From a virus: a DNA stretch of 64,000 nucleotides. Positions 1 through 64,000 of the stretch are shown one piece after another. Made by a program: the position numbers and the translations under genes. The notes beneath the pieces were generated by a model that worked only from the letters and a program-made list of their open reading frames with translations, was not told the origin of the DNA and searched no databases. Every line of letters starts with the position of its first letter. The first letter of the stretch is position 1. The stretch covers positions 67,085 to 131,084 of the IMG/VR virus record IMGVR_UViG_3300015370_000568; one strand, given 5' to 3'.

Positions 1-1121
1 GATGCATAGGATTTATTCTCCAAATCTTTGAGACACTTCACTACGTAACTTAATTGTGCAGTATCTAGTTCTGCTGCAATTGGCAAAGACAGCACTTCTT
101 GAGCTGCTAACTGTGTCTCAAATAAAGAAGGTCTATCACTAGAAAAATTCTTATTAAAGCAATGCATACAATGCAAAGGCTTTGGATAATATACTGCAGA
201 CGACACTCCTGCAATAGCTAAAGCTTCTTTCACCTGATTTCTGTTGCCATCACGTAGACGTACTGTGTACTGATTCCAGACATGCTCTCCTCGGATACGT
301 TGCGGAAGAATGAGTTTGGTATTGTTGAGAGTTGCATCATAGAATGCAGCATGTAGCCCACGATGGGCAGCTATTTCGTCGAGATACTTCAACTTTATGT
401 TAAGAAGAGCAGCCTGTATAGCATCTAAGCGAAAGTTACCACCAATAAACTCATGATGATACAGCTCGCTTCCCATACCATGATTACGAGCCATGCGAAG
501 GTTATGTGCTATCATATCATTATTCGTGACAGCCAAACCTCCATCTCCAAAGCCACCAAGGTTCTTCGAAGGAAAGAAAGAAAAGCAGCCGATCTGACCT
601 AACGAACCTACCTTCCTACCATCTAAGGCAGCTCCAAATGCCTGACAAGCATCTTCGATAACTGACAATTCATACTGCTGAGCAATATTATTGATGGAAT
701 TCATGTCAGCTGGTTGACCAAACAGATGAACTGGGATAATGGCCTTAGTCTTGCATGTAATAGCTTTTTCGATAAGCTCATAGTCTATTGTAAAGCAATC
801 AGGCCTAATATCTACAAAAACAGGAATAGCTCCTATACGAGCAATTGCTCCAGCTGTAGCAAAGAAAGTAAAGGAAGGACAGATAATCTCATCTCCTGGC
901 TCAATTCTTAGAGCCAGTAAAGCAGCAATTAAAGCATCAGTTCCAGAAGACATTCCGATAGCATACTTAACTCCTAAATACTTAGCACAAGCTTCTTCAA
1001 ATACTTTTACTTCTTCATCTAGAATATACTTGCCACTACGAAGAACGCGAATAGCAGCTTCTTCTAATTCTCTTTGGAATTTAGCATTGCCTTGAATAGG
1101 ATCTAACATCCTAACTTTCAT
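1..1121 (-). CDS. DegT/DnrJ/EryC1/StrS PLP-dependent sugar aminotransferase (WbpE/WlbC-like), 3' end runs off the window
   Basis: Absent from the ORF track; translated by hand from ATG at 1121 (ATGA overlap with the upstream stop): MKVRMLDPIQGNAKFQRELEEAAIRVLRSGKYIL...GMSSGTDAL...IEDACQAFGA...CFSFFPSKNLGGFGDGG (PLP lysine)...EVLSLPI. No stop before position 1. Confidence 0.93.
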   Translation of the reverse strand, partial: MKVRMLDPIQGNAKFQRELEEAAIRVLRSGKYILDEEVKVFEEACAKYLGVKYAIGMSSGTDALIAALLALRIEPGDEIICPSFTFFATAGAIARIGAIPVFVDIRPDCFTIDYELIEKAITCKTKAIIPVHLFGQPADMNSINNIAQQYELSVIEDACQAFGAALDGRKVGSLGQIGCFSFFPSKNLGGFGDGGLAVTNNDMIAHNLRMARNHGMGSELYHHEFIGGNFRLDAIQAALLNIKLKYLDEIAAHRGLHAAFYDATLNNTKLILPQRIRGEHVWNQYTVRLRDGNRNQVKEALAIAGVSSAVYYPKPLHCMHCFNKNFSSDRPSLFETQLAAQEVLSLPIAAELDTAQLSYVVKCLKDLENKSYA

Positions 1122-1768
1122 GATAGCACCTGCTTTAATATCTCTTTAAGCCTTCTATTGTCTCGTAAGTATTTTACAACACCATGACCTACGTATGGAA
1201 CTTGATGTACTGTGACCGAAAGAGAACAAGACAACAAAGATGCATGCTCTGTATCTGGAGATCCTTGCCCGTGATAAATAGTCAAAGGGATTGTCCCTCG
1301 ATCTTTGAAATTGTCGAGATTAAGGTATTGAGGAGTTTTGGTCTGAGCCAAAATCTTATCCCATCCGTCCCAACGAGAATCACGGAGCTGAATTCTCTTA
1401 TCTTTCGAAAGAAAACAAATCGGAGAAAAAGCTAGAATCGAATCGACTCCTAGCAGATATCCAAAAAGAATTGCTCCATAGCCACCAGCAGAATTTCCAC
1501 AAGCAACAATAGAATTGGTGATTTGATGATCTTGTAACAAAGTTTGCAAATAAACTTTTGTAGAAGAGATATCATGAGTAATTGGAGGAAGGCCTCGATG
1601 ATACCAGGATTGGGCAAAATCTCTAACAAAAACTCTATTGCAATTGAAACCTTCTGTAACCTTAAAAAATTCTCTTGGAGGAATCTCTAATGCATTAGCT
1701 ATTCCGCCAAAACATAATAATGTCTTCCGATTAGAAAATATTTCCCCAAAGAATTCAACAGGAAGCAT
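1118..1768 (-). CDS. Alpha/beta-hydrolase-fold protein (putative esterase/acyltransferase)
   Basis: Nucleophile elbow GNSAGGYGAI, LAFSP, C-terminal GHG. Start moved from 1798 to ATG 1768 to reduce overlap. Confidence 0.72.
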   Translation of the reverse strand: MLPVEFFGEIFSNRKTLLCFGGIANALEIPPREFFKVTEGFNCNRVFVRDFAQSWYHRGLPPITHDISSTKVYLQTLLQDHQITNSIVACGNSAGGYGAILFGYLLGVDSILAFSPICFLSKDKRIQLRDSRWDGWDKILAQTKTPQYLNLDNFKDRGTIPLTIYHGQGSPDTEHASLLSCSLSVTVHQVPYVGHGVVKYLRDNRRLKEILKQVLS

Positions 1769-2405
1769 AATTAACTTCATCCAACAATTTCTGAGCATTC
1801 AGTAAGGGTAAATACTTCTGTAAGAACTCTAATTGTTCCAGTTGCAAATACATTTTTCCAGCATTAGGAGGTAACTTTGTCGCATATCCTGGAGGTAAAG
1901 AGCCAATACGTCTAAGAGGATTTCCTACATACACCCCTTCGTTTAACAGACTTTTCACCACAACACTTCCTCCTCCAATAATTACATGAGGAGAAATATA
2001 AAGACCAGCTAAAAGAGATACTTGTGAACCAATAATAGAGCCAGCTCCAATATAAGTCAATAGCTGTGTGCCTTGTAACGAAGGCCGTCTATGTGTTACA
2101 TGTTTAGTATGGTTGGTTACTACTCCTGGGCCCAAAAATACATCATCCTCAACAATATTGGCTTTGGACAGAATAGCTCCTGTACGAGCAACTACATTAT
2201 TACCGACCCAACAGGCACCTGTAGTAACACAATTATCGGCTAACTCTACTCCATCGCCGAAGTGGGTCCCCTTCTTTAGCATGACATAATTGCCTAACTT
2301 CACTTCCTTTCCCACGACTACATCTTCTTCTATAATACAGAAATTGCCAATCTTTAAGCTAGCCCCATATTGAAAGGATGGATGTATGATATTGTGTGAC
2401 AACAT
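1755..2405 (-). CDS. Left-handed beta-helix (hexapeptide) acyltransferase
   Basis: Hexapeptide repeats (LKIGNF, VKLGNY, VFLGPG, YIGAGS, IIGGGSVV) and VYVGNP motif. Confidence 0.85.
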   Translation of the reverse strand: MLSHNIIHPSFQYGASLKIGNFCIIEEDVVVGKEVKLGNYVMLKKGTHFGDGVELADNCVTTGACWVGNNVVARTGAILSKANIVEDDVFLGPGVVTNHTKHVTHRRPSLQGTQLLTYIGAGSIIGSQVSLLAGLYISPHVIIGGGSVVVKSLLNEGVYVGNPLRRIGSLPPGYATKLPPNAGKMYLQLEQLEFLQKYLPLLNAQKLLDEVNYASC

Positions 2406-2418
2406 ACTTTTCTCCTTG

Positions 2419-3129
2419 TTACTCTTTATACCCCAAAGTTTTAATGGCTAATGGTAACATCTCATTCAAAATATTTAGTTCATCTTTAGGTAAGCTTTTC
2501 CACCGTTCATCTCTCTTCTTTCCTTTATCTTGGAAGCTTGTATTGACATAATTAGCTGTCTGGATAGCAATAAGATGAGAATAGAATGCCTCGTCTAACT
2601 CTAAATCAAGATGTCTGAATATCAATTTCAAAGTAGATAAAGGATTATTCATCAGTTCCTCAAAAGATAAGAGAAAAAACTGTGAATTATCTCTTATTAA
2701 AGAAACTGATTCTGCTTCATTGCAGGCATGCCGACATAAAGTCCTGAGAAGATCCTTCCGCTTTTCCCCTTGCAACCGAGCACGTTTTGCTAAACTACAG
2801 ATTCTGTTTCTAGGATCACGAAGAAGATAAATGAACTTCCAGCTCCCAGGAAGAGAATTATAGAAACTAGGAGCACAACTAGCTGGTGGAGTCCACATAT
2901 AAGCATCTAGACAATTTGAGAGTTGCGATTCGAGTCGACTTGGAACTGGCGTTGAAATCCCTCCATAAAAAAATCTTCCCTTTTTAGGAGGTAGCGTGTG
3001 AAGCCAGAATGGTTTCTCGTAAGATAAACCTCCAAATTTATTGTCACAAGTTCCTGGATGGCCGATGAGTATTGCTGTTAGGAAAGTGGATCCTGTCCGT
3101 TCTGATACTAAAAAAAGAGCACGACTCAT
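2419..3129 (-). CDS. PAPS-dependent sulfotransferase family protein
   Basis: 5'-PSB-like loop ERTGSTFL, 3'-PB-like IYLLRDPRNRICS, LSFEELMNNP and a C-terminal RWK...LGY typical of the family. Confidence 0.82.
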   Translation of the reverse strand: MSRALFLVSERTGSTFLTAILIGHPGTCDNKFGGLSYEKPFWLHTLPPKKGRFFYGGISTPVPSRLESQLSNCLDAYMWTPPASCAPSFYNSLPGSWKFIYLLRDPRNRICSLAKRARLQGEKRKDLLRTLCRHACNEAESVSLIRDNSQFFLLSFEELMNNPLSTLKLIFRHLDLELDEAFYSHLIAIQTANYVNTSFQDKGKKRDERWKSLPKDELNILNEMLPLAIKTLGYKE

Positions 3130-3560
3130 CTTCTTCCTCTCTCTGCTGCAGGATTGCCATATATGAAACTATTAGGTGGCACATCTTTAGTTACAACTGC
3201 TCCGGCCCCTATTAGAGTCCCTTGGCCAATATGAATTCCACATAAAATTGTTACATTAGCTCCTATAGAAACATCATCCTCAATTTTTGTAGAAAGAAGC
3301 GTCCATGTTCCTACTGCTCTTGGATATCTATCATTAGTAAAACAAACATGAGGTCCGATAAAAACACGATTACCAATCAGAACACCTGGAGGAATAAAAG
3401 CAAATGCTCCAATTTTACAATCATCTCCGACTTCTACCCCTTCTCCAATTTCTACAAAAGTAGCTATTTTAGTTCTTTTACCTATCGTGCATCTATATAA
3501 ATTGACTAACTCTGGATGTAATAACTGGACCCCTTCGCCTACCTGAACATTATCTAACAT
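3126..3560 (-). CDS. Hexapeptide N-acetyltransferase (WbpD/WlbB/FdtC-like)
   Basis: VFIGPHVCFTND, VSIGANVTIL, LIGAGAVVTKDVP and YGNPA; adjacent to the Gfo/Idh/MocA gene. Confidence 0.88.
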   Translation of the reverse strand: MLDNVQVGEGVQLLHPELVNLYRCTIGKRTKIATFVEIGEGVEVGDDCKIGAFAFIPPGVLIGNRVFIGPHVCFTNDRYPRAVGTWTLLSTKIEDDVSIGANVTILCGIHIGQGTLIGAGAVVTKDVPPNSFIYGNPAAERGRR

Positions 3561-4509
3561 TATCTTCTCCCATTGCTTGAAGTGTTACTGATAATGTTTG
3601 TAAACTATTTTCCACTGTAACAATATTCTCTGTTTTTCCTGTTGTAACTGCAACAAGAAATTCAGCTAGTTCATCCTTTAGAGGTTCTCTTCGAAAGTTT
3701 ACCATAACTTGATGGCTTGGTTCGCCATATTGTAATACGAAATCTGAGAAAGAAGAAACAGAAGCACTTATAGTAGGATTGAAAAAGATAATCTTTTGAG
3801 TAATCAAATCTACTTCACAATAACCTAGAGTTCCGGTCACTTCCCATCTTCTAATTTTGACAGGAGAAATCCAATTAGCTTCACAGGTAACTGAAGCTGA
3901 ACCAAACTGTAATAGACATTGCGCTGCATTGACTAATGTATCTCGCGCATGTTGGCTCGTAACTATATAATCTGGTGTCTCTCCAAACAGAGATAAAGCC
4001 AGATCAAGATCATGTGTCATTAAGTCTAAAATGACATTATCAGCAGATCGAGGAGTTCCTCCTACTCTTTTTACATGAATAGAGATAATTTCCCCTAACT
4101 GTTCTCTTTGTATAAGAGAACATAATGCCCGAAAAGCAGGATTAAAACGCTCAATATATCCAACAGCAATAATTGTTTTTGCATTCTGAGCCATAGTTAA
4201 AAGAGCGGAAGCATCCTGCAAATTATCGCAAATAGGTTTCTCTACTAAAACAGGGAGACTATACTCTAGACATAATCTCGCAAGTGGATAATGTGTCTGA
4301 GTAGGTGTAGCTATAGACATACAATCTAAATTTACTGTTCCAAGCATTGTTTCAACATCTTCGAACCAAGGAACTTGATACTTTTCTCCTAATTCTTTTG
4401 CAATACTAGCATCAGTATCACAAACTGCTCCCAAAACACCTAATTCGTGATATACTCGTACATGATGACGGCCCATAGCTCCTAATCCAGCAACTCCGGC
4501 TTTATTCAT
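3550..4509 (-). CDS. Gfo/Idh/MocA NAD-dependent oxidoreductase (WbpB/WlbA-like sugar 3-dehydrogenase)
   Basis: GLGAMGRHH Rossmann motif, IATPTQTH, LVEKP, VGYIERFNPA, ILDLMTHDLD. Confidence 0.9.
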   Translation of the reverse strand: MNKAGVAGLGAMGRHHVRVYHELGVLGAVCDTDASIAKELGEKYQVPWFEDVETMLGTVNLDCMSIATPTQTHYPLARLCLEYSLPVLVEKPICDNLQDASALLTMAQNAKTIIAVGYIERFNPAFRALCSLIQREQLGEIISIHVKRVGGTPRSADNVILDLMTHDLDLALSLFGETPDYIVTSQHARDTLVNAAQCLLQFGSASVTCEANWISPVKIRRWEVTGTLGYCEVDLITQKIIFFNPTISASVSSFSDFVLQYGEPSHQVMVNFRREPLKDELAEFLVAVTTGKTENIVTVENSLQTLSVTLQAMGEDNVR

Positions 4510-5542
4510 TTAACATCCTTTCTAAAAGTTGCTTAATTTGTTCTGCTTCTACGTCATAGTTTATCACCTTATCGAATTGCGCTAAAACCTTTTGAGACCA
4601 ATGTAAATTCTCTTCTGGTTCAAGCATGCGTCTAATAAGACGACAATTCTCTGCTATACTAGCAGCTTCAAGGTTAAGACAAGTAACTCCAGGAATAAAC
4701 AGTTTTGGTGCTTCTCCTCCAAAAACAAAGACATCACTCATCTGCGTAATTACCGGTCTGCCAGAAGCAAACCATCCCATGGCTGTATGGCCAAATCCAT
4801 CAAGAGGTTTAATATGCCAACCAAGATTAGCTAATTGCATATACTTAGCAACACCTTGACTTCCTGACAAAGGTCCTTGCGGACAAGATGCTCCATATGC
4901 TCTCATATCTACTTCTGATAATAAACTCTTATAAGTGTTAAATATTGTTGCTCTTGGAAGACAATTGACCATACTAAAAACATTTTTTGTCTGACTATCA
5001 GGCGGAACATAAAAATACTGATCGGGATCAATCTCTTGATGATAGTAAATAACATCCTGAACAGAAGTAGGAGGAAAAGGAACTGAATGAATAACATACT
5101 TAATAGAAGTTCGTTGACCTACGTTTCCTAATTGAGCCATTAGCTTAGCCTGAGGCTGATATTGATCTCTTAGTAACAAAAAAGGTTGATCGTGAGGTTG
5201 ATATGTAGATAGAATTATATCAAAAGACATATCACAAAAATGTTCAAAGGTAATAGCCTTATGATAAAATTGGTGCCCCGGATCCCAGGCAAAGTAGATA
5301 TCGTCCTGAACATAATGTTGGCCATTGAGATTTTTGTATGCATGCCAACCTTTTTGGTTGATATCTAGATACTGATGAACTGTATCTAATGCGTTTCCAT
5401 AAGGTTCAGCAATTTTCCAGAACCCCTTCTGAAACCAATCTAGTCCAATTGGACGATAAAGTTCCCATCCTAATCTCGTCTCAAATAGACGATGCAAAGA
5501 AAAGTAAAGATCACCATGATGAAAATCAGTAAAAACTTTCAT
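4502..5542 (-). CDS. Divergent GT-B glycosyltransferase
   Basis: C-terminal KPLDGFGHTAMGWFASGRPVI resembles the GT4 donor-binding region. N-terminus is paralogous to 6355..7317. Confidence 0.65.
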   Translation of the reverse strand: MKVFTDFHHGDLYFSLHRLFETRLGWELYRPIGLDWFQKGFWKIAEPYGNALDTVHQYLDINQKGWHAYKNLNGQHYVQDDIYFAWDPGHQFYHKAITFEHFCDMSFDIILSTYQPHDQPFLLLRDQYQPQAKLMAQLGNVGQRTSIKYVIHSVPFPPTSVQDVIYYHQEIDPDQYFYVPPDSQTKNVFSMVNCLPRATIFNTYKSLLSEVDMRAYGASCPQGPLSGSQGVAKYMQLANLGWHIKPLDGFGHTAMGWFASGRPVITQMSDVFVFGGEAPKLFIPGVTCLNLEAASIAENCRLIRRMLEPEENLHWSQKVLAQFDKVINYDVEAEQIKQLLERMLNE

Positions 5543-6327
5543 CTTTCTCTCGCGGGATTGCCATAAGCTATAGACCTAGCTGCAATATTCTTTGTGACAA
5601 CACTACCTGCTCCAATCATAGCTCCATCTCCAACTTCAACTCCAGGCAAAACGATTGCTCCTAATCCTAGATATGCTTTTTTCCCAATCCTCCCCCGTCC
5701 TACTATAACTCCAGAAGTAATAATTGCTGCTTCTTCTATATATGCATTATGTCCTATGTTAACCAAATTTCCAATCTTAACTTTGTCTTGAATAATAGTA
5801 TTCCCTATTGGTGATCTTGCAATTGCACAATTTGCCCCAATTTGTACATCATTACCAATAACCACCCCTCCAATATCTGGAAATGGCTCTTGATCAATAA
5901 TCCCTAAACCAGGACCTCCAATAATGGTTCCTGCATGAATAAGGCATCTTAATCCAAGAGAGACACAGGGATATATTTGTACTGAAGGATGGATATACGA
6001 CAGAGGCCGAGAAGACACTATGAAAGTACGAATTACCTGGGCAATTGCTTTTTTAGCATCAGCTACATAAAGAATAGTTGCTGCTGTAAAATCCTGAAGT
6101 TTTGGTGACAAAGTCTTATCGCTCAAAACAATCGCTGCCTGGATCTTTTGATGGCAGAACACTCGTTCTGTCACAAATGTCAACGATTGTATGTCGCTAT
6201 TAGAAAGAGGACGAATTTTATTGCAACTTTGAGATAAATCTCCATAGAATGAATCAGGACTAAGAATCAAAACAAGATCATAGGCTGTAATAGCCTTAGG
6301 AAACTCTGTGAGTTTAGCAAAAGACAT
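5539..6327 (-). CDS. LpxD-like left-handed beta-helix acyltransferase
   Basis: GGVVIGNDVQIGANCAIAR...KIGNLVNIGHNAYI matches the LpxD pattern with the His retained. N-terminal IRPLS...SLTFV resembles the LpxD N-domain. Confidence 0.75.
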   Translation of the reverse strand: MSFAKLTEFPKAITAYDLVLILSPDSFYGDLSQSCNKIRPLSNSDIQSLTFVTERVFCHQKIQAAIVLSDKTLSPKLQDFTAATILYVADAKKAIAQVIRTFIVSSRPLSYIHPSVQIYPCVSLGLRCLIHAGTIIGGPGLGIIDQEPFPDIGGVVIGNDVQIGANCAIARSPIGNTIIQDKVKIGNLVNIGHNAYIEEAAIITSGVIVGRGRIGKKAYLGLGAIVLPGVEVGDGAMIGAGSVVTKNIAARSIAYGNPARER

Positions 6328-6354
6328 TGCATAACCCTGAAAAATATTGATATC

Positions 6355-7317
6355 TCACAAGATACTCCTAAACCATTGTTCAATAGCAATAGCTTCTTGA
6401 GCAAAATCCATATCTTGAGCAAACAAACGTACTATATCCTTAACCTTTGACTGATACACAGCAGGTTGCGCCCATTCACGCAATATTTCTGCTGCTTCTT
6501 GAAGAGACCTAATACTAGGATCGATATCGACACAATTTACACCATCATGCAAATAATCTTGTGCTAGAGTATAATGTGTTCTGCAATAATGTTTTTCAAT
6601 GATTAAAGGCTTACCACAAGAAAGAGCTTCACGCCCTGCATATCCACAACATCCTCCAGGCTTTACGTAATAAACAAACATTGATTTTTGAAGTTTGGTA
6701 ACAAAATCAATTTGAGGAATACTTCCGATATGAAAAGAGAAATCAGGCATTGTTTTCTCTAAATCATAGAATTGTTTTATAGCGTCAGGGTAATTTCGTA
6801 AACGGTTAAAAGCATTATCTACTCGTTGTTCTGGCAATAAAGAATTAGGAGAATAACATAAAGGATGTTCTGGATGATATCTGATCCAATTTATCTCTTT
6901 TGGCATAGGTGTTTTAATAGACAGCAAGACATTCTTACATAACTTTGGCACTTCATGAATATTTGCAATATGGCAAATGTGTTTGGTAGTAGGCTTATTA
7001 CTAGCCATCAATTGAGCAAAAACTAATTCATTACTCCAAGCAGTACTTACTAAAAAATCGACTTCCAAATCCAAAAAACTCTTGACTGATAATGATCGGT
7101 ATTGATAATCTCCATAGACCGAATGGTTTGTTAGAAAACCATTTTCCTCACTAATTATAGAGGAATCGACAAGAGGCTGGGCCAGAACACCCTGTTCGGT
7201 CCAATCAGGAGTGATTGAAGAAGTCCATAGACGCCAACCTAAACGATGTTCAAAAAGAGTATACATAGAATAGAATAAATCTGGATGACCTACACAATCT
7301 ACAAAGACATTAACCAT
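6355..7317 (-). CDS. Divergent GT-B glycosyltransferase
   Basis: KPGGCCGYAGREALSCGKPLI and HDGVNC; paralogue of 4502..5542. Confidence 0.62.
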   Translation of the reverse strand: MVNVFVDCVGHPDLFYSMYTLFEHRLGWRLWTSSITPDWTEQGVLAQPLVDSSIISEENGFLTNHSVYGDYQYRSLSVKSFLDLEVDFLVSTAWSNELVFAQLMASNKPTTKHICHIANIHEVPKLCKNVLLSIKTPMPKEINWIRYHPEHPLCYSPNSLLPEQRVDNAFNRLRNYPDAIKQFYDLEKTMPDFSFHIGSIPQIDFVTKLQKSMFVYYVKPGGCCGYAGREALSCGKPLIIEKHYCRTHYTLAQDYLHDGVNCVDIDPSIRSLQEAAEILREWAQPAVYQSKVKDIVRLFAQDMDFAQEAIAIEQWFRSIL

Positions 7318-7940
7318 GATGCGTCCCGTTTCATGACGTAACGTACTACCGAAAACCCTTCAGCTAAAGGCTTTCCTATAGCTGCACCTCTAATAACTGC
7401 TTGGCCTCGGATAACTGGCTCAGCAGTATAATATAGCTCTTGTTGTGTATGGTAGAAAGAAAAGAGAGAGAGCTTATCATTAATATCTTGCTCAGATAAC
7501 TCAAGATAAAAATCAGCTGTAAATCCAGGACATGATCTTACACATTCATATCCAAGAATTGATCTATTCCGAAAGATACGATATGTTTCATCTGCTACTG
7601 TTTTATGATCCTGATGAATATCATTCCGCCAATGCGAGAAAATAACATCAGGATCAAACTCAGTTTTCTCTTGCTCTAATCTTGCACGAATTTCTCCAGC
7701 ATGAGCTGCTAAGTTTCTATTAGTCATATTGAGCATTAATACTGACCCGCCTTGTCCTGTAAGATAATGCTCAACGGCTGCTTGTTCTTGCTCTATGCCA
7801 TGATTTCTTGCCAAGTCAGTACAGCGGGAAAAAGAGAGATAACGGACTTTATGCTGTCGATCTCTTAGCAATAAAGAGAGAAAACCACCCGCCCCATGTT
7901 CTATATCATCAGTGTGGGCTCCTACAAACAGAAAGTTCAT
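7299..7940 (-). CDS. PIG-L/LmbE family N-deacetylase
   Basis: GAHTDDIEHGAGG (HxDD) and DIHQDH metal ligands. Start at 7940 gives an ATGA overlap. Confidence 0.88.
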   Translation of the reverse strand: MNFLFVGAHTDDIEHGAGGFLSLLLRDRQHKVRYLSFSRCTDLARNHGIEQEQAAVEHYLTGQGGSVLMLNMTNRNLAAHAGEIRARLEQEKTEFDPDVIFSHWRNDIHQDHKTVADETYRIFRNRSILGYECVRSCPGFTADFYLELSEQDINDKLSLFSFYHTQQELYYTAEPVIRGQAVIRGAAIGKPLAEGFSVVRYVMKRDASWLMSL

Positions 7941-8962
7941 TGCGTTAGAAATTCTTGCCATTCCTGTTTAATCTTCTCTTTCCCAAACAATCTAATAGCA
8001 TCTTCTCTACCTGTTCTACCTATCTCCTGAGCTACTTCAGGCATAGCCATCATAACTCTGATGGCATTATACAACTCTGCTTCATCATCAGCAATAAATC
8101 CATTAGCTCCATTGTTAATGAAGTCCTGAATTTCATAAAGAGGATAAGAAATCCATGCCGGATTACCATGCTTAGGTCCAATAGCTACAATAGGCATCCC
8201 CGTCATAGCCGCTTCAATGTAATTCAAAGTGTAAGAAGCAGGATGAGTACCAGTATAGAAATAGACGCGGTTCTTCCGTAACTCTTCTAGCTGCTGTTCA
8301 TACGTAACCTTCCCCATTCCAAAACCTGGTTGATTATTCTCTGGTCCGAAAAGCTTACGAGTAAAAGGTCTTGTCACGCGCTCAAAAATCCCATAATTAC
8401 AATGACTTCCCCGTTGTTCCATTGACTGAGCAAAGGTAATTACACACTCTTCTTCACCTGTATATCCTTTATATACTTCTGGGTCTTTATAGAAACGAAT
8501 AATAGCATCTTCGCCACAATAAGAGGGGATGTTTCTTTCCATGGGCGAGTAGCGAACTACTTGAAGACCATGATTTACATAAGGTTGAAGAGTTTGTTCG
8601 ATATTGTGAATAGACTGGCCGATAGTTCTCCAAATCACTCGCTTATGTTTAATAGCCTGCCAGTTATTGGTAATCCAACGGGGGATATGCATAACAATAA
8701 CTGCATCGAAAAGGTCAACAAATTCCCTGGTTAAGTGGTCCTTACCATCCTGACCAGGGAAAGCACTTCCGATACGGTCATATTGAGCTTTGATATCAGG
8801 ATTAACTGTCATACCTGGAATACCTGGACGCATAGTAGGATCGCCAGGATTAGCAGGTTCTACATAGGCTCCTGGAGAAAAAACCTCATGGCCTAATTCT
8901 GAAAGAAGCAGAACTTCATCGTGTTCAAGGATTGAATGACAACTAAGATAAAGAATCCGCAT
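7937..8962 (-). CDS. GT-B (GT4-like) glycosyltransferase
   Basis: SYTLNYIEAAMTGMPIVA, INNGANGFI, IGRTGRE...F pattern. Confidence 0.8.
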   Translation of the reverse strand: MRILYLSCHSILEHDEVLLLSELGHEVFSPGAYVEPANPGDPTMRPGIPGMTVNPDIKAQYDRIGSAFPGQDGKDHLTREFVDLFDAVIVMHIPRWITNNWQAIKHKRVIWRTIGQSIHNIEQTLQPYVNHGLQVVRYSPMERNIPSYCGEDAIIRFYKDPEVYKGYTGEEECVITFAQSMEQRGSHCNYGIFERVTRPFTRKLFGPENNQPGFGMGKVTYEQQLEELRKNRVYFYTGTHPASYTLNYIEAAMTGMPIVAIGPKHGNPAWISYPLYEIQDFINNGANGFIADDEAELYNAIRVMMAMPEVAQEIGRTGREDAIRLFGKEKIKQEWQEFLTQ

Positions 8963-8971
8963 AGATAGCTC

Positions 8972-9607
8972 CTATCTTACTGACTGCTTTCTCCACCACA
9001 ATGACTGTTGTAGATCTAGGAGACAGAGCCATTCCTTTCTATCAAGAAGAAGCTCTTTGAGAATAGCTGGTTTACCTCCTTCAGGTAATTGATTGTCATC
9101 GAGTAGAAGAATAGCTGTATCGGTTAGTTTATCTTCTGCTGCGAGGAATTCATGAAGACAATGGTTTTGTGCTTGAGCTCTACGAGCTGCTACATCTGGT
9201 AAATCATCCATAGGAAAATCTAGACTATCAAGATAGAGAAAATCAATAGCCGGCCCATCATATTCTTTCAAGAACTGTATCGAATCTCTTTTAACATATC
9301 TGATACACTTACTCCATTCTTCTGTACATGATCGACAAACTTCTAGATTATGTCCATCAATATCAACAGTAACAAGACTACCTCCATATTGAGTTAGAAA
9401 CTCGCCAAAGATGGAAGTACTCATTCCTGCCCCAAGATCATCAGCTAATCTTTGACAACCAGTCTCAACTACAACAGGATCTTTTGTCGTCTGAAGCAAT
9501 AGATTTAACCCTACTTGCCAGGTCCAATAACGTGAATTGGCACCTGAAAAGTAATAGTTTTCAAACAGCCAGTTGTTAGGACTATCGGTGAACATGAAAT
9601 TCTTCAC
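8972..9607 (-). CDS. Class I SAM-dependent methyltransferase (Methyltransf_24-like)
   Basis: VVETGC, LVTVDID, DSIQFL, IDFLYLDS, ILLLDD...GK motifs. Confidence 0.82.
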   Translation of the reverse strand: MKNFMFTDSPNNWLFENYYFSGANSRYWTWQVGLNLLLQTTKDPVVVETGCQRLADDLGAGMSTSIFGEFLTQYGGSLVTVDIDGHNLEVCRSCTEEWSKCIRYVKRDSIQFLKEYDGPAIDFLYLDSLDFPMDDLPDVAARRAQAQNHCLHEFLAAEDKLTDTAILLLDDNQLPEGGKPAILKELLLDRKEWLCLLDLQQSLWWRKQSVR

Positions 9608-10734
9608 TGTGATACCTCTTCCAAAGCTTCTAGATAAATCTTACCTACAGCATCCCAACTCAGTTTATCTCGATCTACTTTAGCTTGTTCAGCTTTTCTC
9701 TGCAACAGTTCTCTATTCTCATAAGCCTCTCTCATAGCTGCTCTCAAAGCCATAATACTAGGGTCTGCCCAATTCTGGTCAGCGGTATAGAGACCATTAG
9801 ACATGTTTTGCATGCCGATTACAGGCATCAATCTAGACTCTACTAGCCAAGAGTTTTGTTGAGTAGTAAAATCTAAATGGCCGCCAAAATCAGGAACAAT
9901 AGAAGGTTTGCCCGCAGCTAATGCTTCTAGCATGGGAAGACAAAAACCTTCTCCACGAGTAGGTAAGACAAAGACATCACCCAGAGCATGAAGAGACCTT
10001 ATCTGTGCTGTTGATAGCAGCGACGAAACAAGAACTACTTTTGGAAAAGCCTTGTTATCGAGAAGAATTCTGCTCTTCACCGAAGCAATTGCTTGCTTCA
10101 AGTGTCCTACCTGGTCTGGTTCATGGTTGGCCATGTAGGTCTTTAGAATCAAAACTACATCGCCTTGACCAGCAAATTCTGTCCAATAGGCTACTAGAAG
10201 AGCTAAAGGATTTTTGCGCTCGATGAACTGGAAAATAGAATAGAACTTGAAAACATTGTCCGGCACACCATCTAATTGAAGAGGCTCAGCTTCCTTGTAA
10301 GCGTCAATATCAATACCATGAGGGATGACATAGATTGGCTTATCTGTCTCTTTGGCTACTACTTTTTTATTCCACTGACAGGGTACAAAGATGACGTCGA
10401 GATGGGATAATTGAGGAACCCAACGACGAGGAAGACGGTCTGTTTCCCAGGCAAAGTATCCAATGACTCGTTTTCCTACTTCTTTGAAGAAAGGTAGAGA
10501 ATAATGTTCTGGAGTAAGATGAATGATATTTGTATCATAGTCTATCCGAGCACTCATCATACTTCTAAGTAGCTCACCTGTAGCTCCTAAATCAGGTCGT
10601 TGTTTTTCAAAAGAAGCTGGCTGAACTCTGATAGGAATACCTGCTTTATGGAGCAAGAGAATATAGTTTCTTGCCGCCTCTCCGTATCCCGAGACGTCCG
10701 CGACAGCGCCACAATATCTAATACCCTTTACCAT
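9604..10734 (-). CDS. GT4 family glycosyltransferase
   Basis: SGYGEAAR, AWETD, IPHGID, ERKN, PTRGEGFCLPMLEALAAGKP (E-x7-E). ATG 10734 follows an AGGAG ribosome-binding site. Confidence 0.92.
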   Translation of the reverse strand: MVKGIRYCGAVADVSGYGEAARNYILLLHKAGIPIRVQPASFEKQRPDLGATGELLRSMMSARIDYDTNIIHLTPEHYSLPFFKEVGKRVIGYFAWETDRLPRRWVPQLSHLDVIFVPCQWNKKVVAKETDKPIYVIPHGIDIDAYKEAEPLQLDGVPDNVFKFYSIFQFIERKNPLALLVAYWTEFAGQGDVVLILKTYMANHEPDQVGHLKQAIASVKSRILLDNKAFPKVVLVSSLLSTAQIRSLHALGDVFVLPTRGEGFCLPMLEALAAGKPSIVPDFGGHLDFTTQQNSWLVESRLMPVIGMQNMSNGLYTADQNWADPSIMALRAAMREAYENRELLQRKAEQAKVDRDKLSWDAVGKIYLEALEEVSQ

Positions 10735-10745
10735 ACTCTTATCTC

Positions 10746-13301
10746 CTAGCACTCTATCGTAGTTACTGTACCTGATATTTGTTTACGAGCCAAGGGTGTA
10801 TTTATAGCCATCTTAAAAAGCTTTACCCATTTAGGAGTAATAGCTCGCCAATCATACTTTTCTGCCCATTGTCTACCTAACTGCTTTTTCAAATGAATCT
10901 GCGGGTCTTTTCTATCCCACATCTTCTTGAACTTGAATAGCAAACTCTGAACATCCTCATCTCTACCTATTGGTCTATAACCAGAGGCATCTATGTAAGT
11001 CATCTCCTTACAAGGATATCTAAACCCCCGCCCATGACCAAAAAGTTCATCATGTACTGTATTAGAAGGAACAATAACTGGTACACCAGCAGCCATTGCT
11101 TCGATGGCTGAATTATGTAAGATAACGCCATTCCCGACAAAACTATGAGCCTGGTCTACCTGGATATCTAGCACTAGACGCTGATCTAGATGTTGAATAT
11201 TTGATACCCGAACAAAAAATAGATTGTCATGGTCTATGTAATGATACATTCTTCGTTTTGTCCAACTTTTTGTTTTGTCTCCTAGTCCTGCCCATGCTGA
11301 GAATTGTTCATAAGCAGGGCCCGAAACACTAACAACCCATCGTGGTCGATGATTCTCGGATGAAGAATAAGACTGAATAGTAGACCAAATGTTATTCGCC
11401 AGCAAGATGTCACGAACCTGCCAGGCCATGGTACGAGAGACTGTTGTTAATCGAAAAGACCGACCTGAATCATTACCGTCTCCTAAAAAGAGACAACCAA
11501 GCATTGGCCCTAAATATTTTGCAGCATTATACAATTCAGAAGGGATTGTTTTATTGACAGCATGTATCCCACAAAATGCTCCCATAAACTCTGCAAAGAC
11601 AGATGAACAAGCTATTAGTCGAGACGAGAAACAGCCATGTTTTTCTGTTATAGTATGAATACCTACTATATCTTTGAGATACTCTGCAAAAAATTCTGCA
11701 ATAGGTTTCTCTCTTATATGTAAGTCTAGTTCGACAAAAGATCCTCCTCCATTACTGCCTTCTGCTAAATACCAACCTACAAACATAAGAAATCGCTCAT
11801 CAACTTTAATTCTTCTAGAAACTTTTACTATAGTATTATTGACTTGTAAGGTTTCCTCTTGAATAGTTGTAGCAACCTGGTAAGCTTTTGATCCTTTTAA
11901 GCCTCTAGAGGGTAATGAGCATCCTAGACAAACTCGTCTAGCATCTTCTGCTACACGTTTAGATACTTTATATTTTTCTTGGATATTGCTGATTGATAAA
12001 CCTTGTGCTGAAGGAGAATATCCCATCTTATACCAAATCGACTTTTCGTCATATTCAACTTTGTCTTTATCAATCCAGTCCAAAAGATCTATACATAAGG
12101 GCAGCTCAGCACGTAATTGTGGTTTAGCAATAGCCACCAAATCGCTTGCCTTGATTGCTTTCAATGGAACCCACTGAGGAATAGCATTCTCGTACTCAGC
12201 ACGATGCTTAGCTAAGTTTCCCTTGTCCTGAATAGCTAAAAAGGGATGTTCCGCAGTAACAATCGTAGGTGGTACTCCATGTATTTTTACTTGATAAACA
12301 TCTGCCTTTCTACTCATTTGTTGTAGAACAGGCCGATAAGTTCCTTCATGAGTGAGTACTTCCTCTCCAACTTGAAGAGCCTGCATCTCCTTAACTTTTC
12401 CATTCTTGGTAGAGATAAGAGTAAGAGGATCGACACACATTCCGAATCCTTCGCCTAGAGTCGTAGTAAAAAAGACATCAGAAGTATTGAAGATTTGATT
12501 CATAATGTGGTCTGGAAAACCATGAACAGTTACATAATTAGTGGGGAAAAATACATCTCTCCCAATCTTTAATCCTAAATGATCACATGCCGATATCAAA
12601 TCAATACCATTATCTGTCGGGTCAGTGTGAATATTTAGCACACATTCATCATATTTCTTTTTGAGAGCAGCAAAAGCAGATAAAGTTTGGGGCAAGTTTT
12701 TTCTTTTATTGTTTCTATTCACGTTCAAGACAACAAACTTACCTTCACCATAAACATCTCGTCGAAGTTCTTCTATTTGTTTAGCTGGTAAGGGTTTATA
12801 AGTTTGAGAGTCCACGCCGTGATAGATAAAAGGCATATTCTTTAGATGTGGATAAACCTTTAAGACCTCCTCTTTAGCCCACTGTGTATAGGCTACAGGA
12901 TAGTCAGCTATCTCAAGAAAATGAGACTTGGAAGGATAAATACGACAATCGACCGGGAAGTAATAGATAATCGGCGCACGATTAGCAACATTTGCTATTT
13001 CTTGCCAGACCTGTTCAATAACAAACAAGTCATTTAGAATGAAAACGGCATCCCATTTTCCTTCTGTCAGTAATTGAATGAAAGCCTTACATCCATATGG
13101 GTCTTCAGGTACTGGCCATTTCGCTGGAATGATTCGATAGTTAGGGCCCTTGTCTGCATGAATCTGAAAATGATTGATAGCCAGAATCGTTATATCATAC
13201 TCGCCTGTATCATATAACGCTCCAAGTATCCAGCGATTAACCCTGCCAAAACCCGTACTGGACATCGGAGAATCGCCCCAGACAAGTAATGATTTCCGCA
13301 T
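10746..13301 (-). CDS. GT4 family glycosyltransferase precursor containing an intein
   Basis: STGFGRV, YHGVD, NRNNKRKN. Splicing would restore EGFGM/SAIEAMAAGVPVI. Confidence 0.92.
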   Translation of the reverse strand: MRKSLLVWGDSPMSSTGFGRVNRWILGALYDTGEYDITILAINHFQIHADKGPNYRIIPAKWPVPEDPYGCKAFIQLLTEGKWDAVFILNDLFVIEQVWQEIANVANRAPIIYYFPVDCRIYPSKSHFLEIADYPVAYTQWAKEEVLKVYPHLKNMPFIYHGVDSQTYKPLPAKQIEELRRDVYGEGKFVVLNVNRNNKRKNLPQTLSAFAALKKKYDECVLNIHTDPTDNGIDLISACDHLGLKIGRDVFFPTNYVTVHGFPDHIMNQIFNTSDVFFTTTLGEGFGMCVDPLTLISTKNGKVKEMQALQVGEEVLTHEGTYRPVLQQMSRKADVYQVKIHGVPPTIVTAEHPFLAIQDKGNLAKHRAEYENAIPQWVPLKAIKASDLVAIAKPQLRAELPLCIDLLDWIDKDKVEYDEKSIWYKMGYSPSAQGLSISNIQEKYKVSKRVAEDARRVCLGCSLPSRGLKGSKAYQVATTIQEETLQVNNTIVKVSRRIKVDERFLMFVGWYLAEGSNGGGSFVELDLHIREKPIAEFFAEYLKDIVGIHTITEKHGCFSSRLIACSSVFAEFMGAFCGIHAVNKTIPSELYNAAKYLGPMLGCLFLGDGNDSGRSFRLTTVSRTMAWQVRDILLANNIWSTIQSYSSSENHRPRWVVSVSGPAYEQFSAWAGLGDKTKSWTKRRMYHYIDHDNLFFVRVSNIQHLDQRLVLDIQVDQAHSFVGNGVILHNSAIEAMAAGVPVIVPSNTVHDELFGHGRGFRYPCKEMTYIDASGYRPIGRDEDVQSLLFKFKKMWDRKDPQIHLKKQLGRQWAEKYDWRAITPKWVKLFKMAINTPLARKQISGTVTTIEC
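11112..12437 (-). mobile_element. Intein (442 aa) with LAGLIDADG homing endonuclease
   Basis: N-terminal C-VDPLTLI, block B VTAEHPF, LAGLIDADG-like FVGWYLAEGS and MLGCLFLGDGN, block F VLDIQVDQAHSFVGNG, terminal HN followed by Ser. Confidence 0.95.
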
Positions 13302-13320
13302 AGTAGCTTCTTTCTAACAG

Positions 13321-14370
13321 TTATACTTCTTCAATCATAATACCTTGAGTATTAAGATGGCCTTCTTTTATTTGTGAATCGTATTGACCTTGTAGAGCTC
13401 GTTCAGTAGCTAGAATGACATCATTAGAAGAAAGTCTATTCCAACAAGCATAACCGAAGGAGCAATTCTCATACCAAGATGTGTAACATTTAAGACCTTT
13501 ACCTGGACAGATTCCTACACTATTAGGATAGTAGTTGAGTCTGCTTTCAGGAGGAGTTGGGCCGAAAAGACCGATTAAAGGCCGTTTAAGGGCTCCTGCT
13601 ACATGTAACATGGCACTATCTGGAGCTATAGTGCAATGACAGACATTGATTAGTGCTGCGAGGAGACGAAGAGAATAGTTTTTCAGATGAATACAGTTCA
13701 TCAAAGAAAAATCTACTGGCCCGGCCCAATCAGTACCGTGAGTAGAGACAAAGATAGCACAAGAAGGCCATCTGATTCTTAGAGCAGATAGAATCTGTTT
13801 ACTTTGGTCGACTGTTACGCTTCTTTTTCGATTAGAAGCGAAAGGCTGATAGAAAATGATGGGAGTTCTTTCAGTAACATGACTGGCCGCCAGAAAATCA
13901 TTGGCCCATTTGATTTCTTCAGGCTTCAGAACATAAACTGTCTGAGTATCATGAAGACTTAAGCCGGCAGACCAAGCAAATAAGTCTATTCTATTTGGAG
14001 GAATTCTTCCTGGTAATTCCATCGGAACACAAGGACAATCCATGTTTAGAACAATATCAAACTGTTCGAGGTCAACAATTCTGTAGTCAGCAATATTGTT
14101 GATATGGGGATTGCCCCAGACTGTTTCTACTAATACTCCATCACAATACTCAGGAGAAGTGACGAGAGTTATACTACAGTTAGGAAAAATATACTTCAAC
14201 TCTTTGAAAGTAGGAGTTAGCATCAAGAGGTCACCGATACCTCCTCTTGGTCGCCAAACAGCTATTTTCCAGGGAGCCTGAGCATTTAGTTCTCTTGCTC
14301 TAGGAATAGGAATAGAAGGCCAATTAAGGAGAGACCTCTCCGAAGGGAATAATTTGTCGCGCTGAGTCAC
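13321..14370 (-). CDS. GT9 (ADP-heptose:LPS heptosyltransferase-like) glycosyltransferase
   Basis: RGGIGDLLMLTP, APDSAMLHVAGALKRPLIGLFGPT, C-terminal Cys cluster; GTG start. Confidence 0.88.
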   Translation of the reverse strand: MTQRDKLFPSERSLLNWPSIPIPRARELNAQAPWKIAVWRPRGGIGDLLMLTPTFKELKYIFPNCSITLVTSPEYCDGVLVETVWGNPHINNIADYRIVDLEQFDIVLNMDCPCVPMELPGRIPPNRIDLFAWSAGLSLHDTQTVYVLKPEEIKWANDFLAASHVTERTPIIFYQPFASNRKRSVTVDQSKQILSALRIRWPSCAIFVSTHGTDWAGPVDFSLMNCIHLKNYSLRLLAALINVCHCTIAPDSAMLHVAGALKRPLIGLFGPTPPESRLNYYPNSVGICPGKGLKCYTSWYENCSFGYACWNRLSSNDVILATERALQGQYDSQIKEGHLNTQGIMIEEV

Positions 14371-15377
14371 TAAACACCTGCGTAGAGGAGACAGCCTTTG
14401 GCAACAGCATACAAAGGATTATTTGCATGCCGAACTTCACGAATAACTAGTGGAAAATCAGCTGGCTTTGATTTTTCTAGTAAAGAGACAAATCCTTTCA
14501 TTTGACTAGTCCCGCCAGCAACTACTAAAGGAATTGGGTCTTTGAACTTGGGCAGACCACCTTGCTTTGTCTTCAGGTATTGAGAAAGATTGGCCCAGAA
14601 ATAGTCAATCAGACGCTTGTAGTAGATACAAATAGCCTTATGAATAGGAGGAAGAGCATTCAAAGTAGCATCGTCAATATCTATATTGATATCGCCGGAT
14701 TCTTTTTCTACCTGTACTTCTGAATCTTCAAGACGTAATGCCTGTGCTACCATTCTATCAATCCAGTCACCGCTTCTAACTAGTGATAGACGTAAAATAG
14801 CTTCGCCTCCAGACATCAGACATACATTACACATCCCTGCGCCGGCTGACAAGGAAATTCCGGTTAAGTCATCATCCATCAACTCAGAGTAGCAAATAGC
14901 CTCAGCTTCATTTAGAGAGATAGCTTTGTATCCTAGTGTAGTAATGAAACTTCCAAAAACTGATTCATGATAGCCGACATCAAATTGTTCTGAAGACTGG
15001 TCAATAGGTTGTGCCGGAACAGAATAAACAACAGCTTCACCAGCTTCAGATGGTTTACCTAGAAGCTTCTCTATGATATGACGAAGCACAGAGAAAGAAT
15101 CCTTCTCCTTAGGCGATACAATACCTCGCTGAAGGGGTCTCAAAGCCGAGCTATTTCGTTCAACAGCCTTGTCAATAGCATCCTGGCCAATAACAATAAA
15201 CACCCCGTCTTGTTTGAAATAAGACTTCCCCGCTAATCCTTTCTCTATCATCATGGCAGCCATAGGAGTTGAAGGGAAGATGCGAAAGAAAGCATCACGA
15301 ATCAGTTTGAAATCAGTACCCTTCTTGACTTCCTTGGCTGAGATTAGAGAAGAAGTACCAATATCTAACCCTTTCAT
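14370..15377 (-). CDS. Actin-fold ATPase (MreB/FtsA/ParM superfamily)
   Basis: Phosphate-1 GLDIGTS, connect-1 NEAEA, phosphate-2 SAGAGMCN, adenosine VVAGGTS, connect-2 PLYAVAKG; AGGAGG ribosome-binding site. Confidence 0.85.
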   Translation of the reverse strand: MKGLDIGTSSLISAKEVKKGTDFKLIRDAFFRIFPSTPMAAMMIEKGLAGKSYFKQDGVFIVIGQDAIDKAVERNSSALRPLQRGIVSPKEKDSFSVLRHIIEKLLGKPSEAGEAVVYSVPAQPIDQSSEQFDVGYHESVFGSFITTLGYKAISLNEAEAICYSELMDDDLTGISLSAGAGMCNVCLMSGGEAILRLSLVRSGDWIDRMVAQALRLEDSEVQVEKESGDINIDIDDATLNALPPIHKAICIYYKRLIDYFWANLSQYLKTKQGGLPKFKDPIPLVVAGGTSQMKGFVSLLEKSKPADFPLVIREVRHANNPLYAVAKGCLLYAGV

Positions 15378-15401
15378 ATTCTACTGCCTCCTGGCTTTTA
15401 C

Positions 15402-15412
15402 AGATTATCATG
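15402..15412 (-). promoter_or_regulatory. Possible extended -10 promoter (CATG-A-TAATCT) for the actin-like/glycan genes
   Basis: TGnTAnnnT in a 36-bp intergenic gap, with the same CATG context as at 56553 and 61626. Confidence 0.35.
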
Positions 15413-15413
15413 C

Positions 15414-15836
15414 TTATTGACGAGAAAGCAACCCCTTTAACTTCTTCCTAGCCTCACCTACATTCTCAGATACTGATTCTTCTTGTACATTTACCGCCCC
15501 TTCCAATTCAACAGTTTCTTCAGCAGCATAGACTAAACTATCATCAATCTCTACAGGAATAAATCTCTCCTGAGCAGGAGAAATCGTCTGGACAGAAGAA
15601 GGAGCTGAAGGAGAAACAACTAAACCACTAAGCTTCTGCAAGAGAGCAGTCAGTAGATGAGTATTTCCTTCTTTGACAGCTTCAGTAATCATTTGGTTGA
15701 TAAGTTCTCTATCCTCACTGGATAGTTGTTTAGATTCTATTACTTCTGGTGGCTTTTTTAATGTAGGACGAGGCCCAGGAACACCTTTGAATGGACGCAA
15801 GACTCCCTGTTCCAGCCGGTATCCCGGATAATGCAC
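15414..15836 (-). CDS. Hypothetical protein (low-complexity, acidic, basic C-terminal helix)
   Basis: ORF in operon orientation. GTG at 15836, just after the upstream stop, is preferred over 15893. Confidence 0.6.
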   Translation of the reverse strand: MHYPGYRLEQGVLRPFKGVPGPRPTLKKPPEVIESKQLSSEDRELINQMITEAVKEGNTHLLTALLQKLSGLVVSPSAPSSVQTISPAQERFIPVEIDDSLVYAAEETVELEGAVNVQEESVSENVGEARKKLKGLLSRQ

Positions 15837-15837
15837 T

Positions 15838-16260
15838 TTAGTAACACCTAATCTCCCATGTACCAGCAGTCCAAGTAGTAATCTCAATATCACTGACTAT
15901 ACCCTCGAAAGACCATACAGCTGCCGGGCCAATTGAAAGTTCAGCATTGTTAGTAGTTGTCTCAGCTCCTTGAGCCAGAATCTTGATTGAACCCTCAATT
16001 CCTGCAGCCCCCATAGGTCTAAGTGTAGCAAGAGAATCAGCTCGTGGATAGACCATTTGTCGAGAGTTAATTGTTACTCCCAAATCACATAGTCCATTTG
16101 TCTCGATGACAATTCTTTTTGCTGGCCGTTTTAGAGAGTTCTCTACTCGGACAACATCACCTTGAGCTAGAGCTCCACCGACATCGTTCAAATCAGTAGA
16201 ATTGAATACCTGGTATCGTTCTACTAGCCCACTCTCAATTACTTTAGTTAGGTTCGCCAT
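15838..16260 (-). CDS. Hypothetical beta-rich protein, probably virion-associated
   Basis: AGGAG ribosome-binding site; last gene of the structural block. Confidence 0.6.
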   Translation of the reverse strand: MANLTKVIESGLVERYQVFNSTDLNDVGGALAQGDVVRVENSLKRPAKRIVIETNGLCDLGVTINSRQMVYPRADSLATLRPMGAAGIEGSIKILAQGAETTTNNAELSIGPAAVWSFEGIVSDIEITTWTAGTWEIRCY

Positions 16261-16269
16261 TTTTTCTCC

Positions 16270-17829
16270 TTACCATAGACAAATAGCTACTCCAGAGTTA
16301 GTCGGAATAGTCACTGTACCTGCATTGTAGATTATGACTTCATTCTCTGTTGGTTGAAGCATAACCATTTGGAAAGCTGGGCCTTCCCACCAATCTACAC
16401 CAGGACCACCTGGGTCTTCTCGGAAATAAGTCTGAACAATAGGCCTTACTCCTCTATTATGATTGATTTGCCAAAATCCACTAGGAGGAATAGGAGCTGC
16501 CAGAGTATATTCTTGCCGCCGGAATGTATTTTGTGTTGTGTTCCCTATATCTGTAGGGTCACACATCCAATCCAGGTTGTTTTGTAGGTTATCATACGGC
16601 TGGTTGTTATAACTAGTATAGACTCCACTCTCAGCTACTTGAATAGCATCAGTCCAATGTTCATAGACTCCAGAAGGCACTGCTCCAGATGGACCATAAT
16701 GATGAGTCCTGAATCTGTTATCAATTGCTCCAACAGCTCTCTCTAATCCCCAGCCGTCTTGAGTTACAAGTTGTGAGCCCCAAGATGAATAAGTAGGAGA
16801 GTTATCATTCCAGGCAGACATCCCTGTAAATGTTATGGCAGCCGTGCCACCATCTACATCATCAAGTCTATAACCCCAGGGATTGATATTAGTTTGAGTA
16901 CCTTGGCCTTTGACTAGACCATCAAAAAGGTCACGCACGCCAGACGAAACGACTCCAGCACTAGTTAGAAGAACACTGCCAAGAGGGTCATCCCAAGTAC
17001 CAGCAACAACATAACCTTTCATTTGTCGGATGACTCGACGAATAGTATTCAAATCGTCTAGAAGGTCACCAGGAACACCCGTATACAGGTCATCCAGTCC
17101 ACCACCGCTAGGCTGAACATCAGTCTGGGCTGGAGTTGGATTCCCTACTCCTGCATGACTGGCTGTAGCTGGGTCATTTTGCCAAGCACCTACGTTATGA
17201 AGGGCTAACAAGGAAGTAAGTATCTGTCGGATTGTATAAGTAAGAGTCTTAGCCCCAGAACCAGTAAGTTGTGTCGAACTGTTATAGATATCTAGCTCTA
17301 ATGATTCGATATTGGCTATGTTGGTATTAATCATTCCGTCGAGAGAAGTTGAAAGACTTGTCCCGCCGAAAATTCTACTACCAATGAGAGCTTTTTGAGA
17401 AGCTGTCAGTCCAAACTGAGCAGCCTGTAAGGCTTGTTGGAGAGCTGTTTCTGTATCAGAAATAACTGTTCGCAGAGCTTTTACTTGTTCTTTAAGAGTA
17501 TAGGGTCTATTGCGAGTTGTATTCCAGAAAAGACCAGACTCTTCACTAGCATCAGTATCTGCATCAATAAACAGTTGTGAGCCGTCTAAACCTTCAACAA
17601 AAGCATTCAAATCATTATCGAAATCATCTACTTTTTGAAGGGCAGTACCTGTACCATCAGGAAGAAGAGGCATCAAGGGAGTAATATAAGTATTCCATAA
17701 CGCCGTGATATTACTAAGGTCTGCACTTAGTTCACGAACAGTATTCCGCCAATCAGCAGCAGAACGAGGCCCTCTTGTCACAGCATTACGAGCGACAAAA
17801 GAGAGTCTCATTGTAGGTTGTTTCGACAT
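16270..17829 (-). CDS. Putative tail fibre/virion protein
   Basis: Coiled-coil N-half, Gly/Thr-rich middle, and C-terminal INHNRGVRPIVQ resembling the HNLG..P.V fibre-tip motif; Ser-Gly rich. Confidence 0.55.
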   Translation of the reverse strand: MSKQPTMRLSFVARNAVTRGPRSAADWRNTVRELSADLSNITALWNTYITPLMPLLPDGTGTALQKVDDFDNDLNAFVEGLDGSQLFIDADTDASEESGLFWNTTRNRPYTLKEQVKALRTVISDTETALQQALQAAQFGLTASQKALIGSRIFGGTSLSTSLDGMINTNIANIESLELDIYNSSTQLTGSGAKTLTYTIRQILTSLLALHNVGAWQNDPATASHAGVGNPTPAQTDVQPSGGGLDDLYTGVPGDLLDDLNTIRRVIRQMKGYVVAGTWDDPLGSVLLTSAGVVSSGVRDLFDGLVKGQGTQTNINPWGYRLDDVDGGTAAITFTGMSAWNDNSPTYSSWGSQLVTQDGWGLERAVGAIDNRFRTHHYGPSGAVPSGVYEHWTDAIQVAESGVYTSYNNQPYDNLQNNLDWMCDPTDIGNTTQNTFRRQEYTLAAPIPPSGFWQINHNRGVRPIVQTYFREDPGGPGVDWWEGPAFQMVMLQPTENEVIIYNAGTVTIPTNSGVAICLW

Positions 17830-17840
17830 TCATTATCTCC

Positions 17841-20081
17841 CTATTGAGTTACTCTTACACTCCACCTGGTAAACATTGGAGTAACATCAGGATCTCGTGT
17901 CGAAAGTACAGCAGCAAACATTACACTATCCCAAGTCTGCTTGGCTCTGGTAAATTCTACCACGAATCTCTCATTCTTGAAATCATCGTCTTGTGGATTG
18001 AATTTTACTAGAATACCTGTAGCAAATTCATCAGCTGCAATACCATAATAGATCCTGGGCTTCCAGGCGAAAATCCCATAATTATCATCAGGTTGGCCGT
18101 TAAAAGTAGAAGCATCCACCCGTTTCAAATAGTTCCCTGCCCATCTATCTGCTCCAATATACACCTTGTGAGCTGTAGGGAAACTAGCTCCATACTGATA
18201 TCCCTCAATCAATAGTTTATGATTGTAAGGGAAAAGTGGATCTAACCTGTAAAGATCAAAGTTATCAGTAGCTCCTTGAGTTACATTTCGCCAATACTTT
18301 TCATGACTCTTTACCGTATGAACTCCATACGGAATTAAAACTCCTCCAGATTGAGGCGCTAGACCATCAATAATCATCTCTGTATCGCCTAGCTCTAAAG
18401 CTAAACCATGAGGATTATCAACCCATATCGCACTAATATAGTAAGGAGCTTCGAATCTCCATCCACGTAATTTATCTCTGACTTCTTCTGTTGTCCCTAA
18501 TTCACCTACATTGCGCCAGACATGGATATTATCGGGGACTACACCTAAATCTGGGTCAAATAGATGACTTAGAACTGCATTTACTGGTTTGGCCGGAACA
18601 AAACATTTTTCAGGAGCTGTAACACTAGTTCCTGTAACTGTCTCTGTGATAGTATTCCAGGCTACTAATGTGAAATATCGTCCTGGAATAACTTCTCGCC
18701 AATCTGTTTTTGTATTGTCGTAAGGAATACTTACATCTTCAATGATATATCGACCTGCTTCAGCAAAATCAATAATCTGAGGCTTAGTAGGAGAGAGTCT
18801 ATTGATAGGGTCAATACTTTGCCAGCTAGCTCCTTCGTCTACACTGAGGAAGTAGTTGATGATGGTGCCTTCTGGCACATCTTCACAGACTTCACATGAA
18901 GCCCGGTTGAATCTAAACGTCCCTGTATCCGCATAGTCAGAGACAGAAGAAAGCAGGTTGCTGCCAGTAGTAGGTTTGAGGGCCACTGTTTGATAGAAAG
19001 CCCGCTTTGTTGTGTCATATGTATCATGCCAGAGAGAGATTTCTTTTGCGCCAAATTCATAGACAAAACTCCCCCGCTGTTCATAATCATAGTTGTCTTT
19101 TTGAAACAATATCTTTACATACTTAGCTGATACCTTTGGAAAAACAAAAGTTACTGCTTCATCAGCTGTCTTTGCTAAGTTAGTATTGGGGAAGAAATAC
19201 CAGTTCTTTGAGTCATCTGAATACTGAGGAGTTACTTGAGTAACAGTATGAGGAGTAACAGTATGAAGAAGAACATCCAGCCTCGAAAACTCTAGAGCCT
19301 CATCACCTAATTTGAAGACTAAAGAACCAGAAACTTTACCTGGCTCAGCCATACGAACAATATGTTTCCATACCTGTTCAACTGGAGTGAAAGCATAGAC
19401 TAGTCTAGCACTAGGAGCTAATGACGAAGACAGCATACCTTTCAAGCTCTGGATTTTGAAAGAAATGTCGCGTTCTTCAATATCCCATAGAGCTAACTTG
19501 CCAGTAGCAGAAGTGCCAGATGTATCTGGCGGGAAACTAACCATATGTTTCCCTGTATCTAGCTTAACAGAAAGAAAATCTCCTTGAGCAATATTGCCGC
19601 CACCAAGAGATTCAGCAAGAGTCTGAGCTAATACACTAGCTACTTTTTTGAAACTATCGGCCGATCTGAAATTATCTCCGATATGACTATGATAGCCAGT
19701 TGTATCACTTATTCTATGCAACAACCTCTCAACTCTATCAGTCAAGTCATCAATCTCTTGTTCAGATGATTGTAATTCGGCATCCCATCTATCAGACAGC
19801 ATGACACTCTGGTCTACAAGACGTAAAGTAGCATCATAAATAGCTTCGAAATCTGTTTTCATCTTCTCGAGCATATCTTTCCAACTAGCAGCACTACTTT
19901 CTGTTCCAACAGTTACTTTAGCTACAGTCTTTGATGTCAACGGAGTAGATAAATCATTATCATCCAGATAGACTTCTAAAGCACTATCGACTGTATCTCC
20001 TTCTAAAGGAGTTCCAGCTTCCAGGATTTCCTGAATCAAGGAAGAAAGAATCCGCAGCTTATAGACGTCTTCTATTCGCAT
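17841..20081 (-). CDS. Baseplate/virion structural protein (discoidin-like domain), paralogue 3
   Basis: PQYSDDSKNW, KYVKILF, YEFGAKEI, YFLSVDEGASW, C-terminal TPMF; shares architecture with the next two genes. Confidence 0.6.
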   Translation of the reverse strand: MRIEDVYKLRILSSLIQEILEAGTPLEGDTVDSALEVYLDDNDLSTPLTSKTVAKVTVGTESSAASWKDMLEKMKTDFEAIYDATLRLVDQSVMLSDRWDAELQSSEQEIDDLTDRVERLLHRISDTTGYHSHIGDNFRSADSFKKVASVLAQTLAESLGGGNIAQGDFLSVKLDTGKHMVSFPPDTSGTSATGKLALWDIEERDISFKIQSLKGMLSSSLAPSARLVYAFTPVEQVWKHIVRMAEPGKVSGSLVFKLGDEALEFSRLDVLLHTVTPHTVTQVTPQYSDDSKNWYFFPNTNLAKTADEAVTFVFPKVSAKYVKILFQKDNYDYEQRGSFVYEFGAKEISLWHDTYDTTKRAFYQTVALKPTTGSNLLSSVSDYADTGTFRFNRASCEVCEDVPEGTIINYFLSVDEGASWQSIDPINRLSPTKPQIIDFAEAGRYIIEDVSIPYDNTKTDWREVIPGRYFTLVAWNTITETVTGTSVTAPEKCFVPAKPVNAVLSHLFDPDLGVVPDNIHVWRNVGELGTTEEVRDKLRGWRFEAPYYISAIWVDNPHGLALELGDTEMIIDGLAPQSGGVLIPYGVHTVKSHEKYWRNVTQGATDNFDLYRLDPLFPYNHKLLIEGYQYGASFPTAHKVYIGADRWAGNYLKRVDASTFNGQPDDNYGIFAWKPRIYYGIAADEFATGILVKFNPQDDDFKNERFVVEFTRAKQTWDSVMFAAVLSTRDPDVTPMFTRWSVRVTQ

Positions 20082-23000
20082 CTAGGTAATCATCCTGTCT
20101 TGTGTCACAATTTGCAATGAATATCCTCTGAGAATCGGACTGAAATACTTACCCAATTCTGCTAAAGCTTCTGGCTGCATAGCGTTATAAGTATATGTCA
20201 CATACAGCCGCTGCTGACCATATACTGATTGTCCCTTTTCCATTGGAACAGTCAATCCAGGATGAAAAGAAGAACCCCCTGAACTAGCAATATCTGCAAA
20301 ATCTTTGACTGCTGTTGCCGCCAAATTCAATTTAGTCCCGTTAACCGCAAAATCATCCGACAATAGCTTCATCCCTATATCATACTCAGCCAATATGTAT
20401 AGGAACTGATAATCTACTGTTAAAGATGCGGTAAAATTACCCCAAATATAGAGAATACCATGAGCATAGTCGACCATATAGGTACCGCCATCCTCAAGTT
20501 CTCTGGTGGGGTCAAGATATGTATAGGAGACTGTCCCGTAATCAGCTGGTAGAGCTCCGTCTATTCGTACAACAATCGTCCGATTATCTGCCTTAAACGT
20601 CCAATCTCCATCTGTCGTCAAAGCAGCAAGGTTGACCTTATATGTCTTGAATACAGAAGTATTGGAAAACTGAGCTGTATTAGGCATTGCTGCTTTGAAA
20701 GTAGTCATCTTCATTCTATAAAGAACTGGAGCTTCTATCCCGTCATATTCAAGAATTTCATTAGCCGCTACACGAGTATATAGTTTGGAATCAAAAGGGA
20801 CTTCCTTGGTCAAATTGGCAGCTTCACTACCTGTAAACCGTAGACTTCCTTTCACGATGGATTCGTGTCCTAGGAAGAGAGCTTCAAGATCGTTCCCTGA
20901 AGGAGAAAGAACAATCGAAGCGGAGATAGGATGGAAGGCTTGCGGTTTTAGACGAATCTGATCAGGCTTGCCAGGAATAATCTCGAAAGCATCACTTCCT
21001 AGGACTTCTGCATCTACATAATCAAACTGTGCCGCATCATGCGGCCTGGCATAATCGTATGTATGGACATAACCATTCATTAAATCTGCTGTCCATTCAC
21101 CAGGATTAGCTAAATTCGTAGCAAAAATGCCAGCAAAATCTTGCGGGTTTGCATCATATCCTGGAGACCACCCTGTTGATAACAGTTTGATGGAATCCAT
21201 GATGATATTCTTATAGCCGAGATCATGTGTAGTCTCGCCTGGTTGTAAAGGAACTAATGCACCTGTCTTTTTACCTTTGACTGCTTTAAGAACTAATCCG
21301 CCACCACCCACAAAGGCAGGAGCATGTTCCAAATAGGCTATATCGCCATCAACAAGAAGTTTCTCTGGTGAGAAATAGATTTCGAAATCCATGGGGATAT
21401 AGTTAGCAGAATCAACTGTCCAGGGGTCAAGAGGATTCATATTGAAGACATGAAGATCTATTGACCCTGTTGCTCTGTCGATTGAATACTGTGTAGGTTG
21501 TAGCCAGCCATAATCTTTCATCTTGACGAGAATAGTATTCTCATATTCAGGACTACCAAGAGTAGGAAAAGAACCAGCAGGAATATCAAGACCTGAAGAA
21601 GTTACAATTTCACTATATTGCCGCCGCATTTGTTTACGCGGCCCATAAGCTCTAAACCCTCTCCCTTCATCTATCATGCCATTCAATGAATCAACTTTTG
21701 AAGTAGTCTTTGACTCTCGTTGAGCATACTGAGGTAACTGAAGTAGAGAACGACCCGTAGCTGTAATCTTCATTGGATTGGACCAACGTCCCTTTGACCC
21801 AAAGAAAGAACCAGAGAAAACTACATTCACATCACTAATTGGCTTATGTTGTAGAGTTACTGAGAAAGGAGATTCAGTTGGGAAATTGAAACTCTCTACC
21901 ATTACTCGAGGCATTTCACGGAAAGTACCTGAACCCTGGAAAGCTCCACTATTACGACGAAGAATAGCTTTGTATCTCAACTCTGTAGGAGAAATATCTC
22001 CTGTACTGAGAGCTCCATCTTCTGGACCATTAAGATTCAAAACTTCAGGGATATCAGGAGACCCAACAAACTTAGCTGGCTTGATTCTATGCCAACTAGC
22101 ACCTTTATTCCAAGAAATCAGATGTTCAATGGCGCAAAAGTCATTCTCGGAAGCTGGATTCTGAGCAGTTTTGATGAATACTTTTCTAGCCGGAGAGGTC
22201 AAAGAAATAGGCTTAGAAAGAATAGCCCCAGTATCCTTATAGACATTCCCTCTAATTTCAACATCTCTGATTCCAATCGCATATCGTAACCGCTGACCAG
22301 CAGTTGTCTCAATACTATAGGCTTCGTTCTGACTTAACTGAAAACGAAGATACTTGGCTTTCCGAGGAAGACACATGTAAATGCCAATACCAGAAAACTT
22401 ACCTCCAGCAGGGCCTAGACGAAAAGTATTGTCTTCATCATCGATAACAAAATCGCCAAATGGTACTTCATCTTTGATTGATAACCATTCAGAACCATCA
22501 ACCGAAGACTCTATCTCCACAACCCGAGAAGTCCTGGCAGTACCAAAGTTGTTTGGATTGATTCTTACTTCATTGATAATACTTGTCTGGGCTAAAGTGG
22601 CAATAACTGTCAATAATAGCGGTCCTGTAGATTCATCTTCTTTATCATCTACCCGCTCATACTCTGCCCATGTATCAGGGTTATTATCGAGAATATCCCC
22701 AAGAGTACCATGATATTCAGCACCAATTTCCTGGTTGTTTCCAATAACCCCATTACCCGTAACAGTCACTGTAGCAATATTGATATTACTCGGAGCAGTT
22801 GTGTCTAACGGTAGAACAACTACCCCATCAGCATCATTGATGCAACACAAGTCTTCTGTCAGAAGTGGAGAAGCCATATCTAATCTGGATAGATTGTCAA
22901 AACTGTCTCCCCAAACATAGGCATCTGTCATACCATTACGGAACATAGTAAGGTCGACTAGTCTAGAAGCAGTAAGTTGAGCTTTGTTTCTGACTCGGCC

Positions 23001-23348
23001 AAGCCGAGAAGTAGCTATATTCCAGCCTTCAACAATAGATGCTCCAAGAGTTTCTAAGAGACCTAAGACTACTTCCATATTGGAGATATAGTCATTGATA
23101 TTACCAGGAATATGTTCTTCTATTAACCTGCCCCAAGAAGTAGGAATATAGGGTTCAAAAGAAAGACCACCACCTTCATCATTAGCAAACTGAACCTTCT
23201 GCATCATCTCGGTAGTAGCTCGAAATAACTCTTCTCTAGTAGTAGCATCAGAAGAAGACACTACATCTTGTACAGACTTCTGTAATGCTCGTAATTGTTC
23301 TTGAATAAGCCAAGGGCCTGGCCGACGATTGAATTTATTCCTCATCAA
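20082..23348 (-). CDS. Baseplate/virion structural protein (discoidin-like domain), paralogue 2
   Basis: ILDNNPDTW, IESSVDGSEW, AKYLRFQL, YAIGIRDV, SWNKGASW, C-terminal SPIL. Confidence 0.6.
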   Translation of the reverse strand: MMRNKFNRRPGPWLIQEQLRALQKSVQDVVSSSDATTREELFRATTEMMQKVQFANDEGGGLSFEPYIPTSWGRLIEEHIPGNINDYISNMEVVLGLLETLGASIVEGWNIATSRLGRVRNKAQLTASRLVDLTMFRNGMTDAYVWGDSFDNLSRLDMASPLLTEDLCCINDADGVVVLPLDTTAPSNINIATVTVTGNGVIGNNQEIGAEYHGTLGDILDNNPDTWAEYERVDDKEDESTGPLLLTVIATLAQTSIINEVRINPNNFGTARTSRVVEIESSVDGSEWLSIKDEVPFGDFVIDDEDNTFRLGPAGGKFSGIGIYMCLPRKAKYLRFQLSQNEAYSIETTAGQRLRYAIGIRDVEIRGNVYKDTGAILSKPISLTSPARKVFIKTAQNPASENDFCAIEHLISWNKGASWHRIKPAKFVGSPDIPEVLNLNGPEDGALSTGDISPTELRYKAILRRNSGAFQGSGTFREMPRVMVESFNFPTESPFSVTLQHKPISDVNVVFSGSFFGSKGRWSNPMKITATGRSLLQLPQYAQRESKTTSKVDSLNGMIDEGRGFRAYGPRKQMRRQYSEIVTSSGLDIPAGSFPTLGSPEYENTILVKMKDYGWLQPTQYSIDRATGSIDLHVFNMNPLDPWTVDSANYIPMDFEIYFSPEKLLVDGDIAYLEHAPAFVGGGGLVLKAVKGKKTGALVPLQPGETTHDLGYKNIIMDSIKLLSTGWSPGYDANPQDFAGIFATNLANPGEWTADLMNGYVHTYDYARPHDAAQFDYVDAEVLGSDAFEIIPGKPDQIRLKPQAFHPISASIVLSPSGNDLEALFLGHESIVKGSLRFTGSEAANLTKEVPFDSKLYTRVAANEILEYDGIEAPVLYRMKMTTFKAAMPNTAQFSNTSVFKTYKVNLAALTTDGDWTFKADNRTIVVRIDGALPADYGTVSYTYLDPTRELEDGGTYMVDYAHGILYIWGNFTASLTVDYQFLYILAEYDIGMKLLSDDFAVNGTKLNLAATAVKDFADIASSGGSSFHPGLTVPMEKGQSVYGQQRLYVTYTYNAMQPEALAELGKYFSPILRGYSLQIVTQDRMIT

Positions 23349-25449
23349 CAGGCCTCTCGAAAGCTACCAAACGGAAGTTTTTTAGCACAGGCGTTACTCC
23401 TGGAAACCTACCTTTACCATTATTGCGTAACATAACGATTACTGCAACTTCCGAAGCAACCACATTCTGGTCATCTTCAGCATCAAACTCATAAAAACCA
23501 TGTTCATTAACTGTTAGACTGGTATCTCCCAACACATCTAAGTAGTGTAATAGAGCTGTGTTTTCTGAGTCTTGAGGCTTACCATTCAGATTACTAAATT
23601 CACCCCGATACATAGCAACATAAGCACTTTCTCTGACTGGACTGGTCAAGAAGATACCTAATTGCATCGGCGCACCATTATTGATAGCTACATTGCTATA
23701 TGTAGCTGAAGCTTGCCAAGCTGTTTCTCTTTGACCATCACGGAAAATGAATAAGTTCTGCTTCAAAGTAGCAAGGTCAGTAGCTGCTACACCTGTTGGC
23801 CACCAACCGAAAGGCATAAATCGTAACATCCCAACATCATTTGAAGAAGCAGTAGACCCTGACTCTTTTTTGGTCAATAAGAGACGGTCACAAGTATATC
23901 GACCGATAAATAAAGGCATGACAGGAAATACTTCTCGCCTTAATAGCTTAGTCTTATCCTTGTCAGCATAATCCCATTTACATAGATAGAACTCAATTGA
24001 CCCTAACATCTCAGAAGGGTCAACAGTCGCAATATCAACTGGCATGAAATCACTAACAGTATCGGTATATTGAACATCTAAAGAAGTCAATTCTCGATAT
24101 GGAAGTAACCAGTCACCAGCAATACCAATAGAAGCAAGTCGTCCAAAATTGACTGGCCGACTGACAAATATTCCTTTCTCTTCGAAAGAAGCTAATCCTA
24201 CATAAACATTATCAATACCCAGAAAATACTCTACATACTCTCGCTCACTAAATGTCTGTTCTACTAACCCCATTACTTCTTGAACTTTTGCTGTCGGGAA
24301 AGTCCCATACAATAGTTCTTCAAGTGCTGATTGAGCTGTCTCTGCATCTGTCTGTTCATGGTCGGAAGCAGTTAAGAATGTCACTGTTCTATATGACCGA
24401 CTTTCAAAGGTAAGCTTCACCTTAGTTGCTTGAGCTGTTGCAAAATGCAATACTCTAGCTCCACGAAGGCGAATACCACCATCAAAAGTAGTAGTCTCCC
24501 ATAATGTTGTCCACGCCCCCTCTTTGAAAGCTTCAACTGCTACCAAGTAAGCTTCACTAGAAAGAATAGGTTCGATTTCAATGTAATTGAAAGAGACAAG
24601 CTCTTGAAACTCAACTTCTAGTTTATGAAAGACACCTGCAGAAGTAGGTGCTGTAGGATGAGCAGGATCGCCTGACCGAGGAGTAGTTAGAAGGACACTC
24701 CTGGCCCAATAAGTCCCATCTTGGCCATCAATAGCATTAGCTGGACCGAGATCATCAAGATCCACAGCATATTCAGATGCTTGAGAGGGACGAGAACCTG
24801 TATTTTCTACAATAACCCTGGCCGACCTTGGTCTATGAATCCTTGAAGCTTTAATAGGTAGTTTCAGTTCATCATTCTTGCCTAAAGAACAATCAAGTTT
24901 TCTAGGAACATCTGTAGCTGTCAAGGGGTCAACATAGAGAAGCCGATAATCTCTTTGTGCCCGCTCAGCAAACACAAATTCACCCTCATCAACACGAGCT
25001 ACCGATGAACCATAAGTCTGACTATTGAACTGGTTGAGACTAGCCAGTAATTCATGAATTTCTACTTCGCCGCGTAATCTAGTAATGATTTTCTTTAAGT
25101 CTTGCGAAACTGCTTTGAACATCAAAGTCTTTTGGGCAGTTAGGATTCTGTCAATATTGTTGACTTCTTCAAAAGCAGCCAGAAGGTCTGAAGAAAGGAG
25201 AGAAAGAGTATTATTAAGAGCCGGCGTCCCTACATTATTTCCTTGAGTAAGCTGTAACTGTTGAGCTAAAGGACTGAGTAGTCTATCTTTAATCTTGGGA
25301 ATAAGTGACTCTAGTTCTTTACGATACTCCGATAGAGACCGAAGATTACCTTGGTCTTTATCTAATTGCAGCTTGCCAAATATCTGAGCAGATTGTTCTG
25401 CTCCCAAGATATGTCTAAAGCGTTCAAGATAGTTAGTCTGAAGTGGCAT
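23335..25449 (-). CDS. Baseplate/virion structural protein (discoidin-like domain), paralogue 1
   Basis: NAIDGQDGTYW, ATKVKLTF, YFLGIDNV, C-terminal TPVL. Confidence 0.6.
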   Translation of the reverse strand: MPLQTNYLERFRHILGAEQSAQIFGKLQLDKDQGNLRSLSEYRKELESLIPKIKDRLLSPLAQQLQLTQGNNVGTPALNNTLSLLSSDLLAAFEEVNNIDRILTAQKTLMFKAVSQDLKKIITRLRGEVEIHELLASLNQFNSQTYGSSVARVDEGEFVFAERAQRDYRLLYVDPLTATDVPRKLDCSLGKNDELKLPIKASRIHRPRSARVIVENTGSRPSQASEYAVDLDDLGPANAIDGQDGTYWARSVLLTTPRSGDPAHPTAPTSAGVFHKLEVEFQELVSFNYIEIEPILSSEAYLVAVEAFKEGAWTTLWETTTFDGGIRLRGARVLHFATAQATKVKLTFESRSYRTVTFLTASDHEQTDAETAQSALEELLYGTFPTAKVQEVMGLVEQTFSEREYVEYFLGIDNVYVGLASFEEKGIFVSRPVNFGRLASIGIAGDWLLPYRELTSLDVQYTDTVSDFMPVDIATVDPSEMLGSIEFYLCKWDYADKDKTKLLRREVFPVMPLFIGRYTCDRLLLTKKESGSTASSNDVGMLRFMPFGWWPTGVAATDLATLKQNLFIFRDGQRETAWQASATYSNVAINNGAPMQLGIFLTSPVRESAYVAMYRGEFSNLNGKPQDSENTALLHYLDVLGDTSLTVNEHGFYEFDAEDDQNVVASEVAVIVMLRNNGKGRFPGVTPVLKNFRLVAFERPVDEE

Positions 25450-25914
25450 TTAGATTGCTACCCTCTCTTCTTCAGAATACCACCGGTTAGGTGTCATGCC
25501 TACAGCAACAGCATCATGTCCGTCATTAATAGAGACAGTAAACCAAAAGTCAGATGGCCGATTAATCAAAGTAATAGCTCCTTCAACTCCTTCATCTAAC
25601 TCTGTTTGATTCCATAACCTATAGAGCTGGACATGTCCAGCTGGTTCAAGTCTGATTTCTTCTCGAGTCCATCCTATAGCATCTCCAACTTGTCTTTGAA
25701 GAATACGTCTACTACCATGACAACAAAACCAGTATAACCCCTTTCCTTCTATATCTACACGCCAATGAGTAGTCCAACCAGTCTCAAGAGAGAAAGGAAA
25801 TAATACCCCGGCACCAGAAAGATAAGTCGAATCATACCAAGTAGCTGTCCCACGAGCAGTAATGACTCCATCGGACAACTGAATCCAATGAGGAGAATTA
25901 TGGCAATGCAACAT
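25450..25914 (-). CDS. Hypothetical protein
   Basis: ORF in operon. ATG 25914 (after AGGA) avoids most of the overlap given by the 26019 start. Confidence 0.55.
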   Translation of the reverse strand: MLHCHNSPHWIQLSDGVITARGTATWYDSTYLSGAGVLFPFSLETGWTTHWRVDIEGKGLYWFCCHGSRRILQRQVGDAIGWTREEIRLEPAGHVQLYRLWNQTELDEGVEGAITLINRPSDFWFTVSINDGHDAVAVGMTPNRWYSEEERVAI

Positions 25915-26656
25915 GATTAAATCCTGTAAAGAAATATCGGTCACTGGTTGCCGGGTCTTCATAAGTACATGCCATTCCGAGGCCAAGAGTACTAAAAAGA
26001 TGATGGAGAGAAGCTGCATCAGTAATATCTACCCAAAGCCGCAAAGTTAATACAGAACCAACTGGAAACCATACCTGTGCAATGATATTATTTGGCCAAG
26101 GACCCGATGGGGCTGCCGGCCAAAAAGCTCCCCCTGTGTTAAACCAGTCAAACGCTTGCGGCTGAGCTAATAGAAGGTCAGCTGAACTAGACCCTCTGCC
26201 TGTAGTAGGGTAAGGAGCAATAGGTACTGGAGTTTGCCCGAAAGCTAATTTGTCATTCCATCCACTCTCTGGTGGATTTGGAGAAATAGCATGCAAGAAG
26301 TTATAGTAACCTGTTGCATCTGCAAATTGTATAATGAGCCCTTGTTGGTTAGGAAGGGCATATTGTCCTCCCTTAGTTAGTAAATCACTGACCACAACAG
26401 CTCGTTCAGCTTGTGTAGACGGAACATCTGTTTCGGTTGTATATGGTAACTCTCTCTCTTCTGGTAAAGGATAGAGATAGAACCCAAAATCCCATACATT
26501 GACAGCACTATCATTTCTTATCCGAATAGTTACACTTTCTGTAGCTTCTTCCGTAAGAATTCCCTCGTCAGAAGTATTAATTCCTGGATTCAAAGGAATC
26601 TGTTTCTCATTAACCCCTAAGGTATCTAGTAAGGTGAATTGTATACGCTGTCTCAT
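25898..26656 (-). CDS. Hypothetical virion protein
   Basis: 252-aa ORF within the baseplate block. Confidence 0.55.
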   Translation of the reverse strand: MRQRIQFTLLDTLGVNEKQIPLNPGINTSDEGILTEEATESVTIRIRNDSAVNVWDFGFYLYPLPEERELPYTTETDVPSTQAERAVVVSDLLTKGGQYALPNQQGLIIQFADATGYYNFLHAISPNPPESGWNDKLAFGQTPVPIAPYPTTGRGSSSADLLLAQPQAFDWFNTGGAFWPAAPSGPWPNNIIAQVWFPVGSVLTLRLWVDITDAASLHHLFSTLGLGMACTYEDPATSDRYFFTGFNHVALP

Positions 26657-26658
26657 TT

Positions 26659-27246
26659 CTAAGTATCCTCAGGATTAGACAGAAGAGCTGTCCAAACTCC
26701 ACCAATAGCTTCCAATGTACACTTGGTATAGCGAATAGGCCCTAAAGCTGCTGAAGAAGTACTATCGCCATCTATATGATTGGCTCTTACCCAAATGAAA
26801 TTATCAACCCCACTAACAATAGCTACTAAGCCAGAATTTAATCCCGAACTAACAGCTTGTGGCTGATTAGATATTTGCTCAATCCATACTACATCCGGGT
26901 TGTTAAAAGGATCGGCTGTGGCTGTCAAGACATCAAAAGTACTACCCGGCTTCTGGTCTGGCCAAGTTATATTCACTACACCACTAGCAGGAATAGTAGA
27001 AACTGCCGAAATAACAGATGGTTTGGGATTTGTGTAATGAATACAAGGATAAACTCCTGCCGCTACATGTCTTTCACAAATACCTTTGACCATACTCTGA
27101 GTAAACTCGCCACTATGTTGAACGTCTAGAACCTGGGGAACTCGAAGAATACAAGCTGCAGCACGAGGCATATAGGGACCATCATGGTCTTCAACATCCC
27201 ATAACTGAAGTAATTCCCAGATATACTGGGCATACAAAGAGGCCAT
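26659..27246 (-). CDS. Baseplate protein (apparent C-terminal partner of 27247..28899) with Ig/FN3-like tail
   Basis: WD...DG.Y.P...G.F...H.AAGV motif; in frame with the upstream gene; own GGAG ribosome-binding site. Confidence 0.5.
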   Translation of the reverse strand: MASLYAQYIWELLQLWDVEDHDGPYMPRAAACILRVPQVLDVQHSGEFTQSMVKGICERHVAAGVYPCIHYTNPKPSVISAVSTIPASGVVNITWPDQKPGSTFDVLTATADPFNNPDVVWIEQISNQPQAVSSGLNSGLVAIVSGVDNFIWVRANHIDGDSTSSAALGPIRYTKCTLEAIGGVWTALLSNPEDT

Positions 27247-28899
27247 CTATGTAGTCTCCAGCACTGACTCTATGATACTTTCGCTCAATCCTCCGCCTTC
27301 TCGTCGCACATCTACCTTATCCAAGTCAGCTGGCTGTTGATTAGGAGAAATAGATATCTCGCCCAAAATCAAAGTCTTATAGTCCGGGAAACACTTTGTC
27401 GCTCTAAAAGAAGAATATGTAGAACCTACAACAGCAGACCAATCAGGATTACCATCACTTCCATCTTGTGAGCAGTAGGTGATTCTTCCTCGCCTATCTA
27501 CATAGAGAAAGTGAATCGATGCTTCTCTACCAGCAAGACCATATCCAATACTTTCGGGAACTAGATAGATAACAACCATTGTGCCGACAATATCATTATT
27601 CATGGTCGGGTTGAAATCTATATCTGTGATTTCATAGTTCATCTCTTCATAGTAGTAAGTAACATATAGTTTCCAATTGGCTGGGATTTCATAATCCAGG
27701 TAGACAAGCCCAGAAGGAACATCAACACCTAGAATAGCTTTCCAGCGTAAACCTCCTAAAGTATCATCTCTCTTCCCTAGAAGAGCTCCCTGAGAAGTAA
27801 AAATAGCTGTCAAGGTATCAGCCTCATTGTATGCATAGACAACAGGATGCATAGTTGTGGCATCTTCACCGACTCCACTAGTAACCCCGGGCATGACAAT
27901 TCTTTCTCTATTAGCTTTGTAGACAGATTTAGTTACCCGAGTCATCAACTCTTCCTGGACATATTTGAATGGCGGGAATGGGAAAAAGCTTTGTTTAGTG
28001 AGATACTCAGGAACATCATAGATATAAGGAACGCCGCCACTAAGAGAAAGAACTCGTCCATTAGATACTCTAGCAAACCATGGTACTTCTACAGAAAGAC
28101 CTTCTGGCATGACTAATTGAATCTTGTTATCTGTTCTGGGTCTAACAGCATATGTAGTATTCAGCGGCAAAGTAATTTCTATATATCCGTAGTTCTCAGT
28201 AATAAGATAAGCATCGGCCGTGATTTTTAGAGAAAGGTCAGGATTCAAGTCATCAGTATCTGCTAGAATGAAAATAGGTTCTTGAGATAGAAGGTCTGTA
28301 TAGACATGATGAGCTACTGAACTATCTCCACGAGTGTAGCGGAGAGCATAACGAACGTAATAGAGATTCCACCGGCCAGAATGAAAATCAAACTCATTCT
28401 GCAAATTAGAATACACAACCCCATTTGTCAGGTCATACTGAATCTGTGGATGTTTATACTCCTTCATGTTTCTATCAAGAACTTGCATAGCAACTATTGT
28501 TATAGCCCCTGAAGGATTGATATCTGATTCACCTAGACTAGAAAGCAGTGTCTTGATTCTCTTCTGTACACTGTGTTTCCAAAAGAGAGGAGCTAACTTT
28601 ACAGAACCAGAAGAATCGCCGCCGACAAAAACATCTGTCACTAAGAATTGATAGTATCGAAGTATTTTTGATTGTCCGACAAATACTTCATAATCCGAGT
28701 CTTCAATACCCCAGTTAGCAGATAATTCTCCTGACCTATCTGTATTATGTATGACTCTATCAGAAGAAATAGATTCACCAGCAAGATAGGCTATGTTTAC
28801 ATTACTAGCCGAACTGGCCGCAACAATACGAAACTGGTCACGTCGTTTGACGACGTTCAAAATGATATTTGCATTGTTCTGAACCTGTTCGTTAGCCAT
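27247..28899 (-). CDS. Baseplate structural protein
   Basis: PWFARVSNG, VDVPSGLVYL, DFNP, C-terminal DVRREGGGL; position in the baseplate block. Confidence 0.55.
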   Translation of the reverse strand: MANEQVQNNANIILNVVKRRDQFRIVAASSASNVNIAYLAGESISSDRVIHNTDRSGELSANWGIEDSDYEVFVGQSKILRYYQFLVTDVFVGGDSSGSVKLAPLFWKHSVQKRIKTLLSSLGESDINPSGAITIVAMQVLDRNMKEYKHPQIQYDLTNGVVYSNLQNEFDFHSGRWNLYYVRYALRYTRGDSSVAHHVYTDLLSQEPIFILADTDDLNPDLSLKITADAYLITENYGYIEITLPLNTTYAVRPRTDNKIQLVMPEGLSVEVPWFARVSNGRVLSLSGGVPYIYDVPEYLTKQSFFPFPPFKYVQEELMTRVTKSVYKANRERIVMPGVTSGVGEDATTMHPVVYAYNEADTLTAIFTSQGALLGKRDDTLGGLRWKAILGVDVPSGLVYLDYEIPANWKLYVTYYYEEMNYEITDIDFNPTMNNDIVGTMVVIYLVPESIGYGLAGREASIHFLYVDRRGRITYCSQDGSDGNPDWSAVVGSTYSSFRATKCFPDYKTLILGEISISPNQQPADLDKVDVRREGGGLSESIIESVLETT

Positions 28900-31235
28900 T
28901 AGTATCCTGACAGTTGATCATATGTATATCTAATCCTGGCGGAATAGCAATACACCTCGTCGGCAGCATTCTTTGTGATTGCTCGAACTTGGATGTAGTA
29001 AAAATAGTTCGCATTTTGTACGAGCTGTGACCCAGGAGTGTCGATGCTCGAATCGGTTACTGTCTGAGAGACTCCTCCATGATCAGTCGTGTCCGTGATG
29101 TGCAGAATGGCATCTCCAAGACCTCCGACAATTGGATAGCGAAGCAAATATATATCAACCTCGTCCAACACATCATTAAAAGAAGTCGTGTATCGAACTT
29201 GCAAATCTGATATTGATGCGCCATTCGGCAAATGAACTGGAGCCAAACAAGAAGACGATTGATCTTCAATGTCTTCTAGGAATAAATGAAGTAATCCAAT
29301 CTGCCAGTTGTTGACTCCTCCTGTCGCTAAACTGTTTTTAACAAAATCAGAAGGACCTAAAGACAGAAAGCCTGTTTGATTTGTTCCGTACTTAAAATCT
29401 CCAGCGCCAAGCCCATCAGCATTAGCATAGACATCATTGTTGGCACTAATATCATTACCGGCAGTTAAGTCGGTAGTTATCTGAGCATTTGTTCCCCACA
29501 GCAAAGTACCAAAAATCAAATCGCAATAGATATGGAAAGAAGCCCCGCCGGTACGATGGAAATACAAAGTGTCTCCTAGCCAATATGACCATACTCGCGG
29601 GGATCCAACAGGCGACAGACCATTAGTGATACCAAAATTACCGAACCAGGGCATAGAAACGGCCACGGATTCGAAAGCTCCAGCAGCACCTCTGAATGTG
29701 TGACACATTTGAGAGGTAGTCCCAAGATTACCAGCTACAGAAAGTGTCTCTACATTGATTTTGTTGTAAGCAGGAGTCCAGCCACCAAGAGAAAGCCCCT
29801 GGTCTAGCATTAGCTTATCATTTTCTAAACGTAAATAGTCAACGACTCCTGCATAAGCATGAGGCTCGAAATGGAGATAAGGACCAGAGCTTGAGCCAAA
29901 ATAAAGACCATAAGATTCCGAAGAGTTATGAAGATATGATCCTCCAGAAGGAGACATGGCGCCAAACACCATATGACCCAGCATAGCGTTATCGTGTCGA
30001 TCTCTTCTGTCTCCTGATGTCCCTTCAGTACCTACCTGAGTACCTGCTCTATGTAGATATTGTGGATGAGCATCATTAATCCATCGAGATCTCTTGAAAG
30101 GAGGCACAGTAGATGGATAGTTAGTAGATCCTGATGGAGTGACTAGATCTACCAAGTCTTCATGAGATAGTCGTTGGCCCCTAAAGAAACCATCTACTGT
30201 AGCTCCCGTATGGTCATGGCTAACCCAGTTATTTCGAAGATTATCTACCAAAACAGATAACGGCGCCCCAACTGTAACTAAAGCATAACGCGCTATGTTA
30301 GGAGAACCTGCTGTTCCTGGATTAGAGACCAGGCTAAGAGGAGAAACAGATAGTCTGGTATTAGAAACGCGCCTAAAAGTTAATCCGGAAACGATTGTTT
30401 CTGAATCGGTATCCCAGAGATAGACAAATCCATCAGGAATATCATCTGTTGCAGAGAAAAGAGCAGCAGATAAAACACTCGGTAGTGTGTAAGCAGAACC
30501 AGAATAATAAGTAGAAGTAATATCCGGTGCTAAATCACTAGCCCGATTGGCAAACAATGTAGCATCAGGAATAGGTAAATCGATATAACAGTTAGTACCA
30601 TCTGTCCATACACCACACATACCACTAGACCCCCAGGTAGTAATCCTGGGGTCAGGGAACACATTAAGCTTCAAATGAGTGAAATCAAGTTGTCCAGTAG
30701 CAGCATAATCTCCATGTGGGTTATCAGAATCACCTGCAATATCACACTTATAGGTAACAACAGTACCTGCTTGGATTGGAGTGACAGTATAGACTGTATT
30801 ACCAATAACTGCATAGTCACCAGGCTGTTGCATGGTAGCTAGTGTAGTTCTTCGAGTAGTCATGGCTCCAGCAGGGTCAGTTGTTACTGTCCAACCTGCT
30901 GCCAGGTCTGAGGGATAGTATCGCAGAGCAAATTCACAAACAGTATCAACAGCAATGGTGTCGACATAAGTAATGTCGGCAGTATGAACTACACGAGGCT
31001 GAGCACTTCCCATTCCTCCGATAGCACGGGCAATATTGGCAATATGATTTCGATACACAGCGTCATTGAACTTGGAAGAACCTCCTTGGTTCCAAACATC
31101 TCCAATAGCTCCTTCAAGAAGACGATTGGCGTCTCGAGCCTGTTGAGCTAACCCAGTCAGCTTGGTACTGTCAGGTAATTCTCCCTGCCCAAAAAGATAA
31201 TTTCTGACATGTGTTTGTCGGAATTTGTCAGCCAT
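28899..31235 (-). CDS. Putative tail fibre/receptor-binding protein
   Basis: N-terminal FGQGELP..K attachment-like segment, HDH and DAHPQYLHR fibre motifs, C-terminal beta-sandwich. Confidence 0.6.
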   Translation of the reverse strand: MADKFRQTHVRNYLFGQGELPDSTKLTGLAQQARDANRLLEGAIGDVWNQGGSSKFNDAVYRNHIANIARAIGGMGSAQPRVVHTADITYVDTIAVDTVCEFALRYYPSDLAAGWTVTTDPAGAMTTRRTTLATMQQPGDYAVIGNTVYTVTPIQAGTVVTYKCDIAGDSDNPHGDYAATGQLDFTHLKLNVFPDPRITTWGSSGMCGVWTDGTNCYIDLPIPDATLFANRASDLAPDITSTYYSGSAYTLPSVLSAALFSATDDIPDGFVYLWDTDSETIVSGLTFRRVSNTRLSVSPLSLVSNPGTAGSPNIARYALVTVGAPLSVLVDNLRNNWVSHDHTGATVDGFFRGQRLSHEDLVDLVTPSGSTNYPSTVPPFKRSRWINDAHPQYLHRAGTQVGTEGTSGDRRDRHDNAMLGHMVFGAMSPSGGSYLHNSSESYGLYFGSSSGPYLHFEPHAYAGVVDYLRLENDKLMLDQGLSLGGWTPAYNKINVETLSVAGNLGTTSQMCHTFRGAAGAFESVAVSMPWFGNFGITNGLSPVGSPRVWSYWLGDTLYFHRTGGASFHIYCDLIFGTLLWGTNAQITTDLTAGNDISANNDVYANADGLGAGDFKYGTNQTGFLSLGPSDFVKNSLATGGVNNWQIGLLHLFLEDIEDQSSSCLAPVHLPNGASISDLQVRYTTSFNDVLDEVDIYLLRYPIVGGLGDAILHITDTTDHGGVSQTVTDSSIDTPGSQLVQNANYFYYIQVRAITKNAADEVYCYSARIRYTYDQLSGY

Positions 31236-31250
31236 TCAATAGTCTCCTTC

Positions 31251-33395
31251 TTATGCCACTATCCCACTATCAACCACAAACGAGACGCCTAGAACCGCTG
31301 GTGGATTGATGTCGAGGAATGTCAAATTGTCTAACGCCGAAGCTGCTGTAAACATTGGAGAAAGACTGGTCAGTCTCCATCCAAAAGGAATTTCTCCTGA
31401 AGCAGCAGCTAGAGAACCAGGAATTACTCCTGAAGGAAGAGCATTGGCTGCATCTAAATACCATGTCCCTTTGCCTTCCTCTGAAACATCAACAAATACG
31501 TCGATTTCATTACTATAAATCCAATAGTTCCTTCTTTGATTATATGTCTTGGCTTGTAATGTCGCAAGAGCAGGAGCTACTACAAAAAACCCTTCAATCC
31601 CACTATCTGTTACTGGAAGACTTGTGCCAAAAGATAACATAATCCCGCTATCTACAGTAGTCATTGAGTCTGGACGAAGAGCTGTCCAACAACCTAGTTG
31701 TCCAGTATGAGGGTTAAGAGCACTTGTGGACCATTGAGCAACTAGTTTCTTTCTGCCGCCAGGGAAACCAGTATATTGAACTGGCATTCCGAGACCTTCC
31801 CAACCAGCCCTACGTAATTCTTCCCAAGCTCGCTGTTGTACTATATTGCCATAAGGAACATCATCTACATCGGCTCTAGTAAAGAAAGCATCTAATGCTT
31901 CATCACTAGGTAAAGGCTGACCTAAGACTTCATCATCACTATAGATACCATAGACAAAGACATTATCAACGCCGCTATCTGCAGGAGAAACTGATCTTAG
32001 AAGAAGCTGATTAGTAGCTCCCATATCCTCCAAATCAATAAATTCACCGAGGTCGTATACCGTGTCAGGCGATTGTAAACGTGCATATGCTTTACCTTTG
32101 GCATTGGTTGTTCCTGTGACTGTGTCAGCAGCAAGATTTCCTAATGAAGTCCCGCCACGGTCACCATTGAAGAAGAAAGTAACAGCCTGGTTTTCTAAAG
32201 GAGTCTCTGTAGTATCTAATACAGTAGCAGTTAAGAGAGAATACTGGTTACCTACTGCTAAAGGACCATAAGTAGGAGACATTGTTGGAAGATCTGCTTC
32301 AAGAGTAATAGTGTCTGGGTCTGAAATACCCCGAGACAGAATGAGGAAATTTCTATGGTCGCCCTTTTTGAATAACTCGATAGCTGTATCCCATGCCGTT
32401 GTCAAATCAGGCGTAGAATCAACTTCATACTCAACGCCAGGAGTACAAGTATAATAGACACCAATAGACTTACCTGGTGTAGGAACAAGACCAGAATGAA
32501 CTCCATCACCGAAATAGAGGACACCCATATCATGGTCAACAAGTACTTGTTCGCCACTATTTACAAAATCAGTGATTGAAGTAATAACACTCCATTCTCC
32601 TGATGGATAAATAGTGCCGGCATCATACAGGAAGACATGAGGAGAACTTGGCATCACCGGGAAATAAGGAAGATTCCAAGCTTCCCAGGCCTCTCCTTTT
32701 GCTACTCCAATGAAAAATAAATCCTCCCATACACCACTAGGAATTGCTCCAACAGGGAAAGTATAGTCATTGTTCAGAGTAGCTGTTACTGTTGTTTCTC
32801 CAGAACTCAACGGATCCATATCATAATAGACCATCATCTCTGGAATAGTATGGTCCACATTGCTCCAGGTAATAGTCTTTGCTACATCGTCCCAAGTATC
32901 TAACTCTACTCCACCAACATATCGACCACTGAAATAGGCTACTTTGGCAAATTCATTATAGATTTCTTCTACCCCATAGTCTTCAGTATTAACTCGATAA
33001 TACTGTCGAGCTATCATGGGAATACCTGTTTTGGGGAGATGAGCAAGAGTCAGGACCATTCCAGAGTTAGCTACATCAATACCTGAAGAAGGGAATAATT
33101 CAATAGTCCCGCCATCAGAATACATATAACTGCCAATTTGACCAAAATAATACCAACCATGTTGGACTTGTGGTCTCCAATAGGCTTCATCATTGAAGAA
33201 CTCTTCTACAACTCCTTCATAACGAAGGTCTTTACCTCCACCAATACCAGTATCGAACATAGAAGGAACAAAGACACTTAGATTTGGGTCCCAAAAGACA
33301 GGACCTCGGTTGATATCATTTTCGTAGACACGAGAAATATATCCACTATTCCAGCGGAATCCTGACCTTGAAAATCGACCAATTTTTTTACTCAA
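31251..33395 (-). CDS. Baseplate-associated protein with Ig-like (Big_1) segment; extremely Ser-Gly rich
   Basis: GVLYFGDG..G..P baseplate motif, LTATVLD...VTF...TTNAKGKA Ig-like segment; TTG start. Confidence 0.6.
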   Translation of the reverse strand: MSKKIGRFSRSGFRWNSGYISRVYENDINRGPVFWDPNLSVFVPSMFDTGIGGGKDLRYEGVVEEFFNDEAYWRPQVQHGWYYFGQIGSYMYSDGGTIELFPSSGIDVANSGMVLTLAHLPKTGIPMIARQYYRVNTEDYGVEEIYNEFAKVAYFSGRYVGGVELDTWDDVAKTITWSNVDHTIPEMMVYYDMDPLSSGETTVTATLNNDYTFPVGAIPSGVWEDLFFIGVAKGEAWEAWNLPYFPVMPSSPHVFLYDAGTIYPSGEWSVITSITDFVNSGEQVLVDHDMGVLYFGDGVHSGLVPTPGKSIGVYYTCTPGVEYEVDSTPDLTTAWDTAIELFKKGDHRNFLILSRGISDPDTITLEADLPTMSPTYGPLAVGNQYSLLTATVLDTTETPLENQAVTFFFNGDRGGTSLGNLAADTVTGTTNAKGKAYARLQSPDTVYDLGEFIDLEDMGATNQLLLRSVSPADSGVDNVFVYGIYSDDEVLGQPLPSDEALDAFFTRADVDDVPYGNIVQQRAWEELRRAGWEGLGMPVQYTGFPGGRKKLVAQWSTSALNPHTGQLGCWTALRPDSMTTVDSGIMLSFGTSLPVTDSGIEGFFVVAPALATLQAKTYNQRRNYWIYSNEIDVFVDVSEEGKGTWYLDAANALPSGVIPGSLAAASGEIPFGWRLTSLSPMFTAASALDNLTFLDINPPAVLGVSFVVDSGIVA

Positions 33396-34331
33396 CTAAA
33401 TTCCCCAAATCACAGCCGAGCCAATGCTCTTTAACTCATTATTGACATCAAGACCTAAAGCAGTTAAATCTGTTGGATTAAAAGTTCCATCAGCAATAGC
33501 TTCTTCTTTGAAAAGCAGGTTGAGAGAATCGGAATCCATCAAGTCATAGACCTCTACAGGAGATGCTTTAAGAGTAAACGGCCATTCAATATACTGATAC
33601 CTTACTGTTGACCCTGCCGATACTTCATAAGAGTATACCACACCATTAGTAGCATCTAGATACCAATCTCCTCGCTGAGTAACAGAAGCTGCATCTGTCT
33701 TCTTTTGTTGCGGATTGAAGGTCTCTATATCAGAAAAATAGATAGGAGCATATGAAGTCAAAGGAGGAGTATAGTCTTTGACTGGATAATGCTTCAAGGT
33801 AAAATGTGGCATCGAAGGAACTAGTTCAGACGGAACAATGACATGATTTGCCTGTTCATACATCTGGCTAGCTGGCCAATAATCAGCTCCAGCCTGTTGT
33901 AAACTAGCTGACCAATCAGGTACAGCATTAATAGCATTTACCACTTCATAGTAATAAAGGACTCTTGTTGGCACCAAAGGAGTCTCGTATTGCATCATAT
34001 TGATTGAAGCTGCAAGAGTAACTCGCCAATCTGTCCAGAGTTTTAAGTAACAACCAGCTACTTCTACTCCAGCATTACCGTTAGAGCCTGTATAGTTAAT
34101 CTCAAGAGCATCATAAATCTCAAAACCTAACTCTCTAGTTAATCCATGAATCAATCCAATAAAAGTAGAATTGGCCCGGTGAGCAAACACATCTAAAAGA
34201 CGAGCTTTATAGTCTTTATTGCCTTCACCTGGAAGACGTATTAACCCTAGTGAAATACCCCACTCATCTAACTGATTGAAGACTCTACGACGAATTACCT
34301 CATTTGCTGTTTTGGTATATGTCGTAGCCAT
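33396..34331 (-). CDS. Baseplate wedge protein (P2 gpI-like N-terminus)
   Basis: LDEWGISLGLIRLPGE...YKARL motif. Confidence 0.62.
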   Translation of the reverse strand: MATTYTKTANEVIRRRVFNQLDEWGISLGLIRLPGEGNKDYKARLLDVFAHRANSTFIGLIHGLTRELGFEIYDALEINYTGSNGNAGVEVAGCYLKLWTDWRVTLAASINMMQYETPLVPTRVLYYYEVVNAINAVPDWSASLQQAGADYWPASQMYEQANHVIVPSELVPSMPHFTLKHYPVKDYTPPLTSYAPIYFSDIETFNPQQKKTDAASVTQRGDWYLDATNGVVYSYEVSAGSTVRYQYIEWPFTLKASPVEVYDLMDSDSLNLLFKEEAIADGTFNPTDLTALGLDVNNELKSIGSAVIWGI

Positions 34332-36010
34332 TAGGTAAATTCTACCTCATCATAGTCTTCAGCGAAATAGGCAATGTTATTCATCGCATCTATCACTGCC
34401 CGGTCATTATGCATATTGAGGCGATAGTATCCTCCTGCCTTGACCCATAAGTTACCATCTATATCAAAATCGACACCACTTACATCTGTTACTAGACTAG
34501 CTAATGAGATTTCAACAATAGCGTCCAGAACATCAACAGTAACAACTCTCTGATCTGTATGAGTTTCATCTGCAAACTGAGTCTCAAGAGTAAAGATATG
34601 GTCTCCAACTTCAGTTGGATTCAACACCAGAGTAGGGATAAGAACACGGCCAGAAGGGTCAAAAGACTTATGGTCAGGTCTATACTGCCACTCGAAAAGA
34701 GTATCAGCTACTTCTGTACCATCTGCCAGAATAGCTTTCCTGGTCCCATCAGGGTAAGTATGGAACATACGAGACCGCTGAGGGTCTGTTGCATAATGAG
34801 CTAAATCTGCATCAATAACTAACTCGCCGCCAGGAGGAACAAAGTCTGAACTAGTAACTATACGGCCGAAAGCATCAAAATCTTTGTCTATCAATGCCGC
34901 AAGATTTGGAATAGCAAGGTCTCTTAAATCATAGATGAACAACATATCAGGCATCAAAGGAGCAATACCATCCCCCACAACAAAAAGAAATCGTCTGTGT
35001 GGCATTAATGCCATACCTGTAGCCATTACTTCATTACCTGATGCTGTTCTTAATTGTGTTTCGCGTACAGTATCTAATACTGCATAACCACTACGAAAAG
35101 TTGTGTCATTGACAACAGTATATTGCTTTTTTTGCAGAACTGCACCAAAAGAACCAGGATATAGAGAAGGATTGACTTGCGATAGAGTAGTTAGACTCCA
35201 TTTCTGAACACTACGTACTCTATCTTCTGTCCAAGCAGGTTCTGTAGTATCAAGAATTGGCCGTTCTTCTTCTTGAAACTTACCTGATACTACCCTAATA
35301 TGAGTATCTTCTCCTGTTAGATAAGTAACATCCACTTCTTCTACATAACTGAAAGTTCGTTGTGTTGTCCGACTATCATTGAAAAGAAAGGAAAGTTTCT
35401 CAACTATCTCTTTTCCGAAACGATCCTTTCCTTTAATCGTGACTTGAGCTTGTTGCCGAGACTCTGCTGAATAGAATAAAGAACCATGAGTAATAGTAAC
35501 CGTCAGCTTATTGCTAAAAGGCAGAGTTGCATTGACAACAAAAGGAGCTTGTGAAACTTCTGCAATAAACAGGTTGGCATCTACAACTACATGCAGATTC
35601 GCAATACTTTGACTCTCAGCAAGACTGACTCGTGTTGGAGGAGATTCATAAAAGAGTGTTTCAAGACTATTAGGGTCTGTCAGAGATACTGTATACCAAA
35701 CACCACTCTTTTTCCCCCGCATTGTTGGAGCTATTAAGACTTGATGACCCGGGAAATCTTCTGTGAATTGTAATGTGAAACCGCGTAATTCTACTTCACT
35801 AACTGGCCCCAAACCATTACAATCACAACGAATTAGCCAGTTATTTGCTAACTCTCGCTGAAGTTGCATCCTGAAATCTTCTAAAGGCTGAGCAATAGCA
35901 TTAAGAACCTGAGCCCCAAGAGACTGTCTATCTTCCCTAATTACACTCCAACGAGGATATGAATTACACATATCCTGAGTAATATTAGGCAGATAGTATT
36001 TTCCTTCCAT
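34331..36010 (-). CDS. Baseplate structural protein (hypothetical)
   Basis: 559-aa ORF between the J-like and I-like genes. Confidence 0.55.
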   Translation of the reverse strand: MEGKYYLPNITQDMCNSYPRWSVIREDRQSLGAQVLNAIAQPLEDFRMQLQRELANNWLIRCDCNGLGPVSEVELRGFTLQFTEDFPGHQVLIAPTMRGKKSGVWYTVSLTDPNSLETLFYESPPTRVSLAESQSIANLHVVVDANLFIAEVSQAPFVVNATLPFSNKLTVTITHGSLFYSAESRQQAQVTIKGKDRFGKEIVEKLSFLFNDSRTTQRTFSYVEEVDVTYLTGEDTHIRVVSGKFQEEERPILDTTEPAWTEDRVRSVQKWSLTTLSQVNPSLYPGSFGAVLQKKQYTVVNDTTFRSGYAVLDTVRETQLRTASGNEVMATGMALMPHRRFLFVVGDGIAPLMPDMLFIYDLRDLAIPNLAALIDKDFDAFGRIVTSSDFVPPGGELVIDADLAHYATDPQRSRMFHTYPDGTRKAILADGTEVADTLFEWQYRPDHKSFDPSGRVLIPTLVLNPTEVGDHIFTLETQFADETHTDQRVVTVDVLDAIVEISLASLVTDVSGVDFDIDGNLWVKAGGYYRLNMHNDRAVIDAMNNIAYFAEDYDEVEFT

Positions 36011-36013
36011 ACC

Positions 36014-37243
36014 TTAAATCCAACTTATAGTGATAGCATTGATATCATCGGGATAGATAATAATTCTGCCGAAACTAGTTGTAGCATCTATCGGGCTAAG
36101 ATCTCGCGGAGGATCAACCTTACTAAAGCTAGGATCATCTGGATCGGCTTTTTCATCATAGTACATTTCATCAATCGGTCTCCCGGGAGTGATTCCCATC
36201 GTCTGGATTTCATCAGATACCTCCATCACTCTCTGAATTGCTTCAGCTAGAGAAAAGGATTCACCGATATCCAGAGAGTTCACATACTCCTTCAATGACT
36301 GTCTTACATCTCGAGTAATAGCTGTCTGTTCTGAAGAAGTAATTGTCCTCCGAGACTTCAACGAAATGACAAACTTGAGTGATATTGTATCAGGAGCCTT
36401 TGCTATAACGTAAAGCCCTACTCCTTTCTTTTCTTCAATCGCTGCTTGAACAGCATCAATTAAAGACTGAGAAACTGTCGGTGTCGTAGACTTCAACAGA
36501 ACCTCAAATGTTCCAGCCCCCTGAGCATAAGGATATAACACCACATCTGCTACCCCAGGCACAGCTAAAGCTGCCATCCTGATAGATGTCGAGTTAGCTG
36601 CTTCTGCCGCCACAACTTGCTGACTAAGCCGATACCGATAACTAGCGTCTGTCTCTGTGTCAGAACCATTATCAATCGAAGAAGTATTGATAACTTTCAG
36701 GTCAGTATAGTTATCAATCCCATTGAAATCATGATACTTTAATTGATAGCGACCTACACTAGCAGCAGACCCTGAAGCTAAAGATTCAACAGGGACATAT
36801 TGTTCTGAGCGAGTACGATTGAGAACTACACTAACAGGGAGTCTATACTCTGCTATTCCAGTAGTTGTAGGACTGGCGCTGATATTGACACCGGCAGGAA
36901 GAGTAATATCCAGGCCGCCGTTAATAGAACCGAAAGTACCTGTTTCGACATAGAACTTTACGACTAGCTGACCAGCAGATACAGAAGCTCTAGTAGGTTG
37001 GCGACGTTCTAAAGACAATAGTTCGCCTAACCAGTCAAGGAATTTTCCTTCTGCATGACGAATGAAAGAAAGAAGAATAGTCTCATCAAATTGACGATAA
37101 GCTGTGGCTAAACGTTTGGCTACTGCTTCAGTCAAAGCTCGTGCTTTGGTTCCAGGTGCGGCAGTAGTTAATGCTGTATTATTGACGAGATCGGACACAA
37201 TCTCGCTGACAATATCTTCTTGTGTTCTACCAAAGAAAGGCAT
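36014..37243 (-). CDS. Baseplate J/gp47-like wedge protein
   Basis: AEGKFLDWLGELLSLER, NGSDTETDASYRYR, ALAVPGVADV, GAGTFEV. Confidence 0.9.
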   Translation of the reverse strand: MPFFGRTQEDIVSEIVSDLVNNTALTTAAPGTKARALTEAVAKRLATAYRQFDETILLSFIRHAEGKFLDWLGELLSLERRQPTRASVSAGQLVVKFYVETGTFGSINGGLDITLPAGVNISASPTTTGIAEYRLPVSVVLNRTRSEQYVPVESLASGSAASVGRYQLKYHDFNGIDNYTDLKVINTSSIDNGSDTETDASYRYRLSQQVVAAEAANSTSIRMAALAVPGVADVVLYPYAQGAGTFEVLLKSTTPTVSQSLIDAVQAAIEEKKGVGLYVIAKAPDTISLKFVISLKSRRTITSSEQTAITRDVRQSLKEYVNSLDIGESFSLAEAIQRVMEVSDEIQTMGITPGRPIDEMYYDEKADPDDPSFSKVDPPRDLSPIDATTSFGRIIIYPDDINAITISWI

Positions 37244-37252
37244 GCTTTCCTC

Positions 37253-37690
37253 CTAGATAACTATTCCTTTACCACCAAACATGAACAAGAACTGTAGCCT
37301 TAAAAACCCTTCTTCAAGAGAATTTCTAGTAGTAGGCATAGCCTGAACCGCAATCAAAACTAACACAGACTCATGATTCACAGGAGTAACTTTGATAGCA
37401 AGGTCACTGGGTTGGACCTTGGCGTTAGCTACAATCGATTCAAATAGACGTTTATGAATAGCCTGAGCAGTATCTCGAGTATTAGGTTCTCCAATAAAAC
37501 TTTCAATGTCAGCACCAAAATAAGGGAAGAACTCCCAATCTCGGAATTCTGATCGGACAATCGACACTACCATTTGACGCAATGCCTCAATCTGATCGTC
37601 TCTTGTATCAAATAGATCTCCATCCGGCCCTAACTCATAATCGCCGTTCCAGCTAAATGAAAGCTCTATCTGGTCGTAATTCCTAGGCAA
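37253..37690 (-). CDS. gp25/gpW-like baseplate wedge (sheath initiator)
   Basis: DGDL...Q...R...W...P.FGADI..FIGEPN pattern; immediately upstream of the J-like gene. Confidence 0.75.
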   Translation of the reverse strand: MPRNYDQIELSFSWNGDYELGPDGDLFDTRDDQIEALRQMVVSIVRSEFRDWEFFPYFGADIESFIGEPNTRDTAQAIHKRLFESIVANAKVQPSDLAIKVTPVNHESVLVLIAVQAMPTTRNSLEEGFLRLQFLFMFGGKGIVI

Positions 37691-37693
37691 TTA

Positions 37694-38026
37694 TTACCCC
37701 GCTGCTGCAGCTGCTTGTAGAGCTAGTGTTAATGCTACAAGGGGAGCTGCTGTTTGGACGAGAGCTAATAGAGGCATCATGGGTACATTGATAACCTTGG
37801 CCGGCATCATAGAAGCAATAGTAGAAGGCATGATATGCAAAAGGTCAGGTCCTGCATTCTTGGTCAACATAGCCTGTTCTTGAACATCTGTCCCATGAAC
37901 AGAGAACTCTCGAGAATACTGTTTGAACTTTCCCTTAGGAGTCAATGACTCTTGCTGGCCATCAACATCCATGTGAATGCCAGTTTCATCAACAATAAAC
38001 GTCACATTACCTTCTCGAACTAACAT
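37694..38026 (-). CDS. Hypothetical protein (spike-region, beta-rich N-terminus)
   Basis: Lies between hub and gp25-like genes; GAGGAG ribosome-binding site. Confidence 0.5.
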   Translation of the reverse strand: MLVREGNVTFIVDETGIHMDVDGQQESLTPKGKFKQYSREFSVHGTDVQEQAMLTKNAGPDLLHIMPSTIASMMPAKVINVPMMPLLALVQTAAPLVALTLALQAAAAAG

Positions 38027-38041
38027 TGATAACTCCTCTGC

Positions 38042-38053
38042 CTATTATACTAC
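38042..38053 (-). promoter_or_regulatory. Putative -10 element GTAGTATAATAG
   Basis: Perfect TATAAT in a 23-bp intergenic gap; identical 12-mer at 53080..53091. Confidence 0.45.
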
Positions 38054-38493
38054 AATCCAAATCCGTAAACAGGTGGCTTAGTAGGCTCTTGCTGAATATC
38101 TATCCCTCCAGCTATTGTAGCCAAAATAGTATCTCGCGCCCCTCCTGCAGCCTCTGTTGCATTAACTATATCTTCTTTCAAGGCTAATACAGTAGCTATT
38201 GGGTTACGCCATAATTGGTCAACAATTACTTCTACATAGGCACCTTTGAGTTTTCTGGCAGGGTCTGGGCCGAAAATCATATCCAGAACTTTGGGGGCAT
38301 ATCCTAAAACAATCCAGCTACCTCCATTCAGAAAGTGTTGAGGATTGCTTTCAGATACAATTTTAGCTAAGGGAAAAGTCTTTCCATCCTTAGTTGCTAA
38401 CTCTCTGATAATACCTGTAGTTCTGTAAAGATCAGGTTCTCTTTTCCAGCTACTGAGATTCTTTTCTCTACGAAGTTTATCTACTATCCTCAT
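38050..38493 (-). CDS. Hypothetical protein (possible spike N-terminal domain)
   Basis: Follows the hub gene; assignment is by position only. Confidence 0.45.
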   Translation of the reverse strand: MRIVDKLRREKNLSSWKREPDLYRTTGIIRELATKDGKTFPLAKIVSESNPQHFLNGGSWIVLGYAPKVLDMIFGPDPARKLKGAYVEVIVDQLWRNPIATVLALKEDIVNATEAAGGARDTILATIAGGIDIQQEPTKPPVYGFGL

Positions 38494-38499
38494 CTCTTG

Positions 38500-41400
38500 T
38501 TACTCCGGAGAAGGTCCAAGACGAGATGCCTTGCCAAAAGGCTTTCCAATCGAAGTAAGGTCGCCACAGTATGCAGAAAGTTCCGCCATAGCGTCGTAGA
38601 TACCACTTGCTCCATCACTAAACCATTTTACTGCTTCACCAACTGGTCGCCAGAACCAACTGGTTTGAGTATATCTGGTACCAAGACCAGCAGAAAGGGG
38701 TTTACCATTTAAGACCAAAGGTGTCACACAAATAGGATTACCATACTGAGTATAATGAACAATCTTTTTACCCAACATGGCTATTCCCAACATACTACCA
38801 GTTAACAAAGCCCCTCCTGCAATAGGAGTCGAGGCAACAACTAATCCACCAGCAGCAGAACCACTATAGGAAACACCGCCGGGAAGTAGTTTCTGAACAT
38901 AATTCATCCAAGCTGGAGCACCTTCACCTTCAGGACCAGCATTCAAGTTGGCAGTATTATAACCATACATACCCTGAACTAGATAACCAAGAGCATCATG
39001 AACAGACATGGATGCCCATTCTCCTATAGATACACACATTCTGGGCTTGATAATAGTAATAAAGCCCGTCTCCTTACTTAATGTATGAGTAACAGCACCT
39101 ACTTCAATAGGCCCGACCATATCGGAATAAGTATCAAGAATGAAGATGATATCGTGAACTTTGATATCAGGATTCCCTAGAAGAACTAGTTCGCCAGTAT
39201 AGGCCTTTCGATATCCTTTCTTTAGAGCCGAGAGAGCATATCTGACTGCCATAATCTTGGATTCACAGTTAATCATCTCTTCGCCAGCTAGACGAAGTTC
39301 TCTAACCAGATGGTCAGGAATAGTCGCATGGCCTTTCATCTCGACTACTCCACTATCATGAGCATGACTTTCGAACTCGAACTGTTGAGTATCTTCATTG
39401 AAGCCGTCAACTTCGTTGTACTCAACAGCTACAGTATTAGCTACACCTTCAGGACTACTCCTAATATTGTTTGAAATGATATTGCCCCAAGAGGTAGCAA
39501 CATGGTAATTACGGAATGGCTTAATTTGTTCGCGGCCTAAACCTTCTTGTAGAAGTAATTTATCCCGGTACTGTGCTATAAACCTACGTTCTACTTTTTG
39601 ATAACTCTCGATAGACTGATTCAATAACCAAGAACTTGAACCTACATCAGGCAACCACCCTGGCCAACCTAATATCTGAGTTAGTCCTTCATGCCATTTA
39701 TTGACAATACCTTCTGTCTCTTCTTCAAAAGGCTTTATAACTTCTTTCTCTATCTCTTGCTGTTCATGTGTCTTTAAGCCTCTAGCAAAATAGAATTGAC
39801 TAGGAACGCCAAAAAACATAGTCATTCTGGGTCCCCAGGTGTCTTGATAATGCACAGGGTAGGCAATACACTCAGGATGTCGTAAAGTCATCTCCTGAAA
39901 AACATCCCAGATTGTAGTTCGATAGATAAAGTAGCGGAGATTGCTAGCAAAAAACCAACCTCCTCCACCAGATAGTTCTGAATCAGGAGGAAAAAGATTA
40001 TCATCAGAAGGGTCTAGAATTACTTGCCAAGTTTTAGTTAGAGCATCTCGGGAAGGATTCCGTTCATAAGGTTCCCACCGACCAAAGTGTTTCATCTCAG
40101 GTTCTGCCAGGAGTTCAGATAATAGCTCTCCTGTCTCTGCATCATCGCCAAAGAAAGTTCCTGTCTCTTTCTCAGAAGGCTCTTCTAATCCTTTAATCAC
40201 TTGTACAAGTTCATAGCCATAAGAATCAACAACGATAGTTACTACGTCAGTAGTTTCGTTGAATTCAACACCTGACACAGTGCCAACAAGGAGAGGAGTC
40301 AGTTTATCAGGATTGGCATCATAGCCCATCTTGAGTTCAACTTTGAGTCCTTCTTGGAGTAAGAATGACTTGATAGGATTCTCTTGTTCTGTATCCATAT
40401 CTTTAATATTCTGACTCTCCCCCTTATTTGTCAGATTAGTCTCATCAGCTCCAAAAGCTCCAGGGTCACCGGCAAATCTTCTATTAGAAAGATTACCCCC
40501 GACATTAGAAAGAGTAATCACTGCATTGGAGACAGGGTTATCCTCATCACTATGGAAAGTAATTGAATGGACTGCCGAGTATGAAAAGAAATCATCAAAT
40601 TGATGAACTGTCCGACGATTTTCATCTCGGTCTTCTTCAATGAAGTAGAGCTTGAAAGTTGGAAATGCCCGGCGCATTGTATAAGTATTATTCTTGAGCA
40701 ATGACTCTTTAAGACTCTTCAGACTTCTATCTAGTAATGAATCTCCAAGTTTATATCCTTCTCCCCAAGCTCTTTTCCCTACCTCTGAAGCAATAGACTT
40801 GTTGAGTACAAAATCAGGGTCAACCTTCCCTGCTCTTATATATCCCGAAGGAATAATTCCAATAGCTTCCTGAAGTTTACCCCTATCTCGAATATGACAT
40901 TCAAAATGTAAATGTCCTTGTTTTGGGTCTTGTCCACTACGACTTCTCTCATCACAACCTGGGAAAATTGGTCCGAGAGATTGTCCTTTCTTAACTTCAT
41001 CTCCGACTTTGACAGGAATATGTGACCGAATATCCATATGCCAATACTGAGTAGCAAGACCTACTTGAGGATGTTCAACTGTAATGACAGTAGAATAATC
41101 TCGGCCATCAAGGACTTTATATCCCTGTTTGATACTAGATACTCTACCATCAGCAATAGACAAAGCATCAGCATCTGACTGACCATTAGCATCTCGACTA
41201 TCAGTAGGCCAATCTTGTCCATAATGAAAAGAATTGCCACGCCAGCCAAAAGGAGAAATCACTCCACCATACATAAAGATAGGCTTATCTAATGGCTTTC
41301 CAAACTGTTCACGAGCTGCTGTTACTCCTCTTGACGCAGACGACCCTACAGAGCCTCTAACAATATCATTAGCTCCTAGACCATGAGTAATAGCCCCTTC

Positions 41401-44295
41401 ATTCTTTACTTTGAATTGCGCGTCTATAATAGAATCATATCCATTCACTACATTCTCGTCTGCCCAAAAAGCAGGACCGGAGAACTTGCCGTTTCTTTGA
41501 ATTTTCTTAGCTATAGAAGCATTACGACGCTGTCCAGTATCAATCTGGTCAGTCAAATAATTTCGTGCCGCCATTGCTGTTTTACCAGCACGACCTTTTG
41601 TGTTTACTATTTTGCTAATATTGCTATCAAGGGCAGCTCTCTCAGCCTTGGACAGATGATTCTTTAGATAGACTTCATTAATCCAAGACAAGAGAGTTGT
41701 ATCATCTCCTCGGCCATGGTCCATCAAAAACTTATACTGACCTTGAACAATATCTTTAGCCGTATCAACCATTGCTCCTAAAGCTACAGGATCCCAAGCA
41801 ACAGCTCCTTCGTCATAGAAATAGAAGTCAGGATTGATAAAGTCTCCACGCTGAGCTTCTTCAATTGTTTCCAAAGCCATATCAGGATAACAACTATTGC
41901 CTCCCAGAAGTCCTATCTTCTTGATTCTCTCCCAGATATCCATGAAATCAGTGACATTCTTTAGATATCCACGACGAATGATATTGCCGCAAATAGCCCA
42001 AATCTGTAAATCAATCTCTCGAACAGCTTTCAAGAGAATCTTCTTTAAGTTATCCTGAGTATTCTGTGATAAACCAGCTACCTCAATCAACGGTCTACGG
42101 CCTACAGTTACTTGACCTAATGGAGGATTTACAACAGAGATAGGAGTTTTACCAGACGAGACAGAAGGAATATAAGAAAGATCAGACTTCTCACTATAAT
42201 CTTGACGAAGAGAATAATCTTGATGGTACTTGCCACCAAGAGGAGCTGTGTCTTTAGTGACTGTCCCACGATTATAAAAGGCCAAACCCTTTCTAGCTTG
42301 GTCTACCAAGAAAGAACCAGCAAGTGTCGAAGCTGTTAACTCTGATTCAAAATGAACAAGGATAGCCAAAGTGTCAGAGATTCTAATATCCGAGAATGCT
42401 TCAGAGATTTCTTTGTTAAGTTTTGGTGTCGAAATACTTTGTAGATAGCTAGTCAGTTTTGCTCCCATTAAAGGAACGCCTGCATCTGTTCCCTTTTGAT
42501 GCATTTGAACCATTGCAGAAAGAGAATTAAAACCTTCTGCAATACCTGGAATACCATTATTAAGCACAGGAAGTAACTGACTCTTCACAAAATCTATCAG
42601 AAAACTCATCCCTCCTGGGTCTTGTACTAATCTTCCCCATCCTCGTTTAACTACCCACTGAGGCATATAACCAGGTGTCTTTTGTCTATCCCAAAGATTT
42701 GCTCTTACTGCTCCTAATTCACTAGAATCACCATTATCTAGGTCCATGAGATTCTTGAACTTTTCTAATAGAGCTTCTTGAATTTTGGGTTCAGTATCCA
42801 AGTAAGGAGTATAAGCCAAGTCTTGATTAACATCTTTGGCCGCAGCATCAACTGAAAAAGAAAGAGAGGCGGCATACTGACCTGGATTTCCTTCAATAGT
42901 AGTAACACTCAAGTTCTCGGGGACTAGATACTCTACTCCAAACATTGCAAGAAAATCATTTACCACAATCAAAGGATTTGAACGAGAGAATGCCCGCATT
43001 CGTAAAGAATTCTCTTGTAGAGCATCCCAACAAGATTGTAAATCGGAAATAGCTTCTGACCCATCCACTAACAGGTTAATCATTACTTTTCTATCAGCAC
43101 CACCGACATGTTGAATAGTAGCATACTGATGACCGGCAAGAGGAAGCTGTACGTAATGATTAACATGTTGGAAAGCAAGGTCAGTTACTACAAAAGAAGG
43201 AGGATGAATAGGTAGATTCCTGCTGCGCCACATTACATCAAATTTGGCAAGATGAGCAGCTGTTCTGGTAAAACTCGTAAGCCCAAGAGGAGATGCAGCC
43301 ATGTTGATAGTCTCATCTCCAAGTAACCGCCAGCCACCTTTCTGAAGAATTTCCCAGACCTCAGAAAAATCACGAAGCTCTCCCATTATTGATCTCTCAA
43401 TAACGTAGCTTAACTCATGAGCTACCTCTATAGCTTCGCCCCAATTATCAGTAGCTTTTTCTTGTAACTCTTTAGCTCTTTCAAGAATAGTCAAAAATAT
43501 CTTTTCAAACTGTTCCTGTTGAAACATCAGATGTTGATCTTCAGCATCAAGATCAGCATCTTGTTCTGGAGTCTGAACTTTTCCTTCTCCAGCTTCACTT
43601 GTCTTCTTCGTCTCTCTTTTTACCAGATCAAACTCAGTCCAAATGAAACGAAGATCTACTTGAGCCCTGGCCGGAGGATAGATGACATAATGTCGATCCA
43701 CCATAGCTCTGCTAACCCAATCCATCCAGGGAACACTATTTTGTGGATTATCAGCGGCAACAGGTTCTTCATTCTCTTTGACATAGTCTTTGACAAACCG
43801 ATAGCCAGACGAAAAAGGAAAATAGTTAAACCAGTCAATAACTAGTTCTAAAGAAAGATGATCTCGGTCTCCCTTGTTAGTATGAACAATAGCAGAGCGT
43901 ACACATCCGGCCATATTTCTGACATCATTAGCATTAGCTGTCATATTCTGACGAACATACTCATTGTCGATATAGACATAGGGAGTAAGAGAAATCTCAG
44001 CCATCAAGCGTTGGAGTTTATCGATATCTTCTTTTCCAATAAACTCGATAGCAAGTTGAATCTGGGCTGCGGAATGACCACTTCTGATATGTAGAGGCGT
44101 AGAAGAACGAACAACATCCCAACGGAAGTTATGAGGAGTCTTGTCAATCTTGATACTGGTAGGAGGAATATTCAGTCTGATATCGTTTAACCAGAAAGCA
44201 TCATTACCATATTTTCCTGTCCCACTAAATTCCGCCACTATATCTCTCCTAATACCATATCTTCCGCTTGTCTCTGAGAGAGCTTGTTTCGCCAA
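38500..44295 (-). CDS. Baseplate hub/tail-associated lysin with internal M23 peptidase
   Basis: M23 motifs FHYGQD (HxxxD), QYWHM, VKVGDEVKKGQ, GHLHFE near 40900-41260. Hub-like KMGY, TIWDVF and GNPDIKVHD...VTHTLS...GFIT. Confidence 0.8.
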   Translation of the reverse strand: MAKQALSETSGRYGIRRDIVAEFSGTGKYGNDAFWLNDIRLNIPPTSIKIDKTPHNFRWDVVRSSTPLHIRSGHSAAQIQLAIEFIGKEDIDKLQRLMAEISLTPYVYIDNEYVRQNMTANANDVRNMAGCVRSAIVHTNKGDRDHLSLELVIDWFNYFPFSSGYRFVKDYVKENEEPVAADNPQNSVPWMDWVSRAMVDRHYVIYPPARAQVDLRFIWTEFDLVKRETKKTSEAGEGKVQTPEQDADLDAEDQHLMFQQEQFEKIFLTILERAKELQEKATDNWGEAIEVAHELSYVIERSIMGELRDFSEVWEILQKGGWRLLGDETINMAASPLGLTSFTRTAAHLAKFDVMWRSRNLPIHPPSFVVTDLAFQHVNHYVQLPLAGHQYATIQHVGGADRKVMINLLVDGSEAISDLQSCWDALQENSLRMRAFSRSNPLIVVNDFLAMFGVEYLVPENLSVTTIEGNPGQYAASLSFSVDAAAKDVNQDLAYTPYLDTEPKIQEALLEKFKNLMDLDNGDSSELGAVRANLWDRQKTPGYMPQWVVKRGWGRLVQDPGGMSFLIDFVKSQLLPVLNNGIPGIAEGFNSLSAMVQMHQKGTDAGVPLMGAKLTSYLQSISTPKLNKEISEAFSDIRISDTLAILVHFESELTASTLAGSFLVDQARKGLAFYNRGTVTKDTAPLGGKYHQDYSLRQDYSEKSDLSYIPSVSSGKTPISVVNPPLGQVTVGRRPLIEVAGLSQNTQDNLKKILLKAVREIDLQIWAICGNIIRRGYLKNVTDFMDIWERIKKIGLLGGNSCYPDMALETIEEAQRGDFINPDFYFYDEGAVAWDPVALGAMVDTAKDIVQGQYKFLMDHGRGDDTTLLSWINEVYLKNHLSKAERAALDSNISKIVNTKGRAGKTAMAARNYLTDQIDTGQRRNASIAKKIQRNGKFSGPAFWADENVVNGYDSIIDAQFKVKNEGAITHGLGANDIVRGSVGSSASRGVTAAREQFGKPLDKPIFMYGGVISPFGWRGNSFHYGQDWPTDSRDANGQSDADALSIADGRVSSIKQGYKVLDGRDYSTVITVEHPQVGLATQYWHMDIRSHIPVKVGDEVKKGQSLGPIFPGCDERSRSGQDPKQGHLHFECHIRDRGKLQEAIGIIPSGYIRAGKVDPDFVLNKSIASEVGKRAWGEGYKLGDSLLDRSLKSLKESLLKNNTYTMRRAFPTFKLYFIEEDRDENRRTVHQFDDFFSYSAVHSITFHSDEDNPVSNAVITLSNVGGNLSNRRFAGDPGAFGADETNLTNKGESQNIKDMDTEQENPIKSFLLQEGLKVELKMGYDANPDKLTPLLVGTVSGVEFNETTDVVTIVVDSYGYELVQVIKGLEEPSEKETGTFFGDDAETGELLSELLAEPEMKHFGRWEPYERNPSRDALTKTWQVILDPSDDNLFPPDSELSGGGGWFFASNLRYFIYRTTIWDVFQEMTLRHPECIAYPVHYQDTWGPRMTMFFGVPSQFYFARGLKTHEQQEIEKEVIKPFEEETEGIVNKWHEGLTQILGWPGWLPDVGSSSWLLNQSIESYQKVERRFIAQYRDKLLLQEGLGREQIKPFRNYHVATSWGNIISNNIRSSPEGVANTVAVEYNEVDGFNEDTQQFEFESHAHDSGVVEMKGHATIPDHLVRELRLAGEEMINCESKIMAVRYALSALKKGYRKAYTGELVLLGNPDIKVHDIIFILDTYSDMVGPIEVGAVTHTLSKETGFITIIKPRMCVSIGEWASMSVHDALGYLVQGMYGYNTANLNAGPEGEGAPAWMNYVQKLLPGGVSYSGSAAGGLVVASTPIAGGALLTGSMLGIAMLGKKIVHYTQYGNPICVTPLVLNGKPLSAGLGTRYTQTSWFWRPVGEAVKWFSDGASGIYDAMAELSAYCGDLTSIGKPFGKASRLGPSPE

Positions 44296-47200
44296 TTACG
44301 GACATTGACATTAATGTTAGCACGATTCCTTGTTACTTGCGAGAGTTCACTAGCTAATTGATTGGCATCAACATCTGCTCTCGGACGAGCTGATATTTCG
44401 GCTCGCCAAGTATTTTGAACAAATCTACCAGCCTTCTGAATATAAGCCTTGGGACTAGCCATAATTCCAGCAGGAGCCCCAGGATGTCCCTGAAGCATTA
44501 ACCCAGGTTGAGAAGGCCCAAGAGGTAAATCAGTTCCCGACCTCCGCCCCATATCCGGTCTAGGCGGAGCTTTGTCTCCAGATACTACAGGACCTGGAGA
44601 CGAAAAGAATGACCCAATTGCTAAAGCTCCTGCAAATCCAAATGCTAAAGGTGTAGCATGAGGTAGGATACGCTCTCCAGCTTGAGCTAATCTCCGAAAT
44701 GCTGAAGTAGCTCCTGAAGCTAAACGCTCACCCAAAGCTTCTTTTCCTGCTCCTCCAACAAGCATTTCCATACCCGGAAAGATATCTAATAATCTCCTGG
44801 ACTTCTGAGCTGTCAAGCCGAAAGCTTCTGCCATAGAGACTTTAGCTCTTGGATTAGTGATATGGCGCATAAGAGTAGCAGGACTAACTTTAGCTGTTGG
44901 GTCTACAATTTGAAGTTGTTTCCCCAAGTCAAAGAGACGACCCAAATCACTTTCAAGATTATAGGCTTTAAGAGACATAGCTTCTTGAGCTGTACCAGAT
45001 AATCCAGCCATTAGAGATACAGACCCACCACCAAACATCTTTGTTGCCGCTTGTCTAAATGGATCTGTTGAACCTCTAGCATCTACAGCACTACGAAGAT
45101 ATCCAGCTATACCCCCTATTGCCTGTTGTCTTTGTTGTGCTGATGCTGCTGGATTCATACCTAGTTTCATCCAGTTAGCTACATTTTGAGCTTCTCTTGC
45201 AGCTGTCTCCATCTGTGCAGTACTATAGTGTCTTGCCGAAATAGGGACCTGTTCTACAAGACCTAATAGACTCCCTAGTTTTAATGCTTCGTCTGTCCCA
45301 ACAGCTCCACCTTCCAAACCATGTAATACACCAGCTCGTAAAGCACTAGAAGGAACAGAAATGATTCCTGTCATCATCTTTTCCATCTGTCCTTTAGTAG
45401 CTTCGAGTTGTCGAATCTTATCCAAAGACATACCTGCTGGCAGTTCTCCTCCAGGAGCTTTCATGCCTTCAGAAATCAAAGCATAACGCATAGCCTCAGA
45501 TTGAACCATTTTCTGAGTAGTAATAGCTTTGGTTTCAGAAGGAAGGAAAAAGAGATTACCATGGTCAGCATCATAGTCACCGAAAGCAGCTGCTAATTCA
45601 TCTACTCGCCATCTCTTAGTCTTCCCCCCAAGAGATACTTCCATTGCTTGTTCAGGCATCAAGAGTTGTGATTTCTTGAGTGTTGGGTCAATCCGAGCTC
45701 TAACAGTCTGTAAACTTAATGGATGAATAGTAGGGTGCCGCCAGAAAGCTGATATAGCTCCTTCTTCAGACCAAAGAGCTTTCTGAACTCTTTTAGCTTC
45801 TGCTGCTCCCCGTATTCTTTTAACTTCTCCCAGCATCTCAGACGCATCATGCTGACTGACTGCTACCTGACCAGCTTTTAACTTAAGACTTTGTTCCATA
45901 GCTGTGATAGTAAGAAACCTACTCATTGGAATCTTACCTCTGAGTAATCCTTTGACATTTGAACCGCTACCAAAACCAGTCAGAGTAGCAAATAGAGCCG
46001 GGTTAATACCTCTTTCTAGAGCAGCAGTAGCACGAGCAGAAGCTTCTGCAGGAGACCTACCAAGTTCTGTTGCTCGCATTGCTTCAATAACTTCAGAGAA
46101 TGGCTCAACAAGATAATTACGAATAGGTGTGCCGCCAGGAACATCTCTGGCGCCCATCATGAATTCCATATGTTGAGTCCCTGGTACCCAGAACTTTTCT
46201 ACATTCGCTTCTATCCCACCAAGATTCATAGCAAGAGTGCCTTTAGGTTTGGCCCAAAAACCTTGTCCTCCACGAGCTTCAATCATTTCAGCTAATTCAT
46301 GGGCAGAAGAAGGAATCATTTCAAGAGGAACTGCCTCTCCTGTTTTAGTAGTAGCCTGGCCCATAATAGACCTTACAGATTCAAGTAATTCTGCCCCGGC
46401 AGCTTCTAATTCAGGAGCCTGCCATCTACGTGCTTTCAAGAGTTCTGCCATAACTACTTGTCCTTCTGGTCCATAATGAGCACTTGTAAACAACATACGT
46501 GGCTCAATAGAACCCATCCCTCCAGCTCCTAGCTCAGTAGTAGGACCTTTGGATGCAAGACGGAACACCCCTTGAAGTCGTAATGGGTCTTTTGCTAACG
46601 CCTGAGCAAATCTTGTTCTTGTCGCACCAGCTCCCATTCCTAATTGTTCTAGTCCAGCTTCTACAGCAGCAGGAGTTTCCATTCCTTTCAAGCCGGCCTC
46701 AGAATAATATCGTAAACCACCAAAGACTTCAGAAATGTGAACAGGAGAAAGAGGCCCATATTGTGTTTCTAATGCTGCTGCTCGTCCTAACATAGTCTCT
46801 GCCATAGTCTGTGGAGACCATCGTTCTGTTTGCATTCTTTGAAACAATCCTTCAACAACCTCTATGTCATGCCGTAACAACTGTATTGCATCAGCTCCTG
46901 CCCGCTTCATCAGCTGTCTTTCTAGTTCCATCAAGCCAGTAAACATTTGTTGATGTTGTAATGCCCGAACTCTTTTCAGTTCTTTAATAGGCGATACTCG
47001 TTCACTTCTGGCTATACCTCGTATAGCATCACGATGTATTTGTCGTACTAACTCAATACGTTCTGCTACTGGTAAATCTGTTCGAGCTTCGACAGCACGA
47101 TAAGCTTCTTCTAAAGAAACCTCTTGTGCCATACTTTTCCAGGCCTGTTTATCAAAAGGCATTTCTACTCGAGGTCCAAAGAAGAACTTAGTTGATACAG

Positions 47201-49061
47201 CAGAACCTGCTTCTACAGGAGGAGTCCATTGAACTTTGACTTCAATTAAATCTTGAATAGCGCTTCCTTTAACTTTAGGAGTACGAGCTAAACTAATAAC
47301 TTCTTCGCCTTCTTCAAGAAGTCTTACTGCTCCTGTTGCTTCTTCAAACCCTAGCTGTTCAAGTCTTCCAAAAGTACCTGGCGCTATAGCCTGGAATTGT
47401 TGGCCGCCAGCCATAAAGTTTCGTAATTTTTCGCCTACATCTAACTCAGATGCTTGAATTCGAATAGTCTTTACAGATGTTCTTTCTGTCAAATCTCGCA
47501 CTATTTGTGATTCTCGTGAAATCCCAGCACCATCAGACATCCATTTAGCTTGACGACGCATAAGGTCATAATCAATAAAAGCAAGTCGCTCTAATGGCTC
47601 TGGAATAGCTTCACCATAAATTGCTGGCTTGAAAGCAGACCATGATAGTCGAGTAGGATCTAATCGTTGAAGTTTTTCAGCAGCTTCAATAGCTTTTGGT
47701 GATGGGCCCCAGTCTCTAATTGTGATTTCAGGTCTTGCTCCTACTCCCCAGAGGTCTCTATATTGACCTTCAGGAGTAAGATAAGAATAGCCAAAAGGGA
47801 TAATATCACTTGTCGGAACAGTACTAACCGTCGAAGCCAAAGAACCTTTAGCCACACCGGCATAACTCATTGGCTTCCCGCCAACAGCTTCAGAAAGAAC
47901 TTCTAGTTTTCCTCCTTCTAGACCGTAAGGAACTAACCGACCTACTGGTCCTCCTTCTGCTAATTGCAGACGAGTAATGTAACCACCGGCACGAAGTTCT
48001 TGGTAAGGTTCAAGTAATCCGCCGATAGCAGGAGTAGATTCACCCCTCCATGTTCCCATTTCAGCTCGATACTGTTTGAACAGACTTCTAGCTGCTTCTG
48101 GACTAGTAGCTGCTTCTATATTGGGTAGATATTGTTCTGCCCGCCAAAGAGCAAATTCAGAGAAAGTCATTGCTCGGCCAGCTACACCTTCTTGTCCATA
48201 TACCATAAACCTACCAGGCATAAAAAGACTTTGCCCAACAGGCCCAGTACTAATCATTCCTCCACCAGGACCAAAAGCCATAGGAACATCCAGATGATGA
48301 GCAACTCCCCCAGCTTCAAATCGAAGCGAGCCTACTCCACCAGCACCAGGATAGACACTAGGAGCATAAGAGAATTGAGCTCCATATTTTGTCTGGAAAT
48401 TAGCAAGCTTCTGTTTCATAAACTCTGAATTACCACTAAGCGCTCTGAAAGCATCCATCCCTACAACTTTACGAACTGGAGAAGCTCTTCCAGACAACCG
48501 AACCATATCCGGATGTCCCTCTCTTGAAGCTTTAAGTAGCTCGAAAAAGTTCTTCCTGAAGTTATCAAAAACGCCCCGAGTTTCATCCAAAGTCTTTCGA
48601 GTACTTAATTCATGGCCAATATGTTCAATGATAGCCTCTGGCGAAATTGCTTTAGCAGTCCCGCTAGTCCCAAACATTTGCATCAGTTTACTATGTTGAC
48701 TTCGATAATGAGGACCTCCATAATAAACAGCTCCTTCCCATGCTGTCCTCAAATGATTAGTTAGAGGAGGTAGAGGACTGGTTTTAGATTGTCCTTCCAA
48801 TACTTTGACTATTCTTTGAACCGCCTCATCTATTTCTACTTGTTCAACTGGCCGTACTCCAGCTTTTTGAACTAACTCTTCTATAGCTGTCCAAGCTTTT
48901 TGAATTCCTTTCCCTCTATCAGCTCCTGCTCGTAAAGTAGCATTAGCAGCCTCAGCTTGTTTGACATTACGAAGAGTAGTTAGAGCACCAACTCCAACAG
49001 CTCCTGCCATAGCCAAGCTAGCTAAAGTACGTCCGCCACTTTCTGTTCGTTCATCAGACAA
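44238..49061 (-). CDS. Tape-measure-like protein containing a putative single-chain two-barrel RNA polymerase domain
   Basis: Ordered motifs MSDGAGIS, STKFFFGPR, GGMGSIEPRM, GLLRGK..SRFLTI, LKAGQVAV, WRHPTIHPLSLQ, AFGDYDADH; hydrophobic Ala/Gly segments near both ends. Confidence 0.72.
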   Translation of the reverse strand: MSDERTESGGRTLASLAMAGAVGVGALTTLRNVKQAEAANATLRAGADRGKGIQKAWTAIEELVQKAGVRPVEQVEIDEAVQRIVKVLEGQSKTSPLPPLTNHLRTAWEGAVYYGGPHYRSQHSKLMQMFGTSGTAKAISPEAIIEHIGHELSTRKTLDETRGVFDNFRKNFFELLKASREGHPDMVRLSGRASPVRKVVGMDAFRALSGNSEFMKQKLANFQTKYGAQFSYAPSVYPGAGGVGSLRFEAGGVAHHLDVPMAFGPGGGMISTGPVGQSLFMPGRFMVYGQEGVAGRAMTFSEFALWRAEQYLPNIEAATSPEAARSLFKQYRAEMGTWRGESTPAIGGLLEPYQELRAGGYITRLQLAEGGPVGRLVPYGLEGGKLEVLSEAVGGKPMSYAGVAKGSLASTVSTVPTSDIIPFGYSYLTPEGQYRDLWGVGARPEITIRDWGPSPKAIEAAEKLQRLDPTRLSWSAFKPAIYGEAIPEPLERLAFIDYDLMRRQAKWMSDGAGISRESQIVRDLTERTSVKTIRIQASELDVGEKLRNFMAGGQQFQAIAPGTFGRLEQLGFEEATGAVRLLEEGEEVISLARTPKVKGSAIQDLIEVKVQWTPPVEAGSAVSTKFFFGPRVEMPFDKQAWKSMAQEVSLEEAYRAVEARTDLPVAERIELVRQIHRDAIRGIARSERVSPIKELKRVRALQHQQMFTGLMELERQLMKRAGADAIQLLRHDIEVVEGLFQRMQTERWSPQTMAETMLGRAAALETQYGPLSPVHISEVFGGLRYYSEAGLKGMETPAAVEAGLEQLGMGAGATRTRFAQALAKDPLRLQGVFRLASKGPTTELGAGGMGSIEPRMLFTSAHYGPEGQVVMAELLKARRWQAPELEAAGAELLESVRSIMGQATTKTGEAVPLEMIPSSAHELAEMIEARGGQGFWAKPKGTLAMNLGGIEANVEKFWVPGTQHMEFMMGARDVPGGTPIRNYLVEPFSEVIEAMRATELGRSPAEASARATAALERGINPALFATLTGFGSGSNVKGLLRGKIPMSRFLTITAMEQSLKLKAGQVAVSQHDASEMLGEVKRIRGAAEAKRVQKALWSEEGAISAFWRHPTIHPLSLQTVRARIDPTLKKSQLLMPEQAMEVSLGGKTKRWRVDELAAAFGDYDADHGNLFFLPSETKAITTQKMVQSEAMRYALISEGMKAPGGELPAGMSLDKIRQLEATKGQMEKMMTGIISVPSSALRAGVLHGLEGGAVGTDEALKLGSLLGLVEQVPISARHYSTAQMETAAREAQNVANWMKLGMNPAASAQQRQQAIGGIAGYLRSAVDARGSTDPFRQAATKMFGGGSVSLMAGLSGTAQEAMSLKAYNLESDLGRLFDLGKQLQIVDPTAKVSPATLMRHITNPRAKVSMAEAFGLTAQKSRRLLDIFPGMEMLVGGAGKEALGERLASGATSAFRRLAQAGERILPHATPLAFGFAGALAIGSFFSSPGPVVSGDKAPPRPDMGRRSGTDLPLGPSQPGLMLQGHPGAPAGIMASPKAYIQKAGRFVQNTWRAEISARPRADVDANQLASELSQVTRNRANINVNVRNWRNKLSQRQAEDMVLGEI

Positions 49062-52000
49062 TTAGAATTGCCCTCGCATTTCTTTCAATTGGTCGGCCAC
49101 ATCATATTCAAGATTCACATTCACTTCATTCTGATTTCCCATTCCTCGATGCATAGAAATCATAGCTGTCGAGATATCAAGGTCAGTCATAAGACTTTTC
49201 AAACGTCCTTCGACCTCCCACTTACTCATTGTACCCCGAAAATCTTCTACTGCATCTTCGTTAATATATGACTTGTAAGGCATTGTTAGCATACGGTCAG
49301 GCCATAAACCATAATCGTGCATATCCATACCTTCGTCAGTGATATACTTCATAGCCACATCATCTAAATCGACCTGAGGTAAGAAGCCTATCCACGAAGG
49401 TCCTGGCATAGAGAACCCTAGTTCTTTAACTCTTTCAGCTATCTTTCTACGTCTAAACCAATCAGCATAGTTTTCTCCTTGGATTCTTGTAGAAAGGAAT
49501 TCACCATATAAATCTTCATCAATGGGAAAACCTTCTGTCTTGACAGCTTCTTGAATACCAGCAATCTGTTCTTCAGCCTCGGCCTGAGACATACCTACTA
49601 GAGTATCGTTTCTAATAGAGTCTCGTAAGGCATCCATATACTTCAAATGCCATTGGCCGACAAGGAGAGGTTTTTCTACTTCAGGAACTATTTGAAGAAT
49701 TCGATTTTTCTCTTCGTCTAATGTCACATCAGAAAAGGCTCTGAAGTAATCTCTCTCAGAAGAAGGAATAGACCTGTATAATTGAGATAGATTGCGGCCC
49801 ATGACATTAACACCAGTAAGAGTAGTCCGCCGCAAATCTTCATATTGATTGGCCGCTTCTTGATTTCCTTGCTCAACAGCCACTCTCTTTAATCTTGTAT
49901 ACTTGACATATTTCAAAATATCGAAGAACTCAGAAACACCTCTTTGTTCTTGAACAGCAGTAGGAATACCTTGCCAGCCAAAAGCATTAGCTGTCTGCAT
50001 GAAAAAAGGTTTGATGAAGTCTGAATAAGGTGAACCCCACATAGCAATCTTGGGGCCATACAGGACTTCTCTTTCATATGCTTGAATAGAAGTTCGCATA
50101 TGAAGTAATTTGGACGCAGGAGCTAAAGGAGTCAAAGCTTCTAGAGGAGTCTCTAAAGCCAGACCAATAGTTTCCCAGTAAGTCCCTAATGTTCTACCAA
50201 AGAGACCTACTCCTTCTCCTCGTTGAGCTCGTTTCCTGGATTCAAGAAGCATATCTCTGGCAGATTCAGTGCCTCGGCCATATCTTTCTTCATAGAAGCG
50301 AGTCCCTTGTTTTTGTTCTTCTACTTGGCTTCTTATCTTTTCATACCAAGCAGTCTCATCTTCTGTTAATTGTCCCTGTTTAACAGCTCTAACCATCTCT
50401 CTCTGAGTAGCTTTGAACTGAGTAGAATATGGTGCTGACCGGGCCAGTACATAATACTGCCAGGGAAGAGGATAATCTTCAGGAGCTACTCCTTCTAATT
50501 CAGGATGAATAGCAGCTAACCCAGGACCAGGCAGCAGAGCCTCGCCCATGGGTATTTTCATGAAAGGGTCACCATGAAGAAAATCAGGTGACCTTTCTCC
50601 AGGCCCAGGCATCCATTCTGGCATCTGGTTTCTAATAGGTGGTTCTATTCTAGGTATCTGTCTTTGTTTATGAGGATAGAGTCTGCGCCACCATTCTGTT
50701 ACTCCAACAGGGTCACCCATTTGGCCTTCCCAGAAACTTCTGAGTTCTTCTCCTCCATACATAGCTCCAGCAGTTCTGAGTCTAGCTTCTTGGTCCCACC
50801 AGCCCGGTCTTCCAGTAACTGCTTCTTTAACAGATTCCAACATGAAACCTGGTAGTCCAACGACTTCCTGCATCCGGTACATCTGTTCGCCTAACATATC
50901 TGTCAGGCCGCCTTCAGGACGTAAAGCTCCTGGACCTGTACCTCCTAATCCAGGAACAGAAGGAGTTTGTCTACCAGCAGGATAAAGAGTTCCACCGCCA
51001 CCAGTCCATTCATCTGTATGATAATACTTGGCCGGTTTCACTATTTGTCCTAGAGTACCAGCTAACAAGGGACCGAAAATTGGTACGTCCGCAAAAGCAG
51101 GACCCGATTGGCCGTAGGGCCTATCTTCATAATGGAGGTCCTCGAGATGATAAGTAAAGTTTTGTAAGAACCATTTCATGAATGGACTTGTAGGGTCTCC
51201 CCATACTCCTGCTTCTTCTGGTTTGAAACGAGTAAGAGCAGCCCAATGAGGACGAAATTGCATAATTCTTTCGCCTTCATAGCTTGACCTGCCTGCAGGC
51301 CACCATCTGCCTTTTCTTATTGGTACATCTTCTTCACCGGAAAGTTGTCTCCAAAGAGAATCTGGTCGTTCAGAAGGAATAAGAGCGCCGGGAAGAAAAG
51401 GAAGAACTAAAGCTGCTCCAGCAGCTGCTCCTAACCAACCACGAAGACTTGTTGGTGATTTGGCTCTAAGTATATCTCCTACCTTGCCTAATTGTCTACT
51501 AAGCCATCCAGGTTGTTGGCCAGTAAGGTATTTGCCGCTATAGAGTTTATCCATAGCCCAGCCCATGACTTTTCCTTGATAGTCACGTCGGCCAAGAGCA
51601 CCTTTTACACTACGCTCAATGAAATGACCCATTCGGCCTTCGAAACGAACAGCTCTTTGTTCAGCTTCAATAGCCATCTTCTCTAATTGAGCTTGATGTT
51701 CAGCTGAAAGAAATTCTACTTTGCTCCACTTTCTAAAATCTCGGGCTTGGCCTTGTAATAGGTCAAGAGCTCTTTTATGAGGTTCAGTCATCTGTTTATA
51801 GATTCTTTGTTTATGTAGATAACCAGCCGTCATACCCATAAAAGCACCAGCTGCTGGGAAAGCCGCAAGATGAGTCAGACTTGTAGAACCTGGAGCTGCT
51901 TCTTCTTGCCATTCTCTAATGGCATGTAGACCTGTATATTCAGCCGCTGTTGAAAGAGCAATCTGTCCTAACATATAACTCTTAGCAACCCAAGCATTGA

Positions 52001-53075
52001 TACCTTCAGTACCTAATTCTCTTGTTGCCCAATCAACAGTATTCCAGGCACCAATAACCAGTGGCAGCCCAACACCTAACTTGAGTCCTAATTTGCCCCA
52101 AGTCTTCCATGCCTTGGTATGAGTTTCAATTACTCGTCCGCCAGGACCTATCATTCTTTCAACACCAAGGCCGAAAGGACGAAGAAATTCTGGCATCTGA
52201 CGTTCTAATCCTTTACGTACTCTCTTTGCTCCAGGGATATATTTCTCGGCAACATCAGTCATTTGCCAGAGAAGTCTATTGAATCTTTGAGATATATCAG
52301 TAGCCACGCCACCAAACATTCTTTGGGCAGCTTCTCGTTTAGTTTTTCCTCCTGTAAGAATAAAGTGTTCACGCATCATTAAATCGCCAGAACCAATACC
52401 TTGACCTAAATACTGGAATTCACTAGGAACAGGAATCTTCTTTCCACCTCTGACTTTTTCAAAGAACGCTTCACCTGAATAAGCACCAGGAATAATACCT
52501 AGACCGCCACGAGCATAAGATTCCATTGCTCGAGTAGGACCTCGAGACATCAAAGGAGTGCGGAGAATACCTGCATGTTCCAGAAGAACTTCTCCTGCTG
52601 TTCCTTGTCCAGCAAAGACTTTCCCCTTAGCAAAAGTTGCCCCTTGCTCGATGAGAGCTGTTTCCTGAGCCGCAGATAGCCCCATTAGCTCACGATAATA
52701 GCCACCAAGGGGAGACCCTTGACCTGTCAGCCATTGTCCCCATTGTGTTCCAGGAATAAACCTGGCAGCTTGACCTTCAGAGCCAAAACCAGATAGCCAG
52801 GTAGAAGCCTGAAAAGTACGAAGAATTTTAGCCGGCGACCGTTCTTCTAAGAACCGTATCCCTTTGAGATACTGGTCCCAAATATTACCACCTCTGTAGG
52901 AAGCTCTACCTATAGCAGCAATAGCTCCTACACCACCAAAAAACTTGGTCCATTGCCAAAGAGGATTATCGTATGGTACTTGTTGTTCGCCCGTTCCTAA
53001 AACAGGCTGAGGCTGAAGGGGAGAAATATCCCAGGCCCCACTATCTCCCATTCGAAATGTGGAAGGTTGTAACAT
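49062..53075 (-). CDS. Tape-measure-like protein
   Basis: 1337 aa, Gly/Ala-rich with several hydrophobic segments, directly after the chaperone-like genes. Confidence 0.62.
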   Translation of the reverse strand: MLQPSTFRMGDSGAWDISPLQPQPVLGTGEQQVPYDNPLWQWTKFFGGVGAIAAIGRASYRGGNIWDQYLKGIRFLEERSPAKILRTFQASTWLSGFGSEGQAARFIPGTQWGQWLTGQGSPLGGYYRELMGLSAAQETALIEQGATFAKGKVFAGQGTAGEVLLEHAGILRTPLMSRGPTRAMESYARGGLGIIPGAYSGEAFFEKVRGGKKIPVPSEFQYLGQGIGSGDLMMREHFILTGGKTKREAAQRMFGGVATDISQRFNRLLWQMTDVAEKYIPGAKRVRKGLERQMPEFLRPFGLGVERMIGPGGRVIETHTKAWKTWGKLGLKLGVGLPLVIGAWNTVDWATRELGTEGINAWVAKSYMLGQIALSTAAEYTGLHAIREWQEEAAPGSTSLTHLAAFPAAGAFMGMTAGYLHKQRIYKQMTEPHKRALDLLQGQARDFRKWSKVEFLSAEHQAQLEKMAIEAEQRAVRFEGRMGHFIERSVKGALGRRDYQGKVMGWAMDKLYSGKYLTGQQPGWLSRQLGKVGDILRAKSPTSLRGWLGAAAGAALVLPFLPGALIPSERPDSLWRQLSGEEDVPIRKGRWWPAGRSSYEGERIMQFRPHWAALTRFKPEEAGVWGDPTSPFMKWFLQNFTYHLEDLHYEDRPYGQSGPAFADVPIFGPLLAGTLGQIVKPAKYYHTDEWTGGGGTLYPAGRQTPSVPGLGGTGPGALRPEGGLTDMLGEQMYRMQEVVGLPGFMLESVKEAVTGRPGWWDQEARLRTAGAMYGGEELRSFWEGQMGDPVGVTEWWRRLYPHKQRQIPRIEPPIRNQMPEWMPGPGERSPDFLHGDPFMKIPMGEALLPGPGLAAIHPELEGVAPEDYPLPWQYYVLARSAPYSTQFKATQREMVRAVKQGQLTEDETAWYEKIRSQVEEQKQGTRFYEERYGRGTESARDMLLESRKRAQRGEGVGLFGRTLGTYWETIGLALETPLEALTPLAPASKLLHMRTSIQAYEREVLYGPKIAMWGSPYSDFIKPFFMQTANAFGWQGIPTAVQEQRGVSEFFDILKYVKYTRLKRVAVEQGNQEAANQYEDLRRTTLTGVNVMGRNLSQLYRSIPSSERDYFRAFSDVTLDEEKNRILQIVPEVEKPLLVGQWHLKYMDALRDSIRNDTLVGMSQAEAEEQIAGIQEAVKTEGFPIDEDLYGEFLSTRIQGENYADWFRRRKIAERVKELGFSMPGPSWIGFLPQVDLDDVAMKYITDEGMDMHDYGLWPDRMLTMPYKSYINEDAVEDFRGTMSKWEVEGRLKSLMTDLDISTAMISMHRGMGNQNEVNVNLEYDVADQLKEMRGQF

Positions 53076-53079
53076 ACTT

Positions 53080-53091
53080 CTATTATACTAC
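53080..53091 (-). promoter_or_regulatory. Putative -10 element; possible leaderless transcript for 49062..53075
   Basis: TATAAT at 53082-53087 lies 6 nt before the ATG, with no Shine-Dalgarno sequence in between. Confidence 0.45.
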
Positions 53092-54215
53092 TTTTGAGCA
53101 TTATCAAGAGGCTTCTGTCTGCGAGTTCGACGGAACAAGTCAGCATGGGCTACCTTAGCTGTCTTGATATAGTCTGCCCGAAGCTTTCTTTGTTTTCCCC
53201 TCGCTTCTATTCTATCCCAAGCTCCCATAGTTCCTGCTATTTCTTGATTAGCACCACTGATATCTATCTCTTTGCCATCAAGAGTCTGGAACTTGAGCAT
53301 CTCGGGAGGAAATACTTGTTCAGGTGCTAACTCTTCTAAAGGAATAGAAGTCTCTGGTGGTATCTGGTCTTTGGGAATTCCTGACAATTTTTGTAAACCA
53401 GTTCTCTTCTTGGCCATTTTCTGTCTTGGAGTCTCTTTAGGTTGAGCCGGGGTATCAACTATTTTGACTTCACCTTTCTTCTTATTCCATCTCCCAGTAT
53501 TAGCCTTCTCTGCTTCAATAGCCCGAGCTACCATTTCTCTACGTTTAGCCAAAACTTCTGGCGGAATATCTTTTCCCTTATGTTGCGGTGCTACAGGCAT
53601 CTCTGGAATACTCTGCATGCCACCAGGCATCTGATTAGCAACAGGCGGTATATTAACTCCGAAAATTCCTTGTTTCTTCTTCTCTTCTTTGGGTGATTCT
53701 AACTGTTTGATTTCAATAGGAGCTTTTAATAATCCCCGTTCAAGAAGAAGTAATTGTGCCCTAGCCAGTAATTTCAATATCTCGGCCCAAGACTTCTGGT
53801 CAAGAACATCTGGCGTATAAGTAGGAAACGCCATAAAGATTACTCTAGTAATATTGTCATACAAATCCTCATTATATACACCCATGAAATGATTAACAAA
53901 ACCTTGAGTTTCTTCAGCACTTTGTGGGCCTGAAATAGCAAGGATTTGTTGAGCTATAGCAGTAACAGTTCCGGCACTAATATAGTGAGGGTAGCGGTCT
54001 TTGAATAGAGAGTCTCGGACACAATGTTGAAAGACAGCATTTTCTACTTCAGCTGAAGTAAGAAAACCTCTCTGAACAAGCTCTTGAAAACGAAGAAAGA
54101 CTCTATAAGGAAGAGGAGAGACAAGAACATCTGTTCCGTCAGCTAACGAAACAAGAAACAGCTCTTCTTCTTGAAACTTTAGTTCAGCAGCTTTTTCTTG
54201 AAGAGTAAGAGGCAC
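53088..54215 (-). CDS. Tail assembly chaperone-like protein with charged/Pro-rich C-terminal extension
   Basis: N-terminal domain resembles 54225..54632; lies between the tube and tape-measure genes. Confidence 0.55.
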   Translation of the reverse strand: MPLTLQEKAAELKFQEEELFLVSLADGTDVLVSPLPYRVFLRFQELVQRGFLTSAEVENAVFQHCVRDSLFKDRYPHYISAGTVTAIAQQILAISGPQSAEETQGFVNHFMGVYNEDLYDNITRVIFMAFPTYTPDVLDQKSWAEILKLLARAQLLLLERGLLKAPIEIKQLESPKEEKKKQGIFGVNIPPVANQMPGGMQSIPEMPVAPQHKGKDIPPEVLAKRREMVARAIEAEKANTGRWNKKKGEVKIVDTPAQPKETPRQKMAKKRTGLQKLSGIPKDQIPPETSIPLEELAPEQVFPPEMLKFQTLDGKEIDISGANQEIAGTMGAWDRIEARGKQRKLRADYIKTAKVAHADLFRRTRRQKPLDNAQK

Positions 54216-54224
54216 ACGATTAGC

Positions 54225-54632
54225 CTAAAGCTTTACAGTCAGAATAGAAGCTACTTGTGGAGGCATGAAAGCTGAGTGTTCCATAATCGTATTTGCGTAC
54301 GAAGCAAAAAGACCAGCCTTCTTCTCCATCTCAGAATCAGATAGACTCTTCCAAAGAGTCACTGCCTTGATAGTCTCAACCTCTTGGTCTACTTCAGGAT
54401 TCTCAGCTACTAGCCGATTGAGCTTTGTCCATAAAGGACGAGAGATAGGATGGAAGATAAACATTTCTGTTTCGGATGCAGCAAAGACAAAAATCTCTCC
54501 ATGTTCTGCCTTCCAAGCATCTAGAGTTTCTTTATCAGGCTTTGATGTAATCTGATTAAGAAGATTCTTAATGTCCGGTGGTGCCGGGGGTGTATTTTCC
54601 GTAGTTTCAGTTACTTGAGCTTCGTCAGTCAT
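54225..54632 (-). CDS. Tail assembly chaperone
   Basis: WKAEHGEIF...FIFHPISR...AG...IMEHSAF pattern; position after the tube genes; GGAGG ribosome-binding site. Confidence 0.65.
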   Translation of the reverse strand: MTDEAQVTETTENTPPAPPDIKNLLNQITSKPDKETLDAWKAEHGEIFVFAASETEMFIFHPISRPLWTKLNRLVAENPEVDQEVETIKAVTLWKSLSDSEMEKKAGLFASYANTIMEHSAFMPPQVASILTVKL

Positions 54633-54651
54633 TTGGTTCCTCCATCTATCT

Positions 54652-54681
54652 AGTTTAAGAGAGGTGTATAGCAGTCGTCAA
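54652..54681 (-). promoter_or_regulatory. Putative sigma70-type promoter TTGACG-N18-TAAACT
   Basis: Located in a 57-bp intergenic gap upstream of the chaperone gene. Confidence 0.5.
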
Positions 54682-54689
54682 GAGGGAAA

Positions 54690-55526
54690 TTAGAGTTTAT
54701 CTTGGGCGAGGAAGGAATAAACTTCCAAAACATTCTCTCCACCAGGAGAAACTTGTATCTCTGAACCTAAGAGTTTTACTCCTATGAGCTTTTGTACTGT
54801 ATGATTCTTCAAATTTCCCTGGGAAAAATCGCCAAAAGTTACCCAAAGTTCAAAAGGTCCCCAATGTGGGTCAGTTGCTTTTCGATATGGAGTATAAGTT
54901 GGATTACCACCTTCAGGATAAGCTATTTGTCCAGCAACATCTCCATCTTTTTTACTTCCCCAGAGCATATCTTCATATGTCTCCCAGAAGTTTTCTGCTG
55001 CCTGGTCAAAAGGTTTACCCCATGCATTTGTTTTAGTTAACATCCCAGCAATTGAATGAGTAAACTCTGTCAACTCTTCATTCTGACTTCCCCGAGCTTC
55101 TTTGTTCACAAAAGTCTGTCCACTTCCACTAGGACGACCTTCAGCCGGTTTACTCTGTCCATTGAGCTGACAAAGACGTTCAATAGTAGCCCGCATTACA
55201 TCATGACTACCATTATCATTAGCAGATACTAATGGCCCTATCTCCCCTTGTCCTTGTAAAATATTCCATAAGTCTCTATATCGCTTCAAGATAAGATATA
55301 AGTAGCCGGATTCTTTGAAGTTAATAGCAAACTGGCCAGTGATTGAGATAAATCCATTTGTAGTAGCATCATATCTTCTCGAAGCATAACCATAAACCGG
55401 TTGCACATTTTCGTTAACTGAGTAGGCAAATTGAACTACTTCATCTACAAGAACATCACCAATGAATACACCGACTTGAGCACCAGAAAAATATTCATTA
55501 TCGTAAACAGAAACAGTAACTGGCAT
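54690..55526 (-). CDS. Tail tube-family protein (minor paralogue)
   Basis: YFSGAQV...AYSVNENVQPVYGY...ITGQFAINF...YSFLAQD. Confidence 0.7.
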   Translation of the reverse strand: MPVTVSVYDNEYFSGAQVGVFIGDVLVDEVVQFAYSVNENVQPVYGYASRRYDATTNGFISITGQFAINFKESGYLYLILKRYRDLWNILQGQGEIGPLVSANDNGSHDVMRATIERLCQLNGQSKPAEGRPSGSGQTFVNKEARGSQNEELTEFTHSIAGMLTKTNAWGKPFDQAAENFWETYEDMLWGSKKDGDVAGQIAYPEGGNPTYTPYRKATDPHWGPFELWVTFGDFSQGNLKNHTVQKLIGVKLLGSEIQVSPGGENVLEVYSFLAQDKL

Positions 55527-55536
55527 AACACTGCTC

Positions 55537-56487
55537 CTAGAGGAATGGATTCATTCTATTCCGATATCGGGCATAATCAACATCTTCAATGAGTTTAGAC
55601 CCTGTCAAGGACCAAGGCTTATTTACTGCTTGTGGCTTAGCTTGTGCATCAAAAGCACGTAATGGGTCCCAATCTCGTGCTATATATTGAAGTTGTGTCT
55701 CAGTCAATAAGTCTTCAACTGAAATAGTCATGCCCTCATTAACAAATTCTACTCCATAAAGAACCATTCTAGAAATGAACCCATATTCATTAGCTGCTAC
55801 AAGAGTAAGGTCCATAGGAGGTAATTGGTCAGGAAGTTGATAGACTGCATTATCAAACCCTTCAAATCGGTTGGTAATGTTCTCCATAAGAATCCTGAAT
55901 GGATGCTCATTGAATACAGTACAAATCATTGTCCCAGCAATTGTTCTTGTTCCGCGTGTATATCCTTTAGCCCCGGAAGCTAATAGAGCTCGAACAGGTA
56001 CTTTCTCTCTATGTGAAGAAACAGATAAAGTCTGAGCAGTTGTTAGTTCTAAGAAAGCAATAGATTCATTTTCGTAGATTATAGTATCAGCTCCACTTGT
56101 AAGAACAGCAATTTGTTGCTCTAAAGCTTCTCTCTGAGCCCACAAAGTAGTACGTTCATCAGCAGAAAAGGAAGGAAGCAATAGTTGATCCATTACTAAT
56201 GCGCTTTGAACTAATAGTTTCTCTGCTCTAGCTCTATTAGCCTCATCTATCTTCTCTTTAATATCTCGAAGAAGACCTCCTGCATTATAGATATTCAAAA
56301 GGATTCTAACATCAGTACCAGAAAAACTACTATTACCTGCAGCCCATATACTTCCTGTTTCTTTTACTCGGACGGGAAGATTCTGATAGTCTTTGATATC
56401 ACGAACCCCATAACTACTCCATTGTGAAGGCAAAGCAGAAGGAAGAATCTGTCTAGTCCCTACTGCATCAGAAGACCAAATAGTCAC
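55537..56487 (-). CDS. Tail tube-family protein with coiled-coil insertion
   Basis: SFSGTDV, QTLSVSSHREKVPVRAL...RGTRTIAGTMI, DQLPPMDLTLVAANEYG, QYIARD. Confidence 0.75.
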   Translation of the reverse strand: MTIWSSDAVGTRQILPSALPSQWSSYGVRDIKDYQNLPVRVKETGSIWAAGNSSFSGTDVRILLNIYNAGGLLRDIKEKIDEANRARAEKLLVQSALVMDQLLLPSFSADERTTLWAQREALEQQIAVLTSGADTIIYENESIAFLELTTAQTLSVSSHREKVPVRALLASGAKGYTRGTRTIAGTMICTVFNEHPFRILMENITNRFEGFDNAVYQLPDQLPPMDLTLVAANEYGFISRMVLYGVEFVNEGMTISVEDLLTETQLQYIARDWDPLRAFDAQAKPQAVNKPWSLTGSKLIEDVDYARYRNRMNPFL

Positions 56488-56499
56488 TTTTAGCCTCGC

Positions 56500-56545
56500 A
56501 GAAAGAAAGAATCCGGGGAGTCTTTATTTAGACTCACCTGGATTC
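56500..56545 (-). terminator. Rho-independent terminator after the major tube gene
   Basis: Minus strand reads GAATCCAGGTGAGTCT-AAATAA-AGACTCCCCGGATTC followed by TTTCTTTCT. Confidence 0.7.
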
Positions 56546-56590
56546 AGAATAACATGGAAGAGAGTTATTGACTAGTCGTTATTGGGATTA

Positions 56591-57307
56591 CTATTTTGCA
56601 CCAGCATAAAGCTGACGGGGATCTGGATTTTCGACAACAAACCACTTAGTTACATCGCGGGCAACATAAGTCATTTGCTCTTCAGATACAATATCATCAA
56701 TAGAAACTCCATAACCTTCATTAAGAGTCTCTACTCCCCAAACCTTCATTACCGCAATAGCTCCATACTCATTAGCAGCTGCCAAGGTAATGTCAAACGG
56801 AGGTACTTGGTCTGCATACCAAGCAGGACGATAATTACCTGAAAGACCAATTCCTGCTCCTTCAAGAACATTTGTAGTAGAAACCGAAGCCCCACCTAGA
56901 GCAGTTACTGATCCTGGAATCGGATTGCCTGCCGCATCCCCAAAAGCTTTCGTTAAAGCAAGATCATCAAAATTCGTTCCCTGAGTAGGTCCTTCCCATA
57001 AATCTGACGATCCAGGAACAAGTTCATCATTATCAGCAAAGAACTGCATATTCATATTTTTCATTGCCGACATCATACCTGATTGGTCGAACATGATGAA
57101 AATCAGAGTACCAGCAATTCCTCGCTTACCACGAGCGAAAGCTCTTGGATTAGGACTGCCCATAGTATAGACAGGGCCTTTCTCTCGAGTAATTGAATAG
57201 GAAATAGCCTGAAGTTCTCCAACTACAGCCGATCCAAATACTGCCTTGATATCAGTCCCAGAGAAGCTGTTGTAGCTTCGTGCATATGGACTAGCTTGCT
57301 GCGCCAT
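56591..57307 (-). CDS. Major tail tube protein
   Basis: SFSGTDIKAVF...LQAISYSITREKGPVYTMG...RGKRGIAGTLIF...PPFDITLAAANEYG; directly after the sheath; strong AGAGGAGG ribosome-binding site. Confidence 0.82.
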   Translation of the reverse strand: MAQQASPYARSYNSFSGTDIKAVFGSAVVGELQAISYSITREKGPVYTMGSPNPRAFARGKRGIAGTLIFIMFDQSGMMSAMKNMNMQFFADNDELVPGSSDLWEGPTQGTNFDDLALTKAFGDAAGNPIPGSVTALGGASVSTTNVLEGAGIGLSGNYRPAWYADQVPPFDITLAAANEYGAIAVMKVWGVETLNEGYGVSIDDIVSEEQMTYVARDVTKWFVVENPDPRQLYAGAK

Positions 57308-57342
57308 TCTTTAGTTCCTCCTCTTACCTTTATCTTTGCACA

Positions 57343-59244
57343 TTACAGCGTTGCCGCAAGACTCATTGTGATCGTAATGCGCCGCAGTTCGAACTCAGGC
57401 ACCAGAACTAGCTCGATTGTCGCTTCACCTGAGATTTCCTGGTTAGTTGTAGCAGAAACGTCGCAATAGCCTCCCTTCAAACCATGACCCACATAACGAC
57501 CAACCACTGAATCAATTTGGGTCTTCAGAGCTGCCCGCTGTAGAGCAGAGTTAGCTTCACCAATGAAGGGATCACATACGATTCGAATATCATTCAGCAC
57601 TCGCTTGACTGTCTGAACAGTAGACTGCCGCTGATAATCACTATCAGGACGAGCCGCTGTAGGTGCATCTACCCACACAACACCCTTGGTTCGCTTGCCA
57701 ATCATGACATAACGGAACCGGCTCAGAGCATCAAGCTTAGTCAGATTGACGCGATAAGGTAGACGTGCCTTCCGAACCAACTTGTTAGTCGGAGCAGAAC
57801 CAGTCCCTAGACTAGACACAAAGCCAGCATAAGCAGCCGACATGTTTGTGATATAGCCGTTGCCAGTCGTATCCCAAGGAGTATTCAGAACTCCCCAGCC
57901 AGCTACAATACTGAGATACTTGCCGATATCAATCAGATGGCCGTTCCCATCAATCTGTTCGATACTACCACTTTGAGTAGGATACTCATCGGCTGTCAGA
58001 ACGAAACCACCATAAGCAGCACCTGACCGATAAGTGCTCTTCCCGGCCATAAACTTGTTACCAAGAAGACCAGTCCCATTATCAGCAGCAGCCGCGACAT
58101 ATAGATTCTGGTCATCATCATAACTATATGTAGGAGCCTTACCAATCCAGGAAATGACTGAAGCTGAATCCAGACCATGAGGCGGCAATACTCCAATCAT
58201 TCCTACACACTCATGTGTGCTAACCGATTGGTTATAGCAGAAGTCTGCTAGTTGATAAGCAAAGTTGACTTCCCGGAAATCAGCAGTTGTCAGAGTTGTT
58301 CCTTCTGCATCAGTTGTTGCACTAGATAGACCGACACTTGGATACAGCTCAGCAACACCATCTCCATTCAGGTCCCACCAGAAATACCATTCACCTAGAT
58401 ACTCTTGAGCAAAGAGTTTACCAAGACCATCATATTGCGTTTGAGTTAGGGGAAGAGGATAAGTCTGTGGTGTAGCCGGAGTATATCCACTAAAGAGAGT
58501 AGGAGACTCGACTACGTTAGCGACATCCATATAGACTTCCATAGGCACAACGAAGTCCATAGCCTCGTTTTCAAGCAGCTTATAGGCTGCAAACAGAAGC
58601 TCATACTTCTTCATATAGCTAGGAGCTGCAGCTCCAACACCATCACTACCAGCCAGATAGGTCAGGCCGACAGGAGGATCGTCAAAGTCTACACCATCAT
58701 CTGGACCAGGATCGCCAGTAACAGGAATTGTTCCAATATCCGACCCTGAAGCATCATAAGTGCCGGTAACTGCAACAATACCACCATCTACATCAGCACC
58801 TGGAGAACCATCGAAATCACGATGATAAACTAGATCGCCAGAAGCACCCCAAACAAAAAGCTCTGCTTCACTTTGGTCCCAAGCTAACTTGACACCATCA
58901 GCAGCGGTTGCGTCTTTCTGAATAGTCTTGATGACGATACCGGAATCGATACCGCTCATCACAGAGCCTACACCACCTAGAGTGCAGACATCACCACCAA
59001 AACGCCATAGCCGGAAATTCTTTCCGCCCCAACCATAAGCTTCCATCAGGCCACGAGTAAGAGACCCCTCAAAGCCAAACTCAGTAACGCCTTCAGTCGG
59101 GCTGGTGATTCTGTAGTAAGTCTCAGATTCACCTTTGGCAGCAGTACCAAGAATTAGGATTTCAGGAGCTGCTGCTATTTCTTGCAGAGTTAGCTTTCCA
59201 TCCAGTTTGTTGGTAGTTACACCAGGAAGATTTTCGAAGCTCAT
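57343..59244 (-). CDS. Contractile tail sheath protein
   Basis: N-terminal LPGV, LILGTAAKG; C-terminal FIGEAN...IELVLVPEFELRRITITMSL. Confidence 0.88.
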   Translation of the reverse strand: MSFENLPGVTTNKLDGKLTLQEIAAAPEILILGTAAKGESETYYRITSPTEGVTEFGFEGSLTRGLMEAYGWGGKNFRLWRFGGDVCTLGGVGSVMSGIDSGIVIKTIQKDATAADGVKLAWDQSEAELFVWGASGDLVYHRDFDGSPGADVDGGIVAVTGTYDASGSDIGTIPVTGDPGPDDGVDFDDPPVGLTYLAGSDGVGAAAPSYMKKYELLFAAYKLLENEAMDFVVPMEVYMDVANVVESPTLFSGYTPATPQTYPLPLTQTQYDGLGKLFAQEYLGEWYFWWDLNGDGVAELYPSVGLSSATTDAEGTTLTTADFREVNFAYQLADFCYNQSVSTHECVGMIGVLPPHGLDSASVISWIGKAPTYSYDDDQNLYVAAAADNGTGLLGNKFMAGKSTYRSGAAYGGFVLTADEYPTQSGSIEQIDGNGHLIDIGKYLSIVAGWGVLNTPWDTTGNGYITNMSAAYAGFVSSLGTGSAPTNKLVRKARLPYRVNLTKLDALSRFRYVMIGKRTKGVVWVDAPTAARPDSDYQRQSTVQTVKRVLNDIRIVCDPFIGEANSALQRAALKTQIDSVVGRYVGHGLKGGYCDVSATTNQEISGEATIELVLVPEFELRRITITMSLAATL

Positions 59245-59256
59245 GCTTAATGCCTC

Positions 59257-60006
59257 CTAGACTAGATAATTCCGGTTGACGTCTACTACGATGCGTGTCA
59301 AAGTCTTCTCACTCATTGTTGAAATCAACTCGGTTCTCACAAAATATCGCAGGGGCCTTCCATAGATTTTGTTCTTATCTTGCCCCTTTGCAACCTCTCT
59401 ATCACGTCCATCATACAATACTTTTGCCACTCCGCAACTGCGGAAGAACCATTCCATCTCGAACATCAGCTTCTCTAACCAGATAGACCGGTCATTAGCT
59501 TCTTTGTTTGTTCTGCACCAAGGAGTAAGGGTAATGATGTTGTCATACCAATAGCCAAACACTAGTAATCGATACCCAGGATTATTAGGGTCAGCCGTTA
59601 CTTCTCGAAGTATTGGGCCGCGATTCTTTACTGTCCCTTCAAAAGGACCACCCTGCGAAAAACTACCAGGTGCCCGACGAGCAATAGAACATGTAATAGT
59701 AGTCGTTTGTAAAGGAATATCAGGGTCTTCGTAAGTAAAAATTACTCTGTTCTGTTCCGGTTTGCCTTCCTGGATTTCATATTGAACAATGACTTGTCTG
59801 ACTAGCTCAAAGAATTCATAGATATTCTTGGCTGGGTCAGGTGTTCTAGAATACTGAGTTGTCTGTGTCATGCCAAGACGAGCAGGAGTATATCGACTTA
59901 AAAGATTAGAAACATGTTTCTGAACAAAAATCTTGGCATTATCTTCGTCTCTAAATTCTTCAATCTTTTCGGCAGTTAAGAGACTAGTGTCTAGTTTACT
60001 GGACAT
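59257..60006 (-). CDS. Putative tail completion/terminator (neck) protein
   Basis: Directly upstream of the sheath; YDN.I...W..T...A...RPLRYFVRTE pattern. Confidence 0.55.
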   Translation of the reverse strand: MSSKLDTSLLTAEKIEEFRDEDNAKIFVQKHVSNLLSRYTPARLGMTQTTQYSRTPDPAKNIYEFFELVRQVIVQYEIQEGKPEQNRVIFTYEDPDIPLQTTTITCSIARRAPGSFSQGGPFEGTVKNRGPILREVTADPNNPGYRLLVFGYWYDNIITLTPWCRTNKEANDRSIWLEKLMFEMEWFFRSCGVAKVLYDGRDREVAKGQDKNKIYGRPLRYFVRTELISTMSEKTLTRIVVDVNRNYLV

Positions 60007-60613
60007 CGCTACCTAAACCTCGTCCGTCGATATCATCAGAATGGACGGTAAATTTCCAATATTCAATACGGCCGCTAACAGAACGAATAGGAATAGCAGT
60101 ACCAAGCCGATAGACTCTTTCTCTTTGGTAAGGGACAACAAGAGCACCTTCAACTGTCCGTTTCATAGAGACTATTCTGTCTTCAATATGACCACGAATA
60201 ATAGTTGGTTCGACTAGATAGTCAGTATAAATAACCATTCGCGGAACTCTTAAAAGACCTGGTTCTTCATACTCTTCTCGAAGAGCCATAGCTGAATCAA
60301 GACCAACCTCGACAAGATAGTAGTCCAGCCAGCTTTCGTCCCATAAATGTCCCATACCAAGACAGAGTTCACAATCAGGGTCTCTATCTGGCTCATGTGT
60401 AACTAAGTCTACACAAGAACATCTAATCATTCTACCTTGACCATCGACTCTCATTTTTCTATAGAGACCGCGTTGAGCATGAGCAACTTCTTGTCCTGAA
60501 CCATAAAGAAAATCACGAAGTTCAGTTCGTAAATCTCCTTCATAAGGGTCTAGAATAAGCCGACGATTAGCTGGAGGAACAGCAGTGCCCCAGATATCAA
60601 GGTTATTAGACAT
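59996..60613 (-). CDS. Putative head-closure/neck protein with Cys4 zinc site
   Basis: RCSC...CELCLGMG, DRIV, GRIEYW; position in the neck block. Confidence 0.55.
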   Translation of the reverse strand: MSNNLDIWGTAVPPANRRLILDPYEGDLRTELRDFLYGSGQEVAHAQRGLYRKMRVDGQGRMIRCSCVDLVTHEPDRDPDCELCLGMGHLWDESWLDYYLVEVGLDSAMALREEYEEPGLLRVPRMVIYTDYLVEPTIIRGHIEDRIVSMKRTVEGALVVPYQRERVYRLGTAIPIRSVSGRIEYWKFTVHSDDIDGRGLGSDVQ

Positions 60614-61596
60614 TAACCTTTGAGTCTCCTAGATAGATATGTCTTGGAATATCTACGAAGATATGGCCCTTTATATTTTACATTTCCAGCAGGCATGATT
60701 CTACCAGAAATATCTGCATCAGGACTAATCCAGTCACGACCGAAAGCAGGACGGTCTAAGTCATTATCACCCTTCACAAAATGAGCTGCTCGTTTGATTT
60801 TTACTCCACCAGATTCCATAGCTGGTAGCCAATCTTCCATACAAGCAAGAGCTTTCTCGAGAGCAATCTTGGCTTGATTCTCATGCCAAGTCACATCATG
60901 GTCGCCTACTCTCTTTCTCTTAATATCAAAGTCTTGCATAGCCTCAAGAAGAAGAACTTCTTCAGCTCTACATCTAGTCCACATTCTCCTGGCGAAGAGG
61001 AAATAATCACTCAGCGCTACAGTATCTGGACTTACAAGAGACCTATCATTAGCTTCCAAGGAAGCAGAAAGAATAGCCCGCCAAATAGTATCTTTCGGGA
61101 TATTCCTGACATACCTGCCGATATCAAGCATAATCTGATTATAGTGTGTATAGGTAGGAGTATATTCTGTCGTGAAATAAAACTCGTAATCTTCTTCTAA
61201 ACTCCCTCCTTCCGAAGAACGCACATCCTTATCTATTGTAATTGTTACTACATTGTTAGAACGCAGACTTGTTTCAGTGATAATACCTGAATCAACAACA
61301 TTGAAGTCAAAGACATATGAAAGAGCTTCCCCATCTAACCAACCTGTCCATCTATCATGCCATACACCAGCAGTAGGATTATAAGGGACAGTATAGGTAG
61401 AAACATACACTCCTGTACTAGGACTAACAGGAGTAAGCATAGCTAGAGCAGTAGAAAAATCGCTTACATCTCCGTCAGGGTCAAAGATATAAGTGGCAAC
61501 TCCACTAGCAACAGCCAAATCTTCAGCAGAATTACGGATATAAACTACTAACTCGAGGTCATGACCTGGCGAAGCTGCTGTTCGTGTTTGAGGCAT
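60613..61596 (-). CDS. Putative head-tail adaptor with N-terminal Ig-like domains
   Basis: TGVYVSTYTVP..GVWHDRW and DVRS..G.SLEEDYEFYFTT Ig-like segments; helical C-half with KRVGDHDV. Confidence 0.5.
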   Translation of the reverse strand: MPQTRTAASPGHDLELVVYIRNSAEDLAVASGVATYIFDPDGDVSDFSTALAMLTPVSPSTGVYVSTYTVPYNPTAGVWHDRWTGWLDGEALSYVFDFNVVDSGIITETSLRSNNVVTITIDKDVRSSEGGSLEEDYEFYFTTEYTPTYTHYNQIMLDIGRYVRNIPKDTIWRAILSASLEANDRSLVSPDTVALSDYFLFARRMWTRCRAEEVLLLEAMQDFDIKRKRVGDHDVTWHENQAKIALEKALACMEDWLPAMESGGVKIKRAAHFVKGDNDLDRPAFGRDWISPDADISGRIMPAGNVKYKGPYLRRYSKTYLSRRLKG

Positions 61597-61616
61597 ACTC
61601 TACAACTCCCACCCAC

Positions 61617-61629
61617 CTATTCTAGCATG
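61617..61629 (-). promoter_or_regulatory. Putative extended -10 promoter CATG-C-TAGAAT-AG for neck/sheath/tube genes
   Basis: TGnTAGAAT in a 35-bp intergenic gap, followed by a GGGAG ribosome-binding site. Confidence 0.45.
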
Positions 61630-61631
61630 AA

Positions 61632-62123
61632 CTACTGCTTTCGAAACTCTGTCACTAAATCCCACTCAGAATCTAAATGCTGACCGTCAATATCATGATT
61701 GATTATACCTTTGAAAGAATGCATCACTTCATGAGCTAAAGCAGTCTCTTTAAGATTTGGCAGCCAACCTACTGTAATTACTTGTGAATCTTCCACATCA
61801 CATGCTCCATTGAGCCATTCTTTCTTACATCTGAAAGGCTTACTTTCCCAGGTAAGTTTCATACCTGAAAGGACACGTCGCATATCTTCCATAGAAAAGA
61901 TAGGCTGACTAGCTAAAAAGAGCATATAAGAAGCAAAGAAATTCTCTAATTCAGCTTTGGTTGTATATTCAGACCAATGATTAGAATGGGTAAAAACTTG
62001 AACACCATGAGAAGTGACGAACTTTCTACGTTTTCCTAACCAACGAACAAGTAGCCAGATGCCTCCACATAGAAGAAAAGCAGCACAAAAGCCGACAATA
62101 AGCCAGACCCACCACTCTTCCAT
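61632..62123 (-). CDS. Membrane-anchored HExxH (zincin-like) protein
   Basis: N-terminal hydrophobic helix followed by KRRK; ALAHEVMH...H motif. Confidence 0.6.
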   Translation of the reverse strand: MEEWWVWLIVGFCAAFLLCGGIWLLVRWLGKRRKFVTSHGVQVFTHSNHWSEYTTKAELENFFASYMLFLASQPIFSMEDMRRVLSGMKLTWESKPFRCKKEWLNGACDVEDSQVITVGWLPNLKETALAHEVMHSFKGIINHDIDGQHLDSEWDLVTEFRKQ

Positions 62124-62578
62124 TATGGACTGGTACCACCTGTTGACGGTTCTATAGACACAACAGGGGCAGGAGAGGATTGTGCTTTAGCTCCATTGAC
62201 AACCCAATTAACAGTAATCTGAAGACCTAGGAAACCAAGAACAGCTGCTATCAAGAGGAGAAATTTCATAGGCCGAGAGGCTTTATCCATCCAATTGTCT
62301 TTCTTAGTTTCTGGCTGAATTACAGCAATACTATGTACTCCTGTAACTTCTTTCTGCGGTCTTGCTACTCCCATTTGTCCTTCTATTCGAAACACAGCAG
62401 AACGAATTTCTCCTACATCAGTTTTGATATCAGGAATAGGGGCTACTCGAACTTGTAATTGTTGAACTCCGGTCCTTAATTCCTTGATATCATCACCATG
62501 CGATTCAAGAGTACGCATGATAAGTTTCTTGTCTTCTCTATACCCATTATGCTCACTATCACTGGGTTTCGCTGGCAC
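62123..62578 (-). CDS. Coiled-coil protein with single C-terminal transmembrane helix (holin/XhlA-like architecture)
   Basis: Heptad N-region, FLLLIAAVLGFLGLQITV helix; GGAGG ribosome-binding site and GTG start. Confidence 0.45.
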   Translation of the reverse strand: MPAKPSDSEHNGYREDKKLIMRTLESHGDDIKELRTGVQQLQVRVAPIPDIKTDVGEIRSAVFRIEGQMGVARPQKEVTGVHSIAVIQPETKKDNWMDKASRPMKFLLLIAAVLGFLGLQITVNWVVNGAKAQSSPAPVVSIEPSTGGTSP

Positions 62579-62600
62579 AGCACAACCTCCACATAAGAGA

Positions 62601-62903
62601 CTACTGACTAGAAATAGGCTTCAAGATAGGAAGGTCAGGAGCATCATTAAGAGTCTCCTGAGGACTATAGGCTACTACAACATAGCCAGTAGGAGTATGA
62701 ACTACATGCTTACTGGTTAATCCATAATCTTGGCGGAACTTATCTAAAAGTTCCTCTACTCTTTCGGCAATCTCTTGAATCTTTCGAGAACCTTCTCGTT
62801 GTACTTTCTCAGCTTCACGTTCAAGAGCTACCAATTGAGTCACAACATCATTAGGAGCTAGTCCAACAGGAATTAAATTGGCCGGAATCTTCTTAGCACT
62901 CAT
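62601..62903 (-). CDS. Hypothetical coiled-coil protein
   Basis: 100-aa ORF with AGGA ribosome-binding site. Confidence 0.55.
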   Translation of the reverse strand: MSAKKIPANLIPVGLAPNDVVTQLVALEREAEKVQREGSRKIQEIAERVEELLDKFRQDYGLTSKHVVHTPTGYVVVAYSPQETLNDAPDLPILKPISSQ

Positions 62904-62917
62904 AAAACACTTCCTTT

Positions 62918-63193
62918 CTAACGAACTCTAATAGGTTGAATATCAATTGCTCCTGGACCATCATCTGGAACAGGAACTTCCGCCGTATTCAGAATATCTT
63001 TTACTTCTCTTTGCTTTACTGCTGTCAGATATCTAAACTTACCAAGAACTTGCTGGTCTACATCAACAGCCCAACGTGCAGCTTCTCTATCAATTGCCGC
63101 CTGGAGATGTTCAATAAGAGTTCCTCCATAGGCTTCAACCATAGCTGCTGCCAAATCCTTATCAATTGTCACTGTTACACTTTCAGTTGCCAT
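62918..63193 (-). CDS. Hypothetical protein
   Basis: 91-aa ORF with AGGAGG ribosome-binding site. Confidence 0.6.
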   Translation of the reverse strand: MATESVTVTIDKDLAAAMVEAYGGTLIEHLQAAIDREAARWAVDVDQQVLGKFRYLTAVKQREVKDILNTAEVPVPDDGPGAIDIQPIRVR

Positions 63194-63205
63194 TTCTTTC
63201 CTCCT

Positions 63206-64000
63206 TTACGGTAAATACTCTGGAGTACCACCACCCCGAGTAAAGTAAGTTGCTTGACTTGCATTCTGTCCATTAGTTTGATTGATAGTATACGTATCCT
63301 CTAAATCACCGTTAATAAACAGATATTCAATAGTCTTATCCGGAAATGTTCCATCTTCAGGAAGCTGATCTTGATAACCTAAACCACCACCATAAAGGTT
63401 AGGAACCCATATGGCTGGATCAGGAAAAGAACCACCAGTAGATTGAAACCATGATCTAACCTGGGCAGACCGTCCTTTCAGACTGTAGTCGATAAATGCT
63501 GTATTATATCCTGCACCTAGATATCCAGTATATCTATTACCATTAGTCATTGCAGCAGGAAATGCTGGCTTAGTTCCAGAAAACACACCAACAATTTCTT
63601 GATTATTTGCCCAGACTCTAACTCTATCAGCTTCTATAGCTTCATCGCCATCCCATTGTAAATAGAGATGAAACCATTCACCACTTGCTGGAGGACTAGG
63701 CAACGTGAAATCACAATATCGATAAAGAGCAGCCCCGTAATATTCGTAGTAAGACCAACGAATATAAGGAGCAGGACCAGCCGTATAGTAGAAAATAGTC
63801 TGTTCGTAAGCAGGAATAAGAGCATCATATAATACAGCATGATTAGCTACATCATCAAACTTCAGCCACATACTGAAGCCCCACTTCACCATATTATCAT
63901 GCCATCCAGTAAGAGGATTAGGATTCCAGTTGATAGAAGCATCATTCCAGTTCCAACCACAGCCACCCCAATAACCAGGTAAATCAATAGCATCAATAGC
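63206..64000 (-). CDS. LamG/concanavalin-A-like domain virion protein (5' truncated by window)
   Basis: FSMWLK, GEWFHLYLQWDG, RVRVWANN, LKGRSAQVRSW. The frame is open from 63892 to 64000 (AIDAIDLPGYWGGCGW...), so the true start is outside the window. Confidence 0.7.
   Translation of the reverse strand, partial: AIDAIDLPGYWGGCGWNWNDASINWNPNPLTGWHDNMVKWGFSMWLKFDDVANHAVLYDALIPAYEQTIFYYTAGPAPYIRWSYYEYYGAALYRYCDFTLPSPPASGEWFHLYLQWDGDEAIEADRVRVWANNQEIVGVFSGTKPAFPAAMTNGNRYTGYLGAGYNTAFIDYSLKGRSAQVRSWFQSTGGSFPDPAIWVPNLYGGGLGYQDQLPEDGTFPDKTIEYLFINGDLEDTYTINQTNGQNASQATYFTRGGGTPEYLP

Follow-up and report, generated by a model that had tools for sequence, protein, structure and literature searches.

A contractile-tailed phage with a gene for a candidate single-chain two-barrel RNA polymerase in its tape-measure slot

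In the window analysed here (64,000 nucleotides, positions 67,085 to 131,084 of virus record IMGVR_UViG_3300015370_000568) we find a 1607-aa gene whose product we take, with modest confidence, to be a highly diverged single-chain two-barrel RNA polymerase that is packaged in the phage tail, ejected from it, and transcribes the first phage genes. The gene belongs to a family with invariant catalytic residues, a predicted beta'-type fold and a conserved position in the tail module (Table 1); beyond this, the 1607-aa protein would form a complete active site, be packaged in the virion, leave it by ejection and act in early transcription. As a polymerase catalytic core lies in the gene occupying the tape-measure slot, an enzyme for transcription may be injected by the phage itself.

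Table 1. Features of the 1607-aa gene and its neighbours, with window positions, strand and residue numbers.
Feature	Window position	Strand	Residues	Evidence or remarks
Tail sheath gene	57343..59244	-		phrog_16991, E 4e-60
Upstream giant gene, 1337 aa	49062..53075	-		homologue of virion protein 0305phi8-36 gp145; blastp, several HSPs, best 2e-16
Whole ORF, 1607 aa	44238..49061	-		candidate single-chain two-barrel RNA polymerase, tape-measure slot; family alignment spans N- to C-terminus
N-terminal hydrophobic Ala/Gly-rich segment	48972..49025	-	13-30	family consensus PxxxGxGxG
Candidate beta-like region	46482..47606	-	486-860	conservation; sole part matching ME3 gp036 by profile
Motif MSDGAGIS			508-515
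Motif IEVKVQW			606-612
Motif STKFFFGPRV			623-632	includes K625
Basic pair K625...R631	47169..47189	-		family consensus KxFGxxK
Motif GAGGMGSIEPRM			845-856
Beta'-like region with fold support	45081..46361	-	901-1327	model residues 542-968; VIA and Foldseek
Motif GLLRGKIPMSRFLTI			1038-1052
Double-psi beta-barrel A (predicted)	45489..45926	-	1046-1191	model residues 687-832
Motif LKAGQVAV			1061-1068
Motif FWRHPTIHPLSLQ			1106-1118	includes R1108
RHPTIHPLS	45714..45740	-	1108-1116	Arg, Pro, Ser each 26/26; hhalign register with beta' R425, P427
Motif AAFGDYDADH			1158-1167
DYDAD, metal-binding Asp triad	45564..45578	-	1162-1166	each Asp 26/26; aligned to beta' NADFDGD
Candidate bridge helix and trigger loop start	45228..45395	-	1223-1278	KLxxxK...RAA...LEQxPISxKH; E1270, I1274, H1278 26/26
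C-terminal hydrophobic segment	44595..44651	-	1471-1489	family consensus HAKPLAxGxGAS, G1475 26/26
C-terminal motif common to 0305phi8-36 gp146 C-terminus	44268..44402	-	about 1554-1598
Downstream giant gene, 1931 aa	38500..44295	-		M23 peptidase PF01551 at residues 1037-1136; phrog_20474; baseplate-hub-like C-terminal third
Baseplate wedge gene	36014..37243	-		phrog_6, E 1.8e-34

The open reading frame starts with TTG, and its product matches nothing in Pfam (E <= 0.1), PHROG, PDB sequences or phage BLAST. Pfam beta' and beta domains PF00623 and PF00562, controls for which matched in 14/14 genomes, likewise gave no match to it, and judged by sequence the gene is outside known families. All-against-all HMMER comparison recovered 14 relatives (E 2e-70 to 9e-4; 13 of 1451-1728 aa and one 632-aa fragment), and 11 more distinct members came from scanning viral contigs; proteins of the family are typically about 1420-1730 aa in length. 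Conservation was scored over 26 non-redundant members, some columns being covered by 25, and identity to the 1607-aa query is 16-29% in the first 15 rows of the family alignment.

All eight motifs on which a preliminary description had based its polymerase claim are found at the positions it gave, and recomputed coordinates for D1162-D1166 agree with its own. S1047, R1108, P1110, S1116, D1162, D1164 and D1166 are each present in 26/26 members, as are E1270, I1274 and H1278, and K625 is present in 25/25; the Mg-binding Asp triad, which had been described as kept and whose conservation in homologues had been proposed as a check, is hence invariant across the family. The alanine noted in place of glycine in DxDAD is indeed present but is not peculiar to this protein, the fourth position being A in 14 members, G in 8, K in 2, E in 1 and S in 1. 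Arginine for the second beta lysine was correctly read: position 631 is K in 24/25 members and R solely in the 1607-aa protein. Position 1277 is similarly K in 25/26 members and R here, and the two Lys-to-Arg changes count against the polymerase reading.

The beta'-like half is well supported, by the predicted model and a profile alignment, as being of RNA polymerase largest-subunit type. Our AlphaFold2 model, which covers residues 360-1340, is of middling quality overall (mean pLDDT 59, pTM 0.39), with block pLDDT 57-90 in barrel A. Its top Foldseek match is 4oin_D (E 1.1e-6) and, among the matches listed, every one is an RNA polymerase, at low TM-scores (0.13-0.15). VIA aligns 265-350 residues with RNA polymerase largest subunits at Z 10.2-10.9. 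In a wide VIA-align search 16/22 rows with Z of at least 8.0 are RNA polymerases (Pol I, II, III, IV, vaccinia, archaeal, RDR2, QDE-1, P74 gp62, AR9 and phiKZ), the other 6 being free DPBB domains, and re-alignment gave Z of at least 8 for 717/997 chains; against free-standing DPBB domains barrel A scores Z 8.0 (7dww_A) and 8.8-9.5 (Cdc48-N). By sequence, hhalign of the 26-member profile against E. coli beta' returns a single 170-column alignment (family 976-1172, beta' 257-470; E 0.0029, with a probability of just 10.6%) that sets beta' R425, P427 and D460/462/464 in register with the family's catalytic residues, a site that a 15-sequence profile had picked earlier. Two hallmarks of the two-barrel superfamily are accordingly present, namely a predicted beta'-type barrel with an invariant DxDxD, and Arg and Pro (R1108, P1110; 26/26) upstream of the triad; Rpb1 R446 and P448, upstream of the Asp triad, are among the invariant polymerase residues given in PMC2919709. 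The alignment to largest subunits reaches model residue 968 and takes in predicted helices and residues 1223-1278, which may be the bridge helix and trigger loop start. The beta' half of the original claim is upheld by this fold match, the invariant Arg, Pro and three Asp, and the in-register profile alignment.

Conserved sequence points to a candidate second barrel in the beta-like half, with conserved sites at the xDGxG column at 510, G571, K625, R631, K697, Q705, F780-G781, G831 and E853. In cellular polymerases the beta-type barrel supplies two basic residues (Rpb2 K979 and K987), and the metal B site acid of this second barrel is Rpb2 D837. The candidate Mg-B column here, D510, is acidic in 18/25 members (E in 13, D in 5), the others having G, Q, A or R, with Gly throughout one clade. 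The model of residues 470-900 is poor (mean pLDDT 50); its best Foldseek match has E 0.12, with second-largest subunits, by usual chain naming, making up 27/49 of the matches listed, and VIA-align returns helical look-alikes only, or Z < 4. No alignment between the family profile and E. coli beta was found by hhalign. The expectation of two double-psi barrels is therefore borne out for the beta'-type barrel, while the second lacks a significant fold match; K625, K/R631 and further blocks stand as conserved sequence, and the earlier judgement that the beta matches were weaker than the beta' matches, which have both fold and profile support, was sound.

The tail module places the gene in a consistent setting. 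PHROG matches to sheath and baseplate wedge confirm that this is a contractile-tailed phage, and by tblastn the sheath gene also matches those of ME3, the related Bacillus phage 0305phi8-36 and Moorella phage MTATph1. The gene order in the window is sheath, tube-position genes, three small ORFs, a first giant, the 1607-aa gene, a hub/lysin giant and the wedge. The upstream giant has no match in Pfam or PHROG, and tblastn relates the downstream giant to 0305phi8-36 and ME3 hub or endolysin proteins; the two are homologues of 0305phi8-36 gp145 and gp147, and according to the database record gp145 and gp146 were detected in virions by mass spectrometry. The order giant, 1607-aa-type gene, hub-lysin giant, seen in the window, recurs in 14/14 viral loci, as far as contigs extend, with members about 25-30% identical. 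The 1607-aa gene thus lies where a tape measure is expected, between tail chaperone/tube genes and baseplate hub.

Its description as tape-measure-like holds for this slot and for a C-terminal motif common to 0305phi8-36 gp146, but not for the bulk of the chain, which is mostly predicted mixed alpha/beta polymerase core and not a helical ruler; the slot is, moreover, common to two other giant genes. The family HMM matches gp146 residues 2457-2518 with a domain E of 4e-7 (16.9 bits, 7 sequences searched), having given 3.2e-6 in an earlier run with 9 sequences searched, and the account of gp146 in Hardies 2007 has only the last 60 residues conserved within its own lineage. The Ala/Gly-rich hydrophobic flanks that had been described are found in part: residues 1-60 are enriched (Ala 22%, Gly 13%, against 12% and 11% in the whole protein) and residues 13-30 and 1471-1489 are hydrophobic, but residues 1330-1607 are average in composition.

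Under the tail-delivered polymerase reading, the polymerase core would comprise about residues 1-1340, with a beta'-like catalytic barrel bearing the Arg/Pro motif and DxDxD metal site, the candidate bridge helix and trigger loop following it, and the upstream beta-like region contributing two conserved basic residues. The last ~270 residues, with their hydrophobic segment and the short C-terminal motif common to the 0305phi8-36 tape-measure-slot protein, would form a module that builds the 1607-aa protein into the tail interior. On tail contraction the polymerase would exit with or before the DNA and, once refolded, would transcribe the first genes of the phage without need of the host polymerase, a delivery resembling that of the polymerase which Thermus phage P23-45 carries fused to its tape measure.

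An active two-barrel polymerase might instead be produced late, along with the tail proteins, and work intracellularly without virion delivery, its position in the tail operon being accidental; late transcription, priming and RNA-templated synthesis are examples of what it could do there. The good matches of the RNA-copying enzymes RDR2 and QDE-1 to our model (VIA Z 9.8 and 9.2) fit such a role, but an accident of position sits poorly with a slot between the same two tail giants in all 14 loci at ~25-30% identity, with a C-terminal motif common to the 0305phi8-36 virion protein of the same slot, and with the conserved hydrophobic segment before that motif; we consider this alternative unlikely. 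Still less probable is a protein of polymerase descent that now has a structural role in the tail or in ejection, in which catalysis has been lost and the barrel is a mere scaffold. The second barrel without fold confirmation (pLDDT 50, Foldseek E 0.12), the candidate Mg-B acid that is not conserved, and the arginines at 631 and 1277 would all be accommodated by such a protein, which we nevertheless disfavour because a scaffold has no need of the Arg, Pro and three Asp kept in 26/26 members despite low identity, or of K625 and H1278, likewise kept. A chance cluster of short motifs within a giant orphan, with which the lack of Pfam, PHROG or PDB sequence matches and a silent PF00623 would agree, is scarcely credible, because the motif residues are invariant family-wide in 26 non-redundant members at low identity, hold one register with beta' across 170 columns, and fall, in an independent fold prediction, on a double-psi barrel that matches RNA polymerases best.

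Neither this record nor a complete relative of 188,653 bp yielded a second recognisable RNA polymerase. PF00623 has no match in this record, and PF00562 and PF05183 have none in either genome (the PF05183 control matched 0305phi8-36); by PF00562 this record has no separate beta gene, and a screen of ORFs of at least 400 aa in the 188,653-bp relative yielded no RNA polymerase. The PF00940 search, also without a match in either genome, carries no weight, since 0/14 control genomes matched. A search for a repeated promoter-like word found none, which counts against the tail-delivered polymerase reading. A broader proposal, which we hold tentatively and regard as doubtful, is that throughout a lineage of large contractile-tailed phages that includes ME3 the tape-measure-slot protein is the only phage RNA polymerase and transcribes incoming DNA while seated in the pore. 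After passage through the tail tube, the C-terminal membrane segment would hold the polymerase at the entry pore, and transcription would be coupled to myovirus genome entry, perhaps helping to drive it. The Moorella phage relative lacks DxDxD in its middle giant gene and also lacks PF05183, so a pattern of one polymerase or the other is not clean.

If the tail-delivered polymerase reading is correct, tail delivery of a polymerase extends to phages that have contractile tails and are about 130-235 kb in size. Phages of this type are present in many metagenomes, and the family has been missed by Pfam and PHROGs, its probable cultured relative, ME3 gp036, being annotated as hypothetical. The reading would also explain how infection by these phages starts in the absence of a recognisable polymerase gene and provide a new, very diverged sequence of the minimal catalytic core, and one would then have to ask how a tail tube can house an enzyme of 180 kDa that is later expelled through it.

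Two-barrel polymerases are known in crAss-like phages, in phiKZ-like and AR9-like jumbo phages, and, borne on the tape measure, in one siphovirus group. The largest subunits of multisubunit RNA polymerases (beta', Rpb1) provide the best structural matches to our protein and its sole detectable sequence link, but the 1607-aa protein is a single chain, is 8-16% identical to them over aligned residues, and is without the Pfam beta' domain. Profile comparisons proposed earlier against RpoB/RpoC, YonO and gp96 gave an alignment for E. coli beta' and no match for beta, 0305phi8-36 orf99 or gp96. The YonO/RdRP family (PF05183: SPbeta YonO, 0305phi8-36 orf99, QDE-1, RDR2) is single-chain, has both barrels and is known in phages; membership is not supported, PF05183 having no match to the 1607-aa protein, nor any in ME3, and hhalign of our family profile with orf99 finding nothing. 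Phage phi14:2 gp66 is a giant virion-borne single-chain two-barrel polymerase whose gene lies among tail genes, in a podovirus-like crAss phage as against the contractile tail here; PDB 6VR4, the entry for this enzyme (cited in PMC10770324), is absent among the matches listed in fold searches of our model.

The published precedent for polymerase delivery through a tail is P23-45 gp96, which Chaban et al. 2024 (PMC10770324; PDB 8h2m, 8h2n) describe as an RNA polymerase of the virion, fused with the tape measure protein. Like the 1607-aa protein, for which this is a prediction, gp96 as described there is a single-chain two-barrel polymerase with DxDxD in the tape-measure slot. In P23-45 the tail is long and non-contractile, and its 5,002-aa protein contains about 3,900 residues of tape measure plus a metallopeptidase (PMC10770324), whereas our phage has a contractile tail, just ~270 residues after the core, the M23 peptidase in the next gene, and no second (non-virion) polymerase that could be found. 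The gp96 structures align with our model at VIA Z 7.4 and 7.1 (187-198 residues), below cellular largest subunits, RDR2, QDE-1 and P74 gp62, and gp96 has no profile similarity to our family; a gp96-type polymerase, fused to a long tape measure that bears membrane and metallopeptidase domains and akin to gp96 or gp64, is not supported, given the mere ~270 residues after the core, the peptidase in the next gene, the lack of profile similarity and the Z of 7.4.

Two proteins of other phages lie in the corresponding slot, with homologues of the flanking giants on either side: 0305phi8-36 gp146, which is a tape measure candidate, and gp036 of Acinetobacter phage ME3. The final ~60 residues are common to gp146 and our protein, but gp146 is 2537 aa long and has neither DxDxD nor an RHP motif. 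ME3 gp036, at 1603 aa, is nearly equal in length to our protein, and its match to the family profile spans residues 515-654 (E 1e-9, 7 sequences searched; hhalign E 1e-4); the beta-like segment alone is detected by profile, the remaining likeness coming from inspection by eye of KFFSVGSK, REP...S and DHDQD at corresponding places. On this evidence gp036 is probably a relative of the 1607-aa family, and since ME3 is a cultured phage, the idea can be tested at the bench.

We modelled residues 360-1340 of P0001, the candidate single-chain two-barrel RNA polymerase, with AlphaFold2 from a 15-row alignment. The model has a mean pLDDT of 59 and a pTM of 0.39; across its residues 511-610 and 681-820, block pLDDT values lie at ~60-90. 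A Foldseek search of the PDB with it gave 500 or more matches at E <= 0.001 (best 4oin_D, E 1.1e-6), and all matches listed are RNA polymerase entries, with TM-scores of just 0.13-0.15. When the model was compared with 48,161 representative chains using VIA-align, 22 of the matches listed had Z >= 8.0: 16 RNA polymerases and 6 free double-psi barrels, the latter aligning to model residues 685-840. The polymerases at this threshold include human Pol I (Z 10.7, 349 aligned residues, model 543-968), RDR2 (9.8), P74 gp62 (9.3), QDE-1 (9.2) and AR9 (9.1), as well as Pol IV, vaccinia, Pol II, archaeal, Pol III, ASFV, M. tuberculosis, Pol V, plastid and phiKZ enzymes. Re-alignment of the top Foldseek chains with VIA-align gave Z >= 8 in 717/997 cases. 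The AlphaFold/Foldseek check proposed in the preliminary description thus comes out in favour of the beta' half, whose predicted barrel matches RNA polymerases.

A 26-row profile of the family (P0001 and its relatives) was aligned by hhalign to the single E. coli beta' sequence, giving one 170-column alignment of family residues 976-1172 to beta' 257-470 (E 0.0029, probability 10.6%); a 15-row profile gave the same start. In this register the family motif GxGGLxRGxVxGSRxLT falls on beta' [24 protein letters not shown], RHPxIGPYS on NRAPTLHRL, and GDxDAD on NADFDGD. Ruprich-Robert and Thuriaux list eight residues as invariant in all two-barrel polymerases (PMC2919709), and R1108, P1110 and the Asp triad are five of those eight. 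The fold matches and the hhalign register are each weak or moderate singly; taken together, they assign R1108, P1110 and the triad to a catalytic barrel of the beta' type. Both bear out the beta'-like matches that had been read from the sequence, and P0001 very probably contains a catalytic module of the beta' type, homologous to that of two-barrel RNA polymerases.

Searches of whole P0001 against PHROGs and Pfam and, by tblastn, against 50,697 phage records gave no match, two word-index protein searches recovered only P0001 itself, and neither the single sequence nor the family profile matched PDB sequences. With residues 400-1300 as the query, all-against-all HMMER identified 14 relatives (E 2e-70 to 9e-4), 13 of them 1451-1728 aa long and one a 632-aa fragment. 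An IMG/VR pattern scan with a family sub-alignment yielded 14 loci and, with two duplicates removed, 11 new sequences; loci came from the related-locus searches with relative P0007 and with sub-alignment A3, and none was found with P0001, with P0003 or with alignment A2 (viral contigs; metagenome contigs).

Conservation was counted in an alignment of 26 non-redundant members. All eight motifs named in the preliminary description occur in P0001 at the residues assigned to them, its nucleotide position for the Asp triad is correct, and the triad, whose conservation among homologues it had made a check, is invariant: D1162, D1164 and D1166 are each present in 26/26 members, as are P960, S1047, R1108, P1110, S1116, E1270, I1274, H1278, G1475 and P1527. 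Among members covering the region, G571, K625 and G831 are found in 25/25. Lysine occupies position 631 in 24/25 and position 1277 in 25/26; the sole exception in both is P0001, with Arg, in agreement with the earlier reading that its second beta Lys is replaced (R631). Both Arg residues sit within candidate active-site elements. The DxDAD form of the triad had been called non-canonical; it is instead the family norm, since the fourth motif position is A in 14 of the 26 members and otherwise G (8), K (2), E (1) or S (1).

Upstream of the triad, the family has conserved blocks xxDGxGxIS near 510, GExLGYD near 570, KxFGxxK at 625-631, ELxKNRxLHxxQM near 697-705, FGAxP at 780 and GAGxxGSxEPR at 845-855, and 18/25 members have an acidic residue in the column proposed for the Mg-B Asp. 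A second barrel is expected to supply basic residues, and K625 and position 631 fit that requirement. The claim of a beta-like half therefore stands in part: the motif order and the two basic residues agree with it, whereas its fold could not be confirmed, the AlphaFold model of residues 470-900 having a pLDDT of 50. Foldseek with this poor model gave a best E of 0.12, and 27/49 matches listed are second-largest polymerase subunits by the usual chain naming. VIA-align with it gave none above Z 6.8, just helical look-alikes; for its beta-sheet part (model 52-149), second-largest subunits had Z 3.0-3.8, with unrelated chains scoring similarly. Given the pLDDT, we set these fold searches aside as evidence. 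The profile comparison with RpoB that had been suggested did not help either, as hhalign of the family against E. coli beta produced no meaningful alignment. Kinship of residues 470-900 with the N4-like virion polymerases (PF00940), a family whose fold is other than the two-barrel type, was rejected, ESM Atlas feature scores of 0.86-0.90 being within chance. From the motifs, a candidate second, beta-type barrel is likely present upstream of the triad, and P0001 as a whole is probably a complete, active polymerase.

The IMG/VR record is 131,084 bp long and rated 65% complete; the window covers its right-hand 64 kb. The large genes around the P0001 gene all lie on the minus strand (see table). 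The set and order of genes from sheath to wedge indicate a contractile tail, as the preliminary description had held, with the P0001 gene at the usual tape measure site.

Positions of tail-region genes, in transcription order, and of P0001 residues (window coordinates)
Feature	Position	Strand	Details
Tail sheath gene	57343..59244	-	phrog_16991, E 4e-60; first in transcription order
Two genes in tube position	55537-57307	-	phrog_9206; directly after sheath
Three small ORFs			between tube-position genes and upstream giant
Upstream giant	49062..53075	-	1337 aa
P0001 gene	44238..49061	-	1607 residues, TTG start; between two giants
Arg codon, residue 631	47169-47171		within P0001 gene
Asp triad D1162-D1166	45564-45578		within P0001 gene
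Arg codon, residue 1277	45228-45230		within P0001 gene
Downstream giant	38500..44295	-	1931 aa; M23 peptidase domain PF01551
Small ORFs			between downstream giant and wedge gene
Baseplate wedge gene	36014..37243	-	phrog_6

The label of phrog_9206 is 'major head protein', and genes at the equivalent position in Acinetobacter phage ME3 bear the identical label; by position, the two genes are more likely tail tube than head genes. A giant gene (1131-2123 aa) precedes the family gene in 14/14 viral loci, and another lies 3' of it in all 13 loci whose contig continues; 12 of these have it complete (1914-2081 aa), and in the other (L011) the contig end truncates it at 731 aa. Further downstream, 11/14 loci have a 402-417-aa ORF, of which the window copy alone was checked against PHROGs. 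The window's flanking giants are homologous to those of the complete relative (L001) and to gp145 and gp147 of Bacillus phage 0305phi8-36, and the C-terminal third of the downstream giant resembles the baseplate hub/endolysin of 0305phi8-36 and ME3.

The middle gene of the 0305phi8-36 block, gp146, is a tape-measure candidate, a role assigned by tail length in the part of Hardies et al. available (PMC2147016), and gp145 and gp146 are marked in the database record as virion proteins by mass spectrometry. The gp146 sequence has neither DxDxD nor the RHP motif. The family C-terminus matches its last ~60 residues (domain E 3.2e-6 in a set of 9 sequences, and 4e-7 in a set of 7 when a larger profile was used), and Hardies et al. 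describe the last 60 residues as the sole part of gp146 conserved in its Bacillus counterparts (PMC2147016). N-terminal to this motif P0001 has a conserved hydrophobic segment (1471-1489). With these two features, P0001 has the look of a polymerase core that ends in the C-terminal anchor of the gp146-type protein usual in this slot. Across the window, 0305phi8-36 and ME3, the outer two genes of the three-giant block are homologous and the middle one differs except in the last ~60 residues. In Moorella phage MTATph1, the middle giant (1309 aa) is without DxDxD, and a transposase gene and three small ORFs (L025 9930-11417) lie between it and the hub gene.

The cultured phage ME3 carries the same three-gene block (gp035-037), its middle gene gp036 (1603 aa) being annotated as hypothetical. 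The family profile matches gp036 at residues 515-654 (E 1e-9 among 7 sequences; by hhalign, E 1e-4, probability 58%), and inspection finds KFFSVGSK at 632-638, REPAQGTMS at 1174-1182 and DHDQD at 1217-1221. The ME3 genome announcement, in the portion available, makes no mention of an RNA polymerase (PMC5000817), and the accessible text of Iyer et al. lists two-barrel polymerases solely for group 1 jumbo phages, 0305phi8-36 and Clostridium phage c-st (PMC7824862).

One family copy is present in the record holding the window (G000) and one in the complete relative (G001, 188,653 bp, terminal repeats). PF00623 had no match in G000, and PF00562 and PF05183 had none in either genome; PF05183 was positive in 0305phi8-36 (E 1e-20) and found nothing in ME3 or the Moorella phage. 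The PF00940 search was silent in the genomes and in all control genomes, and so uninformative. The large replication-arm ORFs encode ribonucleotide reductase, DNA polymerase III alpha, primase-helicase, ligase and similar proteins. Counts of exact 9-, 10- and 12-mers, a crude approach, revealed no repeated promoter-like word in G000 or G001. Inteins bearing endonuclease domains of the HNH or LAGLIDADG type interrupt two G001 genes, those for ribonucleotide reductase and DNA polymerase III alpha (L028 15690-19439, L029 6077-10096). Left of the window, G000 has a ThyX gene with a LAGLIDADG domain (L007 18152-19936) and a 407-aa protein with a PARP catalytic domain (L007 4154-5377).

We lean slightly towards P0001 being carried inside the tail and ejected from it to begin transcription: its gene position and C-terminal motif and the precedent of Thermus phage P23-45 (PMC10770324, as far as available) point this way. 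The tape-measure-fused polymerase of P23-45 is already known from that source; for contractile-tailed phages, the literature searches found no report of a polymerase in that slot, and Supplementary Data 3 and 4 of PMC10770324, which cover polymerase families and a survey of viral genomes, may list the family or gp036. The profile comparisons with P23-45 gp96 and the YonO type, suggested earlier as checks, did not connect them with the family: hhalign gave no meaningful alignment with gp96 residues 1-1200 or with orf99, the YonO/RdRP-type polymerase of 0305phi8-36. The crAss gp66 structure (6VR4) is absent among the matches listed in the Foldseek and VIA-align comparisons of the beta' model, and P23-45 gp96 scores Z 7.4 and 7.1 against it in VIA-align. 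By profile and model tests, P0001 falls outside the gp96, YonO/RdRP and Pfam beta' families. In logic, P23-45 gp96 is the closest published system, whereas in fold score and sequence P0001 is nearest to the cellular largest subunits.
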